From the IMG/VR virus record IMGVR_UViG_2660238423_000035: a DNA stretch of 41,368 nucleotides. One strand, given 5' to 3'. The position numbers and the translations under genes are program-made. Positions within the stretch are counted from its first letter, which is position 1; the number at the start of each line of letters is the position of its first letter. The notes under the pieces are model-generated. The model saw nothing but the letters and a program-made list of their open reading frames with translations, was not told the origin of the DNA and ran no database searches. Positions 1-41,368 of the stretch are shown piece after piece. This DNA comes from a virus. Its lineage: Duplodnaviria; Heunggongvirae; Uroviricota; Caudoviricetes.

Positions 1-555
1 TCATTTATCTCCCACCGGAAACCTCTTATACAAAGTCGATATGCCAACATCATAGATGATCGCTACCTTCAGGCGAGGAACTCCTGATGCAATTAATCGC
101 CCGGCCTGCGCCCATTGTTCTGGTGTAAGTTTGGGACGACGTCCACCAATTCGTCCCTGTGCGCGAGCAGCCTCCAGTCCAGCTTTTGTTCGTTCAACAA
201 TCAGTTCTCGTTCCATTTCAGCCAGGGCCCCCATCACATGAAAGAAAAAACGCCCCATCGGTGTGCTGGTATCAATAGCATCCGTCAGGCTGCGAAAATT
301 AACGCCACGTTCGCGCAACTCCTCAACCAGAATGACCAGATGCCGCATACTACGCCCCAGCCGATCCAGCTTCCAGACAACCAGAGTGTCACCTGCCGAT
401 AATGTCCTGAGCAGTTTTTTCAGCCCCGGCCTTTCGGACTTTGTACCGCTTATCTTGTCTTCAAAAATCAGCTCGCATCCTGCACAGTTCAGCGCATTAC
501 GTTGTAGATCTGTGTTCTGGTCATTTGTTGACACACGTACATAGCCAATAAGCAT
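1..555 (-). CDS. Serine DNA invertase, Gin/Pin/Hin/Cin family (tail-fibre host-range switch)
   Basis: Translation from internal Met MLIGYVRVSTNDQNTDLQRNAL... (184 aa) is near-identical in pattern to Gin/Pin (catalytic Ser in YVRVST, C-terminal HTH); ORF track extends 12 codons upstream to 591. Confidence 0.9.
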   Translation of the reverse strand: MLIGYVRVSTNDQNTDLQRNALNCAGCELIFEDKISGTKSERPGLKKLLRTLSAGDTLVVWKLDRLGRSMRHLVILVEELRERGVNFRSLTDAIDTSTPMGRFFFHVMGALAEMERELIVERTKAGLEAARAQGRIGGRRPKLTPEQWAQAGRLIASGVPRLKVAIIYDVGISTLYKRFPVGDK

Positions 556-581
556 GGTAGATCTCCCTGACAAAAGCAGGA

Positions 582-1133
582 ATGATGCCATTTGCTCGTT
601 ATTTCTGCATTTTCATAAACGTTGGTTTAGGAGAAGGCTCAGCATTGCCTGTTGGCGTACCTGTTCCGTGGCCCTCAGCCACTCCGCCAACAGGCTGGCT
701 AAAATGCAACGGAGCAGCTTTTTCTGCTGAAGAATACCCGGAACTGGCAAAGGCTTACCCGACAAATAAATTGCCTGATTTACGTGGTGAGTTTATTCGT
801 GGCTGGGATGACGGACGTGGTATGGATACGGGGAGGGCAATATTATCAGCTCAGGGCGATGCCATACGTAATATCTATGGTGAGTTCAGAACTGTAAACA
901 CTGAAAATTATTCAATATGGGAAACAGTAGGCTCGTTTAAGGGGGCCATAGTGCCATTGAGTCCCTCTACAAACAATAGTTATTTCTCCTTAACCAGAAG
1001 TATGGTGACAGAAAGAGCAGACGGCGCTGTTTACCCAAAAGTGATTGGCCTTGATGCTTCAAGAATTGTTCCAACTGCAAACGAAAACCGTCCTCGTAAC
1101 ATTGCCTTTAATTATATCGTGAGGGCTGCCTGA
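582..1133 (+). CDS. Alternative tail-fibre C-terminal (receptor-binding) domain, currently in silent orientation with no constant N-terminus attached
   Basis: PVGVPVPWPSATPPTGWLKCNGAAFSAEEYPELAKAYP ... NIAFNYIVRAA matches the conserved C-terminal collar/tip motifs of enterobacterial side tail fibres; reading frame runs through the crossover site. Confidence 0.75.
   Translation: MMPFARYFCIFINVGLGEGSALPVGVPVPWPSATPPTGWLKCNGAAFSAEEYPELAKAYPTNKLPDLRGEFIRGWDDGRGMDTGRAILSAQGDAIRNIYGEFRTVNTENYSIWETVGSFKGAIVPLSPSTNNSYFSLTRSMVTERADGAVYPKVIGLDASRIVPTANENRPRNIAFNYIVRAA
610..635. other. Invertase crossover site (gix/pix-like), right end of invertible segment
   Basis: 26-bp sequence TTTTCATAAACG-TT-GGTTTAGGAGAA, imperfect inverted half-sites around a central dinucleotide as in gix/hix sites; inverted partner at 2221-2246. 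Confidence 0.7.
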
Positions 1134-1738
1134 TGAATAAAGCGGTATTAAATAACGAACTCATTGCTATAAAAGCGGGAGACATTACCATTTATAATTA
1201 TGATGGTGAAACGCGGGAATATATTTCCACATCAACTGAATATCTTGCTGTGGGTGTCGGTATCCCGGCATGTTCCTGTTTAGATGCTCCTGGCTCATAT
1301 AAAGCTGGTTATGCAATCTGCCGTTCTGCAGATTTTAACTCATGGGAATATGTGCCAGACCATCGCGGTGAAGTTGTCTATAACACCGAAACGGGAGAAT
1401 CAAAAGAAATCACAGCTCCGGGTGATTACCCTGAAAATACAACCACTATCGTCCCGTTAACGCCATACGATAAATGGGATGGTGAGAAATGGGTGACAGA
1501 TACTGAGGCACAGCATAATGCCGCAGTAGACGCGGCAGAAGCACAGCGCCAGTCACTGATTGATGCAGCAATGGCTTCCATCAGTCTGATTCAGCTGAAA
1601 TTACAGGCCAGACGTAAACTGACGCAGGCAGAAACAACCCGACTAAACGCTGTGCTGGATTACATTGACGCGGTGATGGCAACGGATACCAGCACCGCGC
1701 CGGTGGTTATCTGGCCAGTTCCTCCTGAGACGGTTTAA
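1133..1738 (+). CDS. Tail-fibre assembly protein (Tfa/Mu U-like), partner of the alternative fibre tip
   Basis: 201 aa; conserved Tfa C-terminus ...AEAQRQSLIDAAMASISLIQLKLQ...[17 protein letters not shown]; start overlaps stop of upstream fibre segment. Confidence 0.8.
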   Translation: MNKAVLNNELIAIKAGDITIYNYDGETREYISTSTEYLAVGVGIPACSCLDAPGSYKAGYAICRSADFNSWEYVPDHRGEVVYNTETGESKEITAPGDYPENTTTIVPLTPYDKWDGEKWVTDTEAQHNAAVDAAEAQRQSLIDAAMASISLIQLKLQARRKLTQAETTRLNAVLDYIDAVMATDTSTAPVVIWPVPPETV

Positions 1739-1928
1739 TCTCAATCAGAATGGGTTCGCCCTTCTCGTTAACAGATATTTCCATTCCTTCAGGGATTTCA
1801 GATGCAGTAAAAAACCAGTTATCTTCTGGTAATTCAACAGCCCCGGTCACGTCATGAAGACCGGGGATTACTTCAGTCAAAGTAACAGGATTAAACAGGC
1901 GCACAATAAACCCTCCAGGAAAAAGCAT
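1707..1928 (-). CDS. Small protein downstream of the currently expressed fibre tip; possible short tail-fibre assembly/chaperone protein
   Basis: 73-aa ORF inside the invertible segment, 3'-convergent and overlapping the alternative tfa; position equivalent to tfa in e14/Mu arrangements; weak resemblance to Tfa N-terminal region. Confidence 0.4.
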
Positions 1929-2571
1929 TTATTGATGGTGTTCCGTCGTACATCTGGCAGCGGACATAAAAACCGGTATTAGTGACCTGGTCATCCACGA
2001 TCATTGAAACGTGAACGTTATTAGATGTGCCCCCATAATCCGTTCCTATTCTTTCCGCTATGCTGATAAAACGTGAAAGCTTAGGTAGCGCAATAGGATA
2101 AACGACTTTAGCCAGTCCATTATTATTAGAACCACCCGTCCCAAAGACTTCTATTGCACCATCTGACCAGCGTATCCATGCACCATTGGCATTAGCTCCT
2201 CGCTGAATGACATATCTGGCTTCTCCCAAACCAAGGTTTTCGAGAGCCATTTTCACCGTGCCATCCGATTTGATATCGCCAAACGGATTCTTGCGGCTCA
2301 GGTATTCAACAGCAAACCCCGATCCCAGCAATTCAACAAAACCGGGCAGATCACCATTATCAAGCACATCCCGTTGCGTTTTATCACTTACAAACTGGGC
2401 CAGAGCTGCAGCAATAAAGCTGGCCTGCCGAATAACCTTATTGACTTGCGCACTGGAGGCTTTCCCTGCTGTAAATCCGGATAAAAGCGCAGGCAACGCT
2501 TCCCATTCCTCCTGCGACATAACATTGGCATTTTTACCCGTTGCGAATGCTTTAAAGTCATTTTTTGCCAT
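1891..2571 (-). CDS. Tail-fibre protein, current orientation (constant N-terminus plus 107-aa variable tip)
   Basis: Start MAKNDFKAF... coupled to upstream stop (TGATG overlap); crossover site lies within the gene at 2221-2246 (…[12 protein letters not shown]|ARYV…). Confidence 0.75.
2221..2246. other. Invertase crossover site (gix/pix-like), left end of invertible segment, inside tail-fibre gene
   Basis: TTCTCCCAAACC-AA-GGTTTTCGAGAG, inverted relative to the 610-635 site; encodes ...ENLGLGE... on the minus strand, while the 610-635 site encodes ...NVGLGE... on the plus strand. Confidence 0.7.
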
Positions 2572-3251
2572 CAGAGTAATACTCCCCATGCCCCTACATC
2601 AAAACCACTGATAAATTCGTTATCCATATCAAAACCAAAAAATTTTGAACCTTCCGATGGGGTTTCCACCGAAGGCGTTTCAATGCCACCCGCCCACACC
2701 CCAGCGGCTTTTACTGTGAGATATCCCTGTTTAATTGCAGCAATTAACTCACGCGATACATCTGAAATATCAGTATCAGGAAAGACCCAGACCGATATCG
2801 TCATGTCCTGGTTATCGACTATCTGCATTCGCAGCCCGGATCCTGCTGTTGCCGCGTCAAGAATTGCCGGAAGCGAATCATTCCGTCCGTCCCAGTTATT
2901 AATCGCAATCTTCGCTTTAAGGATGACACGATAAGTTTCATCGCTGAGGTACATGTATCCGGAATCAGGATCGTATGGTCCCTGCCATACACCCTGATCA
3001 TATCCAAGCCCGTCGGTATCCCAGCTGAAATAAACACCTGAGATAGGCTGGCTGACAACACGGCTACGTCCGATCCACAATCCCAGAATGTCAAGTTGCA
3101 CACCAACCGCAGAGTCAATATCAAATGCAGTAATCAGCCCTCTGGTGGCCGCCGCAACATCAATAAGCGGCCGGGTCATCAGATCAACATGTGCAAGAAA
3201 TTTAGGTTTGGTGGCGTGGTAGTTCGTGATTAGTTCGGTGTATTTGCTCAT
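2571..3251 (-). CDS. Tail protein, Mu gp48/YmfQ (DUF2313)-like
   Basis: 226 aa, located between baseplate J-like gene and tail fibre, as in Mu and e14. Confidence 0.65.
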
Positions 3252-4447
3252 GACTCCACCGTTATAACGATATTTTCCGGGGTACAGGACGCAGATTCGT
3301 TGTATCTGATATCAATGTTTGATGACGACAAAGCCCCCGGAGATTTCCCAATCGTCAGTTCCTGAATATCGTAATAGCGTGCATTCCCGCCACTCACCAC
3401 GCCAAGATTCGCCGGTGAGTAAATGCGACTTAAAAGGACCGAATCACCAATCATCAGACTATTGATATAGTCGGAAATAGCCTGCTGGATCTGCTGCCCT
3501 ATCTGTGAGGTATAACCCGTAAAAACTTTTAATTTAATCCGGGCATAAACAGGCACATCACTGGAACGCGAGAATTTGATTACATGGGGATTGCCGTATT
3601 TATCCGGAACCGTAACGGATGTTGTACCGTGAGTGGCTGTCCCCTGGCCTTTATTCCCTCTGATAGCCTGAGCAATATCCATCACATCACCGCCATCCAC
3701 AACTACAGCAACAGAGTGTGGCGGTAACCCGTTACCGTCCTCCGAACCAGTATCGTTTTCATAGAGTTTGTGGCGGGTTACACCGGTAACATTAGAAACA
3801 GCACCATCCAGTGCTTCAAATGGGGTTATTGATGGCAACGCAACACTTTGCGACTGGCGGATACGTAACTCCGCATCAGTTTCTGCCGGAGAGCCAACAG
3901 TAGCCGCAGCAGGATTAGTTACCGAAACCCAGCCACGGGTTGGCGTATTAATTTCAGTGATAGTTCCAGCCAGCGCCGCCACTGCACCACTGACGGAACA
4001 TGTTGCGGTCGCCATCACTGTACCATCCACGCCGACCACCACTGAAGCAGGCAAACGCCATATCACACTATTACTGTCTTTCACGCTGCCATTAATGATG
4101 GTTGTTCCGGCAGTTCCTGTAAGAAGCAAATCAACCGTAGAATTCGTCGCGCCTTTACGTGAAATACCATTTATTTTCACGTTACTGGTCAGTGCGGCCC
4201 CATAGCCGGTTGCCGGTGAAAAACAGTTGTAGACAGTTATCGCAGTATTATTGGCATCATGAATCGCCAGCGCCATCAGAGCCACCATCTGGCCGTCTTT
4301 ACTATCCGGTTCGAGGTAGGCATCACTGCCATAAATCTGCTGAAAATAGCTAATCAGGGTGCTGAGTATCGTCTGATAATCAGGCGCACTGATCCCCTCC
4401 GCGGTTACCTTTGCAGATAAACCGAGAGAATCAAGGTTCAGAGCCAT
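3248..4447 (-). CDS. Baseplate J-like protein (Mu gp47 family)
   Basis: 399 aa; position and size; start overlaps upstream stop. Confidence 0.7.
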   Translation of the reverse strand: MALNLDSLGLSAKVTAEGISAPDYQTILSTLISYFQQIYGSDAYLEPDSKDGQMVALMALAIHDANNTAITVYNCFSPATGYGAALTSNVKINGISRKGATNSTVDLLLTGTAGTTIINGSVKDSNSVIWRLPASVVVGVDGTVMATATCSVSGAVAALAGTITEINTPTRGWVSVTNPAAATVGSPAETDAELRIRQSQSVALPSITPFEALDGAVSNVTGVTRHKLYENDTGSEDGNGLPPHSVAVVVDGGDVMDIAQAIRGNKGQGTATHGTTSVTVPDKYGNPHVIKFSRSSDVPVYARIKLKVFTGYTSQIGQQIQQAISDYINSLMIGDSVLLSRIYSPANLGVVSGGNARYYDIQELTIGKSPGALSSSNIDIRYNESASCTPENIVITVES

Positions 4448-4800
4448 TACGCCTCCGATTTAACAGTCGTTATTCCATAGAGAGTGTCGATTTCAGCGGA
4501 AAACATGACACGTCGGGTCGTGGTATCCACCGTCGTATTGAAAGAGAGGATTGATTTAACGCCCCGCGTTTCGAGGATGCGCTTACGGATCGCCAGGTTG
4601 TAGGTTTCCGGCTTCTGCTTACCGAGCACAGACTGGATCCACGGGGTCCCTTCGGTGGTGTCGAGAAACCATTGCCCATACCACAATTCAAATCGCGTTT
4701 TTACCGCCTGCGCCACGGCCTCCGGTGAGTTAATCAGCCAGGTGTCATCACCGCTGCCAAAGGTGTAATCGCCATCGGCGTCTTCACGTCTGTATCGCAT
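4447..4800 (-). CDS. Baseplate protein (Mu gp46-like)
   Basis: 117 aa, between spike V-like and J-like genes, translationally coupled. Confidence 0.5.
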   Translation of the reverse strand: MRYRREDADGDYTFGSGDDTWLINSPEAVAQAVKTRFELWYGQWFLDTTEGTPWIQSVLGKQKPETYNLAIRKRILETRGVKSILSFNTTVDTTTRRVMFSAEIDTLYGITTVKSEA

Positions 4801-5552
4801 CAGTTTACTCCGTCGGTATTGCTTCCACCGCGCTGAACACCACCATGAGTGTGCGTATCATCGATTGGCTTGCCGTTAGCCTTCACGCTACCCAAAAACT
4901 CAACAGCACCAGTGATTTTTGAAGCCACACCAGAAACAACAGACCCCACCATGCCCCCCATCCAGGTTAACAGGCCATGAATGGTTACTTTCTCAGAAAA
5001 ATCAGCCAGGGGGGCAACCACATCAAGCCCCCCCGGAGCGACAATTTTAATTTTCCGGGTATCAGGATTAAGCTCAAAATAGGTGCTGCCGTCGTCACTA
5101 CGCAACTGTGTGGCACTGGTATTAATACCGCTAATCTTCCTTGCCTGCGACTGGGGACCGACAATACAAAACGCATCCGATAAATCATGCATTCGATCAT
5201 CGACCGACTCCTGTATCCCGCCACTCTGCCACCAGAAATCAATACAACGATCGGCAAAAATCACCAAACATTCATCACCGGCTTTAACTGGGAACGTTAG
5301 CGTGCATCCTCCGCCGCGCGGGAATACCACTGGCACATCCACCAGCAAGGGTAATATCGTCGACTGGTTGATTCCATTTGAGTCCGGCTCATAGCCTTTA
5401 ATCGCTGGTTGAACAACTACCGTTACCGTGTCCGGATCAAATGACTGGACGATGCCAGGCATAGAAACGCGCAGCGTCGACATGACAGAACCAGCAAGTC
5501 TTACATCGGCCTGTTCTTTGCTACCAAGTTGAGCGCTTAAAGAAACGGGCAT
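4800..5552 (-). CDS. Baseplate spike/assembly protein V (Mu gp45-like)
   Basis: 250 aa; motifs ...GIVQSFDP...PLLVDVPVVFP...GDECLVIFADR... typical of gpV family; GGAG RBS 8 nt upstream. Confidence 0.7.
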   Translation of the reverse strand: MPVSLSAQLGSKEQADVRLAGSVMSTLRVSMPGIVQSFDPDTVTVVVQPAIKGYEPDSNGINQSTILPLLVDVPVVFPRGGGCTLTFPVKAGDECLVIFADRCIDFWWQSGGIQESVDDRMHDLSDAFCIVGPQSQARKISGINTSATQLRSDDGSTYFELNPDTRKIKIVAPGGLDVVAPLADFSEKVTIHGLLTWMGGMVGSVVSGVASKITGAVEFLGSVKANGKPIDDTHTHGGVQRGGSNTDGVN

Positions 5553-5560
5553 TCATATGT

Positions 5561-5596
5561 CTCCAAAAAGCAAAAAACCCGCTCGAAGGCGGGTTT
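5561..5596 (-). terminator. Intrinsic terminator immediately after the 126-aa cargo gene
   Basis: Minus-strand hairpin AAACCCGC-CTTCGA-GCGGGTTT followed by TTTGCTTTTTGG; lies 25 nt after the stop at 5622 and abuts the RBS of gene V. Confidence 0.6.
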
Positions 5597-5621
5597 AATG
5601 TGGCTAATGTTCTTTCCATGG

Positions 5622-6002
5622 CTATGGAAGCAATTCAAAGACCGCTTTAGCATTCGCTATCGCTGTGGCTTTATCCGTGTTATTGATAGTCATGTGTAAC
5701 TTATAATCAGCCTTTGTTCTGAGCTGCTTTGACAAACTAAGTAACCCTGCAATTTCAAGCTGCGCATCATGACTTATTCCGTTATTTAAGTCACTGTACG
5801 CCCCATTATTCAGACCACTGATCAAACGGGCGTGTACACCGCCATTTACTTTGGGAAGCGGCAAATTCAAAGCAGTCACTTTTTCATTAACATGTAAATA
5901 GCTGGAATAATACGCCCTGCTAACAGCATTTCGATTAAGCATTTCATCAGAAACAGGTGCATCAGAAGCCATGGCAAGAAAATCCCTTGGTGTTACTGGC
6001 AT
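5622..6002 (-). CDS. Hypothetical protein (126 aa), cargo gene inside tail operon
   Basis: ORF with 10-nt overlap to upstream 266-aa ORF; no structural-protein features; lower GC than flanking tail genes by eye. Confidence 0.6.
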   Translation of the reverse strand: MPVTPRDFLAMASDAPVSDEMLNRNAVSRAYYSSYLHVNEKVTALNLPLPKVNGGVHARLISGLNNGAYSDLNNGISHDAQLEIAGLLSLSKQLRTKADYKLHMTINNTDKATAIANAKAVFELLP

Positions 6003-6793
6003 TGCAACATGTCCTCTTTATTATGAGCGACATAAACGCCTCCTACACTCCAGTCAGTTAATCCAGAACGCACGCGAGCTGAAATAAGCTCAACATTCAT
6101 GGCTGCGCATGTTGCTGCATCAGCATTGTTTACATACATTTCAAAAATAAGCTCTGGATCTTCACCGTCCTCAGTAACATCAAGCAGACGGACTGCAGAG
6201 TTCAGTTTTTGCACCAAATCCAGTTTTTCATACATCAAAGCTGAGATATTTTTAATCACATCCTCTTTGTTGTACCGACTGGCTATATTTGCATACTCCA
6301 GACTCCGCAACATATCTGACTCCCGGTCTTGCTCTATGAATTTCTCATACATTTCTGTACGCAAAAGGAACTCGCGCATTTCCAGAAAGCATGAAAAATC
6401 CGCAACTGAAGATGAATAGTAATATGCGTCACAAGCCAAAATTGGGCTACTGGTAGCATCGAATCCACGCTTAGCCACATTTAAAGCCTCGACTGCTCCA
6501 CTGCACCAGAACAAACCCAGATTATAGTTCCTCCATGCGACAGTATCTGTAGGTAGATATCTCAACATTTCTTCCGCATAATATTTACCGCGCTCGATAT
6601 CTCCTAGGGTGAAGTAGAAAAAGGATAATGCAGAGCATTTTAGCCCCGGGTCCTGAATCTCTTCGATCTGCTTAGCAGTTCGTTCTTTAACAAAAACGGT
6701 AATATCCTGCTCAAAACACAAGTAAGGTCGCAGGGTCATAACAACCCGATTAACTGTTTTAATATCCCTGGATTTTTGTGTTTTTGGTTGCAT
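5993..6793 (-). CDS. Hypothetical protein (266 aa), cargo gene inside tail operon
   Basis: ORF preceded by 89-bp gap; helical/repeat-like composition, no nucleotide-binding or catalytic motifs recognised. Confidence 0.6.
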   Translation of the reverse strand: MQPKTQKSRDIKTVNRVVMTLRPYLCFEQDITVFVKERTAKQIEEIQDPGLKCSALSFFYFTLGDIERGKYYAEEMLRYLPTDTVAWRNYNLGLFWCSGAVEALNVAKRGFDATSSPILACDAYYYSSSVADFSCFLEMREFLLRTEMYEKFIEQDRESDMLRSLEYANIASRYNKEDVIKNISALMYEKLDLVQKLNSAVRLLDVTEDGEDPELIFEMYVNNADAATCAAMNVELISARVRSGLTDWSVGGVYVAHNKEDMLQCQ

Positions 6794-6882
6794 GTTCGAC
6801 GCTAGCTTTCATCTTTGGTCTGGAAATGGTAATACCTACGCAGTTTAACACCAATTGTCTGGTTGTCTAAACAACGTCAAAC

Positions 6883-7218
6883 TCACTTCACCTTCCGGCA
6901 ATCATACGTCCAGAACTCCCGAGGGTCGTCCATATTTTTGCGGATAACTTCAACGTTGAGGATCGGCTTGCCATTTCTGGCCACAAAATCCATCCCTAAC
7001 CAACGCCCATTACCCGGAATCATCCATTGGATGTTCACATTGTCATAATCACCTTCCTGTTTGAGAAAGATGATTTTCTGTGTCTCCGGTTTCTGTCCAT
7101 TAATCCTTGCAAGTCCGTCTTGCGCTTTCCAGTTGATCGTAAATGGTCCGCAACCGGTATCAGCAAAGGAAATGAAGGAGATACAGACAAGTAAAACTGT
7201 CAACAATGGTCTTTTCAT
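6883..7218 (-). CDS. Small secreted/periplasmic protein (111 aa) with N-terminal signal peptide
   Basis: MKRPLLTVLLVCISFISFA hydrophobic signal followed by DTGC...; start overlaps stop of upstream tail gene (ATGA). Confidence 0.6.
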   Translation of the reverse strand: MKRPLLTVLLVCISFISFADTGCGPFTINWKAQDGLARINGQKPETQKIIFLKQEGDYDNVNIQWMIPGNGRWLGMDFVARNGKPILNVEVIRKNMDDPREFWTYDCRKVK

Positions 7219-8246
7219 GTGTATTTCGCCGCATCAATCCCTTTCGAGTTAAGCAATTCTTTGCCACCTTTAGCCAGGCAAAGCAGGTCCATATACCACG
7301 CCTGCCCTCGGGTGTCGCCAGTATAATCAATGCTGCCCACAATGTAATCACCGTCAGTATTAATACTGGCAGGCTGTGACATGCCTGGCAGACCGTTAAC
7401 GTAGAGATTACCGTCGCTTTCAGACTCATCCAGTCGTGCTGGCGATTTCGCTACCTGGTCATTACTCAAAGAGGCACGGTATACGGATGCCTGATCCAGA
7501 CGAATAAGTCCACCCAGCTTAATATTTGGATTAATCAGACATCTGACATTTACGCCAGCTCCCATCGTCTGCTGTGGCATACCGATAAGCCCGGTGTTAG
7601 CATTCAACACCGTAGCAACACCAATATATTTATCTTCAGGAACAATATTTACCAGATTATTTTCATACCACCAGTTAGCTTTACACTGCCCTGCGATATG
7701 ATTCATCAACCTTGATGTGTTTTGATAAACAACGCGGCCTCGGGGAAATACCGTTTCAGGCATGTCAGGAACTGCGCCGGATTCGATGCCATATGGTTCG
7801 AATGATTTCATACCCAGACTGAAAAGATCGCTGTACTTCCAGCCAGCTGCCACTGTGGTTTTCACACTTGCGTTCAGGTGGCCTTCCCAACTGTCAATAC
7901 ACTGCAATATGATCCAACTGTCTGTGGCATTATCTTTACCAGTGACAGTAAAACGGATATCTCCATTGAATATCATGCCAACGTTTTCATCAGGATAATT
8001 ACCTGCTGCATCCGGTTGCCCCTTGTATCCGGCAATAACCTGTATACGCGAAAACTCCTTCTGCATAATCCGGTTCTGAGTGGTAGGGGACAGGTTATAA
8101 ACCTTAAAATTCCCAACGAATCCATTAAATATGGTCGCAGGCATTTTCTGAATATTGAAAGTGACTTTAAGCTCAGAAATTTTTATCCCGTCGCCCTTAT
8201 CATCAACAAGCAATAATTCAAAGTGACGCATCCAGTTTTTCGACAT
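7215..8246 (-). CDS. Tail/baseplate hub protein (Mu gp44 / P2 gpD-like, putative)
   Basis: 343 aa from MSKNWMRHF... (start 2 nt after upstream stop); position between tape measure-distal genes and baseplate. Confidence 0.45.
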   Translation of the reverse strand: MSKNWMRHFELLLVDDKGDGIKISELKVTFNIQKMPATIFNGFVGNFKVYNLSPTTQNRIMQKEFSRIQVIAGYKGQPDAAGNYPDENVGMIFNGDIRFTVTGKDNATDSWIILQCIDSWEGHLNASVKTTVAAGWKYSDLFSLGMKSFEPYGIESGAVPDMPETVFPRGRVVYQNTSRLMNHIAGQCKANWWYENNLVNIVPEDKYIGVATVLNANTGLIGMPQQTMGAGVNVRCLINPNIKLGGLIRLDQASVYRASLSNDQVAKSPARLDESESDGNLYVNGLPGMSQPASINTDGDYIVGSIDYTGDTRGQAWYMDLLCLAKGGKELLNSKGIDAAKYT

Positions 8247-8248
8247 TG

Positions 8249-8551
8249 TTACTCCGTGAAAACATAGAGGTGTGAGAGCGTTCCAAGACCGAATTGCGTC
8301 GGACTCTCCTGCCCTGCCACGTCGCAAAGCACCACCAGAGAAAAACCCAGATCCATATATCGATACTGTGCCAGCAGGTCAGCCCCCGTAATCATCGGTA
8401 TACCTGATATAATGGCGGAACCATTGCTGTCAGCAAGATCCAGAACCCAGTACTCTCCTCGCCAGATGACAGACAGGTGATAAACCGAACCGTTAATTGT
8501 GGTGGCAAAAGTCTGATTGTCAGCAACCAGTGGGATTTCTACGGCTTTCAT
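8249..8551 (-). CDS. Tail protein (hypothetical)
   Basis: 100-aa ORF in tail operon, coupled to neighbours. Confidence 0.45.
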   Translation of the reverse strand: MKAVEIPLVADNQTFATTINGSVYHLSVIWRGEYWVLDLADSNGSAIISGIPMITGADLLAQYRYMDLGFSLVVLCDVAGQESPTQFGLGTLSHLYVFTE

Positions 8552-8554
8552 GAA

Positions 8555-9205
8555 TCATCTTCCCAGAAATAAATTGCTCAAATACCCATCAACAGTGGAG
8601 ATACCTTCTTGCGCCATCTGTGGCAGCGATTTCAGAATGGAATTATTCGGTGACACGGTTGTTTTGGTGCCTGTATTCTGCACAGCAGACGTTCCGACTC
8701 CCTCGGTCATATTGTTTTTCGGGGCAACCCTGACTGACTGCGTGGAGGTAATAATTACTTCCCTGAGGGTAAGCGTCGCCAGAAGCACATTTTCACTACT
8801 CTTATCGGTCGTGACCTCCAGCGTTTTTATCAACATATTGTTGTAAATACGCTTGCCGGTTGTCACATCGAAAGGAATACGATTCCGCTGCAGGTTAAGC
8901 AGTTCCTGATACAGTTCTTTCGGGCTCAGCACCAGTAAACTGGTAGCCGTCAGGTTACTGGCAAAATCAAGCAGCGATCCGCCTCCGGAAAAACCGGTTT
9001 CCATCACAACCTCAGAAGGGCGCCTGAATGCGTGTTCTGATATATAACCAGCGCCCTCACCACTGGCACCAGCATTCGTGGGCTGTTCAACAGGATGTTC
9101 CGTAATTTCCAGGGCGTCAGTGTGCTTTTCGGTAATAACCACATCAGGAATAATGATTCCTATTGAGCGGGTTCGCTGCTGCAGTAAAACAGATAAAAAG
9201 TCCAT
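8555..9205 (-). CDS. Tail protein (hypothetical, downstream of tape measure)
   Basis: 216-aa ORF, start overlaps tape-measure stop. Confidence 0.45.
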   Translation of the reverse strand: MDFLSVLLQQRTRSIGIIIPDVVITEKHTDALEITEHPVEQPTNAGASGEGAGYISEHAFRRPSEVVMETGFSGGGSLLDFASNLTATSLLVLSPKELYQELLNLQRNRIPFDVTTGKRIYNNMLIKTLEVTTDKSSENVLLATLTLREVIITSTQSVRVAPKNNMTEGVGTSAVQNTGTKTTVSPNNSILKSLPQMAQEGISTVDGYLSNLFLGR

Positions 9206-11232
9206 TACGCAGGTCCTTTCAATTGCTGTACCGCCCTGGCATTTACAGCCCCCTGCTTGTCAGCGATCAGATTAGCCGCCTCCTGAGGGTTGTTAACTCC
9301 ATGAACATTTATAACAGTCTGCTGGTTAAGGCTGCCAGCGGCGACCTTATACGCCAGCGGGCTGTTCCAGTTTGAATAACCTTCTTTGCGCGCCATCGAC
9401 TGCATCAATGCTCCCATAGTCCGGGGATCTGTAAGATTCAATATTGCATTCGGTGATACTCCCATCCATTTCGCAACATCCTGTGCATACTTTTTCGGAT
9501 CGTTGTTATCACCTGCCGGGGCCCAGGTACTGACAATATCCTGAATAGTCTGTAATGCCCGTCCGGTTGTTTTCCCGGTAAAGTAACGCATGAGCTGGTT
9601 TTTCATCGCCTCCCAGCCCTCAAGCGCTGATTCGAAAAAACGGAACCCTTTACCGCTCACCGGGCGAATGTTCCCGGGGTTATTGTTGCGATCAGCAAGA
9701 GTGCCGCCGCCGGGGATGTCGGGCTGGACATTGGAGCCATGCACTACACCGTTACTCTGTCCCTGCCGGATAACTTTACCGGGTCCCCCGTGCAACCAGT
9801 CCATCCACGCAGGCCATTCACGGACCTCACTGACATCCCTGCGTCCGATATCTGTTTTTATACCAATAGCAGCCAGCGTGTCGCCGATAATTCGCTTCGT
9901 ATACCTCAGTGAAGATTTTGCGCTATCAGCAATATTTTCTCTGTCACTAACAATATAGCCCGCGTAAAGCGCCCACAATTTAAGCCAGGGTGGGACCGGT
10001 AAACCTGATATTTTTCCGAAAGCCCCCAGAACCTTGGATACCCAGACACCCGCGATGAATGTACCGATGATTTCCAGTGCATTTTGCCAGCCGCCAACAC
10101 CATCTTTTAGTTCCAGAAAGTGATCACGAAGCCAGGTGATCGCATCCTTCGCTTTATCTATTGCCGGTTGCCATTTTTCCCAGTCGATAAGACTGTTACC
10201 GCCTTCTTTCCATGTTTTGTAGTCTTCCCACAAGAGACCGAGAGCCACGATCAGACCGGTAATCAGCCCTATAGGTGACATCCAGAAAGTAGAGTTAAGT
10301 ATCCGCATGGCGACAACCAGACCGCCGATAACCTCTATCAGGTTTTTCGTTTCGGCATCCAGTTTCCCCCACCACTCGATGATATCTCCGACACCATCGA
10401 CTATCCGAAATGCAACCCGCCCGACTATCTCACCCAGCCAGAGGATCCCCTTTATGACCTTTGTGATGGTGACTTCAATTTTGGGAAAATTTTCAATTAT
10501 CTTTTTGCGCAGGTTATCAATCTGCCCCGCCAGTCCGTCCGCAAGATTCGATCCGATTTTGTCCCGCGCCATCCCGGCCATTTCACCGAGCGATTTCAGC
10601 GAGGTCATAAACCGGTTTGACGATAAGGCAGCCTGATCGGCATTAAATCCGATCGCTTTCACCATTTCTGAATACTGAGCGCTGAACTGCCCCACTCCGC
10701 GACGCATAGCCATCAGGGTATTTTCGTCAATGCCCAGCATCTGCGCATACTGGTTAGCCCGGTAATACGGCATGCTGCTGAGTTTCTGTCCAACGCCCGT
10801 AAAGATAGCGGCCATGTCACGCATGTTACCGCTGGCATCACGGGTCTGTACGCCCAGGCGATTCAGAAAGCCTTCTGCTCCGGGATTGTTACGAATAAAC
10901 CGGGAGAGGTTTTCCAGAGAAGATCGCGCAGCGTCCACGCTGCCGCCAACCTGCGAAACCGCATAGCCAATAGACTGAATTCCCTGGACTGTCGCGCCGG
11001 TGCGCTGTGACGCCCAGTAAAGATTATCCAGACCAGAGGCGATCTTAGCCGTGAAAGCCACCACGGACAGCGCAGCTCCTTCGACGGCCAGCCCCATTTT
11101 GATGACATTTGCAGTTGTACCGGCGAGGACAGAACCGAACTTTTTCGCTCCTGCATCATCCACACTGAAGCCAAGCGAGACGAGGAAATCTTTAATAGTC
11201 TCGGCGTTCATTATCCTCTCTCCATTTCTCAA
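9205..11232 (-). CDS. Tail tape measure protein
   Basis: 675 aa, helical N-terminal region with hydrophobic central segments, location after tail chaperone; C-terminal region with possible peptidoglycan-hydrolase-like segment. Confidence 0.8.
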   Translation of the reverse strand: MRNGERIMNAETIKDFLVSLGFSVDDAGAKKFGSVLAGTTANVIKMGLAVEGAALSVVAFTAKIASGLDNLYWASQRTGATVQGIQSIGYAVSQVGGSVDAARSSLENLSRFIRNNPGAEGFLNRLGVQTRDASGNMRDMAAIFTGVGQKLSSMPYYRANQYAQMLGIDENTLMAMRRGVGQFSAQYSEMVKAIGFNADQAALSSNRFMTSLKSLGEMAGMARDKIGSNLADGLAGQIDNLRKKIIENFPKIEVTITKVIKGILWLGEIVGRVAFRIVDGVGDIIEWWGKLDAETKNLIEVIGGLVVAMRILNSTFWMSPIGLITGLIVALGLLWEDYKTWKEGGNSLIDWEKWQPAIDKAKDAITWLRDHFLELKDGVGGWQNALEIIGTFIAGVWVSKVLGAFGKISGLPVPPWLKLWALYAGYIVSDRENIADSAKSSLRYTKRIIGDTLAAIGIKTDIGRRDVSEVREWPAWMDWLHGGPGKVIRQGQSNGVVHGSNVQPDIPGGGTLADRNNNPGNIRPVSGKGFRFFESALEGWEAMKNQLMRYFTGKTTGRALQTIQDIVSTWAPAGDNNDPKKYAQDVAKWMGVSPNAILNLTDPRTMGALMQSMARKEGYSNWNSPLAYKVAAGSLNQQTVINVHGVNNPQEAANLIADKQGAVNARAVQQLKGPA

Positions 11233-11389
11233 TGCGCCGCTGGTTATCCGCTTTTACCGCCAGATGGTCATTCAAGAGAGCAATGTCGTACAAATCGACA
11301 GAGCCATCTTTAAGTGATGTATAAGGAATTAACCCGGCGTCAACCGGATTGAGAAGGTAGGACAGCCCGTCCGGCAGGCTGTTAAACAT
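11192..11389 (-). CDS. Small tail-operon ORF (possible chaperone extension or coupled small protein)
   Basis: 65-aa ORF beginning at the stop of the chaperone gene and overlapping the tape-measure start. Confidence 0.3.
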   Translation of the reverse strand: MFNSLPDGLSYLLNPVDAGLIPYTSLKDGSVDLYDIALLNDHLAVKADNQRRIEKWREDNERRDY

Positions 11390-11841
11390 CAGCCCTGTTG
11401 CAGGCTCTGCGTCGTGCTGGTAAGGGGTGTAGGCAAAAAATTTCCCAGCGAATCGGCGACCACCCGCGCCACCAGCTGCAGCATGACCAGCAAGTCAATA
11501 TCATCAAACATCAGTTCGCCCTGGGTAAATACCGGCACCCATCCGTCCATATGACGCCGCGATACCACCGCAAGACAGGGATGAATAATCGCATCGGTGT
11601 CATCTTCGGTCAGGGAAGACAGTTCCTCAGCGATACGCGGGAGCATGGTTTCAAACACCGGTTTTAACTGTTCGAATTTCACGGTGTCAATTTTGCCATC
11701 AGCAGGCAAACGGGAGCGAATGCTCCCGAAATCTGACATCATTCCCGCCAGTACCGGCAGAAGTTTGCGGGTCACTTTCAGCTGGTCAAAAACGTTGAGT
11801 TTTGCCGCGCGATATTTCACGCCTTTGATTTCGAATTCCAT
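11389..11841 (-). CDS. Tail assembly chaperone (putative)
   Basis: 150-aa ORF between tube and tape measure genes. Confidence 0.5.
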   Translation of the reverse strand: MEFEIKGVKYRAAKLNVFDQLKVTRKLLPVLAGMMSDFGSIRSRLPADGKIDTVKFEQLKPVFETMLPRIAEELSSLTEDDTDAIIHPCLAVVSRRHMDGWVPVFTQGELMFDDIDLLVMLQLVARVVADSLGNFLPTPLTSTTQSLQQG

Positions 11842-11844
11842 GTA

Positions 11845-12285
11845 TTAAAACTCCCCGAGAACCTGGTCAATCTTGCCGCAGTCAAACACCCACGGCATCG
11901 TATTACCGGTTTTAGCGTTGGCGTTATCCGGTTGTTTCTGGAACGCAACACTGCGTGCCGTGATGATGTCGCCGCTGACCTTGTTGCGGATCACGATAAC
12001 GTTATTCCCCCATGTGGCAGAAGACTGGCTCTGTGCGTTATACGCCAGCGACAATTTTTTATTTGTCGGTGATGTCTTCAGAAGGTTAACGGTAATCGTC
12101 CCGCTTTTATCTGCATGGAGACTGTGCATCACTTCGCCATCAGCACCGATGGTCATGGTGTTTTTAGGACCGCCCATCGCAACCACAATCCCCTCTTCAG
12201 AACTTGCAGAACTGTACCCGAGGTCAATCGAACCGGTCGGCCCGGTCAGCGTCGCAGTGACATCCATAAAAGAATAGGTAGACAT
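11845..12285 (-). CDS. Tail tube protein (putative)
   Basis: 146 aa, immediately downstream of sheath-like gene. Confidence 0.55.
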   Translation of the reverse strand: MSTYSFMDVTATLTGPTGSIDLGYSSASSEEGIVVAMGGPKNTMTIGADGEVMHSLHADKSGTITVNLLKTSPTNKKLSLAYNAQSQSSATWGNNVIVIRNKVSGDIITARSVAFQKQPDNANAKTGNTMPWVFDCGKIDQVLGEF

Positions 12286-12295
12286 TCACTTCCCC

Positions 12296-13441
12296 TTAGC
12301 GAACAACGTTAATCTGTACGTCAGCGTAATGAACCGCGCCTGCAAGTTTTATTGCAGCCTGAATCACCGGAGCCTTACGGGCTTCACGTTCTGATTGTGC
12401 CTGTTCATCCAGCGGCTGGGCGTATACGTAATAACCTTTGGGCAGTGTGTCACCTGATGACAGCTGACCAAGGTCGCCCCCGTTCCATACGCCCGGAGCA
12501 ATCAGTCCATTCTGAACGGCCTGATCCAGTGATTTTTCAACATTTGATAACAGTCGGGTAATACCGGCTTCAGTCTGGGGAACTTTCGTGGTGCTGGTAT
12601 AAAGCAGGTTATAGAGGTTGGTCTGCACATAATTCTGTAACCAGTCCAGGCCGTGACGTTCATCAAAGAAATCGCCGTTAGCCATCACTCCCTGCTGGAG
12701 GATAGCCGTATCATTCTGGTAGTACACAAATACATTGCAGTTTTTTGCATCAAGTGCCGATGCCTGGCTGACTGTCAGTGTTTCATACCCGACACCCGGC
12801 TCCTGCTTAAACTTGAGCGTAATCGCGGTATTACTGCCATTGAAATTAACCGTGAATGCCCGGCCAAATGCAGATAACGCAGCGTATTTATTACCCGATG
12901 AATATTGAATAAAACTGCGTGAATATCCGGCGGTTTTCAGTTTTGATGCCAAATCATCTCTGGATGCAGTCTGCAGGCATTTCTCATCGCTTGTCGTAAT
13001 CGCCAGAATACGGCTTACAGAAGAGGATTCGATCGCCGCAGCCACTTTCAGCCAGTCTGCATCCGGAATATCTGCATCGTCTGCAATCCCCAGCCCATAC
13101 CATGAAGTATAATCGAGCATGGCATTCACAGCCTGCTCCAGCGTCTCAGGCGTGGCCTGTTCGCTGTCTCCCTTCGTTTTCACCCAACGACCAACAAAAA
13201 CCTCCTGAGGTTTCGGTGATTGTGAGAAAAACACCTGCGCAGCCTTATATTCTGGTGATTCCACGCCAAAATCTTTTCCAATATCTTCCGCGGCAGAATA
13301 ACGGCGAATGCGCTCACTTACCGGAATGATTGTGGACGGGCCGAGAATGAGTAATGCACCAAAATTTCGCCCTGATGCTGCACGCGGCGACATGATCACA
13401 TCAACATTAACAACGTTTGATACAGGCAAGCCCTGTGCCAT
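12296..13441 (-). CDS. Tail sheath protein (putative, DUF3383-like)
   Basis: 381 aa preceding tube gene in a contractile-tail gene order. Confidence 0.5.
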
Positions 13442-13444
13442 AGC

Positions 13445-14011
13445 TTAATCTCCGAAAAAGATGACTGGTGCTTCCACCAGCGATTTAATACCGTACTCGC
13501 GCACAACCTTCCGGCGCAGACGCACCGTCATATCGTAGCGGCGGACCCATTGCTGATTAATAAGTTCAGGGAAGGGAGTCAGACCTGTGTAATCGCCAAG
13601 AGACAGCCCCAGCGCATTCAGTGCTGCATTGTTCTGCGGTACAGATATACCGTCACGAAACCGGGACGCATACACCATCCCCGCCGGACCATAAAACGAA
13701 GCCATACACTCAATCGTTTCATGCCGCCAGAGCTGAGAGCCATCATCGGTCTGTCTGGTGAATGCCGGACTGTCATCACCTGACCATCCGATAACCCCAA
13801 ACGCACACCAGTTCGTTTCAGCCGGTAGCAGTGGCGGCTGCTCTTTCTGCCAGCGCGGGCGAACCATCCCGGCAGACAGACCGGAAACGTTACGCATCCA
13901 CTGGCTTAACAGCCTGTCGAGCGCTTCGTCATAATCCGGATCGCCACTGGTTGGTATTAACCATCCGCGCTCTGTACTGGTGTTATTGCTCAACCGGAGT
14001 TCCCCCATCAA
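13445..14011 (-). CDS. Structural protein (neck/tail completion, hypothetical)
   Basis: 188-aa ORF in head-tail joining region. Confidence 0.4.
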   Translation of the reverse strand: MMGELRLSNNTSTERGWLIPTSGDPDYDEALDRLLSQWMRNVSGLSAGMVRPRWQKEQPPLLPAETNWCAFGVIGWSGDDSPAFTRQTDDGSQLWRHETIECMASFYGPAGMVYASRFRDGISVPQNNAALNALGLSLGDYTGLTPFPELINQQWVRRYDMTVRLRRKVVREYGIKSLVEAPVIFFGD

Positions 14012-14372
14012 ACGGCATCAACTCACAATGCGCCTGAACGAATCCGGCCCCATAAGCTGTATACGGGTCGACGAAGGTCACACGATAATCACGGCCCTGA
14101 TACGTCACGATATCGGCATCACGGCCAGTCTGTCCCTGCGTCAGTCGCTCAGTCGTCACAATCAGAATTGCACCGCTGATTACCTGCCCGGCCTGCATAC
14201 GACGGTTTTCCAGAGAGCGATCAACAGTTACGACTCCGGCAAACTGCTTTTTAACTTCGCTGTCTCTGCCGATCCCGTCCTCATCCACCGTTTGCACACG
14301 GCGTGTTACCCACAAATTGAAGTCGCAAAAATCGGGGTCAAAAAGCACATCTGTTACATCAAGAGTCGGCAT
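13983..14372 (-). CDS. Structural protein (head-tail joining, hypothetical)
   Basis: 129-aa ORF, operon position. Confidence 0.4.
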   Translation of the reverse strand: MPTLDVTDVLFDPDFCDFNLWVTRRVQTVDEDGIGRDSEVKKQFAGVVTVDRSLENRRMQAGQVISGAILIVTTERLTQGQTGRDADIVTYQGRDYRVTFVDPYTAYGAGFVQAHCELMPFDGGTPVEQ

Positions 14373-14913
14373 TTTTATCCCTCACAACATGGGTAATAGC
14401 TCTGCGATATTGCCCGGTATCAATTAATGGTTTCGCCAGTTCGGTTCCCGGAGATTCGCCAGCAGCACGCCGGGCAAGTTCCAGTGTTGCCCCCTTGCGC
14501 CCCCGACGAGCCCGGGCTTCAACAGTACTGTCAGCAAGCGGCGTAAAGCCGGTAATGGTCATGTAACGCCTGACGCCATTAACGGCCAGCGTTCCGGCAC
14601 GGTTGAGTGCGCGTTCTGCTCCCGCAGCATTACCATCAAGAGCAGCCTGCGCCGCGGCTTTGAGCTGCGGCACCGTCTGCTCTTCTGCCGATTTAACGCC
14701 GGGGACCAGGTGAGGTCGTGGCGGGATGTTCTGCTCTGGTGAGCCGTATTCGTTGAGGTAACCGATGCCCGCATTACCAAACGGAACATCATCCCGCTCG
14801 CTGTCTTCCGAAGGGATGCCGACCAGCACATCTTTTTTGGTTAACGACCTGAGCGCATCCAGAATGGCCTTAGCGTTATCCACCCTCGTTGTTACACCGC
14901 TTTTGAAACTCAT
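14359..14913 (-). CDS. Structural protein (head completion, hypothetical)
   Basis: 184-aa ORF, operon position. Confidence 0.4.
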
Positions 14914-15317
14914 AGCTGGCGACCGCCTGCACCGAACATCGTGATCAACTGATAAAATTCAGCGCCATATCGGGTGTTATTCCAGAAACCTGCATCAGGA
15001 TTCAGCGTCGCGCTGGTGTCATAGCTGACGCTTACCTTGTCAACGGACTTTGAGGACTGAACACCATTGGTTGAACCGCCCGGACCACCAGCCAGCATCG
15101 CCCGGCTGTCTGCCGCCCAGAGCGTCATGTAGTGCGCAACGAACAATCCGGCAAAGTACGGAAACAACTTTTTGCCGGTGACGTTTTCACTCAGCAGTTC
15201 ATCGGCCAGATTCAGACGAAACTGGATTTGCGCTTCGGGATATTTGGCAGGGTCAGCAAACTGCGGGAAGTCGCGGCGAAAATCACTTACCGCTGGCAGA
15301 CTTTGATTCTTTGGCAT
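14910..15317 (-). CDS. Structural protein (hypothetical)
   Basis: 135-aa ORF, operon position. Confidence 0.4.
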
Positions 15318-15504
15318 TTTTTACCTCGTTACGTGCATCTGTGGCTTTGCCAACGGATACTTCTGCGTGCGCACGAGTGAACCAGTGCGTGGCAACGTCT
15401 TCCTCCACAGCATGACTGCCTTTAACAAACTCGCGCCGTGAACCGTCGGGAAGCGTGAGCACAAACGGGGTATGTACGTGTATTACTGCATTATTTTTTG
15501 CCAT
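15283..15504 (-). CDS. Small structural-module protein (hypothetical)
   Basis: 73-aa ORF downstream of capsid gene. Confidence 0.3.
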
Positions 15505-15546
15505 CGGGTCATCCTTAATGGCCCCCGCCAGGGGGCCATGTGGCTG

Positions 15547-16488
15547 TTAAATGCCATCAACGTACGAAATGGTTTCTTTGTACACTGGCTCAACCGCACC
15601 CAGCTTGCCGTAGTAAGTGACGATCTGATACAGACCGCGATACTGCACCGGCACGCTCTGAAGCGGAACCAGCGGGTAGCGGACGTATTTTTTATCGTTG
15701 GTGTACGCAACCATGCGATCCTTTTTCCCCACACCACGGCCTTTCAGCCATTTAACCGCGCGGATATTCAGCGGAACACCGTTCTGGTGATAGCTGATGG
15801 TGTTGGTCTGAAGATACGTCAACAGGGACTGGTTACCCGCAGATGAAACGATGATGCTGGACAACAGAGCAAACTGCTCAGGCGGGATCAGCAAATCACG
15901 CGGAACCACAGAGTAACCGGAAGCGGCCCACGCATCAGACAGCACCTGGTTAATGCTTGCGCGGATTTCGTCCGGTGTTGAGGTTGCCCACGTTTTGGCA
16001 GCGTTGTTGACAGGCACACCGTCCAGGGTAACAAGACCTTTCAGGTTTAATGCGGAATCGCCAACATACACCTGTTCATCGTTATCCATCTGCCATTTCA
16101 GTTGCATCCCGTCATACTTCTGCGTATCGATCGGGCGTCCGACCTGCTGAGCAGCCTGCAATTCTATGACCGTCCAGCCAAGTTCCATCCCCCACAGGTT
16201 CAGCGGGTTACCGGATTTGCCGATATCCACGTTCACGCCAGCAATAGCGGTTGAGTCTTTGCCTACCCAGTTTTTGCCATTCGGATTTGCACCAGTACCC
16301 GCAGCGGCGAAGCTGGTATTCGTCCAGCTGGAAATGTCATCTGCGATAGAGACATCTTCACGCAACTGAATATCGCGGGTCCAGGTGTACCCCACCAGTG
16401 GCAGGTTCAGCGTCTGGTCGAGTCGCTCCAGCTCCCCGATGAGAAAGGCACCAGAGCTGTCAACGGTTGCCTGATCAAAAGTAATCAT
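15547..16488 (-). CDS. Major capsid protein (putative)
   Basis: 313 aa, position after scaffold/protease and decoration-like genes. Confidence 0.6.
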   Translation of the reverse strand: MITFDQATVDSSGAFLIGELERLDQTLNLPLVGYTWTRDIQLREDVSIADDISSWTNTSFAAAGTGANPNGKNWVGKDSTAIAGVNVDIGKSGNPLNLWGMELGWTVIELQAAQQVGRPIDTQKYDGMQLKWQMDNDEQVYVGDSALNLKGLVTLDGVPVNNAAKTWATSTPDEIRASINQVLSDAWAASGYSVVPRDLLIPPEQFALLSSIIVSSAGNQSLLTYLQTNTISYHQNGVPLNIRAVKWLKGRGVGKKDRMVAYTNDKKYVRYPLVPLQSVPVQYRGLYQIVTYYGKLGAVEPVYKETISYVDGI

Positions 16489-16499
16489 TCGTCTGTTCC

Positions 16500-17006
16500 T
16501 TAAATCTTCCAGGAAATTTCTGCATTGCCGTCAGCATCACCGGCACCTGTGAATTCAGCGTTGGTCAGCATCACATTTTTGCCACTGACTGACGTGGACA
16601 TGAATCCACCCAGCGGCACTTTGATGGATTCATCAGTGGAGACGACAACGTATACCGGGTCGCCTTTTTTGATGGTGCTGGCATCAAAATCAGAACCGAG
16701 ATTAACAGTCACGTAGCCACGCTTCATGGCGTCGCCAGGGAAGTTCTTGCCTGTTCCCACCTGGCGAACCATGTCCGGCTGCGACGTGGTCGGATAAGGG
16801 CGCACGTAGATCCCCTTCACCTTGTCTGCGGTATCACCATCTGCCAGCGGCACGAAAAAACCGTCATCATCGTATTTACCAGCCAGCCCATAGGCAGCGA
16901 AGGCGTCATCGGATTTAAGGACCACCGGTTCGACGGTTAAGTCCTGCGGGCGAGAGACAGCCCCGGCAATGCCAACAGGCATCCGGTACAGAAATACATT
17001 TTTCAT
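16500..17006 (-). CDS. Head decoration/structural protein (putative)
   Basis: 168-aa ORF between protease/scaffold and capsid genes. Confidence 0.4.
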   Translation of the reverse strand: MKNVFLYRMPVGIAGAVSRPQDLTVEPVVLKSDDAFAAYGLAGKYDDDGFFVPLADGDTADKVKGIYVRPYPTTSQPDMVRQVGTGKNFPGDAMKRGYVTVNLGSDFDASTIKKGDPVYVVVSTDESIKVPLGGFMSTSVSGKNVMLTNAEFTGAGDADGNAEISWKI

Positions 17007-17009
17007 TTT

Positions 17010-18230
17010 TTACCCTTTACGGTTTGCCCAGAATTCAGCGTTTTGTTTGTTCAGGGAAGCGATACTGGTCATGCCCATGTTTGGGCGCTGTGCATCGCCG
17101 GTGGTGGCGCGGGTGTTTCGCCCTTTGGCAATCTCAGACACGGCATTAAACGCCATGTCGACCGATTGTTTCGGCAATTTGCGGATATCCGCATCACCGA
17201 CGATCTGGCGAACCAGCTTTTTATCTGCGGAAGCCAGAACCTCGCGTTTGAACTCGGTCGGTTTCATCTTACGGCTCAGATCGATACCCGGAACGATAAC
17301 TTCGGCACGCCAGGCTGAGTCACCAGTAATCGTGGTTTCCTCTTCATCGTCCTCGCCGTCACCGGTCGGATTATCGTCAGGCTTATTATCGTTATCGCCC
17401 GTGGCATTTCCTTCCAGCTTAGCCAGCAGGGCTTTCAGTAATGTTTTGAGGTCATCATCACTGTCGCCGGTTGGACCTCCATCCATCTCTGGTGCTTTGT
17501 CCGGTAGTGGTTGCTGCGGGGACAGGTTGATATTGAGATTAACGCCCTGCGGCAAATCCCCCTCATCTCCTGTAACCGATGCGGGAGCCGACTCCACCAG
17601 TTCGTTCATGGTGTCGGCATCTCCTGTCTTGATGGCCGCACGCATGCGGTTCCACCAGTTTTTCTTTTGATTTGCCATTGTGTCTCTGTCTCCAATTGCA
17701 CAACGATTTCCGGCTCTGCCTTTAGGGACAAGAGCCACATGGTTTCCGGTAATATCGACCTGCTCAGCTTTACCTGGCTCGGTCTGCTCGTACTCCGCGT
17801 CATAGCCGCACGACACTTCGCGCAGGCCATCTTCGATAAGCTGAATGGCGTTTTCGTCTTTGACGATAAGGTCAGCCAGCATCAAATCAGACTGCTCACC
17901 CGTCCCGCGCCGGACATTCTGGAGGTGCCCGACAGCAAGCTCTTTCCAGTTCTCGGGATTTACCAGCCGCACATTCCCGTTTTCATCTTCAGGATGCAGA
18001 ATCGTGATGCTCATCCCTTCGAATGAGGCAAGCGTGGCCGGATGGAATACCTGCTCAGGAGAACGCGTGACGACTATTTCACCGAACTTATCGGGTTTCA
18101 GTTTTGGCAAGTCATCAGCACCATAGAGCTGCTTACCTGTTCGTCCTATCGGCACGTCTCTGCACAGCAACGAGCCGTCAGCCAGCTGATAGCGGGTTTC
18201 CCCCAGCCGGGTATTGAAAAAATATTTCAT
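17010..18230 (-). CDS. Prohead protease/scaffold protein (putative)
   Basis: 406 aa with acidic low-complexity C-terminal half typical of scaffolds; position after head morphogenesis gene. Confidence 0.5.
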   Translation of the reverse strand: MKYFFNTRLGETRYQLADGSLLCRDVPIGRTGKQLYGADDLPKLKPDKFGEIVVTRSPEQVFHPATLASFEGMSITILHPEDENGNVRLVNPENWKELAVGHLQNVRRGTGEQSDLMLADLIVKDENAIQLIEDGLREVSCGYDAEYEQTEPGKAEQVDITGNHVALVPKGRAGNRCAIGDRDTMANQKKNWWNRMRAAIKTGDADTMNELVESAPASVTGDEGDLPQGVNLNINLSPQQPLPDKAPEMDGGPTGDSDDDLKTLLKALLAKLEGNATGDNDNKPDDNPTGDGEDDEEETTITGDSAWRAEVIVPGIDLSRKMKPTEFKREVLASADKKLVRQIVGDADIRKLPKQSVDMAFNAVSEIAKGRNTRATTGDAQRPNMGMTSIASLNKQNAEFWANRKG

Positions 18231-18244
18231 GTGTTACCTGCGAT

Positions 18245-19018
18245 TCAGGCGGGATAAGATTGGGAGGTGGGAAAAACGATTTCTTTATAACAGCGACAAT
18301 TCGGGAGCTCGCCAGCGTGACCGGTCATGCCGTCAAGCGTTGGAGGTTTGCCCCATTCGACAAATTTACCTTCCATTTCCCGATGAGAATGCCTGACGTC
18401 ACCATCTTCGGCTGTACGCCAGATATAACCATTCGAACCAATTGACAGCGCACGCGCCTGATCCAGCGCGCCGGTTGCACGTCCAAGTTCAGTACGGGCA
18501 ATCAGGTCAGCTCTGGACTTTGCTATATCACCCGATGCGGCTATTTCTTTAGCAAAATGTTCTGCTCTCCCACCGGTCACAACAGCTTCTATCGCCCGAT
18601 TCTGGATGTCGTACACCCTGTCAGCCGCCTCGAGGGGGAGCGATTTGATGTACTTGACCTGTTCGGCGATGATGGATTGCATCACCTGGCCCACAGGAGC
18701 GCTTTCCACAAGATTGCGGAGCTCGCGACTGATGTTCTTGCTGTGTTGCCGCCAAACTTTCTCGTTCTGCCGGGTTAGGTCCGCAGTAAAGTTTTCCGCG
18801 ACCTTTGTCGCCCAGGGGGTGATGATTTCACTGTAGCGTTCCAGCGCCTCAATAATTTCCGTGATACTGTCATTTGAACCATCGTAGCGACCATTTACGA
18901 TGTCTCCGACCGCCCGCGCTATCCTGCGTAGGCTGGTTCGATAGCGGATTTCCGCCTGACGGTTCCTGCGGTTCGTCATCAGGTTCGCCGATGCCGGGCG
19001 GCGCTTCATCTTCGGCAT
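18245..19018 (-). CDS. Head morphogenesis protein (Mu F / SPP1 gp7 family)
   Basis: 257 aa; C-terminal ...GHAGELPNCRCY... signature of Mu F-like domain; start may be internal since the ORF overlaps the portal gene end by about 150 nt. Confidence 0.65.
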   Translation of the reverse strand: MPKMKRRPASANLMTNRRNRQAEIRYRTSLRRIARAVGDIVNGRYDGSNDSITEIIEALERYSEIITPWATKVAENFTADLTRQNEKVWRQHSKNISRELRNLVESAPVGQVMQSIIAEQVKYIKSLPLEAADRVYDIQNRAIEAVVTGGRAEHFAKEIAASGDIAKSRADLIARTELGRATGALDQARALSIGSNGYIWRTAEDGDVRHSHREMEGKFVEWGKPPTLDGMTGHAGELPNCRCYKEIVFPTSQSYPA

Positions 19019-20336
19019 TCTCGATGTCCTCGTCGGTAATGGATGCCCCGATGCCGGTTACGTCAGAATTTTCGCGCAAATCAGTCATAGCGGCTTTCAG
19101 TGTCATCAGACCATCACCCAGCGCCGTACTGATTGCGTTGGTAGTGTTTAACGCCACCGTTGAGCGATCGACATCAGACATTTGCCAGAGCGGGTTAAAC
19201 TCAAACGTGAAATCGTCCGGCAGCGGCTTGCCAAGCTCCGAACGATGCATGATGTCCAGTATCCGCCGCACCGGAAGACGTAAACGCCTCTCCTGTAACG
19301 AGCTTACCCGGTCGTAATAGTTGGCAAGGTCTGCATCACCGGTAGAAAATCCTTTCGGGGACTGTCCGAACAACCTCACCAGTGGGATACCAACAGCGCC
19401 ACTAATCTGTTCTGCAAACTGCGAAAGGATGTCATCCAGACCACTGAAGCTGTACTGATGGGTTTCAAACTTATCCCGCGAGTCCATGAGCGTCATGCCT
19501 TCATTACTCTGGAACTGTCGAATCAGGTCGATATTCTTCAGCAACGCTTCATACGCAGGACCACCAAGTGCGATAAGCTCACGTAGCTTCTCCACGCTGT
19601 AGGTACGCAGATGCGCCTTGTAGACCAGCTGCGCCGCGCCGACAGTAGCGCTGTCGAACGCGGTAAGACGATCCCAGATACGCTCTACAACCGACATTCC
19701 CCATTCGTTCTCGGTCATCTTCTGCTGAAATGGCAGCGTGACGCCATCAAAGCGAATCAGTCGACTGTGATGAATGCGCCAGGCAGGAATTCCCGTTGCT
19801 GTGGTCACCACATCGTAAAACTCAGGTTTACCCAGGTCCGGCCCCATATCTTTAATGCGGCGGGTCAGTACCGGGTCAATCATCCAGCGGTCGAGCGGGA
19901 GAATCCCCTTAAACTTGCCCTTACCGATGGTTTCGGGTCGCAGCGGGGTCATTGGTGCCTGCCCCTCAATCATGATGAAACCCACCGCGCCGCCGTAGAG
20001 GCGCGACCATTTCAGCACGTCATTCAGCGCATCCCAGATTTGCAACTCATCCAGTTGTGATTCGAGAATGCCGCGATCTTTTGCATCAATTTCCGAAGTG
20101 ATGCGAATGCCTTTGCGGGTCATATCATCCGGGATAGCATCGACCGCTTCGCCGATGATCCAGGACGAACGATAGGACCATTCCACCAGCATGCGGTTAC
20201 GACTGGTGAAATTAGCCCGGTAGGTGGATGCTGAGTGCTGGTTAGGTGTCTGCATCCCTACGCGGGCAATAAAATTCTCATAACCATCAGCTGTGGCCTG
20301 CGCAGTTCGCCGCAGGGCTTGTTTGTTTCGTGCCAT
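18870..20336 (-). CDS. Portal protein
   Basis: 488 aa directly downstream of terminase large subunit, start at its stop; acidic C-terminus. Confidence 0.75.
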   Translation of the reverse strand: MARNKQALRRTAQATADGYENFIARVGMQTPNQHSASTYRANFTSRNRMLVEWSYRSSWIIGEAVDAIPDDMTRKGIRITSEIDAKDRGILESQLDELQIWDALNDVLKWSRLYGGAVGFIMIEGQAPMTPLRPETIGKGKFKGILPLDRWMIDPVLTRRIKDMGPDLGKPEFYDVVTTATGIPAWRIHHSRLIRFDGVTLPFQQKMTENEWGMSVVERIWDRLTAFDSATVGAAQLVYKAHLRTYSVEKLRELIALGGPAYEALLKNIDLIRQFQSNEGMTLMDSRDKFETHQYSFSGLDDILSQFAEQISGAVGIPLVRLFGQSPKGFSTGDADLANYYDRVSSLQERRLRLPVRRILDIMHRSELGKPLPDDFTFEFNPLWQMSDVDRSTVALNTTNAISTALGDGLMTLKAAMTDLRENSDVTGIGASITDEDIENAEDEAPPGIGEPDDEPQEPSGGNPLSNQPTQDSAGGRRHRKWSLRWFK

Positions 20337-21958
20337 CAGGCCTGTCTCCCTAGCAGCTCCCAGATGTTCAGGGCTGAATTCATTGGGGCATAGTTGATCA
20401 TCACCGAGTCGGCAAGGTTTGGCGATCGGGTTCCATCAGGCTGTTTATCAATAACTATTTTCCCCACACCATTAATGGAATAGGTCGGCTGCGAAAGCTC
20501 GATGATGAGTTTATCTTTGAGTGCCATGCTACTGCTGATTGAGATGATTTCGTCCGGGTTGTAAGCCATACCTTCAACCACGGCGCGCCAGGTATTCTGA
20601 AAAAGTTTACGTAACCGCCACCAGCTCTGGGCTTTGGCGTTAGCGAAGAAGTCCTTGTTCAGACGTGCGGCTTGCCCGTTGTCCCCGCGAACAGCTTCAT
20701 CATCCGGATCAAATACCGCGCCACTACCTCGAAACGGTGTGGCAAGTATTGACGGTCGACGCGCAGCGTTACGCAGTTCGTTGATAGCGCGTGCATCGCC
20801 GCGAACGCCAGCGCCCAGCCCGTCCTCGTCAAAGCGAAACTCTTCGAGGTTGTCCTGTTCGCAAAAGCCGAAAACCTTCTCGACGGACTGATAAATGTCG
20901 CTGCCCACACCGGACCATTCCCGCACATTTTCCAGGAGGAAGCCATGACGGGTGGAAAAGGCATTTTTGTCCCTGCCTTCGTCGGCGACATCCATCGCGC
21001 CAAGTCGTTTGCCTGTTGGCTGGATACCCAGTTTGATATGCGCATCAACGGCAGCCTGTACCCATTCGGATGGAATCAGGACGCCTTCCGCTGATGCGCT
21101 GTAGTTCAGATCAAGTTCCTGTGCCACCACCACCGGATTATCGATTTTCTCGCATTCCCTGCGATACCACTCTTCATCCTTGCGAGGATCATCCCGCCAG
21201 TGGAATGTGAATACCGGTATCTTCCCGCCATGACGCTTCTGAGCGAACGGGTTAGCCATGCCGTTAACTGAACTCAGGTCGATACGGCAACGCGTCGTTT
21301 GTGACAACGCCGCATCAATCAGCAGAGGACGCTGAAGGAATGCAGCCTCATCAACCAGATAAAGCGTGGTACGGTCACCACGACCAATATTATCGCCAGC
21401 CTCGCCTTTGATAACGGCACCAGTTTCAGGAAACTCAACACGCATATATGGCGCGTGCTTCTTCTCGCTCCACGAACCGCGAAACTCTACAGGCAGTGTT
21501 TCCACGAACTTGCGCGCCTTCCAGAACAATGCTTTCGGGTCACCGGTGCTGTCGACGTATTCCTCTTTACGGGAGCCGAAACCGATAACCATTTCTTTGT
21601 TGAAGAGACAAAGCGAGCAGGCCAGTCCGATCGCGGTCCAACTGAGCCCCATTTCACGGGATTTTTCGGTAATACCATTCTCCCGATTGCCCCAGCGTTC
21701 CATAATCCAGTGGATCCACTCCTCCTGCTTAGGGAAGAGTAAAAACGGAATGGTCACCGGCAGGCCATAATCAATATTACGCGGGTCCGTTGTCATGCCC
21801 CAGTCGATGATGAACTGAGCCGGGTTGGTTCGGTAAAACTGTTTTAGTGCTGGCAATATTTCAGGGTTCTGGCGAATGCGCTGTAAGCGTTCCATCCGCC
21901 ATTCAAAAACCATCTGGTAATCAGGATGTTTAAAATCGAAGGGGAATGGTAACGGCAT
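20336..21958 (-). CDS. Terminase large subunit
   Basis: 540 aa; ATPase N-terminal and nuclease C-terminal regions; follows small terminase. Confidence 0.85.
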
Positions 21959-21960
21959 AC

Positions 21961-22533
21961 TTAGCCCATCATTTTTCTATACGCCTCTGCAGCCTGCTCC
22001 GGCGTTAAGTTGGTAATTTCTGTTCTGACTGGTCCTCCATCAGCGCCAGTCACTTCATTTTTGACATTGTCTTTAAACGCCTGAACAGAAACATGACGCC
22101 CAAGCAACTCAAGGTTTTTAACCTTATCAGGCCACTTAATCTTTTTAAGGATCCCGACCATTTCTCTGTCATCTCCTCGCCCCTCAAACATTTCAGCGAG
22201 GTTAAATCCACTCAGGTACCGACGCCACGATTCCGGCCACGCAGACAGAGGCTTAATACTTAAATCGTCCTCCAGGATGTCAGCCACATCGAGCCTGTCG
22301 ATCTCAACCAGTCGCATCAGCACATAATTCGCATCAATGCCCAGTTGATCAATACGCTCCTGCTTTAGCTCGTTAATACGGGCGCGTATCTCAGGTTTAC
22401 CGTATAGTTCAGCCCCCGTAACATGTGCTCGCCTGGAGGCGTAGCCTGCGCGAATAGCTGCTTGTGTAGCATTCAGATCGACAAGAAACTCGCGACAAAA
22501 CACCTCGTGTTTTGCTTTCAGCTTCTTAGTCAT
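21961..22533 (-). CDS. Terminase small subunit
   Basis: 190 aa; N-terminal ...[23 protein letters not shown]... typical of P27-type small terminases. Confidence 0.75.
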
Positions 22534-22594
22534 TTTATTTTCCAGTTATCAGGTCATTATCGAAGCCCCTCCAGGAAGAGCTTCTGTAATGCTA

Positions 22595-23119
22595 TTACCG
22601 GGACTGTTCTATTTGTCGGACACCAGCCAACTGGTTATTCGCCTTCTCGATGGCTGCCAACAATGGGTTAATCCACAGAACAGCCTGGCAATATGTCAAC
22701 GTTCTGGTGGTAGTGGCACGATCACCGGCTGAGTCAATGTCCCCGGAATCGGCGTGCAATGCGCTGGCGCGTAAACGGTTCGCGTAGTTGAGCAACCCGA
22801 CAGCAATATCAACAGGAACAGGGAAATCACAGTTCTTTTCACGGAGCAGAACCTCACGGTATTTGATGACTGTCTTCTCGTGATCGATGTCGACCAGAGA
22901 ATTTAATCGGCTTGCGTTTTCTGCTATCTGGTTAAAACGATTGAAGTTTAATGCCTGATTAGCTATCACTTTCCCTTGATATTCAGCTTCACCTTCCGCT
23001 TTATCAGCCCGCAACTTTTCTGCCTGATACTTGCTGTGGTAATGGTTTGCAGACCAGACGAGCGCCCCAAAGACAGAGAAGAAAAATGCCGCGATGACAA
23101 TCTTATAAGTCAGCTTCAT
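22595..23119 (-). CDS. Spanin, inner-membrane subunit (Rz-like lysis protein)
   Basis: 174 aa with N-terminal transmembrane segment (…IVIAAFFFSVFGALVWSANHY…, compare lambda Rz …WAVNHY…) and coiled-coil periplasmic region; overlaps endolysin stop. Confidence 0.6.
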   Translation of the reverse strand: MKLTYKIVIAAFFFSVFGALVWSANHYHSKYQAEKLRADKAEGEAEYQGKVIANQALNFNRFNQIAENASRLNSLVDIDHEKTVIKYREVLLREKNCDFPVPVDIAVGLLNYANRLRASALHADSGDIDSAGDRATTTRTLTYCQAVLWINPLLAAIEKANNQLAGVRQIEQSR

Positions 23120-23579
23120 TTACCACCCCACCAGCATCTTTAAACCTGGAAATCAGGTCACCGATTTTATGTTCATACTGACCGTAACCTGCACCAGGTA
23201 ACGACGCCCAGATATTGCTGCAACGGTCGATTGCCTGACGAATATCTCCACGGTCAATCATCGGTAAAGCGCCACGCTCTTTAATCTGCTGCAGCGCCAC
23301 AGCATCCTGACTTTCTGGCGAAAAATCTTTCAGGCCAAGCTGCTTGCGGTAGGCATCCCACCAGCGTGAAAGAAGCTGATACCGGCCTGCAGCTGTTGAT
23401 TTAAGCTTCGGGTTGAGCGTGACAAGTTTGCGAGGGTGATCGGAGTAATCAGTGAACAACTCACCTCCGACGATAACGTCATAACCGTGATTACGTGTCG
23501 GTTGTCGCCCGTTATCCGTTCCTTCTGACCATGCCACCATATCCAGGAAAGCTTTACGTTGGGAATTTAGTGTCTGCAT
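23103..23579 (-). CDS. Endolysin, lambda R-like lytic transglycosylase
   Basis: 158 aa; long stretches identical in pattern to lambda R (…QRKAFLDM.AWSEGTDNGRQ.TRNHGYDVIVGGELFTDYSDHPRKLVTLNPKLKST.AGRYQLLSRWWDAYRKQLGLKDFSP.SQDAVALQQIKERGALPMIDRGDIRQAIDRCSNIWASLPGAGYGQ…). Confidence 0.9.
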   Translation of the reverse strand: MQTLNSQRKAFLDMVAWSEGTDNGRQPTRNHGYDVIVGGELFTDYSDHPRKLVTLNPKLKSTAAGRYQLLSRWWDAYRKQLGLKDFSPESQDAVALQQIKERGALPMIDRGDIRQAIDRCSNIWASLPGAGYGQYEHKIGDLISRFKDAGGVVNEADL

Positions 23580-23582
23580 GAA

Positions 23583-23924
23583 TTACTCCTTAGAGCCACC
23601 AAACTTGTTACCGATTACTCGCATTGCAGCCCCACGAATAGCATCGACACCGATCAGCCCAACACCACCACCAATGGCAACAGAAAGCGATTTAGGCCAT
23701 CCAACATACTCAAGAGCGGATGCAAAGGTCAGCGTCAGAGCACCACAGAGCAAAATCTCAAGCGTTTTTCGTTTCCAGCCGCCGCCACCGCCAAAATAGG
23801 CAATGCGCAAACCAGCCATAACAATTGACATAACCACTGCGCCCAACGGCGTATCTCCACGCCACCAACTTTGTAAGAGTTCCAGTAAGTCAGGCCAGGA
23901 ATGAGGAGCATTGTGCATTTTCAT
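23583..23924 (-). CDS. Holin (class I, three transmembrane segments) with Met-Lys-Met dual-start motif
   Basis: 114 aa from MKMHNAPHSW... preceded by GGAGGTGG RBS; three hydrophobic helices; ORF track extends 6 codons upstream to 23942. Confidence 0.7.
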   Translation of the reverse strand: MKMHNAPHSWPDLLELLQSWWRGDTPLGAVVMSIVMAGLRIAYFGGGGGWKRKTLEILLCGALTLTFASALEYVGWPKSLSVAIGGGVGLIGVDAIRGAAMRVIGNKFGGSKE

Positions 23925-24023
23925 ACTTCCCACCTCCGCCATTACGGGGTGTTGTTGAAAGGCGGGCCCTGCGTATACGCCCGTAGGATTGGGTTATGAG
24001 CCGTCCTTCGGTGGGCCCTGAAT

Positions 24024-24050
24024 ACAAAAAAAGTTCGCCATAGCGAACCT
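24024..24050 (-). terminator. Intrinsic terminator (minus strand) in Q-holin intergenic region
   Basis: Minus-strand GTTCGC-TATG-GCGAAC hairpin followed by TTTTTTT. Confidence 0.5.
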
Positions 24051-24276
24051 TGTTAAATTTGTTAAAAAAGGAAGTTATTTAACATAATGTACGTTATAGG
24101 AACCACACGATCCCCGCTCGCAATAGATTTGCGATGAAAGGCCTATTTAATCAACTTAAGTGGTTCAAAATGACGAAATTCGAGTGAATAAAAGGTGCAT
24201 AAAAAAGGGCAAAAACTGCATAGCGTTTTTTCGCGACGAAAACCCTGTTTTATTAACTTTTACTGAGAATAGAGCA

Positions 24277-24303
24277 TTAAAAAAGGCCCCCTTGCGGGAG
24301 CCT
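24277..24303 (-). terminator. Intrinsic terminator (minus strand), candidate tR'-like terminator downstream of Q
   Basis: Minus-strand GGCUCCC-GCAA-GGGGGCC hairpin (7 bp with one G-U pair, GNRA-type loop) followed by TTTTTT. Confidence 0.6.
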
Positions 24304-24456
24304 CTTCGTGATGAACTGTTTTCAACAGATATCAGGCTAATCGGCTTTTTGGAATTCCACAACTATTTTTTATCTTACCTTGATACCTGAAGCCGTCAGG
24401 TGTTTACGGCAATCCTGAATACCATCTGATTCCCTTACGTGATTGATTACTGGATA

Positions 24457-24879
24457 TTATGCCGCCGGGCAGCTCCTTCGCAAAGTCCTGATAGCCTTAG
24501 GCTTTGACTGAACTGCTTGATCCATTTCCAGAACCACGTCCAGCATAGCCAGGCAGCCGTCGATAAATCCCTCTGCAGCCTGGAGCCTCTTCAGAACTTG
24601 AGTGTGTGATACGCCGAGCTTCACACCCATAGCCCTCACAGGCATCGCCTGGATGTAATGCCACTCAAGGAGCGTACACAGGTACGGATCTTTTTTCTTC
24701 AGGCAGTTCATAGCAGAGCTGATGATCAGACCGTCATTGTCACTGCACTTCAGCCGCCCGGCTTGCGTTGCAGGTAGCAGATTCTTAAATCCAGCGGAAA
24801 CAGGTGGATAGTAGACACTGCAACCTTCGCTCGCAGCCCAGCCCCCCCATCGCTCTAAAACCAGTCGAATATCACGCAT
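24457..24879 (-). CDS. Late-gene antitermination protein Q (phage 82/21-type family)
   Basis: 140 aa; N-terminus MRDIRLVLERWGGWAA... and Cys-rich core match the lambdoid Q antiterminator family pattern; located just upstream of lysis genes. Confidence 0.75.
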   Translation of the reverse strand: MRDIRLVLERWGGWAASEGCSVYYPPVSAGFKNLLPATQAGRLKCSDNDGLIISSAMNCLKKKDPYLCTLLEWHYIQAMPVRAMGVKLGVSHTQVLKRLQAAEGFIDGCLAMLDVVLEMDQAVQSKPKAIRTLRRSCPAA

Positions 24880-24904
24880 AGCTCTGACCTCTACGTTTTG
24901 CTAC

Positions 24905-25195
24905 TTACCGTTCATCTTTCATTTTGAGGTTAGAAAGATGTTTAAGCCGCTGGCAATACGCTTTCCAGTAAGCCTCAGAGTGCATCGGGTGCTCGATATC
25001 GCTATACAGCCATACACAGTCGTCGCGCTGAGTTACCGGCGGTGGCGCCAACACATCTCGAGTGGCCTGCGTTAGTGCTCTTTTGAAGAAAAAAGCCTCC
25101 CCTAAGGGCTGGTAGTCTCTGTTGAATGCTTCCCAAGCCCCCTCAGCTGTTTTGCGGATACCGTAAGGCATACATTGGCGGAATATCTTTGACAT
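24905..25195 (-). CDS. Hypothetical protein (96 aa), nin-region-like position
   Basis: ORF between origin-like repeats and Q. Confidence 0.45.
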   Translation of the reverse strand: MSKIFRQCMPYGIRKTAEGAWEAFNRDYQPLGEAFFFKRALTQATRDVLAPPPVTQRDDCVWLYSDIEHPMHSEAYWKAYCQRLKHLSNLKMKDER

Positions 25196-25244
25196 CGTCG
25201 TATCCTCATTTAGTTATTTGCTAATTTTTTCAAGTTAATTTCCG

Positions 25245-25507
25245 GGTGACGGCTAGGTGACGCGTAATTACATATCCGTCACCTGCTGCAAAGCGCGCCA
25301 TATAAGGCCTGAAGATGTTTTAGGTGACAGGTGACGGTTGATTTTAGTTCTCTATATATAAGCGATCGTATAATACCTAAAATACACACTCTCGCGTATA
25401 TAGTTTTAAATTCTGCCGTCACCTGTCACCTTTAGCACATTTCCCATTGTTTTATATATACTTTTTAAGGTGACGCTTAAGCGTTTTGCCGTCACCTAGC
25501 CGTCACC
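25245..25507. repeat. Iteron array: about ten copies of GGTGAC(G)/(C)GTCACC in both orientations with AT-rich spacers; putative replication origin
   Basis: Copies read at approx. 25245, 25256, 25277, 25323, 25330, 25417, 25425, 25469, 25491, 25502; AT-rich tracts at about 25350-25415 and 25450-25466; directly 3' of the primase-polymerase gene. Confidence 0.55.
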
Positions 25508-25510
25508 TTT

Positions 25511-27772
25511 TTACAATCCAGATTGCAAAATTTCGCAAGATTTATATATTTCGCGCAATTCTTCGTTGCTGAAATCGTTATTTTTTACAAGAATCCAAAT
25601 CCTATATACAAACCCGTCAATTTTTACGCGTACGGGTTCCCGCTTTGTTCTTTCTTTCAAAATGCGAGTAATATGCTTCTGGTTAATTTCTACATCCATT
25701 CCTGCTTCTGCCAGTATTGCGTTAACAATTTGTTGATAAGTCATTGCTGGCACAGGCGGATTATCCAGGATTTCAATAAGAGCAGCCTCCACATCGCTCT
25801 TATTGCTTTCAATCATCAGAAGGCGTTCTTTCGTCTCGGGGGCGCGCTGCCAGTTAAAGCGAGACAGGTCAACGCCCATCAGATACCAGTACACCTGGGC
25901 GATAAAGTCGCTGTCGCTTAGCGCACCGTACAGGCTGGCGTAATGCTCTTCAGTTGCGGCGAAGTCAGGGCCCCCCAGCACAGCGATACGTCGGTCTTCC
26001 TCTGGCAGCGCCAGCGCATCAAAGTGGTTGGTGTAGAACAGAAAGCCGGTGTATATATCCATCGTTTTTTTGCTGCCATATTTGCGGTTCACTTCAAACC
26101 GTGGTTCTGTCAGCACGTCACGGATCTTATCGTTCACCTCATACCGCTTATCATTTTCGCGCACCTCGTCAATGGTGCATAGAAGCGTATTGTACAGATA
26201 GTCATGGAACTGGTTATCGCACAGGATCTTCATGCGAGTACGAGCACAGTTCCACGGACCAAGCACGCGCTCCATTAACTGGCTGACCCATCCTCTGCCC
26301 GTACCATGTGCGGTAGCCACATGCAGAATAGAAATCGGGCATCGACGCTCCGGACGCTGAACCATCCACCCCAGACGGGCGATGAAAAACTCGCGCTGCC
26401 AGGCATCAGGTACCAGATACGCCATATGATTAAGGAACGTGGACACCTTACTTGTATCCGCTGTACGTGGATGCTCAGGCATATAAAATTCGTTTATCTC
26501 AAACCGCCCGTCGAAACGCTCGATAATACGTCCCGCACCGGGCTTATAGCCTGTCGTCTCAGCAATCTTCTTATGCCGATGCTCTATCCACCGTTTGGTT
26601 GCGGGAGTTGGTTGCCCTTTCCCTTCTGGCGGGAACTGGTAAGGCGCCATCAGGTTTTTGAACGACTTCATATCCATCATGCACTGATATGGCGGTCGGC
26701 TAAGATCACATACCTGGTCACCCTCGATGACGTAGATAAAGCGTTCCAGAAAATGAGCTGTCATATCTGTATTAATATCGGTAAATTCAGGCTTATCGCC
26801 ATCTTCAACCACCGTGAGATCTTCGAACAGGGATTGCGTATAGCCGTAGCCTTCCAGCCAGTCGGCATCAGTAAGCCCCGCATCGGTGTTGTGCATGCTT
26901 TTAAAATGTCCCTGTTCAAATCCCCCCGTCCCTTTTGGGAAATACTTAATGGATGTTTCGCTGCAACCGTTGCTGTATTCTGACTCATCCCGAAACGGTT
27001 TCAGATTGCGGGAACCATCAGAGCTGACTGACAGAGTCCACCCGTTCGCGTCAAGCCAGTCGGCGACATCATCTGTCGCGGAAGGATCAACACAGGAAAG
27101 ATCACGCTGACGTCCTGCACCTGCGGTATAGCTGTCTTTCACGGGTAAGTTATCCGCCAGACGCTGCCACAGGCTTTCGAGCTGTTCAGATGTAATTTTC
27201 AGAGGTTCGCCGGGCAGACCGCAGTCCCACTGAATACGTTCGCCTGCCGGATGGGTACCACAAGCCACAAACTGCTGGCCCTTAGCGAGCAGCTCTATTT
27301 GTTTGTTTTCGCCTTCCAGGCGGTGACCACGTTTACGGTAGTCGCCATCAACAGCAATCAGGTACAGGCATTTATGACTGTCAGCCCGCCAGCGACGTGG
27401 CGGAAGTTCCCCCAGGCATGACAGGATAATATTGCGTACGATCTCCTGCATCCCGGCGTCATTGATATCGCAGTCCAGAGCCACCACCCCGTCGCCAGTA
27501 CGAACGCAAATACCGTAATCGGGTTCGTTCGACCACCGGGCAAAATCGTTTTCCGTAACAACATAGTTAGCCCAGTCGGGGATACCAACAACCTTACGTT
27601 GGCCATTGTAGCGACTGGGGGTTTTGCCGAAATTATGAGACAGCTTGCTATTAGGCGACAGTTCTGCACAGGGATTGGACACCACAGGTAAAAGCCTGTC
27701 TGTCATCCCCAACACCAGATCGAAGTGGAACCACTCATCGGGCGTAGCTCCCCATGGTTTGTTATCAGACAT
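25511..27772 (-). CDS. Replication protein with N-terminal primase-polymerase (prim-pol) domain
   Basis: 753 aa; acidic DxD-type motif …GVVALDCDINDAG… in N-terminal region typical of bifunctional primase/polymerase domains; no clear Walker A motif was found in the C-terminal half, so helicase activity is not asserted. Confidence 0.65.
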   Translation of the reverse strand: MSDNKPWGATPDEWFHFDLVLGMTDRLLPVVSNPCAELSPNSKLSHNFGKTPSRYNGQRKVVGIPDWANYVVTENDFARWSNEPDYGICVRTGDGVVALDCDINDAGMQEIVRNIILSCLGELPPRRWRADSHKCLYLIAVDGDYRKRGHRLEGENKQIELLAKGQQFVACGTHPAGERIQWDCGLPGEPLKITSEQLESLWQRLADNLPVKDSYTAGAGRQRDLSCVDPSATDDVADWLDANGWTLSVSSDGSRNLKPFRDESEYSNGCSETSIKYFPKGTGGFEQGHFKSMHNTDAGLTDADWLEGYGYTQSLFEDLTVVEDGDKPEFTDINTDMTAHFLERFIYVIEGDQVCDLSRPPYQCMMDMKSFKNLMAPYQFPPEGKGQPTPATKRWIEHRHKKIAETTGYKPGAGRIIERFDGRFEINEFYMPEHPRTADTSKVSTFLNHMAYLVPDAWQREFFIARLGWMVQRPERRCPISILHVATAHGTGRGWVSQLMERVLGPWNCARTRMKILCDNQFHDYLYNTLLCTIDEVRENDKRYEVNDKIRDVLTEPRFEVNRKYGSKKTMDIYTGFLFYTNHFDALALPEEDRRIAVLGGPDFAATEEHYASLYGALSDSDFIAQVYWYLMGVDLSRFNWQRAPETKERLLMIESNKSDVEAALIEILDNPPVPAMTYQQIVNAILAEAGMDVEINQKHITRILKERTKREPVRVKIDGFVYRIWILVKNNDFSNEELREIYKSCEILQSGL

Positions 27773-27775
27773 GGG

Positions 27776-27976
27776 TTACGCCTTTTGTCTAGCTGTCACT
27801 TCCTGAAAAAGCTTTTCTATCGCACGTACTGTAGAAAAGCGAGGGTCAGAATGAACCCCGGTGAGAAGCCGACTAATAGAAGACTGCTTCACGCCTGCAA
27901 TTTCGGCAATTTGGTTTTGGGTATACCCTGAATCAATCAAGCTTTTGACCATCTCTTGTGGTGTTAGTCCGGACAT
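27776..27976 (-). CDS. Cro-like HTH transcriptional regulator
   Basis: 66 aa, HTH …TQNQIAEIAGVKQSSISRLL…, divergent from cI-like repressor, first gene of the minus-strand early operon. Confidence 0.7.
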   Translation of the reverse strand: MSGLTPQEMVKSLIDSGYTQNQIAEIAGVKQSSISRLLTGVHSDPRFSTVRAIEKLFQEVTARQKA

Positions 27977-28117
27977 ATTTAAGTCTCCACTTTCGTCTAT
28001 AGCGCAAATTTATACGAAAACGGATTATTCAGCAATACGGCAATTCTATATCATCCTGGATTAAAATATCCGATAACGCATAATCACCGTCCCTGTATAC
28101 AACATGGATGAATCCAA
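27977..28117. promoter_or_regulatory. Divergent cI/cro promoter-operator region
   Basis: 140-bp gap between divergent repressor genes; TATAAA -10-like element for the cro direction; palindromic GGATTAAAATATCC element; exact operators not resolved. Confidence 0.5.
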
Positions 28118-28792
28118 ATGATTGATACTACCGATATCCTTTCTCAAAACATCAAGTACCTGATGGACAAAGCCAAGATAAGCTCGATAACTGAGCTGGC
28201 ACGTCGGTTACAACTGAACCAACCAACGCTACACAGGCTGGTATCAGGAGAGGTGAAAGATCCGAAATACGCAACGTTAAAGCAGATCGCCGACTACTTC
28301 CACGTGTCACCAATAGACCTGGCAGAAAGGAGCCTTCAAGAAATGGAGAAAGAGGACGCGACAGGTATAAAAACGTATATTTCTCTTAGGTTTAATAAAG
28401 TACCTGTTTTGGGAAACACTCAGCTAGGCGTTGGAGGACTTTGGAGCGACACCCAATATTCAGTAGGTAGCAGTGATGGTTTCATATACTGGCCGACAAA
28501 GGATGAAGATGCATACGCCCTGAAATGTGTTGGTGATTCAATGATGCCTAGAATCAAAGAGGGTGAGTTCGTAATCGTCGAACCCAACCACGACTACACT
28601 CCTGGTGATGAAGTACTTGTGGTTACCCGGGACGGTGAGGTCATGGTTAAAACCTTCTTGTTCGAACGCGATGGCCTGTTCCATCTAATGTCTGTAAATG
28701 AAGATCATCCACCAGTCAGAGTACCACGCGAAAACATTGAAAAAATCCATTACGTGGCGGGGATCGCCAAATCCGCGCTACGCATGTACTAA
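28118..28792 (+). CDS. CI-like repressor (HTH plus LexA/S24 autopeptidase domain)
   Basis: 224 aa; N-terminal HTH; C-terminal S24 signature …CVGDSMMPRI… (Ser) and …VMVKTF… (Lys). Confidence 0.9.
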   Translation: MIDTTDILSQNIKYLMDKAKISSITELARRLQLNQPTLHRLVSGEVKDPKYATLKQIADYFHVSPIDLAERSLQEMEKEDATGIKTYISLRFNKVPVLGNTQLGVGGLWSDTQYSVGSSDGFIYWPTKDEDAYALKCVGDSMMPRIKEGEFVIVEPNHDYTPGDEVLVVTRDGEVMVKTFLFERDGLFHLMSVNEDHPPVRVPRENIEKIHYVAGIAKSALRMY

Positions 28793-28823
28793 CCTTTACA
28801 GTCTGATAACTTACTTCTGATCA

Positions 28824-28856
28824 AACCGCTCTCCACAAGGGCGGTTTTCTTATTTG
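28824..28856 (+). terminator. Intrinsic terminator after repressor gene
   Basis: AAACCGC…GCGGTTT hairpin followed by TCTTATTT, about 30 nt after cI stop. Confidence 0.5.
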
Positions 28857-28876
28857 CAAAATAATTCATTTTCGTA

Positions 28877-28905
28877 TTGACACAAAATCCCATAACGCAT
28901 ATAAA
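28877..28905 (+). promoter_or_regulatory. Near-consensus sigma70 promoter (plus strand) of unknown target
   Basis: TTGACA - 17 bp - TATAAA read at approx. 28877-28905; downstream transcript would be antisense to the 3' region of the 189-aa gene. Confidence 0.5.
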
Positions 28906-29167
28906 TACGATATCGCATAATTAATGCGTTTTTTAATACCAGCTCTTTAACAAACTGAACCGCGTGACAGGTAAGCCGCAGTACTCCTGGCAAAATGAAA
29001 TGGCACCCGATGGGATCGAGGTAAGCGCCGAGTCCGTATGCGTACGGTAAGCGTAGAGGACAACACCGCGACGAACTGATAAGTCACGCAAGTTGAAACG
29101 CCCCGACGATGGGGCGCTTAGTTCCTTTAACTCTGGGTGGCCGGAAGGGTACCCATGCTTAAAGAAA

Positions 29168-29737
29168 TTACTGGTTGTAAGGATCGTAATCCGTGATTGC
29201 CTTCCCCGGATTTTCATCTTCAGAAGGCAGTCGGGCTTCTAAAGCATTTCGGTTGAACAGATAGGAAGCCCTACAGTACGAACAAACCATATTAACGGCT
29301 CGCCCAAGGCCTGGCTTAGTAACCAGACCTTCCGCTTGCAATATAGATTTTCTCTTTTGCTCGTAGCAATTGGGACAAATATAAACCGGAGATTGGTCAG
29401 CATCTGCAGAAAGCTTGCTGCGATAGACCAGAGGACCCCGCATAGGCTGGTAAAGTTCATAGCTCGCCGCTTCAGCGGCCCAGTTCTCTTGCTTTACTTT
29501 CTCATTTTCCAGTTCAACAATTTTCTCCTTAGCCGCAATCAGCAGCTCCTGAAGCGACATTTGCTGCATCTGAACATCCATTAGCTTATCGAGTAAGATG
29601 TGCGTCTTCTCTTTAACTGCATAGTCGACAGTCAGATTCTGAATCTCTCTTGCTGCTCCAACCGCGCTTTTAATTGCTCCTCCCACGCCGGATAACGATT
29701 CAGTTATCCGGGAAAGAATTCCTTTTTCTTCAGACAT
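29168..29737 (-). CDS. Hypothetical coiled-coil/zinc-ribbon protein (189 aa), cargo gene beside immunity region
   Basis: Opposite strand to flanking cI and early-left operon; predicted coiled coil (…LQELLIAAKEKIVELENEKVKQENW…) and two CxxC pairs (CPNC … CSYC). Confidence 0.6.
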   Translation of the reverse strand: MSEEKGILSRITESLSGVGGAIKSAVGAAREIQNLTVDYAVKEKTHILLDKLMDVQMQQMSLQELLIAAKEKIVELENEKVKQENWAAEAASYELYQPMRGPLVYRSKLSADADQSPVYICPNCYEQKRKSILQAEGLVTKPGLGRAVNMVCSYCRASYLFNRNALEARLPSEDENPGKAITDYDPYNQ

Positions 29738-29876
29738 ATCTAATCTCTCTCAAACTGTAGGGGTGAAGAGATATTAGACGATTTCTCACTGTAGGGGTAC
29801 AAGGAGAACCACCTCGCCTGATGTGGTTAAAAGCAGGCACTCGATGATATCCATGTAATTGCTGTGTGTAGTCTTT

Positions 29877-29903
29877 GCCCGCCGCAAGTGACGGGCTTTT
29901 TTA
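29877..29903 (+). terminator. Intrinsic terminator (plus strand) upstream of early-left operon
   Basis: GCCCG…CGGGC hairpin followed by TTTTTT. Confidence 0.5.
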
Positions 29904-29961
29904 TGTCTGAAAGCGCACTCGCAACAGCGCGCTCCCCGATATGAAAAAAGGAATACAACCG

Positions 29962-30111
29962 ATGAAACCTGAACACATCCATCGACTGACGGGGCGCGAT
30001 GTTCTCCGTTATCGCCGTAAAAACTTCGATTTGATGACCGGTCTGGCCGTTGCCACTGCGCTCGGTCTGATCATCACTTTCATTCTCCTTGTAGCGAGGA
30101 CCACAGTATGA
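29962..30111 (+). CDS. Small membrane protein (49 aa; 56 aa if started at 29941), not in the ORF track
   Basis: ATG with AGGA RBS; C-terminal hydrophobic helix …LMTGLAVATALGLIITFILLVA…; stop overlaps start of the 300-aa gene (ATGA). Confidence 0.4.
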   Translation: MKPEHIHRLTGRDVLRYRRKNFDLMTGLAVATALGLIITFILLVARTTV

Positions 30112-31010
30112 GTTTAGAAACCAGTCTCGAACTTAATAATCAACTTCTGGCACAACATAATGCGCTGCTTGAACGTCTTATCCGCACAATGGCATCAGGC
30201 ATTGTTATGCATCCTGACACGATTTCACGAGTGCAGGAATGTCGGGATACAGCAACTGAAACTGAAAATATGTCAGCGGCAATGACACTGGATGATCTGG
30301 AGTTCAGCGACGTTATCGCACTGGCTGGTTTCTACCCGGTAGCCACCCCTATCACAGAAGACATGCTGCAACGTGCTGTTGCCTACCGTGATGCTGAAGG
30401 CGATAAACGAGTTGTTCAGATTGATGCTCTCGACAGCGCATTGCAGGGCGTCAAACGAGCCAGGGCGCTGCTTAAACCTGCTCTCCTGGACCTGTCCCGT
30501 AACATCCTTAAGTTCTGGGACGACCTGCCAACCATCGGCGAGCGACGTGCTTTTGCCGAGCAGCTACTTGATGCACCTGCGGATGGGCGTGATGAAGTTA
30601 AGCCGAAAAAGGCCAGTAACAAGGATGGAGAACGCACGGGGCCGTTTTACGTCAAAAATGTATCCGGCACAGCAGCCAGTGAACTCCACACCTTACGCAA
30701 GTTGAACGAGATGCTGAAAAAAGGCCATATCGAGATCAACCGTGTTGAGTACCTTCAGCTGCAGGAAGAATTTGCACGCAGAGACGCAGCAAATTCCAGC
30801 CAGAATAATGACGCCAAAGATGACCATACAATTGATTTCGCGGCACTACGCAAACAAGCTGAAGGGTTGATCCTCCAGTTAGCAAAAGGGGGTTACCGGG
30901 CAGAAGCTATTGCAATTCTGGAAAAACAGGGAGCCAGGAAACTTGGTGAAGTAACGGATGAAAATCTCGCTGAAGTAATCACCCTGGCTGAAAAAGCACT
31001 GGAGGGTTAA
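30108..31010 (+). CDS. Hypothetical protein (300 aa), first large gene of early-left operon
   Basis: ORF, coupled to neighbours; no motif recognised. Confidence 0.55.
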
Positions 31011-31012
31011 TC

Positions 31013-32314
31013 ATGCCAGACGTTCATGCACAACTTTCTCCATCATCAGCGCATCGATGGATGCGCTGCCCAGGAAGTCTGGCGCTGGAGGCCACACAAC
31101 CGGATAAAGAAACAACTTTTGCAATCGAGGGCACTGCAGCGCACGCGCTTGCTGAAAAAGTTCTACGAAACAGGCAAAGCCACCCGGAACACTACGCCGG
31201 ATGCAATGTTTCTATGTTTCTCGGCTCATACCCCCTTCGCGAAAATCCTGATGATACATCTGGCCCACAGGTGGATGATGAAATGGTCGAAGCCGTTGGC
31301 CGGTATGTTGATACGGTCTGGACTCTTGCACAGAATAATGAAATATTGGTTGAACAACGTGTTGATTTCTCACATATAACGGGTGTGGAAGAATCTTTCG
31401 GAACTGCCGACGGAATAATCATTGCTGGTAGCGAATTACAAATCCACGACCTGAAATATGGCAAAGGCGTCCGCATTGATGCAGAACAAAATGAGCAACT
31501 ACAACTGTATGCTCTGGGTGCGCTCGAACAATTCAGCATGCTGTATGACTTTGAGACTGTAAGATTATTTATTCACCAGCCAAGGCTCAACCACGTTTCA
31601 GAATGGTCGTTAACCGTACAGGAACTTCAGTCTTTCGGTGAACGGGCACAGAAGGCCGCAACCAGTGCGATCCTTGTTCTCAATATTGCTGAATGCGAAG
31701 GCATTGAGACACTACCTCTGGAAAACTTCATACCTGGAGAAAAACAGTGCCGCTTCTGTAAAGCAAAAGCTATTTGCACTGCCCAGAAAATGCAGCATTT
31801 ACAAACAGCGGCCAGCGATTTTGAAGATCTGACAAAGCCTGTCAGCGAAATAATCACCAATGCCAGCGCACGTGTACCTCTGTTAACCATTGAGCAGCTT
31901 GCGGAGATCTATAGCCAGGCCGACTTTATTGAATCCTGGCTAAAGGCAGTACGAGACCGGGTTCACAATGAACTCAATGCCGGACATCCGGTACCGGGGT
32001 TTAAACTGGTAACAGGAAAACAAGGTAACCGGGCCTGGAGTGATGAAGAGGCAGCTCGCGCACTTCTGAAGGACCAGTTCAGGTACAAAACTGAAGAAGT
32101 ATTCGACTTTAAACTTATTAGCCCCACAAAAGCCGAAAAACTTATCAAAAAGGCCAGTCCGCGCCGCTGGTCAAAAGTCGAGGCACTGATAACACGAGCT
32201 GATGGTAAACCCACCATCGTTCCCGAGTCAGACCCACGCCCCGCACTCAATATCAACCCTGTAAATGATTTCGACGACGTATCCGACGATACGCTAACCG
32301 CAGACCTCATCTGA
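31013..32314 (+). CDS. PD-(D/E)XK nuclease, DUF2800 / Cas4-like
   Basis: 433 aa; N-terminal …[14 protein letters not shown]… and C-terminal Cys cluster …[10 protein letters not shown]… typical of Cas4/AddB-type Fe-S nucleases; …IHDLKYGKG… catalytic-like motif. Confidence 0.7.
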
Positions 32315-32329
32315 TTTAAGGAAATCCCC

Positions 32330-32878
32330 ATGAAACTGAAGCTGAACAATGTTCGTCTGGCCTTCCCGTCTCTGTTTGAAGCTAAAACTGTAAACGGCGA
32401 AGGCGATCCGCGTTTCTCCGCAGTATTTTTAATGTCTCCCAAACACCCACAACTGGAAGAAATCCGTAAAGCTATGAAGCAGGTAGCGAAGGAAAAATGG
32501 GGGGAGAAGTGGGAGTCCATTTATAACCAGCTGGAGAAAAAACTCAATCTGTGCCTGCATGATGGTGATGAAAAAGCAGAGTATGAAGGCTTTCCCGGCA
32601 ATTTCTTCCTGAACGCTGCTAACAAAGCGCGCCCAGCTGTTCTTGATCGCGATCGTTCGCCACTAATTCAGGCTGATGGACGTCCCTATGCAGGGTGCTA
32701 TGTAAACGCCGTTATCGATATCTGGGCACAGGACAATAATTTCGGTAAACGCATTAATGCCTCACTCGGCGGAGTCCAGTTCCTGCGAGACGGCGATGCA
32801 TTCGCTGGCGGCGGAGTGGCAAGCGCTGACGATTTTGACGATATCAGCGAAGGTGCTGATGCTGAAGCACTAATTTAA
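32330..32878 (+). CDS. DUF2815 family ssDNA-binding-like protein
   Basis: 182 aa; position after DUF2800 gene as in PolA-type phage replication modules; acidic C-terminal tail (…DDFDDISEGADAEALI). Confidence 0.6.
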   Translation: MKLKLNNVRLAFPSLFEAKTVNGEGDPRFSAVFLMSPKHPQLEEIRKAMKQVAKEKWGEKWESIYNQLEKKLNLCLHDGDEKAEYEGFPGNFFLNAANKARPAVLDRDRSPLIQADGRPYAGCYVNAVIDIWAQDNNFGKRINASLGGVQFLRDGDAFAGGGVASADDFDDISEGADAEALI

Positions 32879-32929
32879 AAATATTCATCCCCCAGCTACG
32901 TGCTGGGGTATCTCATGAGGGAAAGTATA

Positions 32930-33571
32930 ATGTCACAGCCCGTATTAACTAATCACCTTAAAACTCAAATCATCAATAACGCACTTGAGAAAGCGGGTAT
33001 CCCCAAACGTAAATCAGCACTACGAGCTGCTCGTGTTGAATGGGCCGAACGTGTTCGGCTTGCAGCTATCGGGGGCGTAGAGAAAGAAGCTGAAATATTA
33101 AAAAATATAAAAAAAATAGAAACACTGGTATCAAAAGTCCCCGAAGCATTAAAAAACAATAGTTCTTTAATTCGAAAAGATTGCTGCATATATCTCAATC
33201 TGGCTGGAGCCAGAGCAAACATTTATTTCAATGGCAACTACAGAGGTTATGAATCAGGAGCCCCCGAGCATATTAATAAAATAACACCTGCAGAATTTAC
33301 TCTACTTGGCGAAGATCCTCTGGTAACGGAGTTTTATAGCTTTGATGCTCTCTACACACAAATTAAAAGTGATGAAACCGAAATCATACAGAACGTCAGC
33401 GCGGCTCTAAATAAAGTTCGGACAGTAAAACAATTACTGGATGTATGGCCCGAAGCTAAAGAACTGCTTCCAACAGACGCACCGCCAGTCCCTTTAGCAC
33501 CAGCAGTACATCGAGAGACATTAAATGAAATGATAGGCCTTCCTACCAATACAGTGTCTGATACTCAATAA
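32930..33571 (+). CDS. Hypothetical protein (about 213 aa), AT-rich insert
   Basis: Start chosen at ATG preceded by GAGG RBS (ORF track opens at 32900); visibly AT-rich; no motif recognised. Confidence 0.55.
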   Translation: MSQPVLTNHLKTQIINNALEKAGIPKRKSALRAARVEWAERVRLAAIGGVEKEAEILKNIKKIETLVSKVPEALKNNSSLIRKDCCIYLNLAGARANIYFNGNYRGYESGAPEHINKITPAEFTLLGEDPLVTEFYSFDALYTQIKSDETEIIQNVSAALNKVRTVKQLLDVWPEAKELLPTDAPPVPLAPAVHRETLNEMIGLPTNTVSDTQ

Positions 33572-34254
33572 CAAGGGGGATGCTTATTATATGATTTTGA
33601 ACGTTTTACAATCTCGTTAAGAGGCGTGAAATCAAAATCTCTGAATAACACATCAGGATACTTCGCTCTTGCTTTATCCAGCAAACCAGTTAAAGTATTT
33701 TTTGTGTTACCCAACATTGTATTAACCGCCACTACATGTCTAATTTCTGGAGGTTTATCTATACCACCAGAAATTGCTTCATTAAGAACCGACGCCAGTG
33801 GGGTTTGTCCCTTACTTGTTGAATCCCACAGCGTCATTAACAGACGAGCTGCGTCTATAAATAGCTTTTTGTCAGCATTTGGCTTGACAGTAATACCAGA
33901 ACTACCTGAGCCAGAACCGGAACGTTCTATTGCTGCACTGGTATCCGATTTCATAGGATTAAATAACGGCAGCTCTGTACAACCGATACGCCGAATGAAA
34001 TCCTTTGCAACATCTCTACCACAGAAAAAAGCCCCTGTACAATTTTCATCAGAGCGTTTTTTAAATGAAAAACAATAGTACTGATCGGTTAACGGATAAC
34101 CGGAATAACTGGTTTTAGTTTGTCCAGTAATAAGTTTCAGGTGTGCAACAGGCTGAATAATAAAATCCCGAACTATCGCATCTTTTATGTCGTTACCACG
34201 GTGACAATAATATTCAGGTAATCCATTAGGCTGTCTCTTATTACCCACAGTCAT
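33565..34254 (-). CDS. Hypothetical Cys/His-rich protein (229 aa), AT-rich insert on opposite strand
   Basis: Convergent with and overlapping the 3' end of the preceding gene by 7 nt; N-terminal Cys/His-rich region, GSGSGSSG linker, helical C-terminal domain. Confidence 0.55.
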   Translation of the reverse strand: MTVGNKRQPNGLPEYYCHRGNDIKDAIVRDFIIQPVAHLKLITGQTKTSYSGYPLTDQYYCFSFKKRSDENCTGAFFCGRDVAKDFIRRIGCTELPLFNPMKSDTSAAIERSGSGSGSSGITVKPNADKKLFIDAARLLMTLWDSTSKGQTPLASVLNEAISGGIDKPPEIRHVVAVNTMLGNTKNTLTGLLDKARAKYPDVLFRDFDFTPLNEIVKRSKSYNKHPPCY

Positions 34255-34315
34255 TAGTTGTCTCCTTTAATTCATGATATCTAGCATTTAACCATATACC
34301 ATATGAGGATATTTT

Positions 34316-36379
34316 ATGTCCAATATACTATGGGGCGACCTGGAAACCTATTGCGAAATCCCTATTACGAACGGTACCCATGCGTATGCCGAAGGCGTTG
34401 AAGTGATGCTTTTCGCATGGGCTATCAACGACGGGCCAGTAAACGTGTGGGATATCACTGCCGGTGGTGGTATTCCACACGGCTTATACGAAGCAATCGC
34501 AGACCCTGAAACCCTGCTTTATTTTCATAACTCTCACTTCGACCGCACCGTCCTGCGTTATGCAATGCCGCGCCTGGCACCGCCAGTCGAACGTTGGCGC
34601 GACACAATGGTGCAGGCGCTGGCGCACGGTCTCCCGGGGTCTCTGGGGGAACTCTGCGAAATACTCGGCGTCCCGCAAGACAAAGCGAAGGACAAAGAAG
34701 GTAAAGCGCTGATCCAGCTGTTCTGTAAGCCCCGCCCGAAAAACAGCAAACTGCGCCGTGCCACCAGCAAAACCCACCCGGAAGAATGGCGGCGCTTTGT
34801 TGCTTACGCCGGACTGGATATCGAGGCAATGCGCGAAGTCTATAAACGTCTGCCGAAGTGGAATTATCAGGGGACAGAGCTGGCGCTCTGGCATCGTGAT
34901 CAGCAGATCAACGACCGGGGCGTCTGCATGGACATGCAACTCGCGCGCGCTGCGATCGAAGCGGTAGACCAGGAGCAAAAGCGCCTGGCAAAGCGTACAC
35001 AGGAAATGACTGATGGCGAAGTGCAGGCAGCCACACAACGAGACGCGTTGATTAAGCACATTGTTGAATCCTACGGTGTGGAGCTACCAGACATGCAACG
35101 CAGTACTCTGGAACGTCGTATTGCCGACCCCGATTTACCATCTGCCGTGAAAGAACTGCTGGCTATCCGACTGCAGGCCAGTACTACCAGCACCAGTAAA
35201 TACAAGGCACTGATGAAAGGCGTAAGCCACGACGGGCGCTTACGCGGTACGCTACAGTTCTGCGGGGCGTCACGTACCGGTCGTTGGGCCGGACGGCTAT
35301 TCCAGCCCCAGAATCTTCCCCGCCCTTCACTAAAACAGGAACAAATAGACGAAGGCATCGAAGCACTGAAAGCCGGATGTGCAGACCTGCTGTTTGACAA
35401 TATCATGGAACTAACCAGTTCAGCGTTACGTGGCTGCATTATCGCGCCAACAGGCAAAAAACTGGTGGTAAGTGACTTGTCGAACATTGAAGGCCGTATG
35501 CTGGCATGGCTGGCAGGAGAAGAATGGAAACTGAATGCATTCAGAGAGTACGACGCCGGAACGGGTCCGGACTTATATAAACTGGCGTATGCAAAAGCTT
35601 TCGATATTGCACCAGATGATGTTGATAAACACATGCGTCAGATCGGTAAAGTCATGGAACTCGGTCTGGGTTATGGTGGTGGTGTGTCGGCCTTCATCAC
35701 TTTTGCACTGGTTTACGGTCTCGATCTCGACGAGCTGGCGAACGCCGCACTACCAAACATTCCCCGCGATGTTATCCGCGAGGCGAAAAGCTGGTACGAC
35801 GAATCGGTTAAACGCAAGTCAACCTACGGGCTTTCTGAACGGGTATTTATCGCCTGCGACTCACTTAAACGTCTCTGGCGCCGGGCGCATCCCGCGACCT
35901 GTGATTTCTGGTACGAACTGGAGCGCACCGTCCGCACTGCAATCGCCACACCGCAAAAAACATTGTATTGCGGTTATCTTAAAATCCGCCGCGATGGCGC
36001 GTGGCTGCGCATACAGCTACCATCCGGACGCGCTGTATGCTACCCGTCTCCGGTTATCGAAAAAGGGAATATCACCTACATGGGGGTTAACTCTTATTCG
36101 CGTAAATGGCAACGACTCAAAACCTACGGCGGAAAGCTGGTGGAGAACATCACCCAGGCGGCCGCCCGCGACATTCTGGCCGGAAACATGCCGCTTATCG
36201 AAGATGCCGGTTACAGCATTGTGCTGACGGTACACGACGAGGTGATCACCGAAGCACCTGACACAGAAGATTTCAACGATAAAGCGCTTTCCGCACTTCT
36301 CTCCACTAACCCCGAATGGGCGCCCGATATCCCACTGAACGCTGGCGGTTTTGAGGCGTACCACTACCGTAAGGATTAA
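34316..36379 (+). CDS. DNA polymerase, family A, with 3'-5' exonuclease domain
   Basis: 687 aa; exo motif …WGDLETYCE…; polymerase motif A …[16 protein letters not shown]…, motif B …[16 protein letters not shown]…, motif C …TVHDEVI…. Confidence 0.85.
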
Positions 36380-36384
36380 CTCCT

Positions 36385-36600
36385 ATGTCATTTAAATACC
36401 GGGACAATCCACTTTATTACAGGGCTGCAAGGGAAGCTTTGCGACTTGAACAATCCGGCGAATATGACCGGGCAGCGGAGGTCTGGGCAAAAGCCAACCG
36501 CGAATCACATCACGAACTGAATCAGGAATGGAGTGAACGCAGATCTGATTTTTGCCTGATGCAGAATATGCGTGAAAAGCGTAAGGCGGTCGAAGAATGA
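36385..36600 (+). CDS. Hypothetical small protein (71 aa)
   Basis: ORF coupled to neighbours. Confidence 0.4.
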   Translation: MSFKYRDNPLYYRAAREALRLEQSGEYDRAAEVWAKANRESHHELNQEWSERRSDFCLMQNMREKRKAVEE

Positions 36601-36896
36601 TCGTTTACGTTGCCGGGCCAATGAGCGGTTACGAGCAATTTAACCGCCCGGCCTTTCATTCCGCAGCAAAGAGGCTAACGGACAAGGGATATGTTGTGCT
36701 TAACCCCGCAACTTTACCCAATAGTTTGACACAGGCTCAGTACATGGACATCTGCCTCGCAATGCTTCGCTGTGCCGATACGATTTATATGCTCAAAGAG
36801 TGGGAGTACTCTGCCGGCGCACGTGCAGAAAACGCGTTGGCAGAGAAACTGGAATTGAATGTGCTTTTTGAAGAGTGGGATTCAGATGTCCTATGA
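36597..36896 (+). CDS. DUF4406 / nucleoside 2-deoxyribosyltransferase-like protein
   Basis: 99 aa; N-terminal MIVYVAGPMSG… characteristic of this fold family. Confidence 0.55.
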   Translation: MIVYVAGPMSGYEQFNRPAFHSAAKRLTDKGYVVLNPATLPNSLTQAQYMDICLAMLRCADTIYMLKEWEYSAGARAENALAEKLELNVLFEEWDSDVL

Positions 36897-37155
36897 ACGT
36901 GAAAACCTAATCGAGAAGCATCTCGTCGCCGAAGTGAAAAAGGCTGGTGGGGTCGCCTTTAAGTTCATATCACCTGGTCGCCGCTCGGTACCAGATCGCA
37001 TTGTTCTGCTACCCGGCGGCCGTCTCGTTTTCGTTGAATGTAAATCTCCCGGCAAGCCACCACGGCCTGACCAGTTGCGCGAGCATGAACGTCTGCGAAA
37101 GCTAGGCTTTACCGTGGTAGTACTGGATAGCAAAAATTTAGAGGGGATATTGTGA
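36886..37155 (+). CDS. VRR-NUC domain nuclease
   Basis: 89 aa from MSYEREN…; …LLPGGRLVFVECKSPGKP…QLREHERLRKLGF… matches VRR-NUC pattern; ORF track opens earlier at 36859. Confidence 0.7.
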   Translation: MSYERENLIEKHLVAEVKKAGGVAFKFISPGRRSVPDRIVLLPGGRLVFVECKSPGKPPRPDQLREHERLRKLGFTVVVLDSKNLEGIL

Positions 37156-37284
37156 GACAATCATTCTGAGCGATTTTTCTTGAGCTTAGAAGCTTTTAAA
37201 AAACATACTTTTAGTTGTTGTGTTTCTTTTATGCTTACAGGAATTAATTTCCCCTCAATTCCTTCGACACTCATAAATTCAGAG

Positions 37285-37887
37285 CTATTTTTTTTTACAG
37301 TTCCCCAAGACAAATTTTCCGTTATAGCTTTCGATAATATAAGCATCATATTTTTTAGAATAAAAAAGAGGCTCATCTGATAAGTATGCCCATGCCCACC
37401 CAAGGACTGAAGGAAGCATTGCTATAGATATAAAAAGCATAACCCCATGAGTTTTGTTTTTTATTCTAAATTCATTCCTAATAAAAACAGATACTGCCCT
37501 GACACTGATAGGGCTAATAAATCCCAACAGTATTGCTTGGGTAGCCACATCCCTTATGGATTTTTCATAAAGGTATGAGCTACCGCCATATAAATACATT
37601 GTCCAGTATGAAAGCAAAGAGGCCAAAATGAAGAAAAATAAATACACCCACCATGGAATATTCTTCTCTTCAGTATCAATATGCAGCAAAGCGACTAAGG
37701 TGCACAAAAGTCCTAATGCAATAACAGAAAATTTAACTATTTCCTCAATCCCAATAGAAATAAAACTTACAGGGAATCCATAAAATGAGCTGTACCCTTT
37801 GTAAAAAGAAAAAGCCATAAAATAAAGGGCGGCCAAGAGAACCGTTGTAATTGATAAATCTTTTACATTCATGATGTTCAAGAGCAC
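37285..37887 (-). CDS. Multi-pass inner-membrane protein (200 aa), AT-rich opposite-strand insert
   Basis: Five to six hydrophobic helices; strongly AT-rich; only about 23 bp between its start and the divergent helicase start. Confidence 0.6.
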   Translation of the reverse strand: MLLNIMNVKDLSITTVLLAALYFMAFSFYKGYSSFYGFPVSFISIGIEEIVKFSVIALGLLCTLVALLHIDTEEKNIPWWVYLFFFILASLLSYWTMYLYGGSSYLYEKSIRDVATQAILLGFISPISVRAVSVFIRNEFRIKNKTHGVMLFISIAMLPSVLGWAWAYLSDEPLFYSKKYDAYIIESYNGKFVLGNCKKK

Positions 37888-37910
37888 CTTTCTAATCAGG
37901 GATTTTCTTC

Positions 37911-39302
37911 ATGATAACTTTTAAACCACGTCCCTACCAAGATCTCATCATCAATCATCAAATCGAGCCCCTGCGCGGCAACATCTGGGCAGGGATGGGG
38001 ATGGGTAAAACCGTAGCGACACTCACCACGCTGGAAGATCTTTTCATGGCTGGAGCAGAAACACGCCCCGCGCTGGTCCTCGCGCCGCTACGCGTTGCAG
38101 CAAGCACTTGGCCTGATGAAGCTGTTAAATGGGGGCATCTGCGTAATATTGAGGTACAGCCGATCATCGGTAACGCCAAAGCGCGCTCTACAGCGCTGGC
38201 GAACAGCAACGCGAGCGTGTTCACAATCAACTACGATAACCTTGTCTGGCTGGTTGAAGAATTGGGAGAACGATGGCCGTTCGGTACTGTCATTCCAGAT
38301 GAAAGCACCCGGCTAAAATCCTTCCGGCTGCGAGGTGGTGGTAAGCGCGCGGCGGCGCTGGGCAAAGTGGCGCACAAGTATGTCCGGCGCTGGATAAATC
38401 TCACCGGTACGCCAGCACCGAACGGCCTGGTAGATTTGTGGGGACAATCGTGGTTTGTGGACCAGGGGCAACGTCTCGGGCGCACTTACGGCGCGTTTAC
38501 CTCACGCTGGTTCAAATCGATACAGTTTCCGGGGCAGAGCTGGACCAAACTGGAGCCTTTTGCTCACTCACAGGGTGAAATACAGCGAGCGTTAGCCGAT
38601 GTGACCCTCTCGCTGGATGCGGCCGACTGGTTCGATATCAAAGACCCCATCCATAACGTAATCCGCGTGGATATGCCGCCGAAGGCCCGTCAGCAGTATC
38701 GTGAAATGGAAAAGGAAATGTACCTCGAGCTGAATGGCGAAGGCATCGAAGCACCGAACGCCGCGGCAAAGACACTGAAGTGTCTGCAAATCGCCAGCGG
38801 CGCAGTATACACAGATGACACCGGAAGTTGGTCAGAACTGCATGACACCAAACTACAGGCGCTGGACAGCATACTGACCGAAGCAGCTGGCGCACCTGTG
38901 CTGGTTGCTTATCACTGGAAACACGATCTTGAACGCTTGCTTAAAGCATTTCCTCGCGGTCGTCACCTCGACCAGGATCCACAGACACTACGTGACTGGA
39001 ATTCCGGAAAGATTCCTGTTCTCTTTGCACACCCAGCCAGCGCGGGCCACGGTCTGAACATGCAGGACGGCGGAAATATACTGGTATTTTTCTCACACTG
39101 GTGGGACCTGGAGCAATATCAGCAAATTATTGAACGTATCGGCCCAACCAGACAGATACAGGCCGGACACAATCGTCCGGTATTTATTCACCACATTATT
39201 GCTGCCGACACTATGGACGAAATGGTGATGGAGCGGCGCAACTCAAAACGAACAGTGCAGGACATCCTGCTCGATGCCATGAAAAAGAGAGGTATAGCAT
39301 GA
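37911..39302 (+). CDS. SNF2-family helicase (superfamily 2 ATPase)
   Basis: 463 aa; Walker A …GMGMGKTV…, DExx box …VIPDESTRLK…, C-terminal helicase domain. Confidence 0.75.
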   Translation: MITFKPRPYQDLIINHQIEPLRGNIWAGMGMGKTVATLTTLEDLFMAGAETRPALVLAPLRVAASTWPDEAVKWGHLRNIEVQPIIGNAKARSTALANSNASVFTINYDNLVWLVEELGERWPFGTVIPDESTRLKSFRLRGGGKRAAALGKVAHKYVRRWINLTGTPAPNGLVDLWGQSWFVDQGQRLGRTYGAFTSRWFKSIQFPGQSWTKLEPFAHSQGEIQRALADVTLSLDAADWFDIKDPIHNVIRVDMPPKARQQYREMEKEMYLELNGEGIEAPNAAAKTLKCLQIASGAVYTDDTGSWSELHDTKLQALDSILTEAAGAPVLVAYHWKHDLERLLKAFPRGRHLDQDPQTLRDWNSGKIPVLFAHPASAGHGLNMQDGGNILVFFSHWWDLEQYQQIIERIGPTRQIQAGHNRPVFIHHIIAADTMDEMVMERRNSKRTVQDILLDAMKKRGIA

Positions 39303-39499
39303 GCGAGAAACCCGACGATTTACTCACCCCGGATGAAGTATGCCAAAAGTTAGGTATTACACAGAAAACGCTATGTGAGTGGAATATTAAGCATCGTCAT
39401 CGGGCTATCCTGGCACCAATTCGTTTCAGTGCAAAAGTAGTTCGTTATGAGCGCCGAAATGTCGACGCTTTTATTCAAAAATGTCGCAGCCAGTATTAA
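39299..39499 (+). CDS. Excisionase / AlpA-like DNA-binding protein
   Basis: 66 aa, small HTH protein (…LTPDEVCQKLGITQKTLCEW…) adjacent to and convergent with integrase. Confidence 0.6.
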   Translation: MSEKPDDLLTPDEVCQKLGITQKTLCEWNIKHRHRAILAPIRFSAKVVRYERRNVDAFIQKCRSQY

Positions 39500-40899
39500 C
39501 CTCGCCGCCGTAGCAATGCCACCTGCGCAAGTATGCTCCGCTCGTGAGCCTCGAAAGCTTCGCGCTTCAACGCAATCTCTTCCTGTAAAATCTCATCAGA
39601 AAAGTCGTAATGTTCTGCCATCGGGTCATCTGACTTGCTGGAGTGGTGAAGGCAAAGGAGGCTGATTTCCCTTCGGTCTGAGCGGGAATAGCCTCTTTCC
39701 TTCATCAAGGCAATAACATTGCTCTTAAGGAATTTACGGCACATCGTATTAAATGCACCGTCTTTCCCTTTAACAGTCCCATCATGTTTTATTCCTTTTA
39801 CAGCCCCGTCCGGGCTGTATGTTTTCACCAGCTTATCCAGTGATCGTTTTGAAAATGGCTGCATTGGATCACGTGGCTGCAAAAATACATAATCCCTGTT
39901 GCACTCAGGAACTGAATCACGCCAGGCTTTCTGCTCGTCGATAATCCGCCGGATCTCAGGCGTTATCGGCAGGCGGAAAGCCTTTTGTGTTTTCATAGCC
40001 CCTCGCATGCCGATAACCCCTTCCGGATAAACAATTTCACCAGCCTCCTCGTGAACGTAGTCCCAGCGCAGGTTATGGACATTAATCGGACGAACACCAG
40101 TGATGATCATGAAGCGAACAGCATTCTTCTGGTGTACAGAGGTGCAGGCAGCAACATTGAGCCAGAGTCGGGCGATTGATTCAATATCGGTAAAAAGCCG
40201 TGTGGGGGTAGGTTTCTGTACGCGGGAGGAAACATAATCATCTGGCAGACTGGCGGCAACATTGCGGCCGTTGCAAAGAGTAGGTGCGCAGAACTTCCAG
40301 AACCGACGGAGCTCGGCAAACAACTCCAGGGCGTTATTGTTCGAGCGAGTGGCGATCCACTCGTCCAGCACTTCCACCAGCCGACTGTATGTTACGTCGC
40401 TGAACACCTCGCGCTCGCCGAACGTTGATTTAATCCGGTCGATACGCACCCCGTAGGTTGTGAAACTGTCCGGGCTCAGCTTCTGACGGGCTACTTTGGC
40501 TTTGAGGTCATCCCGGTACATTTCCAGCGCTGCATGTACGGACTCTGCCCGCAGTCCACCGTCAGCCATACCTAGTGCTTTTTCGCGCGCCAGCTGGATA
40601 GCGAGCTCCGGCCACTCGCCGAGCTTTTTACCCTTGAGGCCCATCTTTTTTGGAAACTCGGCGTAAAATGTAACCTTACCGGCTTTGCTGAAATCGATAC
40701 GGAGATAGTTCTCTTTTTCGTATTTGGAACGGCGAGCCACGCCGGAAGCAGCGAGGATGATTTTGGCGGCAGCAACACAGATTTTCATGTGTGCGCTGGT
40801 ATAGGGGGGTTTACAGGCGTCCCATTTTTCAGATGCGGCTAAAACATCGTCATTATTGGGGCTATCCGGATTATGTGTTACAGTGCGCGGCATTCTCAA
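39496..40899 (-). CDS. Tyrosine site-specific integrase
   Basis: 467-aa ORF (true start may be internal); C-terminal catalytic-domain pattern with conserved Arg (…ITGVRP…), His and Tyr (…AEHYD…) candidates; terminal position next to host gene. Confidence 0.7.
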   Translation of the reverse strand: MRMPRTVTHNPDSPNNDDVLAASEKWDACKPPYTSAHMKICVAAAKIILAASGVARRSKYEKENYLRIDFSKAGKVTFYAEFPKKMGLKGKKLGEWPELAIQLAREKALGMADGGLRAESVHAALEMYRDDLKAKVARQKLSPDSFTTYGVRIDRIKSTFGEREVFSDVTYSRLVEVLDEWIATRSNNNALELFAELRRFWKFCAPTLCNGRNVAASLPDDYVSSRVQKPTPTRLFTDIESIARLWLNVAACTSVHQKNAVRFMIITGVRPINVHNLRWDYVHEEAGEIVYPEGVIGMRGAMKTQKAFRLPITPEIRRIIDEQKAWRDSVPECNRDYVFLQPRDPMQPFSKRSLDKLVKTYSPDGAVKGIKHDGTVKGKDGAFNTMCRKFLKSNVIALMKERGYSRSDRREISLLCLHHSSKSDDPMAEHYDFSDEILQEEIALKREAFEAHERSILAQVALLRRRG

Positions 40900-41098
40900 T
40901 CCTTATCTGCGTAGGCGCAGAAAACAAGCTCACACATACAAGTCTTTTCTACGGGACAAAATGCAATGTGTTGCGGTTTTGTGTTGCTGGACTGAGTTTA
41001 TCAAGGTTAAATACACTGGATCAACATACAGTAAGTTAATGACAGTAAAGCATACAAACTCGATACAACTTACTGATTTTAAAATGATTTAACGGTAA

Positions 41099-41368
<270 letters not shown>

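Follow-up and report, generated by a model that had tools for sequence, protein, structure and literature searches.

A two-state tail-fibre segment of the e14 P-region and Mu G-segment kind at the end of an apparently complete Escherichia coli prophage

Organization of the fibre locus

The window (the whole 41,368-nt stretch of DNA analysed here) derives from an Escherichia coli host and holds a myovirus-type prophage that appears complete and is inserted between yfhH and yfhL, with the fibre switch at its end. A CI-like repressor, a Q antiterminator, a replication module, lysis genes and a full structural set have all been retained, and the prophage may therefore be inducible. Its backbone genes include members of the DUF2612 wedge, Baseplate_J, DUF3383 and DUF3277 families, and we take the DUF3383 and DUF3277 genes to be those for sheath and tube.

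The tail-fibre gene lies on the minus strand, and its constant N-terminal part (2247-2571), which stands outside the invertible segment, matches the PHROG tail fibre family over residues 7-123 (E=5e-65). ATG 2571, giving a fibre of 226 aa, is a likelier start than the alternative ATG 2589, because it overlaps the stop codon of the upstream gene as TGATG and because RefSeq homologues are annotated in this way; this upstream gene, to which the fibre gene is translationally coupled, encodes a DUF2612 baseplate-wedge protein (2571-3251). Beyond the residues GLGE comes the currently expressed variable part, a short tip of 107 aa ending in WRVYCAPV (1891-2220, minus strand, stop codon included), with which a small minus-strand ORF of 65 aa is paired (1707-1904; GTG start, GGAGG 7 nt upstream), hereafter mini-Tfa. 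The original prediction was right about the 107-aa tip and about the small ORF, which has 73 aa at its full extent (1707-1928) and 65 aa from the GTG used by RefSeq. On the plus strand, a silent ORF (582-1133) comprises a short leader, MMPFARYFCIFINVGLGE, and a Collar-type tip (636-1133) ending in NIAFNYIVRAA, paired with the full-length tail-fibre assembly gene tfa (1133-1738, 201 aa). The last 32 nt of the mini-Tfa ORF are antisense to the 3' end of tfa; across the mini-Tfa family, the ORF always terminates on meeting the opposing tfa gene. A constant 5' part outside the segment and two opposed 3' parts inside it, both in frame, make up the arrangement expected of a fibre switch.

Adjoining the segment on the minus strand is the gene for a DNA invertase of the serine recombinase type, pin (1-555), whose product starts MLIGYVRVSTNDQ and has 184 aa, position 555 being the likelier start within an ORF of 196 aa (1-591). 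Pfam domains Resolvase (residues 15-147, E=1e-51) and HTH_7 (residues 150-191, E=9e-11) are found on the 196-aa ORF, and Pin matches PHROG DNA invertase (E=2e-95) and the crystal structures of Mu Gin (3UJ3 and 4M6F, E=6e-93). It is 95% identical to K-12 PinE over 184 aa, its homologue in the near-identical prophage of E. coli EH2252 is annotated pinE, and its N-terminus, MLIGYVRVSTNDQNTDLQRNAL, equals that of Gin except for the initiator residue, GTG (V) in the Mu annotation. Judged from these comparisons, Pin is a full-length member of the Gin/Pin/Cin/Hin subfamily with an intact catalytic N-terminus, in keeping with the Gin/Pin-family invertase that had been predicted beside the segment. Invertases of this kind are typified by a length of about 185-195 aa, a resolvase catalytic domain at the N-terminus (catalytic Ser near position 9-10) and an HTH at the C-terminus.

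Recombination by this subfamily draws on an enhancer that acts in cis and carries two Fis sites, located within the invertase gene in its 5' part (PMC3798978). Over its first 240 nt, pin can be aligned with K-12 pinE, to the eye almost the same sequence, and with Mu gin, in both cases with no internal gaps, and the truncated invertase of O26 strains retains exactly the 5' 267 nt, an observation whose bearing on the enhancer is suggestive only. The Fis sites of Hin are 48 bp apart; a simple motif scan (G-N13-C with an AT-rich centre, first 260 nt of pin, pinE, gin and the invertase gene of phage S164) identified no Fis enhancer, giving weak candidates at pin positions 78 and 138, 60 bp apart, and no conserved 48-bp spacing among the four genes.

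Two 26-bp crossover sites in inverted orientation bound the segment, at the positions originally predicted. The invertase-proximal, pix-like site (610-635) is TTTTCATAAACGTTGGTTTAGGAGAA, that is TTTTCATAAACG-TT-GGTTTAGGAGAA with the central TT at 622-623, and the site within the expressed fibre gene (2221-2246) is TTCTCCCAAACCAAGGTTTTCGAGAG, or TTCTCCCAAACC-AA-GGTTTTCGAGAG with the central AA at 2233-2234. Their coding contexts are the reverse of those first assigned: the site carrying ENLGLGE is the one at 2221-2246, encoding LENLGLGE on the minus strand inside the expressed fibre gene, and that at 610-635 encodes FINVGLGE on the plus strand at the head of the silent ORF. The sites match at 20 of 26 positions; the longest inverted repeat of the region is 617-636 with 2220-2239 (18 of 20 positions complementary). 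Their central cores, TT and AA, are reverse complements and compatible, as expected of invertase sites, in which a 2-bp core stands between two imperfect half-sites of 12 bp. A 19-nt site pattern with up to three mismatches allowed finds only these two matches in the 41-kb window and none in 100 shuffles; with just two sites in the window, a shufflon or Min-like multi-site system is ruled out. Compared with the e14 sites, taken from the K-12 genome itself, the site at 2221-2246 is identical, and that at 610-635 is one base off TTTTCATAAACGTTGGTTTGGGAGAA, with A at 630 where e14 has G. The e14 sites have been inverted experimentally by PinE and PinQ (PMC12529663; PMC4272514).

Inversion between near-identical prophages

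Inverting the segment in silico at the central dinucleotide keeps the fibre gene in frame, as does every other cut position tried, and changes its product from 226 to 282 aa (from ATG 2571) or from 232 to 288 aa (from ATG 2589). As the original prediction had it, the silent tip is joined to the constant N-terminus and the 201-aa assembly gene comes to stand behind it; the fibre so formed has 282 aa and a Collar-type tip. Both fibre products can be found in public genomes, either annotated or catalogued. The 2700 nt inverted in silico equal the sequence of EH2252 at 100.0% in one piece, and the constant part fused to the Collar tip is annotated in that strain as a 282-aa phage tail protein.

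Orientation was compared between strains in two independent pairs of near-identical prophages. The window and EH2252 have flanks that are 99.99% identical, with 617-2239 reversed; the inner half-sites GGTTTAGGAGAA and TTCTCCCAAACC are exchanged while the outer halves have stayed in place, which locates the exchange within 622-629, central dinucleotide included. In the O26:H11 strains 00_3230 and 97-3250, the flanks are 100% identical (4342 and 4481 nt) and a 1623-nt segment is reversed. The junction of the constant part with the short tip occurs in 6 complete E. coli genomes and that with the Collar tip in 62, and the exact 226-aa product is found in 488 index blocks. A single orientation or an out-of-frame fusion, which had been named as counting against the prediction, is therefore not what is seen: EH2252 carries the inverted form, and the orientation of the window is widespread. 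These genome comparisons indicate that the inversion occurs in nature, with an exchange interval that includes the core dinucleotide.

Assemblers can mis-orient segments between inverted repeats, and the differences in orientation could be read as artefacts of this kind. However, the repeat is only about 20 nt long, far below read length, the swap of half-sites is exactly reciprocal, both orientations recur across many independent complete genomes, and inversion of the homologous e14 segment was shown by PCR and qPCR (PMC4272514, PMC12529663), all of which make an assembly origin extremely improbable. We also consider it very unlikely that the segment is a fossil, flipped once and now locked in the short-tip orientation, for example with pin unexpressed or with the left-site base change blocking recombination. 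The A at 630 would fit such a block, and the equivalent, invertase-proximal site of phage S164 looks degenerate (TTCGTTTAGCAGAA half-site); yet the same A/G polymorphism has moved to the other site in EH2252, where the flanks are 99.99% identical, which implies that sites bearing it recombined very recently, and the integrity of Pin also speaks against a locked state. The locus is very probably a tail-fibre switch with two states, driven by an invertase and of the same kind as the e14 P-region and the Mu G-segment.

Two tips and their assembly partners

The short tip borne by the fibre in the orientation of the window (state A) gives a weak, sub-threshold match to Pfam Gp53-like_C (E=0.008). 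In the fibre model, residues 121-226 reach a pLDDT of about 85-95, and Foldseek aligns the short-tip model with the fibre foot of R1/R2 pyocins (6CT8, 6CL6, 6CXB and 6CL5) at E values of 9e-7 to 1e-5 and a probability of 1.0; the sequence identity is 18-20%, and the match comes from a monomer model of a presumed trimer. For the short tip, a fold resembling the lectin-like foot domain of R-pyocin fibres is accordingly predicted. It occurs on several unrelated N-termini, the joint being always NLGLGE. The silent tip, displayed in the opposite orientation (state B), matches Pfam Collar (E=1e-15) and PHROG tail collar fibre (E=4e-80) and, by sequence against the PDB, the phage short tail fibre 9CUY (E=3e-25) and the T4 gp37 tip 2XGF (E=1e-17); it is 60% identical to K-12 stfE. 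For the fibre and for Tfa (201 aa), the same kind of PDB search returned no meaningful matches. Each of the two tips has the look of a genuine receptor-binding domain.

The two tips are unequally provided with assembly genes: a complete Caudo_TAP gene goes with the Collar tip (E=4e-28; product 89% identical to K-12 TfaE, annotated tfaE in EH2252), but only the 65-aa protein with the short tip. Mini-Tfa aligns with positions 1-66 of the 145 of PHROG 5400 (E=3e-23), with an additional weak match to a Tfa PHROG. Its 141 homologues, nearly all of 57-90 aa, span the Enterobacterales, an alignment of 24 sequences has 14 invariant columns, and the dN/dS against phage S164 is 0.10, which points to purifying selection. 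Conservation, constant short length and dN/dS together rule out a decaying remnant, and no continuation in another frame was seen among the minus-strand ORFs over 1133-1738. The short-tip state had been hinted to be a lesser or degenerate one; on the contrary, both tip and small ORF are conserved modules. The AlphaFold model of mini-Tfa is a small beta-rich fold (pLDDT 86) for which Foldseek found nothing significant in the PDB (best E=0.67), so that its link to Tfa is one of sequence: its similarity to tail-fibre assembly proteins is confined to their N-terminal half, which binds the fibre, and the longer homologues with which it aligns have a C-terminal half that looks Tfa-like, whereas mini-Tfa lacks this conserved C-terminal domain. 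Since the partner of the short tip is built in this way, the fibre of state A may not assemble correctly. A relative of 128 aa in Cronobacter phage JK004 has an extension that resembles, as judged by eye only, the C-terminal part of the protein annotated in S164 as tail-fibre assembly protein.

A tentative proposal, to which we give somewhat less than even chances, is that the pyocin-like foot and a 57-65-aa mini-Tfa that has kept only the variable fibre-binding N-domain and lost the C-terminal trimerisation domain form a unit in which mini-Tfa acts as a stand-alone tip partner or cap. If so, mini-Tfa would represent a tail-fibre assembly protein reduced to its minimal form. A separate part of the proposal is that the flip in the O26 strains, where the local invertase is truncated, would mean that segments of this kind are routinely driven in trans by invertases of other prophages.

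The leader of the silent ORF raises the possibility that the switch serves the host instead of, or besides, the phage, through a free leader-plus-tip protein, formed when inversion places a tip behind the leader ORF next to pin (582 onward), that blocks the adsorption of other phages. Inversion of the e14 P-segment creates StfE2, composed of the stfE leader and the tip of StfP, and this protein keeps phage T2 from adsorbing (Kirigo et al. 2025, PMC12529663). The leader, MPFA(R/C)YF(C/F)IFINVGLGE, is conserved with its ATG between the window and K-12, and a 127-aa ORF of leader plus short tip is annotated as a CDS in EH2252. However, the short tip shares only about 32% identity with that of StfP, and no convincing promoter was found for the leader ORF: a scan of 1-3300 yielded fewer promoter-like sites than shuffled sequence did, and its terminator-like sites were close to chance in number. 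The prophage, moreover, looks complete, unlike e14, making a role in phage host range the simpler explanation. A host role is unlikely on this evidence, although the two roles are not mutually exclusive.

Under the preferred reading, that of a phage fibre switch, the fibre gene would be read from the late operon, on the minus strand. The codons outside the segment are the first 119 (2571-2247); beyond them, the reading frame passes through the 26-bp site (2221-2246) and enters the tip cassette that happens to face it. Pin would bind both sites, cut at the central dinucleotides (TT 622-623 and AA 2233-2234) and exchange strands by subunit rotation, flipping the 1611 bp between the cuts, probably aided by an enhancer at the 5' end of pin to which Fis binds. 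State A would produce a fibre of 226 aa whose foot is lectin-like, followed by the 65-aa N-domain-only Tfa, and state B the 282-aa fibre with a Collar-type tip like that of T4 gp37, followed by the 201-aa Tfa. We infer the dependence on Fis, expression and, from the unrelated predicted folds of the tips, a difference in receptor or host specificity between the states. A lysogen population would therefore release particles with two receptor specificities.

Relation to known switches and significance

The parallel drawn in the original prediction with the e14 P-region and the Mu G-segment holds, as do its other testable elements. Closest is the e14 P-region of K-12 (pinE, stfP/tfaP, stfE/tfaE): besides PinE, TfaE and the StfE-type Collar tip, with the identities given above (95%, 89% and 60%), the two loci share the leader ORF, the ~28 residues with which the constant part ends, and downstream genes that converge and overlap alike, and the state of the window is the reference orientation of MG1655. 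By contrast, e14 is a defective remnant, the rest of the constant region here is unrelated to StfP, and, in addition to its divergent sequence, the short tip has a partner of 65 aa against the 137-aa TfaP. The G-segment of Mu with Gin (Sc/Sv/U, Sv'/U') and the C-segment of P1 with Cin likewise have a constant 5' part outside, two opposed tip-plus-assembly cassettes and the invertase just outside, along with 26-bp sites with an AAACC-NN-GGTTT core. The Mu segment is larger, however (3 kb versus 1.6 kb), its fibre has about 500 aa rather than 226 or 282 aa, and the flanks of the sites in the window are unlike gix. The variable parts of Mu S and S' are related to each other; the two tips in the window belong to unrelated fold families. 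P2-like Escherichia phage S164 carries the same cassette of short lectin-like tip and mini-Tfa beside a Pin-like invertase, but on another phage backbone and with the degenerate-looking site described above. Invertible segments of P2-like prophages also include those of EPEC prophages (Goldberg et al. 2014), and detection of such switches in E. coli from whole-genome sequencing has been published (PMC4272514).

The switch is of a known type, with a mechanism and family that are textbook knowledge, and it resolves no open question. It does explain why assemblies differ in naming the tail-fibre product of this locus, some having a "hypothetical protein" of 226 aa and others a "phage tail protein" of 282 aa, and the swapped polymorphic half-sites show cleanly, in a natural case, where the crossover falls. 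Known best from e14, a defective remnant, the classic Pin/P-segment switch is here found in working order in a contractile-tail prophage that appears complete and in which it can still act as a host-range bet-hedging device.

An invertible segment beside a serine-recombinase gene

The leading 2.6 kb of the window begins with a serine-recombinase gene, pin (1-555, minus strand, or 1-591 from an upstream ATG), followed by a silent plus-strand ORF made up mainly of a Collar-type fibre tip (582-1133), a 201-aa Caudo_TAP assembly gene, tfa (1133-1738, plus strand), a small ORF on the minus strand (1707-1928; 1707-1904 if it starts at a GTG codon) and the minus-strand tail-fibre gene, which runs from 2571 or 2589 to its end at 1891, with baseplate genes (DUF2612, Baseplate_J and others) upstream on the same strand. 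Two 26-bp sites lie within this region, one at 610-635, where it encodes FINVGLGE on the plus strand as the silent ORF begins, and one at 2221-2246, inside the expressed fibre gene, where it encodes LENLGLGE on the minus strand. The sites agree at 20 of 26 positions in inverted orientation and form the longest inverted repeat of the region (18/20). The site pattern matches only these two places in 41 kb and gave no match in 100 shuffles. The original prediction quoted both site sequences exactly and swapped their placing, assigning the left site to the expressed fibre and the right one to the silent ORF, which is its sole error.

The segment was reversed in silico with cuts at the central dinucleotides (623-2233) and, in addition, at four more symmetrical pairs of positions; each time the constant N-terminus joined GSALPVGVPVPWP...NIAFNYIVRAA in frame, as had been predicted. 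Counted from the ATG at 2589, the inverted fibre has 288 aa and the present one 232; counted from the ATG at 2571, they have 282 and 226 aa. The present tip is 107 aa long, as originally claimed. The start at 2571 overlaps the stop codon of the upstream gene and is the RefSeq choice for homologues.

Opposite orientations in near-identical prophages

A search of 5,426 complete E. coli genomes with the window's own orientation gave 94.3% identity as the best full-length match; the 2700 nt inverted in silico gave one unbroken match of 100.0% identity, in E. coli EH2252. Alignment of the whole window with EH2252 yields flanks of 21.9 kb and 8.0 kb at 99.99% identity, with 617-2239 reversed. The half-sites provide a natural sequence marker of the event: the window's left site reads ...AAACG-TT-GGTTTAGGAGAA and its right site TTCTCCCAAACC-AA-GGTTT..., and the corresponding sites of EH2252 read ...AAACG-TT-GGTTTGGGAGAA and TTCTCCTAAACC-AA-GGTTT..., so that the inner half-sites are swapped and the outer halves unmoved. 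Such a pattern is expected of reciprocal exchange at the core, and it limits the crossover to 622-629. A locked, fossil switch is unlikely, given that the half-site swap is very recent and the invertase intact.

A second, independent flip distinguishes E. coli strains 00_3230 and 97-3250, in which a 1623-nt segment is reversed between flanks of 4342 and 4481 nt at 100% identity. Both orientations therefore exist, as the original prediction required, and its two-site invertible tail-fibre switch is confirmed as an observation and supported as an interpretation. An assembly artefact is an unlikely source of the orientation difference, since the repeat is only 20 nt long, the half-site swap is reciprocal and many independent genomes are involved. 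The junction of the constant part with the short tip occurs in 6 complete genomes and that with the Collar tip in 62; the assembly index lists the window's exact 226-aa product in 488 blocks, with its gene context unchanged.

In both 00_3230 and 97-3250 only the first 267 nt of the adjoining invertase remain (3995-4261 of loci L006 and L007), yet the segment is still oppositely oriented between the strains, which suggests that another invertase acts on it in trans, perhaps with the enhancer still provided by the 5' remnant. Separately, four E. coli chicken isolates with chromosomes of 5,067,659 bp carry a related invertase and segment (90.6% identity to 106-2237 of the window), in the window's orientation in DG341-1 (CM144243) and inverted in DG342-2, DG343-1 and DG351-2 (CM144242, CM144241 and CM144240), likely a further recent flip within one clone.

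The short tip and its small assembly-protein relative

The fibre structure was modelled as a monomer of a trimeric fibre, and its N-terminal helical part is poor, as expected. Residues 121-226 are modelled confidently (pLDDT about 85-95) and match the foot domains of R1/R2 pyocin fibres (6CT8, 6CL6, 6CXB and 6CL5; E=9e-7 to 1e-5), with weaker matches to lectins including SLL-2 and discoidin. The short tip is found on at least four unrelated N-termini, with the NLGLGE joint every time, and has relatives at 58-66% identity in Cronobacter, Cedecea and Enterobacter. With this tip domain confidently modelled and carried by several N-termini, and with the family of the small ORF conserved, the short-tip state is not degenerate, contrary to a hint in the original prediction that it is the lesser form.

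For the small ORF the best reading is a start at the GTG, which has GGAGG 7 nt upstream; this gives 65 aa and agrees with the RefSeq annotation. Its product aligns with positions 1-66 of a PHROG of 145 positions, has a weak match to a Tfa PHROG, and is modelled with confidence (pLDDT 86), although a structure search against the PDB returned no significant neighbour. Together with 141 homologues in E. coli, Enterobacter, Salmonella, Citrobacter, Cronobacter, Kosakonia, Hafnia and Yersinia, it ends after about 57 conserved residues, followed by a short variable tail where the gene meets the opposing tfa. Between the window and Escherichia phage S164, dN/dS is 0.10 with dS saturated. Published Tfa proteins are modular, their variable N-terminal domain binding the fibre and their conserved C-terminal domain serving trimerisation (PMC9608196); on this basis the family, hereafter mini-Tfa, is predicted to be an N-domain-only form of tail-fibre assembly proteins. 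Its members, of 57-65 aa, are widespread in Enterobacterales prophages and unannotated, every one being labelled 'hypothetical protein'.

Related cassettes occur in other phages. In Cronobacter phage JK004 (L005 2140-2887, gene_2 and gene_1), a 119-aa ORF starting LGELAST... comes immediately after a fibre gene of 418 aa; the start of this ORF carries the LGE motif encoded by the window's crossover sites, and a full-length, 128-aa mini-Tfa relative follows. By eye, the C-terminal extension of that relative resembles the C-terminal part of the annotated tail-fibre assembly protein of S164. In this 94-kb phage the pair, in direct orientation, looks like a tip cassette kept as a spare or left as a fossil. 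P2-like S164 has the window's short-tip plus mini-Tfa cassette in the silent position, adjoining a Pin-like invertase; its invertase-proximal site (L004 2605-2630), TTTTCATAAACGTTCGTTTAGCAGAA, is changed at two positions of the inner half-site, because of which this copy of the switch may be locked.

Relation to e14 and Mu, and the role of the switch

The likeness to the e14 P-region and Mu G segment drawn in the original prediction is borne out. Relative to the e14 prophage remnant of K-12, the window's invertase is 95% identical to PinE, the 201-aa protein 89% identical to TfaE and the Collar tip 60% identical to StfE; the last ~28 residues of the constant fibre part are shared with StfP, and the e14 sites are identical to the site on the right of the window's segment and differ by one base from that on the left. 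Pin matches crystal structures of Mu Gin (E=6e-93), and the sites share the AAACC-NN-GGTTT core of Mu gix. Judged by these sequence likenesses, the switch is a member of this well-known kind. Experiments have shown that PinE inverts the e14 P segment and that PinQ does so in trans, and both orientations are documented side by side in K-12 cultures (PMC12529663; PMC4272514). The established mechanism of Hin and Gin involves a Fis-bound enhancer, a looped invertasome and subunit rotation (PMC3798978). A search of the sequence located no convincing Fis sites; by homology, Pin would nevertheless use the Fis-bound enhancer step.

In e14 the corresponding product of leader and tip, StfE2, is reported in a 2025 paper to block adsorption of phage T2 (PMC12529663), and a comparable host-defence role could be envisioned for the leader-plus-tip ORF adjoining pin, whose leader (582-635, MMPFARYFCIFINVGLGE) retains an ATG and is conserved with the K-12 stfE leader. 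We consider such a role improbable, as the window's short tip is just 32% identical to the StfP tip and a promoter search found no promoter. The window is a prophage spanning pin to a tyrosine integrase adjoining yfhL, with a full contractile-tail and head gene set, lysis genes and a 9.2-kb block (24168-33343) encoding a Q antiterminator, a 753-aa primase-polymerase/DUF5906 protein, a CI-like S24 repressor, a DUF2800/PD-(D/E)XK nuclease, an Enc34-type ssDNA-binding protein (SSB) and an Nmad5 nucleotide-modification-associated protein. EH2252 has an IS1 element instead of this block in an otherwise 99.99% identical prophage, so its copy is crippled, and the window's copy looks complete and possibly inducible. 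For this reason, a putative role in phage host range is the simplest reading of the switch. Within this well-known kind of system, three features are of modest interest: two tips that are unrelated to each other, the conservation of the mini-Tfa, and evidence of a segment flipping despite a truncated local invertase.

Follow-up and report, generated by a model that had tools for sequence, protein, structure and literature searches.

What is a pair of overlapping, AT-rich genes doing inside the baseplate region of an E. coli prophage? The window that we analyzed, which is the whole 41,368-nucleotide stretch of IMG/VR record IMGVR_UViG_2660238423_000035 (Caudoviricetes), carries two such genes, here called A and B. 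We asked whether they belong to the tail, what their products resemble, and what they might do for the prophage that carries them.

Two overlapping genes among baseplate genes

Gene A (positions 5993 to 6793; 266 amino acids [aa]) and gene B (5622 to 6002; 126 aa) are both encoded on the minus strand and overlap by 10 nt (ATGCCAGTAA). A good Shine-Dalgarno sequence for B (AAGAGG, at about 6013 to 6018) lies within the 3' end of A. The pair is located between two minus-strand genes that lie outside the cargo: on the left, a conserved gene encoding a 111-aa protein with an N-terminal signal peptide (6883 to 7218; phrog_3443 match, 6e-42), and on the right, the central spike gene (4800 to 5552; Pfam PF18352, 1.4e-43, plus the PF18946 Apex motif). 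A first-pass annotation of the window had described two overlapping genes inserted among baseplate genes, and all of the sequence features that it named were located where it had placed them, on the minus strand. The insert (5603 to 6882) is also AT richer than its flanks, as had been judged by eye. Its GC content of 0.420 is the lowest in the structural region, where 1280-bp windows have values of 0.515 ± 0.026 (minimum, 0.446), and just 2.6% of windows of this size in the entire 41 kb reach a value as low. The open reading frames of ≥100 aa on the coding strand between 4800 and 8400 comprised tail genes, A, and B only, with no reverse transcriptase, and an Rfam search of 4700 to 8400 returned no RNA family.

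Two assumptions about the setting had to be revised. The prophage was initially taken to be Mu-like, but it encodes a tyrosine integrase, a CI-like repressor, a Q antiterminator (24457 to 24879, on the same strand as the pair and upstream of the lysis and structural genes), and a terminase; it is a lambdoid-regulated temperate myovirus. Contiguity of the hub and spike genes had been regarded as the norm, but it never occurs in this lineage. The 111-aa gene, which some records annotate as belonging to the STY1065/STY2022 family, always intervenes and adjoins the hub gene in nearly all same-slot loci.

A cargo hotspot between tail genes

Related tail operons showed that the pair is accessory cargo and not a tail component. 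Among 285 E. coli genomes that matched the flanks, 5 carry the pair; most of the 285 have DUF4282 or other cargo in its place. Prophages with flanking tail genes that are 97 to 99% identical hold, at exactly this position, Phd/Doc, a hypothetical gene with YafO, DUF4282, a 151-aa gene on the opposite strand, an antirepressor with two Arc genes, or an IS. At least 10 cargo types occupy the slot, several of them of unknown function. The left junction is exact, with homology to prophages carrying other cargo ending at the stop codon of the 111-aa gene (6883), and homology restarts on the right at 5595 to 5599. No direct or inverted repeats of the kind left by transposition or site-specific insertion were found flanking the insert. 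The slot is a real cargo hotspot, and the pair shows two marks of a moron, namely, variable presence at a precise junction among near-identical relatives and a differing base composition. The earlier suspicion that the pair is an accessory insert was borne out.

The slot also holds very divergent versions of the pair itself. In three same-slot alleles (L015, L016, and L017), the B homologs were recognized by profile comparison (hhalign probability of 97.5 to 98.5% for L015 and L016) or by BLASTP (8e-9 for L017), and the A homologs were recognized by hhalign (80 to 92%) and by an A-family HMM (E values of 8e-31, 9e-37, and 2e-6). The flanking genes of L015 are 98% identical to those studied here, yet its B protein is only 28% identical.

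Terminator and upstream spacer

An intrinsic-terminator-like hairpin, AAACCCGCC-TTCGAG-CGGGTTT followed by TTTGCTTTTT, occupies 5596 to 5565 on the minus strand (stem, 5596 to 5575; T-run, 5574 to 5565) and directly precedes the GGAGA ribosome-binding site and ATG of the spike gene. The 81-nt stretch that contains the hairpin folds no better than shuffled sequences (z = -0.94); the local stem and T-run form a textbook pattern that is kept across genera. The same stem is present in prophages that carry YafO, DUF4282, Phd/Doc, or the 151-aa gene as cargo, and the hairpin recurs in Serratia, Yersinia, Enterobacter, and Pantoea-type relatives; in one locus (L044), the stem is a compensatory variant. 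Because the hairpin is common to every cargo type and conserved across genera, the claim that the cargo brings its own terminator has to be dropped. The terminator is an element of the phage backbone and forms the right-hand boundary of the slot.

The start of A is separated from the stop codon of the upstream 111-aa gene by a cargo-specific spacer of 89 bp (6794 to 6882, minus strand). It contains an imperfect palindrome, TTGTCTGGTTGTCTAAACAA, at 6855 to 6874 and a promoter-like site consisting of a -35 element (TAGACA, 6869 to 6864), a 16-nt spacer, and a TG-extended -10 element (TGTTAAACT) ending at 6842 (TAGACA-16-TAAACT). A promoter scan gave nine such matches against 6.5 ± 2.9 expected by chance, so that their number is not above chance. 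The orthologous Enterobacter spacer is about 90% conserved, with the extended -10 element intact and the -35 element changed to TAGGCA. The palindrome is degraded there, and we rejected it as an operator for that reason. Of the moron layout proposed for this locus, the genes and their accessory status stand, while the terminator belongs to the backbone and the palindrome, though present, is not conserved. No terminator separates the 111-aa gene from A, and late transcripts must therefore include the pair.

Gene B encodes a HEPN protein with noncanonical conserved residues

By fold and by profile similarity, B is a member of the HEPN superfamily. It has a HEPN-type up-down bundle of four to five helices, and its profile matches HEPN proteins in the PDB (9xbd/9xbc, E = 9e-4). 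B itself returned nothing meaningful from Pfam and NCBIfam; of nine divergent family members, two matched Pfam PF05168 HEPN (best, 9.3e-5) and six matched the PADLOC HEPN_IX profile. In PADLOC-DB v2.0.0, HEPN_IX was the only match of B (2.3e-6), without the other components of that system, and this match is weak and partial, covering B residues 18 to 65 and about 45 profile residues. The closest structural relatives are HEPN proteins of the UPF0332/AF0298 type, for which we found no citable demonstrated activity. The broader family comprises 529 protein clusters, almost all from Enterobacterales prophages, and the names of all of them are restricted to “hypothetical,” “HEPN,” or “UPF0332.” Literature searches with six protein accessions of the family, and with UPF0332 together with HEPN, returned nothing.

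The first-pass annotation drew attention to an R-x7-H motif in B (RTKADYKLH, residues 95 to 103, with the spacing R95-x7-H103). This motif did not survive comparison with relatives, in which position 103 is variable (H/N/S/D/R/E/T), and the canonical Rx4-6H motif is absent from B. The residues that are invariant are E20, R24, S28-R29, Y31-Y32, P50, H57, L88, R95, D99, Y100, L102, and I115. Within this set, the polar residues R24, R29, H57, R95, D99, and Y100 do not vary even in relatives of 22% identity, a pattern that suggests a catalytic role more than one in binding alone. H57 on helix 3 and R95, D99, and Y100 on helix 4 could form an alternative split active site. Many HEPN domains that lack the canonical catalytic motif are noncatalytic binding modules (PMC3710099), and alternative His-based HEPN active sites have been predicted (Anantharaman et al. 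2013, PMC3710099).

Gene A encodes a TPR repeat protein

A is a TPR repeat protein, in agreement with its earlier description as helical and repeat-like. Tandem helix-turn-helix units of the TPR type form a superhelix over residues 6 to 198 and are followed by a small C-terminal beta-beta-alpha-beta domain (200 to 256). Searches of Pfam, NCBIfam, and PADLOC-DB v2.0.0 (E ≤ 1 in the last) gave no match to A. The PADLOC comparison therefore left only B's weak similarity to the HEPN profile of type IX retrons, and with this one exception the pair is, as first supposed, unlike described defense systems. TPR domains serve as scaffolds for protein binding. The usual antitoxin is a small protein that autoregulates through a DNA-binding domain; a 266-aa TPR protein would be atypical in this role, and no DNA-binding domain was recognizable in A. 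A diverges faster than B (22 to 59% versus 36 to 58% identity), as would be expected of a sensor or antitoxin beside an effector.

Pairing and distribution

A lies directly upstream of B in all 44 of the fetched loci in which both were detected, with a spacing that ranges from a 20-nt overlap to a 7-nt gap. Pairs in the same slot were also found in Enterobacter, Serratia, Yersinia, and Pantoea-type prophages. Elsewhere, the pair occurs in lambda-like siphovirus tails (between L and K, between K and I, and in the M..I interval), and gp57/gp58 of Klebsiella phage Chronis are an A/B pair. Sites outside tails include the gap between lysis and terminase genes, an integrase/AIPR/DinI island, and a helicase-methylase-HNH/LPD38 element; the defense-type genes AIPR and DUF3800 lie near such copies. 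In the record of Yersinia phage YP3, A and B are not adjacent. A megablast search of the locus against deposited phages gave no match, and the called neighbor genes in those pair loci that were retrieved as encoding contigs included no reverse transcriptase.

The partner encoded upstream of the B-like gene was not detectably homologous to A in the relatives from Acinetobacter, Corticibacter, Bdellovibrionota, and Stutzerimonas. We do not extend the A family to Acinetobacter phages and Stutzerimonas phage PG1, since hhalign showed no detectable homology of the partners.

Counting both the pair and B-like genes with a similar-sized upstream partner, tail-tip and baseplate clusters of at least four tail types are occupied at six positions. 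This strong preference for tail-tip and baseplate clusters is unaccounted for by a toxin-antitoxin or abortive-infection model, and it poses a concrete question of phage biology.

Proposed mechanism and alternatives

We postulate, with moderate confidence, that B is an RNase kept latent by A and that the two form a toxin-antitoxin or abortive-infection module. The pair is a mobile two-gene accessory cassette in a recombination hotspot. B is predicted to act as a dimeric RNase in which a split site, H57 on helix 3 with R95, D99, and Y100 on helix 4, replaces Rx4-6H. A, encoded upstream and translationally coupled to B, would bind B and keep it inactive. If A were lost, or if its TPR surface were captured by a protein of an infecting phage, B would be freed to cut cellular RNA, and growth would stop, to the benefit of the lysogen and its prophage. 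In the lysogen, we infer that the pair may be transcribed from its own weak promoter, with transcription stopping at the backbone terminator; during late transcription of the prophage, Q-modified polymerase would read through the terminator.

A simpler possibility is a plain addiction module, with B as toxin and A as antitoxin, so that the prophage is stabilized, or the module is merely selfish, without any sensing or blocking of phages. We regard this as credible but doubtful. The size and TPR architecture of A, together with the lack of a recognizable DNA-binding domain, are unlike the usual small antitoxins, and the palindrome that was a candidate operator is not conserved. The extreme allelic diversification within a single slot would also fit an arms race better than addiction.

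Alternatively, the pair could serve the lytic cycle of the phage, or counterdefense, as late-expressed TPR and noncatalytic HEPN binding proteins, for example, by blocking a host or rival defense or by modulating tail-tip or baseplate assembly or ejection. The recurrence of the pair or its analogs at six tail-tip and baseplate positions is in keeping with this reading, as are its necessary inclusion in late transcripts, the absence of Rx4-6H from B, and the scaffold character of TPR domains. We nonetheless think it unlikely, since near-identical tail operons do without the pair, copies outside tails lie beside AIPR and DUF3800, and the invariance of R24, R29, H57, R95, D99, and Y100 suggests catalysis.

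A bolder version of the preferred RNase model would make the pair a minimal two-protein immune receptor, in which A directly recognizes a tail-tip, baseplate, or other late protein of an infecting phage and thereby releases a noncanonical HEPN RNase. Co-expression with the late genes of its own prophage at fixed stoichiometry would then provide self-immunity. Such a receptor would account for the fast allelic turnover of A as well as for the repeated location of the pair inside tail-tip and baseplate operons. Should the C-terminal domain of A also prove homologous to the HEPN-binding domains of type IX retron partners, the pair would be a free-standing ancestor or derivative of the retron effector module. 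We offer this reading as a speculation of low probability.

Two readings appear highly improbable. That A and B belong to the conserved virion or assembly proteins of this tail type would suit their location within the baseplate operon, in the same orientation, and the way they co-diverge with the tail genes of Enterobacter, Serratia, and Yersinia relatives, but it is already largely refuted by the pattern of presence and absence: the pair is found in only 5 of the 285 flank-matching E. coli genomes, B is 28% identical where the flanks are 98% identical (L015), the pair recurs in siphovirus tails and nonstructural regions, and its composition is foreign to the operon. That the pair is a remnant or stripped-down type IX retron, with HEPN effector and partner but no reverse transcriptase, draws on HEPN_IX being the sole defense-library match of B (and a match of six of nine relatives), on a shared layout of His on helix 3 and Arg on helix 4, and on the alpha-beta-beta-alpha-beta HEPN-binding domains of type IX partners, which the beta-beta-alpha-beta C terminus of A recalls; against it, neither this locus nor the called neighbor genes in the retrieved encoding contigs include a reverse transcriptase, no retron RNA or other Rfam family was found, A is a TPR protein without PADLOC matches rather than a recognizable winged-helix protein, and the profile match spans only about 45 residues.

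If the model of an A-restrained RNase is true, it adds an uncharacterized family of small HEPN-based toxin or abortive-infection modules, a second, retron-independent case of a split His/Arg HEPN active site, and a simple two-protein system for studying the control of an RNase by TPR repeats. The slot is a precise and easily recognized hotspot in a widespread prophage lineage, bounded by the stop codon of the 111-aa gene and the conserved terminator hairpin, and it can be mined for more accessory or defense genes.

Comparison with known systems

A close parallel to B is the HEPN effector of type IX retrons, which lacks Rx4-6H, requires H64 on helix 3 and R122 on helix 4, and cleaves rRNA and tRNA (bioRxiv 10.64898/2026.07.14.738597). 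In Retron-Kva2, the His and Arg form an RNase site across the dimer that is needed for defense (bioRxiv 10.64898/2026.07.14.738597). The Retron-Kva2 protein resembles B in its small HEPN fold, in the absence of Rx4-6H, and in its conserved helix-3 His and helix-4 Arg, and it is silenced by a partner of about 250 aa, much as we propose for A. Unlike a type IX retron, the pair comes without a reverse transcriptase, an msDNA-coding RNA, or a recognizable winged-helix partner, and its partner is a TPR protein.

In HEPN-MNT toxin-antitoxin systems (type VII, HepT/MntA), the partner is a minimal nucleotidyltransferase, whereas here it is a TPR protein; the Rx4H motif of HepT is absent from B, and nothing at the locus suggests AMPylation. 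The known proteins closest to B in fold are UPF0332/COG1895 HEPN proteins such as AF0298 (PDB 2hsb). The pairing of A and B resembles that of the LA2681 family and AbiU2, HEPN genes found in operons with TPR or Sel1 repeats in conflict contexts (PMC3710099). According to the table in PMC3710099, these families retain Rx4-6H; they are set apart from B by description and by Pfam only, in that B and eight divergent relatives matched no family of the LA2681/AbiU2 type, the sole Pfam match being PF05168 HEPN in two of the nine. DefensePredictor system DS-28, an E. coli HEPN gene with a hypothetical gene, was considered and set aside: its HEPN protein has a canonical RNSVAH motif, the gene order is reversed, and its tables contain no accessions of the present family. 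Homology to Tai systems was likewise rejected: phi80, which carries TaiEcA, was in the phage collection searched, and neither A nor B matched it by tblastn (E ≤ 1e-3).

As a site, the slot has clear counterparts. In the P2 and P4 hotspots (Rousset et al. 2022, PMC9122126), unrelated small systems, toxin-antitoxin and defense genes among them, are likewise swapped in a fixed position, and Tai systems in moron loci (He et al. 2024, PMC11364771) occupy a similar fixed slot between conserved phage genes. With these hotspots the slot described here shares cargo of foreign composition and a terminator that insulates the downstream phage genes. It differs from them in lying inside a baseplate operon, in belonging to another phage lineage, and in having a terminator that is part of the phage backbone.

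A two-gene cargo in the baseplate operon

Two overlapping genes on the minus strand, A (5993-6793; 266 aa) and B (5622-6002; 126 aa), share 10 nt, and the Shine-Dalgarno sequence of B (AAGAGG) sits within the 3′ end of A. An 89-bp spacer (6794-6882) separates A from the stop codon of the gene before it, a 111-aa gene (6883-7218, minus strand) that has the baseplate hub gene on its other side. At the other end of the insert, a hairpin with a T-run (5596-5565, minus strand) immediately precedes the spike gene (4800-5552, minus strand; PF18352 at 1.4e-43), abutting its ribosome-binding site. The GC content of the insert is 0.420, compared with 0.515 ± 0.026 (minimum, 0.446) in 1280-bp windows of the structural region. 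These coordinates and GC windows show that the first-pass annotation described the open reading frames, their overlap, the 89-bp gap, the hairpin, and the AT richness accurately. A promoter-like site, TAGACA-16-TGTTAAACT (6869-6842), is a consensus match only; 9 such sites were observed versus 6.5 ± 2.9 expected by chance.

Similarly low GC also occurs in two stretches of the early/replication part of the prophage, at ~32700-34600 and 36500-38400 (1280-bp windows starting at 32701-33301 and 36501-37101). The 111-aa protein has an N-terminal signal peptide (MKRPLLTVLLVCISFISFA...), matches phrog_3443 (6e-42), is assigned to the STY1065/STY2022 family in some records, and is encoded in nearly every relative with this slot.

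This site is a true hotspot for cargo. Its flanks were matched in 285 of 5,426 complete E. coli genomes, and the A/B pair was found in only 5. In sister prophages with other cargo, the hub, 111-aa, spike, sheath-initiator, and baseplate-J proteins are 94 to 100% identical to those of the window, except for the spike (68%) of the prophage carrying a YafO-family toxin gene, which there accompanies a hypothetical gene. The commonest occupant is a 79-aa DUF4282 gene; others are a Phd/YefM-Doc pair, an oppositely oriented 151-aa gene, two Arc genes together with a gene for an antirepressor C-terminal domain, and an IS element. Such alternative cargo in near-identical tail operons confirms that the insert is variably present at this exact position, a point that the first-pass annotation had proposed to check.

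Junction alignments lose similarity where the 111-aa gene terminates, at its stop codon, and regain it at the hairpin, so that the cargo spans ~5597-6882. We found no flanking repeats and no Rfam families in the insert; the simplest explanation of cargo exchange would therefore be homologous recombination within the conserved flanking sequence. Locus L018 (E. coli BCE049) lacks the A/B cassette, yet ~39 bp of it match window positions 5597-5635, comprising the last 14 nt of B and the spacer preceding the hairpin; this looks like the scar of a replaced cassette. Hotspots of defense genes in prophages are already well known (PMC9122126, PMC11364771), and this slot, with the cargo of related loci L015, L016, L017, L005/L019, and L003, offers a compact site in which to seek further accessory genes.

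Other variable segments of the prophage

Positions 617-2239 are inverted relative to E. coli EH2252 (99.9% identity), and 20-nt overlaps at the inversion ends (617-636 and 2220-2239) constitute the crossover repeats. A Pin-like recombinase ORF (1-591, minus strand; pinE in the EH2252 annotation) adjoins the segment, which is an invertible tail-fiber or tail-fiber-assembly segment caught in the opposite orientation. A 9.2-kb region (24168-33343) is absent from EH2252, which has an IS1 there instead. Its genes encode a Q antiterminator, a primase-polymerase/DUF5906 protein, a CI-like S24 repressor, a DUF2800/PD-(D/E)XK nuclease, an Enc34-type single-stranded-DNA-binding protein, and an Nmad5 nucleotide-modification-associated protein; together with the DNA polymerase, VRR-NUC, and helicase genes that lie beyond it, they hint at a DNA-modification or replication module.

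The terminator and late transcription

Prophages of all cargo types share the stem AACCCGCC...GGCGGGTTTTTT before the spike gene, and related Serratia, Yersinia, Enterobacter, and Pantoea-type prophages with the same slot keep the hairpin too. Independent of cargo, it occupies the same position in loci L006, L009, L014, L029, L031, L037, and L040 to L044, the last with a compensatory stem variant (CCTCGCC/GGCGAGG). Judged from these alignments, the terminator is an element of the backbone or slot and not of the cargo, to which it had originally been assigned; the arrangement still fits a moron layout, with the terminator as a part of the slot.

The baseplate operon had also been read as Mu-like. 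However, the window has a gene for a Q antiterminator (24457-24879) that precedes the lysis and structural genes on their strand, as well as one for a CI-like repressor, and the closest genome encodes a tyrosine integrase; the prophage is accordingly lambdoid, not Mu-like, in regulation. As is established for late operons that depend on Q, a polymerase modified by Q would pass through a terminator of this kind. Lysogen transcripts starting within the cargo would end at the slot terminator, and the conservation of a terminator within a late operon suggests that it regulates or insulates in connection with Q antitermination.

B is a HEPN-fold protein

B alone had no match in Pfam, but it matched the PADLOC profile HEPN_IX (2.3e-6) and phrog_5176 in PHROG (2e-22). 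A profile of B and its close relatives matched the HEPN proteins 9xbd/9xbc in PDB (9e-4), in an alignment that pairs SRAYY, the His, and LRxxxDY. Among nine relatives, down to 22% identity, six matched HEPN_IX and two matched Pfam HEPN. The HEPN resemblance proposed from the sequence is thus supported; the R-x7-H motif on which it was based is not, since H103 varies across the family. Family-wide invariants are instead E20, R24, S28, R29, Y31, Y32, P50, H57, L88, R95, D99, Y100, L102, and I115. The wider family comprises 529 clusters, almost all from Enterobacterales, with names that are only hypothetical, HEPN, or UPF0332.

HEPN_IX represents the type IX retron effector. A 2026 preprint described the HEPN protein of Retron-Kva2, which lacks Rx4-6H, needs a helix-3 His and a helix-4 Arg that meet across the dimer, and cuts rRNA and tRNA upon infection (bioRxiv 10.64898/2026.07.14.738597). 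In the structure model of B, helix 3 opens with H57 and R95 lies within helix 4, the same predicted layout. Alternative His-based HEPN sites had been predicted earlier by Anantharaman et al. (PMC3710099). B is thus far a predicted RNase.

A, a rare TPR protein, and its pairing with B

A is a rare TPR protein with an additional C-terminal domain; it had no family matches in the libraries, and a profile search of 1.84 billion representative proteins returned only 17 clusters. The type IX retron partner wraps its HEPN subunit with two α-β-β-α-β "HEPN-binding" domains (bioRxiv 10.64898/2026.07.14.738597), which the C terminus of A may resemble in topology, a lead by analogy.

Both genes were detected in 44 of the fetched loci, and in each of these A directly precedes B, with junctions ranging from a 20-nt overlap to a 7-nt gap. 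A is the faster-evolving partner (22 to 59% identity, versus 36 to 58% for B). Three other, very divergent alleles of the pair occupy the E. coli slot in L015 (250 and 136 aa), L016 (243 and 142 aa), and L017 (257 and 126 aa). Their B proteins were recognized by hhalign (probability of 97.5 to 98.5% for L015 and L016) or BLASTP (8e-9 for L017), and their A proteins by hhalign (80 to 92%) and HMM search (8e-31, 9e-37, and 2e-6). L015, with flanks 98% identical to those of the window and a B only 28% identical, is an allele replacement rather than a case of co-divergence. In other loci, the pair and the tail genes diverge in step (91 to 92% identity in Enterobacter and ~58% in Serratia).

Tail-tip and baseplate clusters of unrelated phages are a recurrent location. 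The pair occurs in lambda-like siphovirus tails (between L and K, between K and I, or after M), between lysis genes and terminase next to a DUF3800 gene, in an integrase/AIPR/DinI island, between a helicase-methylase-HNH block and an LPD38 polyvalent protein, and as gp57/gp58 of Klebsiella phage Chronis. B-like genes with a 250- to 294-aa upstream partner, for which homology to A was not detected, were found in Acinetobacter phages (between tape measure and distal tail genes), Stutzerimonas phage PG1 (between tape measure and a Mu gpN-like gene), Corticibacter, and a Bdellovibrionota MAG. In an Acinetobacter prophage (L050), the B-like pair closely follows a gene for a second, different HEPN protein (4363-5004; Pfam HEPN-like integron domain, 5e-8), a hint that RNase-type accessory genes form a small cluster here.

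The sole exception to strict adjacency is Yersinia phage YP3 (PV092592.1; L052 and L053). There, an A homologue (39% identity) lies without B between a 111-aa-like gene and the spike gene, and a B homologue (50% identity) lies between plug and baseplate-J genes, ~7.7 kb off across the record ends. This looks like a rearranged genome or a record misassembled from two tail modules.

Proposed function and comparison with known systems

The demonstrated folds, conserved residues, pairing, mobility, and hotspot fit a self-contained module of two proteins, a small effector under the control of a partner that evolves faster. We give an even chance to the hypothesis that B, expressed in the lysogen, would be a dimeric RNase with a split His/Arg(-Asp-Tyr) site, silenced by bound A. 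B would be freed to cleave RNA and arrest the cell when A is lost or when a phage protein engages the TPR surface of A, so that the pair would act as a toxin-antitoxin or abortive-infection module. Plain addiction is a possible but unlikely alternative. It is improbable that A and B are binders expressed late to serve counter-defense or the phage's own cycle, a role that would explain both the tail-operon bias and the missing canonical motif of B. A virion component is very improbable, as cargo swapping, pairing, and mobility rule out a structural role, and so is a retron remnant.

The postulated RNase module would work most like HEPN toxin systems, yet it lacks the defining features of each named one. 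Unlike type IX retrons, it has neither reverse transcriptase nor msDNA RNA; unlike HEPN-MNT, it has no nucleotidyltransferase partner, and B has no Rx4H. PADLOC returned no system match for the pair, and no relation of A or B to Tai of phi80 was found. DefensePredictor DS-28 was considered as an identity for the pair and rejected. HEPN genes in TPR/Sel1 operons have been noted before, in the LA2681 and AbiU2 families (PMC3710099).

Follow-up and report, generated by a model that had tools for sequence, protein, structure and literature searches.

A predicted Sec-exported protein coupled to the baseplate hub gene of contractile-tailed prophages is a possible exclusion or protection factor

The gene described here encodes a protein of 111 residues and lies within the window, by which we mean the whole stretch of viral DNA that was analysed (41,368 nucleotides). 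Its surroundings are SEN34/Brunovirus-like contractile tail genes in the order tape measure protein, Dit-like protein, Pam3-gp18-like plug, hub, the small gene, a two-gene insert, spike (with the GpV apex motif), sheath initiator, baseplate J, and a DUF2612 protein. The features of the locus, from the hub to the spike, are as follows.

7215-8246, minus strand: baseplate hub gene, 343 aa, upstream of the small gene (Pfam E217_GP41, phrog_196 'baseplate hub', NCBIfam orf58_phage_fam)
7215-7218, minus strand: ATGA overlap of the small-gene start and the hub stop (sequence)
6883-7218, minus strand: complete coding sequence of the putative exported protein, 111 aa, stop codon at 6883-6885 (open reading frame list and sequence)
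7162-7218, minus strand: predicted Sec signal peptide, residues 1-19 (MKRPLLTVLLVCISFISFA; n/h/c-region features)
6886-7161, minus strand: predicted mature periplasmic domain, residues 20-111, 92 aa, ~10.7 kDa, pI 8.7
5575-6869, minus strand: two-gene cargo moron, a neighbour outside the feature (promoter/terminator scan)
6869-6842, minus strand: cargo promoter-like site with an extended -10 (promoter/terminator scan)
5993-6793, minus strand: cargo gene, 266 aa, no family match
5622-6002, minus strand: cargo HEPN_IX-like gene, 126 aa, overlapping the 266-aa gene (PADLOC HEPN_IX, E = 2.3e-6; phrog_5176)
5596-5575, minus strand: strong terminator-like hairpin of the cargo (promoter/terminator scan)
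4800-5552, minus strand: gene of the membrane-puncturing spike, which closes the hub-spike slot (Pfam N-terminal spike domain and GpV Apex motif; RefSeq name)

The domain matches of the upstream gene bear out the original prediction that it is hub-like. RefSeq starts the hub of Escherichia coli EH2252 at the ATG equivalent to 8246 (343 aa, MSKNWMRHF), and the MSKNWMRHF-type start is the conserved N-terminus of all hub homologs. The mechanically called hub frame (7215-8327, minus strand) begins with a TTG at 8327, comprises 370 aa and overlaps the plug gene. The EH2252 chromosome is 100% identical to the 3.8-kb segment searched (window positions 4800-8600), and its record annotates the small gene as a coding sequence. 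Elsewhere in the EH2252 record, the pinE site-specific recombinase gene adjoins tail-fibre and tail-fibre-assembly genes (L006, 3202-4924), and the corresponding part of the window (1-1738) has open reading frames on both strands, which suggests an invertible host-range segment.

The small frame is a real gene, as indicated by a match to the phrog_3443 profile, 61 database homologs, and a confident AlphaFold model. Its GC content (0.449) matches that of the hub (0.450), and it is therefore grouped by composition with the hub and not with the downstream insert (0.42). The insert had been described as a low-GC neighbour; the adjacency is correct, but the difference in GC is slight (0.42 versus 0.45). 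In protein clustering at 90% identity, the 111-aa protein is filed with hub proteins of 343-346 aa, an assignment that probably arose from the gene overlap or from fusions called by read-through.

The small gene and the hub gene overlap as originally described. On the plus strand, CAT (the ATG start) occupies 7216-7218 and TCA (the hub TGA) occupies 7215-7217. The arrangement is conserved: the homolog starts between -10 and +20 nt from the hub stop in about 58 of 61 related loci, with ATGA or a 1-nt overlap very frequent. No Shine-Dalgarno sequence is present at the usual distance before the small gene; an AAGGGA is located 18 nt upstream. The promoter/terminator scan finds no promoter above background for the small gene and no terminator between it and the hub. 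The small gene probably relies on coupling to hub translation. As it has neither a promoter above background nor a Shine-Dalgarno sequence, its expression in an uninduced lysogen, a prerequisite of classical prophage exclusion, is doubtful. By the definition of a moron (own promoter and terminator, sporadic presence), the small gene is not one, as only the ATGA coupling is found and a homolog occurs in 61 of 79 loci.

The 111-aa protein, whose translation begins MKRPLLTVLLVCISFISFADTGCGPF, matches phrog_3443, a family listed with unknown function, with E = 6e-42 over residues 6-111 (PHROG HMM). It is 60% identical to WP_000755137.1, a RefSeq 'STY1065/STY2022 family phage-derived protein' encoded at the same genomic position. 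On these matches, it is a member of the phrog_3443 (STY1065/STY2022) family. Pfam, NCBIfam, and PADLOC give no meaningful match for the protein, and a literature search on STY1065/STY2022 returned nothing relevant. The database search yields 61 close homologs, all told from Enterobacterales, and a profile search of 1.8 billion cluster representatives gives only 53 matches, indicating that the family is narrow. Within this range it is common: hundreds of E. coli contigs encode the exact protein, and relatives are spread across Enterobacterales prophages. Twenty phage records carry a homolog (28-72% identity), all of temperate type and with hosts in Klebsiella, Escherichia, Salmonella, Citrobacter, and Yersinia; in the five records inspected, the gene follows the hub directly in all five. 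Some records already label the family 'exported' or 'secreted'. As the family is already catalogued and partly labelled as exported, what is new lies in the slot pattern described below and perhaps in an exclusion or immunity family not recognised before.

The original prediction of a Sec-type signal peptide followed by a mature domain with two cysteines holds, and the signal-peptide features recur across the family. The n-region is M-K-R (two positive charges) and is followed by the uncharged hydrophobic core LLTVLLVCISFISF. Small residues stand at positions -3 and -1 (S-F-A, then D), and signal peptidase I is predicted to cut between A19 and D20 (SFA/DTG), a site that follows from the -3/-1 rule. 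AxA-like sites lie 2-6 residues ahead of the conserved cysteine in the homologs. By a crude script that scores n/h/c-region features heuristically, the small protein is the top-scoring real gene of the window; the only other real gene to score comparably is that of the Rz-like spanin, a protein with a membrane anchor. The same heuristic is passed by 60 of 68 homologs, and five of the eight failures are upstream-extended frames, each with an internal methionine that is followed by a typical signal peptide. Across 48 sequences, identity is 23% in the signal-peptide columns (the first 19) and 68.5% in the 92 mature columns, and the leader columns are uniformly hydrophobic despite their low identity (mean Kyte-Doolittle value of the h-region 1.93). 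A hydrophobic leader of low identity ahead of a conserved mature part is the pattern typical of a signal peptide.

The protein is a non-lipoprotein. The lipobox [LVI][ASTVI][GAS]C is found in 0 of 68 homologs; here D-T-G precedes C23, and Q is the commonest residue at -1 in the family. A Sec-type leader without a lipobox predicts a soluble periplasmic protein. The mature part contains two cysteines, C23 and C107, of which C107 is invariant across homologs and C23 at least nearly so. The AlphaFold2 model (48-sequence alignment; pLDDT 87.6) comprises an N-terminal helix, corresponding to the signal peptide, and seven to eight beta strands in an up-and-down arrangement. The modelled fold is a generic small barrel, avidin/calycin-like, with both ends probably tied by a C23-C107 disulfide. 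This barrel is predicted with confidence, but Foldseek searches of the PDB and BFVD return nothing with E < 0.09 and thus no significant structural relative. The family also contains fusion proteins of about 290 aa (P0068 and P0080; L028, 5099-5989, and L030, 5075-5941), in which an N-terminal lipoprotein domain with a clear lipobox precedes the phrog_3443 domain. The fusions therefore place the phrog_3443 domain outside the cytoplasm.

To describe the position between hub and spike, we compared 79 loci with hub relatives, fetched from contigs of one genome per species. The slot holds a phrog_3443 homolog in 61 loci and another signal-peptide or lipoprotein gene in eight (L008, L012, L018, L020, L021, L023, L042, and L061). 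The spike gene, intact or interrupted, follows the hub directly in seven loci, five of which have the lowest-scoring and most divergent hubs; the remaining three loci are truncated or unclear. The alternative occupants have no detectable remote homology to phrog_3443 (hhalign probabilities 8% and 0.1%). In Trabulsiella guamensis (L008, 4545-5535), whose hub is 92% identical to that of the window, three consecutive signal-peptide frames (80, 136, and 113 aa) stand in place of the phrog_3443 gene; the 136-aa frame shows a weak similarity around a C-G motif that is not significant (the hhalign value of 8%). The Photorhabdus slot (L042, 5086-6207) encodes a 374-aa lipoprotein whose N-terminal half is homologous to the N-domain of the fused phrog_3443 members (38% identity, E = 3e-33) and whose C-terminal half differs from those fusions; neither fusion domain has a Pfam match. 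The N-domain common to this lipoprotein and to the fused members indicates that slot proteins are modular. In Serratia aquatilis (L069; NZ_CP173186.1, 5092-7745), five tandem copies follow the hub directly. They are 31-75% identical to one another, and one is truncated to 75 aa. The intergenic gaps of this array measure about 130-500 nt and could hold promoters of their own.

The interval between hub and spike is also a cargo hotspot (window 5553-6882; E. coli L007 and L087-L090). The cargo pair of the window, with its promoter-like site and terminator-like hairpin, agrees with the definition of a moron and may function in defence or as a toxin-antitoxin module. Where the window has the HEPN-like pair, near-identical E. 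coli prophages have DUF4282, a Phd/Doc toxin-antitoxin system, a TPR protein with a hypothetical protein, or Arc/P22AR. The original prediction had offered, as an alternative, that the small protein is a periplasmic partner of the two downstream genes. Adjacency speaks for this, in this window only, and we regard a partnership as almost certainly wrong. The hub, plug, and spike proteins of several E. coli prophages are 97-99% identical to those of the window. Three of these prophages encode a small protein with 98% identity to that of the window, ahead of DUF4282, Phd/Doc, or TPR cargos; two more encode one with just 60% identity, ahead of DUF4282 or Arc/P22AR. The same allele is thus seen with four different cargos. 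Conversely, homologs of the window's cargo pair in L021 and L061 sit behind unrelated exported proteins, with no phrog_3443 homolog in the locus. The alleles of the small gene reassort with the cargos, and the cargo has a promoter-like site and a terminator of its own.

The same comparison bears on a structural role. The small protein could be a structural or assembly component of the tail, its hydrophobic N-terminus serving uncleaved as a membrane-insertion or anchoring helix, and the conserved position between hub and spike, coupled to the hub across homologs 28-88% identical, is what such a component would have. We nevertheless consider this very unlikely. Alleles of 60% identity occur with hub and spike proteins that are nearly identical (98-99%; 97-99% when the plug is included), and the small protein, on these alignments, does not co-vary with the structural proteins. 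Among locus pairs with hubs at least 90% identical, identity of the mature domain ranges from 61% to 99%, a spread that alone is weak evidence because the spike also reassorts among loci. In related tails, the slot is empty or replaced by unrelated exported proteins, and in one it holds five tandem copies. No tail genes lie near the stand-alone homologs described below. The AxA-type cut site and the two conserved cysteines are in keeping with a periplasmic protein. Finally, in the published baseplate structures of E217 and Pam3, the hub is joined to the spike without a slot product, and these baseplates are complete without such a protein; the equivalent slot of E217 encodes gp42, an unrelated 177-aa protein that has no signal peptide. 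Taken together, these observations make it unlikely that the small protein is a virion component, in line with the original view that its leader is unexpected for a part of the tail. The literature yielded no virion proteome of a phage carrying a homolog: the SEN34 paper includes no proteomics, and Klebsiella phage MMNM, whose paper reports virion mass spectrometry, is not among the homolog-encoding records, the paper being silent on such a gene.

Homologs also occur outside prophages. In Erwiniaceae (L092, L093, L094, L095, and L098), more distant, stand-alone homologs (E = 1e-10 to 1e-22) occur singly in ordinary chromosomal surroundings. The Mixta calida gene is flanked by yciY and yciI, and a member of its cluster is found on 166 contigs; the Pantoea vagans gene follows fliE; an Erwinia gene lies between LysR regulator genes; and the Erwinia typographi gene (L093) lies near an Hcp gene, with no informative domain among its neighbours. 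Evidently, the phrog_3443 domain can function in the absence of tail proteins.

Stand-alone copies fixed at chromosomal loci, such as the yciY/yciI site of M. calida, are what would be expected of a lysogenic conversion factor that benefits the host and has no part in conflict between phages, for example in envelope stress, ligand binding, or colonisation, in a role like that of lambda Bor or Lom; the avidin/calycin-like barrel is, moreover, a common ligand-binding fold. In phages, however, the gene lacks its own promoter and is tied to a late structural gene, whereas morons usually have the reverse arrangement, as the neighbouring cargo does. Swapped alleles and diverged copies in tandem are also easier to reconcile with conflict than with housekeeping. 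We therefore hold a host-benefit role to be unlikely.

The host copies are also hard to explain if the protein were a late lysis accessory factor acting on the peptidoglycan or the outer membrane. Its predicted late expression and periplasmic location would suit such a factor, but a complete lysis cassette (holin, endolysin, and Rz-like spanin) is present elsewhere in the window (22595-23942), to which the small gene is unlinked. A lysis role is accordingly highly improbable.

At its C-terminus, the tape measure protein has a muralytic, endolysin-like domain of ~170 residues (window 9205-9720, minus strand) with an NNNPGNIR motif; the domain matches PDB entries 7q47 ('Endolysin') and 9vvp ('Gp29') and is missed by Pfam. 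This domain would be the obvious target if the small protein were a periplasmic inhibitor, or 'immunity' protein, of a peptidoglycan-degrading enzyme. The model for such an activity is T4 Spackle, which inhibits the gp5 lysozyme, together with PliC and MliC, which inhibit lysozymes. Co-occurrence with the muralytic domain is loose, however: both are present in 40 loci, only the small gene in 21, only the domain in 11, and neither in seven. A 60%-diverged allele also stands beside a 98%-identical tape measure protein. The co-occurrence test is thus unsupportive and weakens the tape-measure idea, and we rate an inhibitor of this kind as rather improbable. As to the MliC/PliC inhibitors themselves, the small protein has no Pfam MliC domain and no close similarity to their barrel.

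Specificity or arms-race genes typically have divergent alleles within an otherwise constant background, form tandem arrays, and are exchanged for unrelated exported proteins. Judged by its swapped alleles, its tandem arrays, and its replacement by unrelated exported proteins, the small gene looks like a conflict or specificity gene. The best-fitting known kind, by analogy, would be the exported exclusion or protection proteins exemplified by T4 Spackle, P1 Sim, T5 Llp, Cor, and HK97 gp15. Homology to known exclusion proteins was not found, and no PHROG annotated as superinfection exclusion is matched.

Exclusion of the Cor type had been proposed for the small protein. As an analogy this stands: Cor of phi80, N15, and T1 is likewise small, exported, and encoded within the late tail region, and the proposed role, a block of entry, is similar. 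Membership of the Cor family does not stand, as hhalign against N15 Cor gives a probability of 4% and the lipobox is missing here. N15 Cor, 78 aa long, is a lipoprotein whose lipobox reads LLSGC, in contrast to the 0 of 68 in the phrog_3443 family, and Cor adjoins tail-fibre genes, whereas the phrog_3443 gene follows the baseplate hub. Cor proteins are further characterised by their inactivation of FhuA or another outer-membrane receptor.

After removal of a Sec signal peptide, T4 Spackle (gp61.3) and P1 Sim are small soluble proteins of the periplasm, and both target the incoming phage. The small protein, as predicted here, resembles both in size, solubility, location, and leader. Spackle, however, is helical and encoded by an early gene; the phrog_3443 model is all-beta, and the small gene is coupled to a late one. 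T5 Llp, a small beta-rich lipoprotein with a disulfide bond, blocks FhuA from the periplasmic side and is linked to tail or receptor-binding genes. The small protein would share with Llp its size, beta-rich fold, disulfide, and periplasmic location, and it shares the linkage to tail genes; it differs in being no lipoprotein, although some phrog_3443 relatives are fused behind a lipoprotein domain. HK97 gp15 is a moron encoding an inner-membrane protein. It is similarly an accessory gene inside a tail operon, but the small gene has neither a promoter nor a terminator of its own, and its product is predicted to be soluble and periplasmic. A reference in the review PMC11436027 points to HK97 gp15 as an anti-phage accessory gene embedded among tail genes, and the same review lists exported exclusion-protein precedents, including T4 Imm/Sp.

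Homology searches against these proteins gave negative results. A family profile search of all PDB sequences returns nothing at E <= 10, T5 Llp has no sequence match in the PDB or PHROGs searches, and Spackle, Llp, and TP-J34 Ltp, for which structures have been solved, show no sequence or fold similarity to the small protein.

In the model that we favour, though tentatively, the small protein is a Sec-exported, non-lipidated, non-virion accessory protein that may interfere with other phages as they breach the envelope or as their DNA enters, or may mask a component of the envelope. Ribosomes ending the hub gene would re-initiate at the overlapping ATGA, and the protein would be made together with the late tail proteins. 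Removal of the 19-residue signal peptide would leave a 92-residue beta-barrel, probably clamped by the C23-C107 disulfide. The protein would fill a fixed 'exported-protein slot' between hub and spike of SEN34/Brunovirus-like contractile tails and would act on its own in the cell envelope. There, its most likely activity would be to hinder other phages in breaching the envelope or in bringing in their DNA; alternatively, it would mask an envelope component that progeny would otherwise bind. Late expression coupled to the hub would suit exclusion in lytic growth, or masking that keeps progeny from being lost to debris, and fits constitutive prophage immunity less well.

A more speculative extension, to which we give little weight, is that the hub-spike slot is a dedicated site for periplasmic 'immunity-like' proteins, akin to the vgrG-effector-immunity loci of T6SS. 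On this reading, phrog_3443 would be a new family common to prophages and orphan chromosomal loci that neutralises the harm done to the envelope by contractile injection machines, be they phage tails, tailocins, or T6SS, for example by shielding sister lysogens from lysis-from-without after induction.

The slot offers a genomic rule: in tails of this kind, an exported protein is translationally coupled to the hub gene, whatever its family, and more such genes could be sought by this rule. As the exact protein is present on hundreds of E. coli contigs and has relatives across Enterobacterales, a defined function would annotate a common prophage gene. If the protein does block entry or protect the envelope, phrog_3443 would be a new and structurally distinct family beside the few known periplasmic exclusion proteins, and it would be relevant to the prediction of host range in phage therapy.

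What the first reader, a model, noticed from the sequence alone, without database searches (positions are those of the whole stretch)
28793..29950. Opposite-strand 189-aa zinc-ribbon/coiled-coil gene beside the repressor, with a structured downstream region and an antisense promoter
The segment between cI and the early-left operon is the classic location of lysogen-expressed exclusion genes (lambda rexAB/sieB position). Here it holds one minus-strand gene encoding a coiled-coil protein with two CxxC pairs. Its 3' region contains a hairpin (CGCCCC-GACGAT-GGGGCG), three GGTAAGCG-like repeats, and a long-range inverted repeat GCGTGAC…GTCACGC. A near-consensus plus-strand promoter (TTGACA-17-TATAAA) points antisense into this region. 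Upstream of the gene, the motif ACTGTAGGGGT occurs twice about 34 bp apart, followed by a plus-strand terminator. I could not assign the protein to a known family. The layout suggests a regulated accessory gene, possibly with antisense RNA control.
Basis: partly seen in the sequence, partly recalled or inferred. Interest (0 to 1): 0.55.

Follow-up and report, generated by a model that had tools for sequence, protein, structure and literature searches.

The report
Rip1 defence gene in early-operon leader
The unassigned 189-aa gene is a relative of Rip1, a recently described prophage protein reported to kill infected cells by forming a pore around an invading phage's assembly rings, and it sits backwards inside the repressor-controlled early transcript beside a conserved folded leader RNA that probably lets that transcript read through terminators.

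Summary

- **The gene.** The 189-aa protein is a full-length homologue of phage HK446 Rip1 (PDB 9oox; E 2.5e-46; 52% identity; predicted fold TM 0.88). Rip1 is a single-protein abortive-infection pore.
- **Its position.** It occupies the lambda sieB slot. Its ~100-nt upstream region, which holds both ACTGTAGGGGT copies, is about 81% identical to lambda's sieB upstream region.
- **The "antisense promoter".** This is the PL analogue. It carries operator repeats shared with the cI/cro intergenic region.
- **The "structured 3' region".** This is an autonomous 180-nt module (28940-29119) that starts with a boxA identical to the E. coli rrn boxA. It recurs behind many different immunity promoters and ahead of many different cargoes. 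Its helices show covariation: 12 pairs changed on both sides, against 4.4 in shuffles. It has no Rfam match.
- **The plus-strand terminator.** This copies the conserved 3' domain of the host sRNA RprA. In relatives with no cargo it lies 14 nt before the first early gene, so read-through is required.

I infer that the module is an N-independent, boxA-based antitermination leader. This is not shown, and the functional strand is not settled by pairing statistics.

The parts
28118..28792 (+). cI-type repressor (HTH plus S24 peptidase). Context only.
   Evidence: Pfam Peptidase_S24 2.6e-18 and HTH_26 3.7e-12.
28823..28847 (+). Intrinsic terminator of the repressor transcript.
   Evidence: Terminator scan: 10-pair stem followed by a T-run.
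28854..28928 (+). PL-type early promoter: TTGACA at 28877-28882, 17-nt spacer, TATAAA at 28900-28905. It is overlapped by operator-like repeats at 28884-28901 and 28902-28919 and by the palindrome CGCATAATTAATGCG at 28914-28928.
   Evidence: An 18-nt repeat family is shared with the cI/cro intergenic region (28065-28082). A 24-nt inverted repeat links 28012-28035 with 28854-28877. The sequence was read directly.
28942..28953 (+). boxA, GCTCTTTAACAA.
   Evidence: 12/12 identical to the boxA in the E. coli K-12 rrnH leader. Conservation among relatives begins exactly here.
28940..29119 (+). Conserved structured leader RNA module, with these helices:
- P1: 28958-28968 with 29083-29094
- P2: 28975-28983 with 29064-29072
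- P2': 28985-28987 with 29058-29060
- P5 hairpin: 29005-29011 with 29015-29022
- P3: 29025-29028 with 29051-29054
- P4: 29034-29038 with 29043-29047
- Terminal GC hairpin: 29099-29116
   Evidence: Covariance model R1 scores 222 bits here. Across 38 distinct sequences 97.8% of cells pair. Twelve pairs change on both sides against 4.4+-1.3 in shuffles (0/500), and slid controls pair at 21-41%. No Rfam family matches.
29119..29170 (-). Imperfect hairpin just after the rip1 stop codon. On the minus strand it is followed by the module's GC hairpin plus TTTCAACTT, which is the likely end of the rip1 transcript.
   Evidence: Inverted repeat I1, 20-nt arms, 75% complementary. Minus-strand fold. In L005 the GC hairpin meets the terminator criteria on the minus strand.
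29168..29737 (-). rip1 homologue, 189 aa. It has an N-terminal helical hairpin (residues 2-90), a C-terminal beta-rich four-Cys domain (93-167), and a low-confidence tail (168-189).
   Evidence: phmmer against PDB 9oox_L Rip1, E 2.5e-46. Profile search, E 2.6e-49. 52% identity to HK446 gp37. AlphaFold model pLDDT 87.4. Foldseek against 9oox_M, TM 0.88 normalised to the target.
29738..29840 (-). sieB-type upstream cassette of the cargo gene. It holds both ACTGTAGGGGT copies (29754-29764 and 29788-29798) and the hairpin AACCAC...GTGGTT (29807-29828).
   Evidence: 81% identical to lambda 34395-34499, which lies upstream of and into the start of sieB. The same block sits upstream of HK446 rip1. 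In the loci fetched, the repeat pair is found only where a minus-strand cargo gene is present or could not be assessed.
29857..29902 (+). RprA-like 3' domain. A 24-nt block, AATTGCTGTGTGTAGTCTTTGCCC (29857-29880), overlaps an intrinsic terminator (29877-29902).
   Evidence: Rfam RprA scores 47.5 bits, E 1.4e-4, below the gathering score of 70. 82.6% identity to the chromosomal rprA 3' part. Present in 43 module-bearing loci.
29962..30111 (+). First early-operon ORF, 49 aa, with a C-terminal hydrophobic segment. It is followed by the 300-aa protein, a DUF2800 nuclease, an Enc34-type SSB and a DNA polymerase.
   Evidence: PHROG 11981, 2.4e-36. Pfam results. Annotation of ON470579.

Best explanation
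Shown by homology:
- The minus-strand gene encodes a Rip1-family protein.
- Rip1 is a single-protein prophage defence. It is reported to recognise ring-shaped assembly proteins of an infecting phage (portal or small terminase), to assemble around them, and to form a membrane pore that kills the cell before progeny mature.

Shown by comparison:
- The gene is a cargo insertion in the lambda sieB slot.
- It lies antisense inside the leader of the repressor-controlled early operon.
- It brings its own ~100-nt upstream cassette, the same one that precedes lambda sieB and HK446 rip1.
- The plus-strand promoter is the PL analogue with cI operators.
- The promoter's transcript begins with an rrn-type boxA and a conserved, covarying ~165-nt multi-helix RNA.
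- It then runs antisense through rip1 and meets a strong intrinsic terminator that copies the 3' domain of host RprA.
- Only after that terminator does it reach the replication genes.

Inferred:
- The boxA and the structured RNA replace nutL and N.
- They load host Nus factors, and possibly contact RNA polymerase directly.
- This would let the early transcript resist Rho over about 1 kb of untranslated RNA and read through the RprA-like terminator, whatever cargo is inserted between.

Inferred further:
- On induction, this antiterminated transcription runs over rip1 and damps it, sparing the phage's own assembly rings.
- Transcripts that do stop at the terminator could yield an Hfq-type sRNA with an RprA seed.
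For: Rip1 assignment:
- phmmer against PDB 9oox_L, E 2.5e-46 over residues 3-166.
- Profile search, E 2.6e-49.
- 52% identity over the whole length of HK446 gp37, whose sequence is the solved Rip1.
- Model pLDDT 87.4, and Foldseek TM 0.88 to 9oox_M.
- Four invariant Cys.
- Mechanism as summarised in PMC13434031.

sieB slot:
- In lambda the order is PL, nutL, N, then sieB on the opposite strand. In HK446 it is PL, N, then rip1 on the opposite strand.
- The upstream cassette is conserved.

PL analogue:
- Operator repeats and a 24-nt inverted repeat are shared with the cI/cro region.

Module autonomy:
- The same 175 nt occurs with other immunity regions and other downstream genes in E. coli genomes.
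- It occurs in 84 viral contigs and in Trabulsiella.
- Conservation always starts at boxA.
- A promoter-like site lies 19-67 nt upstream on the plus strand in most of 68 distinct flanks.
- In 28 of 54 phages related through the 300-aa early protein, the module is present and always in operon orientation.

boxA:
- Identical to the rrnH boxA.

Structure:
- Covariation results.
- The divergent variants L153 and L148 replace the P5, P3 and P4 sequences but keep the hairpins.

Need for read-through:
- In L009 the terminator GCCCCTC-GCAA-GAGGGGC-T8 ends 14 nt before the first early ATG.
- Inserts of 48 to 743 nt are tolerated between the module and the terminator.

No protein antiterminator found:
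- No lambda-type N homologue in 115 module-bearing loci.
- No Pfam N hit among neighbouring ORFs.
- No arginine-rich motif in the small early proteins inspected.
Against: - There are no transcript or phenotype data of any kind.
- Minimum-free-energy z-scores favour the minus strand: -1.96 and -2.37, against +0.32 and -1.19 for the plus strand.
- G-U versus A-C counts in the helices do not choose a strand. The plus-strand assignment therefore rests on boxA and on promoter context.
- Only one copy exists in the phage. There is no nutR- or putR-like partner in the rightward operon.
- From established knowledge, rrn-type Nus complexes suppress Rho-dependent termination well but intrinsic terminators poorly.
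- boxA can also promote Rho termination, as in the suhB leader (PMC12360218).
- 26 of 54 related phages lack the module. The one of these that I read, L104, has a different leader before the same RprA-like terminator.
- L005 has no plus-strand intrinsic terminator after the module.
- No sigma-70 consensus promoter for rip1 was found by the scan.
- Only lambda-type N was searched for. P22-type and phage 21-type N proteins were not.
Confidence: 0.7

Rival explanations
1. The folded module works on the minus strand. It would be a 3' UTR, terminator or insulator for leftward cargo transcripts such as rip1. It would stop them before they collide with the PL-type promoter and the repressor gene, or stabilise their 3' ends.
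For: - The minus strand folds better than shuffles (z -1.96 and -2.37), while the plus strand does not.
- On the minus strand the GC hairpin is followed by TTTCAA(C/T)TT, and in L005 it passes the terminator scan.
- Several helix positions are A-C on the plus strand and G-U on the minus strand.
Against: - The module is kept unchanged where there is no minus-strand gene downstream: 13 empty sites and many loci whose cargo is on the plus strand.
- Its conserved edge is a perfect rrn boxA on the plus strand.
- Promoter-like sites point into it on the plus strand in most flanks, and no minus-strand site scores as well.
- Other lineages have G-U on the plus strand at four or five helix positions, which would be mismatches on the minus strand.
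Confidence: 0.12
2. The promoter, module and RprA-like terminator are first of all a small-RNA gene. A ~300-nt to 1-kb cI-repressed transcript would be processed to an Hfq-bound RprA mimic that reprograms host mRNAs on induction. Early-gene expression would be a by-product of leaky termination. This does not exclude the antitermination model.
For: - The 24-nt block is identical to the most conserved part of RprA, and its terminator is kept by a compensatory stem change.
- In empty-site relatives the unit is a compact promoter, structured body, seed and terminator.
- There is a precedent. StxS is made by early termination of the PR' transcript and is processed by RNase E to an rpoS-activating sRNA (PMC7547250).
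Against: - An sRNA gene has no use for boxA.
- The rpoS-pairing part of RprA, which lies upstream of the shared block, is absent.
- The early genes start 14 nt (L009) to 59 nt (this window) after the terminator, with no promoter recognisable in between. Read-through is therefore functionally required, not incidental.
- Cargo of up to 743 nt can separate the body from the seed.
Confidence: 0.25
3. The module is a local attenuator or riboswitch-like sensor. It would decide termination at the RprA-like terminator through alternative pairing or a ligand, rather than by modifying RNA polymerase processively.
For: The layout of leader RNA, then terminator, then genes is the classical attenuator layout. 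Many unpaired nucleotides are invariant, for example 28985-29060, which suggests a specific ligand or partner.
Against: - The distance from the module to the terminator varies from 48 to 743 nt, with unrelated inserts between. This rules out a fixed alternative-pairing switch.
- I saw no complementarity between the module and the terminator stem (by eye only).
- No riboswitch family matches in Rfam.
Confidence: 0.07
4. The 189-aa protein is a zinc-finger early regulator of the phage, not a defence protein.
For: It has four Cys in two CxxC pairs and a coiled-coil-like N-terminus. A weak profile hit to C2H2 zinc fingers has E about 1e-4.
Against: - It shows full-length homology and fold match to the structurally solved Rip1.
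- It is absent from many closely related phages that keep the same early genes.
- It is encoded antisense to the early operon, in the sieB slot.
Confidence: 0.03

Closest known systems
Rip1 of Escherichia phage HK446 (PDB 9oox; Patel et al. 2026, as summarised in PMC13434031)
   Same: - 52% identity over the whole HK446 protein.
- Same helical-hairpin plus four-Cys beta domain fold.
- Same genomic slot, opposite strand, just downstream of the PL region.
- Same ~100-nt upstream cassette.
   Different: - This protein has a 23-residue C-terminal tail ending ITDYDPYNQ that HK446 Rip1 lacks.
- The host phage is not lambdoid in its replication module, which has a prim-pol/helicase, a DNA polymerase A and an Enc34 SSB.
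- N is absent upstream.
Lambda and P22 sieB (superinfection exclusion B), with the P22 sas antisense RNA
   Same: A lysogen-expressed exclusion gene lies antisense within the PL operon. The upstream ~100 nt is 81% identical to lambda's. The idea that PL-direction RNA modulates the gene follows P22 sas, which I recall from Ranade and Poteete 1993 and did not check here.
   Different: The proteins are unrelated. Only a 29-residue C-terminal stretch aligns, at E 0.002. No dedicated sas-like promoter was identified.
Lambda nutL and N processive antitermination
   Same: The element is promoter-proximal in the cI-repressed leftward-type operon. It begins with boxA and lies upstream of terminators and of the sieB slot.
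   Different: - No boxB hairpin follows boxA at the usual spacing.
- No N gene is present.
- A 165-nt multi-helix RNA stands in their place.
- There is no second site in the other early operon.
HK022 putL and putR antiterminator RNAs
   Same: Both are cis-acting structured RNAs in the early leaders of a lambdoid phage that lacks a functional N. Tolerance of distance to the terminator is expected for both.
   Different: From memory, put RNAs are about 70 nt with two stem-loops, need no boxA or Nus factors, and occur in both early operons. Here the RNA is about 165 nt with at least five helices, is preceded by boxA, and is a single copy. No sequence similarity to HK022 was found in the phage collection search.
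E. coli rrn leader antiterminator (boxA, NusB/E/A/G, SuhB, S4)
   Same: The 12-nt boxA is identical. Both protect a long untranslated transcript.
   Different: The flanking sequence is unrelated. A phage promoter under repressor control drives it. A strong intrinsic terminator lies downstream.
RprA (Rfam RF00034) and phage StxS
   Same: The 24-nt conserved single-stranded block and the terminator of RprA are copied. Like StxS, the RNA would arise by termination of a phage leader transcript.
   Different: The score is below the Rfam gathering threshold, at 47.5 against 70. The 5' half, including the rpoS-pairing region, is absent. No promoter of its own was seen.

Membership tests
Rip1 (ring-interacting pore 1) | Significant full-length sequence homology to an experimentally characterised Rip1. 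| tested here: met
   phmmer against 9oox_L, E 2.5e-46, residues 3-166 of the query to 3-162 of the chain. BLASTP against HK446 gp37, 52% identity, E 6e-58.
Rip1 (ring-interacting pore 1) | Fold: long N-terminal helical hairpin plus a C-terminal beta-rich domain. | tested here: met
   AlphaFold model pLDDT 87.4, with helices at 2-34 and 39-90 and strands at 93-162. Foldseek against 9oox_M: E 4.5e-10, TM 0.88 normalised to the target, rmsd 2.3.
Rip1 (ring-interacting pore 1) | Four conserved Cys (two CxxC pairs) in the C-terminal domain. | tested here: met
   C121, C124, C152 and C155 are the only invariant columns in 110 family members. Zinc binding itself was not checked.
Rip1 (ring-interacting pore 1) | Encoded in a prophage as an accessory gene. 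| tested here: met
   The window is a complete temperate phage 98.9% identical to vB_EcoM-606R2. The gene is absent from many close relatives.
Rip1 (ring-interacting pore 1) | Anti-phage activity triggered by portal or small-terminase rings, with pore formation. | not testable with these tools
   Known only from the literature summary (PMC13434031).
SieB (lambda and P22 superinfection exclusion B) | Protein homology to SieB. | tested here: not met
   Only 29 C-terminal residues align, at E 0.002 for a two-sequence comparison. The PHROG hit is phrog_1244, of unknown function.
SieB (lambda and P22 superinfection exclusion B) | Position antisense in the PL operon, with the sieB upstream region. 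| tested here: met
Lambda-type nut site with N | boxA in the promoter-proximal leader. | tested here: met
   GCTCTTTAACAA at 28942-28953, 36 nt after the -10 hexamer and identical to the rrnH boxA.
Lambda-type nut site with N | boxB hairpin a few nt after boxA, and an N protein gene. | tested here: not met
   The next paired element is the long-range helix P1. There is no lambda-N homologue in 115 module loci and no N-family Pfam hit. P22-type and phage 21-type N proteins were not searched.
HK022 put RNA | About 70 nt, two stem-loops, present in both early operons, independent of boxA. | tested here: not met
   180-nt model with 7 helices and a leading boxA. Single copy in the window. No HK022 hit in the phage collection search. 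The put features are recalled from memory. No direct alignment to a put sequence was made.
rrn-type boxA antitermination | Consensus boxA bound by NusB/S10, giving Rho resistance. | tested here: inconclusive
   Sequence identity to the rrnH boxA is met. Binding and function are not testable here.
RprA (Rfam RF00034) | Covariance-model score at or above the gathering threshold. | tested here: not met
   47.5 bits against a threshold of 70, E 1.4e-4.
RprA (Rfam RF00034) | Conserved 3' single-stranded block plus terminator. | tested here: met
   24 of 24 nt are identical to K-12 rprA, and the terminator stem is kept by an A-U to G-C change.
RprA (Rfam RF00034) | 5' hairpin and rpoS-pairing region. 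| tested here: not met
   There is no similarity upstream of the 24-nt block in the alignment with K-12 rprA.

The most novel reading that the evidence does not exclude
The 180-nt element at 28940-29119 would be a new class of phage antiterminator. An rrn-type boxA is fused to a conserved multi-helix RNA. With host factors only, and with no N protein, this would make the early transcription complex resistant both to Rho and to a strong intrinsic terminator. It would work over a variable distance, which creates a protected landing pad where defence genes such as rip1 are swapped in and out. The terminator it overrides doubles as a mimic of the host sRNA RprA.
Probability: 0.35. Interest if true: 0.75.

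Novelty: new variant of a known kind. Interest (0 to 1): 0.55.

Why it matters
- **For defence biology.** This adds a diverged Rip1 subtype, with a C-terminal extension, in a non-lambdoid temperate phage. It also shows that sieB and two Rip1 subtypes share one portable upstream cassette and one insertion slot. That makes the slot a practical place to look for further single-gene defences.
- **For transcription biology.** A covarying, unannotated RNA sits where nutL and N should be. It is preceded by a perfect rrn boxA and followed by an obligatory terminator. This makes RNA-plus-host-factor antitermination directly testable with simple reporter fusions in a system with natural sequence variants.
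- **For host-phage RNA biology.** The RprA-like terminator suggests another case of a phage leader transcript doubling as a mimic of a host sRNA.

Tried and rejected
- **Curated protein libraries.** Pfam, NCBIfam and PADLOC gave nothing for the 189-aa protein. PHROGs gave only an unknown-function family. The family became clear only from the PDB sequence search.
- **Rfam.** Nothing was found at gathering thresholds over the whole window. At E up to 10 over 28780-29960, nothing was found in the module.
- **tRNA and tmRNA.** None.
- **Small ORFs in the module.** Rejected. The 9-codon plus-strand ORF loses its ATG in relatives. A natural 26-nt deletion would frameshift the 46-aa minus-strand ORF.
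- **Second copy of the module.** None in the window with filters off. The boxA-like site at 6682 lies antisense within a structural-gene ORF and is within chance expectation.
- **Strand test by G-U versus A-C counts.** Inconclusive.
- **Genome-contig scans.** The first pattern had the wrong spacer and found nothing. The second found only Trabulsiella among the true hits, and the rest looked like chance.
- **mEpimmI 'Nus-dependent non-lambdoid' phages.** They use an N-like protein, Gp17, with boxA and boxB nut sites, so they are a different solution.
- **Literature searches.** Searches for a prophage RprA-like RNA, for N-independent boxA leaders and for the sieB promoter found nothing specific. 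The primary Rip1 paper is not in the library.
- **DNA-level remnant of sieB at the rip1 3' end.** Only a weak resemblance.
- **sigma-70 promoter for rip1 in the cassette.** None meets the scan criteria. My hand search was not convincing.
Full report
**Observation**

The window is a complete temperate phage, 98.9% identical over this region to Escherichia phage vB_EcoM-606R2. The region is found in 169 of 5,426 complete E. coli genomes. The local order is as follows.

| Element | Coordinates | Strand |
|---|---|---|
| prim-pol/helicase | 25511-27772 | minus |
| cro-like gene | 27776-27976 | minus |
| cI-like repressor | 28118-28792 | plus |
| repressor terminator | 28823-28847 | plus |
| non-coding stretch, ~320 nt | up to 29167 | n/a |
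| 189-aa ORF | 29168-29737 | minus |
| non-coding stretch, ~220 nt | from 29738 | n/a |
| plus-strand operon (49-aa protein, 300-aa protein, DUF2800 nuclease, Enc34-type SSB, DNA polymerase) | from 29962 | plus |

**The protein**

- Pfam, NCBIfam and PADLOC are silent, and PHROGs gives an unknown-function family.
- A profile search of 1.84 billion representatives shows a very large family. There are 2,618 clusters at E <= 0.001, mostly 150-175 aa. Four invariant cysteines are the only invariant columns.
- Searching the PDB sequences identifies it. PDB 9oox chain L, 'ring interacting pore 1 (Rip1)', matches at E 2.5e-46 for the single sequence and 2.6e-49 for the profile.
- The solved protein is gp37 of phage HK446, to which the window protein is 52% identical end to end.
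- An AlphaFold model built on 110 homologues (pLDDT 87.4) has a long helical hairpin and a beta-rich Cys4 domain. It superposes on 9oox_M with TM 0.88.
- According to a 2026 review of Patel et al., Rip1 is a prophage-encoded single-protein defence. It senses portal or small-terminase rings of an infecting phage, forms a 12-mer ring around them, and makes a membrane pore that aborts the infection (PMC13434031).

**The slot**

- In HK446 the order is cI, PL, N, rip1 on the opposite strand, then the recombination genes. In lambda it is PL, nutL, N, sieB on the opposite strand, then ral.
- Window 29735-29840 is 81% identical to lambda 34395-34499 and aligns equally well with the HK446 sequence upstream of rip1. 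This stretch runs from the first codons of the gene through about 100 nt upstream.
- Both ACTGTAGGGGT copies and the AACCAC...GTGGTT hairpin lie inside this shared block.
- The repeats are therefore part of a portable upstream cassette that serves unrelated cargo genes: sieB and two Rip1 subtypes.
- Among the loci I fetched, the repeat pair occurs only with minus-strand cargo or where the cargo could not be assessed.
- I could not find a convincing sigma-70 promoter in the cassette, and I do not know what binds the repeats.

**The 'antisense promoter'**

- TTGACA-17-TATAAA at 28877-28905 is overlapped by two copies of an 18-nt sequence that also occurs between cI and cro (28065-28082).
- The 24 nt just upstream of it form an inverted repeat with 28012-28035.
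- This is the OL/OR arrangement of a lambda-type immunity region. The promoter is the PL analogue, repressed in the lysogen.
- The short 'hairpin plus T-run' right after it (28914-28928) is a palindromic operator-like site.

**The 'structured 3' region'**

*It is a separate unit.*
- BLAST against E. coli genomes splits the 321 nt between the cI terminator and the rip1 stop into three independently assorting pieces.
  - Window 28850-28941 is immunity-specific.
  - Window 28942 to about 29116 recurs with other immunity regions and other downstream genes.
  - About 29129-29170 travels with rip1.
- Examples of the middle piece in other contexts:
  - a true lambdoid prophage with gam and bet, and no N gene, where it is 85% identical
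  - a relative in which only plus-strand genes follow
  - a relative with a different minus-strand gene
- A 22-mer from its core is in 84 IMG/VR contigs. Among species-representative genomes, only Trabulsiella guamensis has it.

*It begins at boxA and is read from a promoter.*
- In all 56 distinct variants, conservation begins exactly at (C/T)GCTCTTTAACAA.
- This 12-mer is identical to the boxA of the E. coli rrnH leader.
- Upstream flanks differ. In most of 68 distinct flanks they contain a promoter-like site 19-67 nt before boxA on the plus strand. Fourteen score at least 10/12 on the plus strand and none on the minus strand.

*It is folded.*
- A hand-derived structure has 42 pairs in seven helices. 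A second long helix and three hairpins include the GGTAAGCG copies. A terminal GC hairpin completes it.
- 97.7% of cells pair in 31 sequences, with six pairs changed on both sides.
- After adding two divergent variants found through the neighbouring early gene, 97.8% of cells pair. Twelve pairs change on both sides against 4.4+-1.3 in shuffles (0/500). Slid controls pair at 21-41%. That alignment was fitted to the model, which favours the structure somewhat.
- The divergent variants replace the sequences of P5, P3 and P4 wholesale yet keep the hairpins.
- A natural 26-nt deletion between two GGTAAGCG copies removes the P3/P4 hairpin cleanly in L053 and L088.

*It is not something already catalogued.*
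- No Rfam family matches.
- No small ORF is conserved.
- There is only one copy in the phage.

**The plus-strand terminator**

- Rfam's RprA model matches 29793-29906 below threshold (47.5 bits against 70, E 1.4e-4). The match is carried by its most conserved part.
- Window 29857-29880 is identical over 24 nt to E. coli K-12 rprA. The terminator stem is preserved by a compensatory change.
- The same element is in 43 of the module-bearing loci, 48 to 743 nt after the module's terminal hairpin.
- The space between the module and the terminator holds one of the following:
  - nothing (48-50 nt, 13 loci)
  - small plus-strand ORFs of 54-69 aa
  - a 170-175-aa plus-strand protein with a weak sliding-clamp hit
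  - a 174-aa Rip1 subtype on the minus strand
  - this 189-aa Rip1 on the minus strand
- The basal unit is therefore promoter, boxA, folded RNA, RprA-like terminator, then early genes. rip1 with its cassette is an insertion into it.
- In the empty-site relative L009, a perfect 7-bp GCAA-loop terminator with eight T's ends 14 nt before the first early start codon. Expression of the replication operon must therefore pass this terminator.

**Mechanism (inference)**

- A promoter-proximal boxA, a conserved RNA and an obligatory downstream terminator at variable distance are the signature of processive antitermination.
- I found no lambda-type N and no arginine-rich small protein.
- I therefore favour an N-independent mechanism. 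boxA recruits NusB/S10 and partners, as in rrn operons. The folded RNA supplies what boxA alone lacks, perhaps acting on RNA polymerase as HK022 put RNAs do.
- In this window the transcript must cross about 1,050 nt of untranslated RNA, which is the leader plus antisense rip1. Rho resistance alone would already be valuable there.
- A corollary is that induction would drive antiterminated transcription across rip1 and its cassette. This could turn down a defence that might otherwise fire on the phage's own terminase and portal rings.
It parallels sieB in lambda and P22.

**Caveats**

- Nothing here is a transcript measurement.
- Thermodynamic z-scores favour the minus strand in two diverged variants.
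- Wobble-pair asymmetry is balanced. The strand call rests on boxA, promoter context, and persistence of the module where no minus-strand gene exists.
- rrn-type complexes are not known to defeat strong intrinsic terminators.
- boxA can also stimulate Rho termination in other contexts.
- 26 of 54 related phages lack the module. The one I read, L104, uses a different leader before the same terminator.
- One relative, L005, has no visible plus-strand terminator after the module.

**Comparison and novelty**

- The gene is a new, diverged member of the Rip1 family. Its 23-residue C-terminal tail faintly recalls the SieB C-terminus.
- The immunity layout, the operators and the sieB slot are classical.
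- The boxA-led folded leader is not in Rfam, and I found no description of it in the papers searched. It fails the defining features of nut sites with N and of put RNAs.
- I classify the whole as a new variant of a known kind: a lambda-type early-left control region with an RNA module in place of nutL and N.
- There is a 35% chance that the module is a new class of antiterminator.

Noticed in passing
window 29857-29902 (+): A 24-nt block is identical to the most conserved part of the host sRNA RprA, and it is followed by a terminator whose stem is kept by a compensatory change. The element recurs in 43 related loci as the terminator in front of the early genes. It may yield an RprA-mimicking sRNA, as StxS arises from PR'.
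   Followed up: partly
window 25230-25510: A dense cluster of GGTGACGG / CCGTCACC iterons in both orientations lies between the prim-pol/helicase gene and the next ORF. It looks like the replication origin.
   Followed up: no
L104 2760-3300, and 25 other loci among L104-L157: 26 phages have near-identical or related early genes but give no hit to the boxA module. L104, the only one I read, has a different ~150-nt leader plus a 64-aa Cys-rich ORF in front of the same RprA-like terminator. This points to a second leader type at the same position.
   Followed up: partly
window 29168-29254 (-), protein residues 161-189: The C-terminal tail, ending ITDYDPYNQ, is absent from HK446 Rip1 and resembles the C-terminus of lambda SieB (ASYDPYN; E 0.002). 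The DNA-level similarity is weak. It could be a recombination scar or a shared motif.
   Followed up: partly
L053 6470-6623 and L088 1318-1471, corresponding to window 29020-29045: A natural 26-nt deletion between two GGTAAGCG direct repeats removes the P3/P4 hairpin of the leader RNA exactly. That hairpin is therefore dispensable or modular.
   Followed up: partly
L027, L033, L039, L062, L088 and L092, between the module and the RprA-like terminator: An alternative plus-strand cargo of 170-175 aa gives a weak hit to the central domain of the DNA polymerase III beta clamp (E 0.0012). Other loci carry 54-69-aa ORFs of unknown function at the same site.
   Followed up: partly
L004 3176-3558: In the lambdoid ABWA45-type prophage, about 380 nt of further non-coding sequence separate the module from a minus-strand 'ECs_2282 family' zinc-binding gene that sits in the sieB slot.
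   Followed up: no
window 23950-24456 (-): Downstream of the Q-like gene lies a ~500-nt non-coding stretch with at least two hairpin plus T-run terminators. It is presumably the PR'/tR'-type late control region.
   Followed up: no
window 29269-29282 (within rip1): A third, inverted copy of the CTGTAGGG motif (CCCTACAGTACGAA) lies inside the rip1 coding region and is 86% complementary to 29783-29796. This may be chance.
   Followed up: no

Follow-up and report, generated by a model that had tools for sequence, protein, structure and literature searches.

A replaceable cassette in the replication operon of an Escherichia coli prophage carries a frameshifted gene for a candidate superinfection-exclusion membrane protein

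A family of temperate myovirus prophages has, within its replication operon, one fixed site that holds any of several alternative cargo cassettes. The site lies between the genes for a VRR-NUC nuclease and a SNF2-type helicase. In the prophage analyzed here, which lies in a stretch of 41,368 nucleotides (the window), the site is filled by an AT-rich gene for a predicted membrane protein, and this copy of the gene is frameshifted. Our preferred reading, which we hold tentatively, is that the gene encodes an inner-membrane superinfection-exclusion or defence protein that is expressed in the lysogen and is disabled or weakened in this strain. The features that bear on this reading are listed in Table 1.

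Table 1. Features of the cassette and its borders, numbered from the first nucleotide of the window.
Feature	Position	Strand	Basis
VRR-NUC nuclease gene, left border of the slot	36886..37155	+	Pfam VRR_NUC E=4.6e-4; phrog_93 endonuclease E=1.4e-31; RefSeq annotation
Accessory cassette (moron slot) between the VRR-NUC and SNF2 helicase genes	37156..37910	.	homology breaks at the borders; lowest GC
Out-of-frame remnant: last 41 residues (NSSEFMSVEGIEGKLIPVSIKETQQLKVCFLKASKLKKNRSE) and stop codon	37161..37284	-	tail of the -1 frame ORF 37161..37403
Shortened CDS, 195 aa: five TM helices and first half of the C-terminal domain	37285..37872	-	ATG 37872, TAG 37285-37287; ORF list, RefSeq WP_001101050.1
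A9 homopolymer (T9 on the + strand), site of the +1 frameshift	37288..37296	-	aligned with the O55:H7 CB9615, MLI108K3, M-17 and A34 copies
Divergent spacer between the starts of the membrane gene and the helicase gene, 38 nt	37873..37910	.	same 38-nt spacing in relatives with 46-67% identity
SNF2-type helicase gene, right border of the slot	37911..39302	+	Pfam SNF2-rel_dom E=1.4e-11; phrog_62 DNA helicase E=1.1e-156

The prophage in the window is a temperate myovirus. Over the 3-kb stretch that was compared, it is 100% identical to a prophage of E. coli strain 97-3250. It adjoins yfhL, and the host genome is of the E. coli O26 type. The early operon encodes DUF2800, DUF2815, Nmad5, a family-A DNA polymerase, an ANR/PerC-like regulator, DUF4406, the VRR-NUC nuclease, the SNF2 helicase and an AlpA-like protein, and it is followed by an integrase gene on the opposite strand. 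A preliminary description of this DNA had placed an ORF of the opposite strand between the nuclease and helicase genes and had remarked on its AT-richness relative to its neighbours. Both observations hold. The ORF occupies 37285..37887 on the minus strand (200 aa from a GTG codon), and the GC content of positions 37156-37910 is 0.343, compared with 0.493 for the whole window and 0.50-0.54 for the flanking genes. No other 755-nt stretch of the window has a lower GC content (0.17th percentile). The difference extends to third codon positions, at which GC is 0.33 in the membrane gene and 0.52-0.57 in the neighbouring genes, and to relatives, whose membrane genes have a GC content of 0.37-0.39 and whose flanks have 0.48-0.59. 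The nuclease gene and the membrane gene are convergent, and the nuclease stop codon is 5 nt from the stop codon of the full-length membrane gene.

The distribution of the gene bears out the original proposal that it is an accessory insert lying outside the replication module. The flanking replication genes are present in 161 of 5,426 complete E. coli genomes, and the cassette is present in 22 of these 161 prophages, always on the chromosome and always in single copy. It is therefore not conserved in all relatives. Siblings that carry other cargo are homologous to the window up to 37134-37156 and again from 37917-37935, so that the breakpoints coincide with the gene borders and match the interval 37156-37910 given in the preliminary description. 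There are no terminal or flanking repeats at the cassette borders, for which reason a transposon-like insertion was rejected, and the simplest explanation is that cassettes are exchanged by recombination in the conserved flanks. A structured RNA in the cassette was also rejected, as there is no credible Rfam match.

At least seven different fillings of the slot were found among the loci inspected. Siblings carry a 310-aa match to BstA (E=1.4e-115 in PADLOC; locus L002, 1251-2183), which is also encoded backwards; a three-gene set that includes a PDC-S42 candidate (E=4.7e-40); a group of Arc/Arc/hypothetical/Rha regulators; a C5 cytosine methyltransferase with a small ORF; a 265-aa hypothetical protein; and a 305-aa protein with a weak match to a TIR effector. 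The stretch from the polymerase gene to the VRR-NUC gene, just upstream of the slot, varies between strains too. Depending on the strain, it encodes an HATPase_c protein, YfbU, DUF7446 or a PDC-S35 protein with a TIR domain (E=1.2e-108). BstA is an experimentally established abortive-infection protein of prophages (PMC8585504). It resembles the membrane protein in that it is encoded in exactly the same slot and in the same backwards orientation, and both would be single-gene accessory defences of prophages. In contrast to the membrane protein, BstA is soluble and associates with DNA, and it has a KilA-N-like domain (PMC8585504). The two sequences are unrelated. Guilt by association is a weak argument in this slot, since it also holds a methyltransferase and regulators and not defence genes alone.

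The slot has much in common with the moron loci and hotspots of other phages, such as HK97 gp15 and the P2 tin/old/fun and P4 loci. Like these, it shows patchy presence of its contents at a fixed position between conserved genes, a base composition unlike that of its flanks, and alternative cargo. A further parallel with the P2 hotspots is that a distant member of the family is found in a P2-like prophage, between gpS and gpV. The slot differs from the P2 and P4 hotspots in that it lies inside a polA/VRR-NUC/SNF2 replication operon, in a different type of phage, and HK97 gp15 has no homology to the membrane-protein family. We found no description of the polA/VRR-NUC/SNF2 slot as a hotspot.

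The same findings bear on whether the gene serves the phage itself, for example as a membrane anchor for replication, in lysis, or as a regulator in the replication module. The position of the gene inside the replication operon and its conserved 38-nt junction with the helicase gene would fit such a role. However, the gene is absent from 139 of the 161 related E. coli prophages, which have unrelated cargo instead; its relatives occur at unrelated positions in P2-like and other prophages; it is antisense to the operon; and the lysis genes of the window prophage are located elsewhere, outside the cassette slot. We consider a phage-intrinsic function highly improbable.

The membrane gene starts later than was first described. 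The proteins of all relatives open with M/V-N-x-K-D-L, and the start is therefore the ATG at 37872 and not the GTG at 37887. In one relative there is an in-frame stop codon just upstream of the conserved start, and the ATG at 37872 is also the RefSeq start. Consequently, the distance to the helicase start is 38 nt rather than the approximately 23 bp reported previously, and this spacer must contain both ribosome-binding sites. No clear promoter or terminator for the membrane gene was found. The only promoter candidate, a correctly placed sigma-70-like site (37940..37911, minus strand), is a poor one, because such sites are no more numerous than expected by chance and relatives do not keep its spacing. 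In E. coli, silencing by H-NS is frequent among AT-rich genes.

The preliminary description missed a frameshift in the gene. The 200-aa ORF exists, but its product, read from the conserved ATG, has 195 aa and corresponds to a shortened allele: with few exceptions, the relatives retrieved from 5.8 billion proteins have 234-237 aa. The window protein ends at residue 195 (...GNCKKK, then stop), whereas intact alleles continue (...GNCKKNSSEF...) for 41 more residues. The difference lies in a run of A's on the minus strand, which is A9 in the window and A8 in E. coli O55:H7 CB9615 and in strain MLI108K3. The MLI108K3 cassette is otherwise identical to that of the window. In the window, the sequence encoding the lost tail is still present at 37161-37284 and its translation is identical to the C-terminus of intact alleles, indicating that the lesion is recent. 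In an alignment of relatives, the lost tail carries the invariant residues E216, T217, K221, C223, F224 and L225, of which C223 is one of two cysteines that are invariant throughout the family.

Shortened alleles are common. The exact 195-aa protein is present on 434 contigs, compared with 491 for the intact protein of this haplotype and 250 for the intact O55 allele. A second, independently shortened allele, of haplotype M-17, is on 77 contigs, and further A9 copies are found in strain A34, which has a second frameshift in addition, and in IMG/VR locus L020. Thus, A9 is present on at least three haplotypes, one haplotype has both A8 and A9, and both states are common. The occurrence of the exact shortened proteins on 434 and 77 contigs rules out a sequencing artefact. 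It also indicates that loss of the intact protein is tolerated.

The length of the A-run has changed recurrently among close relatives, as it does in phase-variable loci. The tract is not conserved across the family: relatives from Enterobacter, Salmonella and metagenomes have A5-A6. The absence of the run from homologues rules out a conserved phase-variation device, and together with the existence of intact A8 alleles on the same haplotype it makes the A9 lesion look recent and undesigned. Judging from these alignments, the run is a mutation-prone accident of the E. coli/Salmonella allele. The truncation removes two strands, a helix and C223, and the C-terminal domain therefore cannot fold as modelled. 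The protein encoded in the window is probably defective, that is, inactive or weakened.

Some full-length product might still be made from the A9 allele. Slippage by bacterial RNA polymerase becomes appreciable once a run reaches nine A's (PMC1088944), and on the run in the window it might restore a little of the full-length protein. There is a precedent in tssM1 of Citrobacter rodentium, where a membrane protein interrupted by a poly-A run is rescued by transcriptional slippage, yielding two length variants (PMC4256274). As in tssM1, the coding sequence here is broken at a poly-A run just before a C-terminal domain that is periplasmic (predicted in our case), and slippage could yield both a shortened and a full-length membrane protein. 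The two cases differ in that the run in tssM1 is A11, that the frame in the membrane gene would need a -1 or +2 change, and that the run in the membrane gene is not conserved among homologues and has intact A8 alleles on the same haplotype.

The state of the local allele could also mean that it is simply decaying cargo, a pseudogene in the making with a mutation-prone run, under relaxed selection, whose product has no role. Such decay would be compatible with any of the other functions for the intact family. The recurrence of A9 on at least three haplotypes, the second frameshift in one copy, the loss of a tail that contains invariant residues, and the shorter runs (A5-A6) of distant relatives are all consistent with it. 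But it concerns the local allele only, and purifying selection on the family overall is strong. Moreover, the remnant tail has kept the sequence of the intact allele, which marks the lesion as recent, and a run of A9 is prone to slippage by RNA polymerase, making full-length product possible (PMC1088944). We think that decay without any role is unlikely, although far from implausible.

Selection on the family indicates that the gene is real. In pairwise comparisons of relatives, dN/dS is 0.08-0.25 for the whole gene and 0.06-0.13 for the C-terminal domain; the gene is not a chance ORF. The family is small. When 1.84 billion cluster representatives were searched exhaustively with the profile, only 37 clusters were found at E<=0.001, and their full-length members have 228-265 aa. 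Of 33 distant members, 23 are matched over the whole length by phrog_35408 (best E=1.6e-45), a PHROGs group with no assigned function. The shortened protein of the window has no PHROG match at E<=0.1, and the connection to phrog_35408 is made through the family profile only.

The preliminary description could assign no family to the protein, and our searches of Pfam, NCBIfam and PADLOC agree. Neither the window protein nor the full-length protein P0001 matches a curated Pfam or NCBIfam family above threshold, and the 33 family members give only scattered, single, sub-threshold matches to these collections. Among 5027 models of defence proteins (PADLOC-DB v2.0.0), none matches the window protein at E<=1. 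A search of PDB sequences with the family profile gave nothing below E=0.02, a BFVD fold search with the whole model gave nothing below E=0.3, and a scan of GTDB species representatives with the family profile found no locus. Likewise, P0001 and P0033 had no match in tblastn searches of 50,697 deposited phage genomes. P0068, a remote relative, has nothing but the N-terminal motif in common with the family and lacks the cysteine pair; it has a weak precomputed match to Pfam PF27470 ('TfpB'), a name for which we found no relevant paper. The literature on the protein accessions and on the related phages vB_EcoM-689R2, -611R5 and -606R2 also yielded nothing. From these searches, the family of approximately 236-aa proteins appears to be uncharacterized and undescribed.

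The modelled architecture of the protein is well defined. Five to six hydrophobic helices had been proposed; a Kyte-Doolittle hydropathy scan and an AlphaFold2 model find the same five, and there is no sixth. In the AlphaFold2 model, which was built on the family alignment, the transmembrane helices are at residues 8-31, 42-63, 74-95, 106-132 and 140-164 (pLDDT 82.8, pTM 0.82). In the model, helix 5 is followed by a domain rich in beta structure (170-211) and then by a terminal helix (214-235), and the C-terminal 74 residues, when modelled alone, form a five-stranded SH3-like barrel and a helix (pLDDT 85.8). Among 33 divergent members, the only invariant residues are C192, in a strand of the barrel, and C223, in the helix. 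In the same 33 members, the stretch that directly follows helix 1 has a near-invariant Y, G, G-x-P, I motif, and the loop at this position carries the motif F-x-G-[FY]-P-x-x-F-I.

The charges of the loops indicate how the protein might be oriented. In 29 members, the mean numbers of K+R are 2.07 at the N-terminus and 0.83, 1.90, 1.62 and 3.28 in loops 1-4. By the positive-inside rule, these counts place the N-terminus in the cytoplasm, and the parts then predicted to be periplasmic are loops 1 and 3 and the C-terminal domain. The most conserved parts of the protein, the loop after helix 1 and the C-terminal domain of approximately 70 residues, are thus predicted to face the periplasm. The invariant cysteine pair in a predicted periplasmic domain suggests a disulfide, and C192 and C223 probably form one. 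The 33 members have no conserved His, Asp, Glu, Ser or Lys of the type found in enzymes, which makes a role in binding or blocking more likely than catalysis.

Based on genomic context and architecture, we favour superinfection exclusion at the inner membrane as the function of the intact protein. Because it is encoded antisense to the lytic replication operon, we expect that the gene would be transcribed from the repressed prophage, that is, in the lysogen. From the inner membrane, the surface that faces the periplasm would hinder the genome-delivery apparatus of incoming phages. The outcome would be superinfection exclusion of the type caused by SieA of phage P22. SieA is also a small, multi-pass inner-membrane protein encoded by a prophage (the location of the membrane protein here being predicted), and the sieA gene is also on the strand opposite to its flanking genes, the virion genes 16 and 9. 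SieA acts alone from the inner membrane of the lysogen and blocks DNA delivery by related phages. There are differences as well. SieA has 164 aa and no C-terminal two-cysteine beta-barrel domain; its gene adjoins genes for ejection proteins, whereas the membrane gene is in a replication operon; and its function has been demonstrated, whereas that of the membrane protein is proposed.

The resemblance to SieA does not extend to sequence. Like the membrane-protein family, the SieA family is split into very divergent sequence types (PMC10883804). With a profile of 33 family sequences, hhalign gave a probability of 0.2% (E=0.32) for P22 SieA, and the family profile gave 0.18% for P22 SieB, 0.15% for lambda RexB and 0.09% for HK97 gp15. 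With probabilities of 0.2% or less throughout, membership in any of these four families is ruled out.

A defence of a different kind, abortive infection, would also fit a membrane protein with these features. The protein could be a latent pore or depolarizing channel that damages the membrane, similar in principle to RexB, with a periplasmic domain that senses phage, whereupon the infected cell would be killed or arrested. The presence of the abortive-infection protein BstA in the same slot (PMC8585504) lends this some support, as do the combination of multiple membrane passes with a conserved extracytoplasmic domain (both predicted) and the occurrence of the gene as a single-gene module in every context examined. 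However, the protein is homologous neither to RexB nor to any effector in PADLOC, and no gene for a partner sensor was seen in the contexts examined. Furthermore, the shortened protein, which has all five helices, is stably carried by a large clone (434 contigs), which argues against intrinsic toxicity of the membrane part. We regard an abortive-infection effector as improbable, and continue to favour superinfection exclusion.

The gene is an old resident of the slot and not a recent insertion. Versions with 46-67% identity are found in the same slot and with the same 38-nt spacer in related prophages of Salmonella, the BFo2 symbiont of thrips and metagenomic enterobacteria. All relatives with at least 46% identity and readable surroundings are in this slot, usually with the same spacer, and their hosts include Salmonella, an enterobacterium that is a symbiont of thrips (BFo2), E. 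albertii-like contigs and metagenomic enterobacteria. Some of their prophages are integrated at proA instead of yfhL. The membrane proteins are 46-67% identical, compared with 93-96% for the adjacent helicases. For an E. coli-Salmonella pair, pS is 0.57 and pN 0.175 in the membrane gene, and pS is 0.51 and pN 0.034 in the helicase gene. Non-synonymous divergence in this pair is therefore five times higher in the membrane gene, with similar synonymous divergence. These comparisons point to a protein that changes unusually fast and yet is under purifying selection, a pattern that we take to be frequent in proteins exposed to other phages or to the environment.

More distant members of the family are found in other settings. 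In addition to the member between gpS and gpV of a P2-like prophage, one is beside the integrase gene of a different prophage, and a third is in an island with a YafO toxin-antitoxin pair. From these three settings, it follows that the family travels as a stand-alone accessory gene among unrelated types of phage. In a prophage remnant of Enterobacter cloacae, the helicase and polymerase genes have decayed to fragments and the membrane gene is intact (236 aa), suggesting that the host benefits from keeping it.

A benefit to the host need not involve phages. The protein could have some other function of lysogenic conversion at the envelope, either as an orphan immunity protein against a membrane-acting bacteriocin, CDI or T6SS toxin, or as a factor that alters a receptor or the envelope for reasons unrelated to phage. 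In favour of this, immunity to pore-forming colicins is typically conferred by small multi-pass proteins of the inner membrane. The distant member beside the YafO pair is in an island that is not of phage origin, and retention of the gene in a decayed prophage is also consistent with an envelope or immunity function. But no toxin gene is adjacent in any context seen, most contexts are accessory slots of prophages, and there are no conserved catalytic residues of the sort that an envelope-modifying enzyme would need. We consider it rather unlikely that the protein acts in this way, and superinfection exclusion remains our preferred reading for the intact protein.

We also speculate, with considerable doubt, on a more far-reaching version of this reading. 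The proteins may form a new family of single-gene inner-membrane anti-phage proteins, in which the conserved periplasmic loop and the two-cysteine, possibly disulfide-linked SH3-like domain recognize the genome-delivery apparatus of incoming phages. The operon would then be a defence hotspot that has not been described, and the change between A8 and A9 might work as a heritable on/off switch, with slippage on A9 producing both shortened and full-length protein.

The findings have practical consequences for work on this locus. In the O26 STEC lineage, the membrane gene is frameshifted, and automated annotation gives a 'hypothetical protein' of 195 aa, which is unlikely to be the functional form. 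Experiments on the membrane protein should therefore use the A8 allele. The predicted architecture, five helices and a periplasmic two-cysteine barrel, is unusual. If the intact protein excludes phages or aborts their infection, it would add a new family to the short list of defences that act at the level of the membrane. The slot already holds BstA, and TIR-domain and PDC candidates are found in or beside it, so that a census of its contents may be a cheap route to more defence genes.

In the window, the interval that runs from the Nmad5 gene to the DNA polymerase gene looks like a second cargo slot, because related prophages fill it with unrelated opposite-strand open reading frames, whose lengths are 98, 173 or 211 aa. 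The window's own reversed gene there is AT-rich, with a GC3 of 0.28. Its 229-aa product had no match in Pfam or PHROG searches, and a search of the PADLOC collection of defence-protein models gave only IetA, at a chance-level E value of 0.032. The coordinates of this gene and of the other features discussed here are listed in the table.

Features in the window and in related loci
Feature	Location	Strand	Setting
229-aa AT-rich ORF	window 33565-34254	minus	reversed, flanked by Nmad5 gene and DNA polymerase gene
ANR/PerC-like and DUF4406 genes	window 36385-36896		between DNA polymerase and VRR-NUC
Integration module	window 39496-40899 and 41108-41368		467-aa integrase, adjoining yfhL
HNH-type endonuclease gene (NUMOD4/HNH_3)	L016 10744-11226 and L032 9446-9871		adjoins DNA polymerase gene
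P0033 gene, distant family member	L027 6001-6708		P2-like prophage, between gpS and gpV
P0068, 264 aa, remote relative of the five-helix membrane protein	L034 6001-6795		metagenome
Decayed prophage remnant	L008 5515-8001 and L009		Enterobacter cloacae, near proBA

The content of the stretch from the polymerase to VRR-NUC differs among sibling prophages (loci L005, L028, L029, L030 and L031). Other strains carry a TIR-domain protein that matches the PADLOC candidate defence family PDC-S35 (E=1.2e-108), an opposite-strand HATPase_c "ATP-binding protein", YfbU with a hypothetical protein, or DUF7446. The Salmonella and thrips-symbiont relatives carry the NUMOD4/HNH_3 gene, and their polymerases are longer (700-708 aa) and match DNA_pol_A weakly. 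Together these features suggest a homing-endonuclease insertion beside the polymerase in these relatives, one that is absent from the window.

Members of the five-helix membrane protein family, and a remote relative, are found in other settings. The P0033 gene has the orientation of the late genes in its P2-like prophage and fills the gap from the tail-completion gene gpS to the spike gene gpV, which we take to be the site of the non-essential orf30 in phage P2. P0068 shares with the family an N-terminal helix and the motif G-Y-x-x-Y-F-G-x-P-x-E-F-I and is without the family's cysteine pair. It has a weak precomputed match to Pfam PF27470, "TfpB", on which we found no relevant paper; a 1106-aa ORF comes after its gene, and an N6/N4 methyltransferase lies nearby. 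In the E. cloacae remnant, the five-helix membrane gene is still intact (236 aa) despite decay that has left frameshifted fragments of the SNF2 helicase, an 80-residue piece of the polymerase and a truncated integrase gene.

Relatives (loci L010 and L016) have replication genes nearly identical to those of the window and a 390-aa integrase adjoining proA, so that both the integrase and the integration site differ from those of the window. Therefore, the integration module has been exchanged independently of the replication module.
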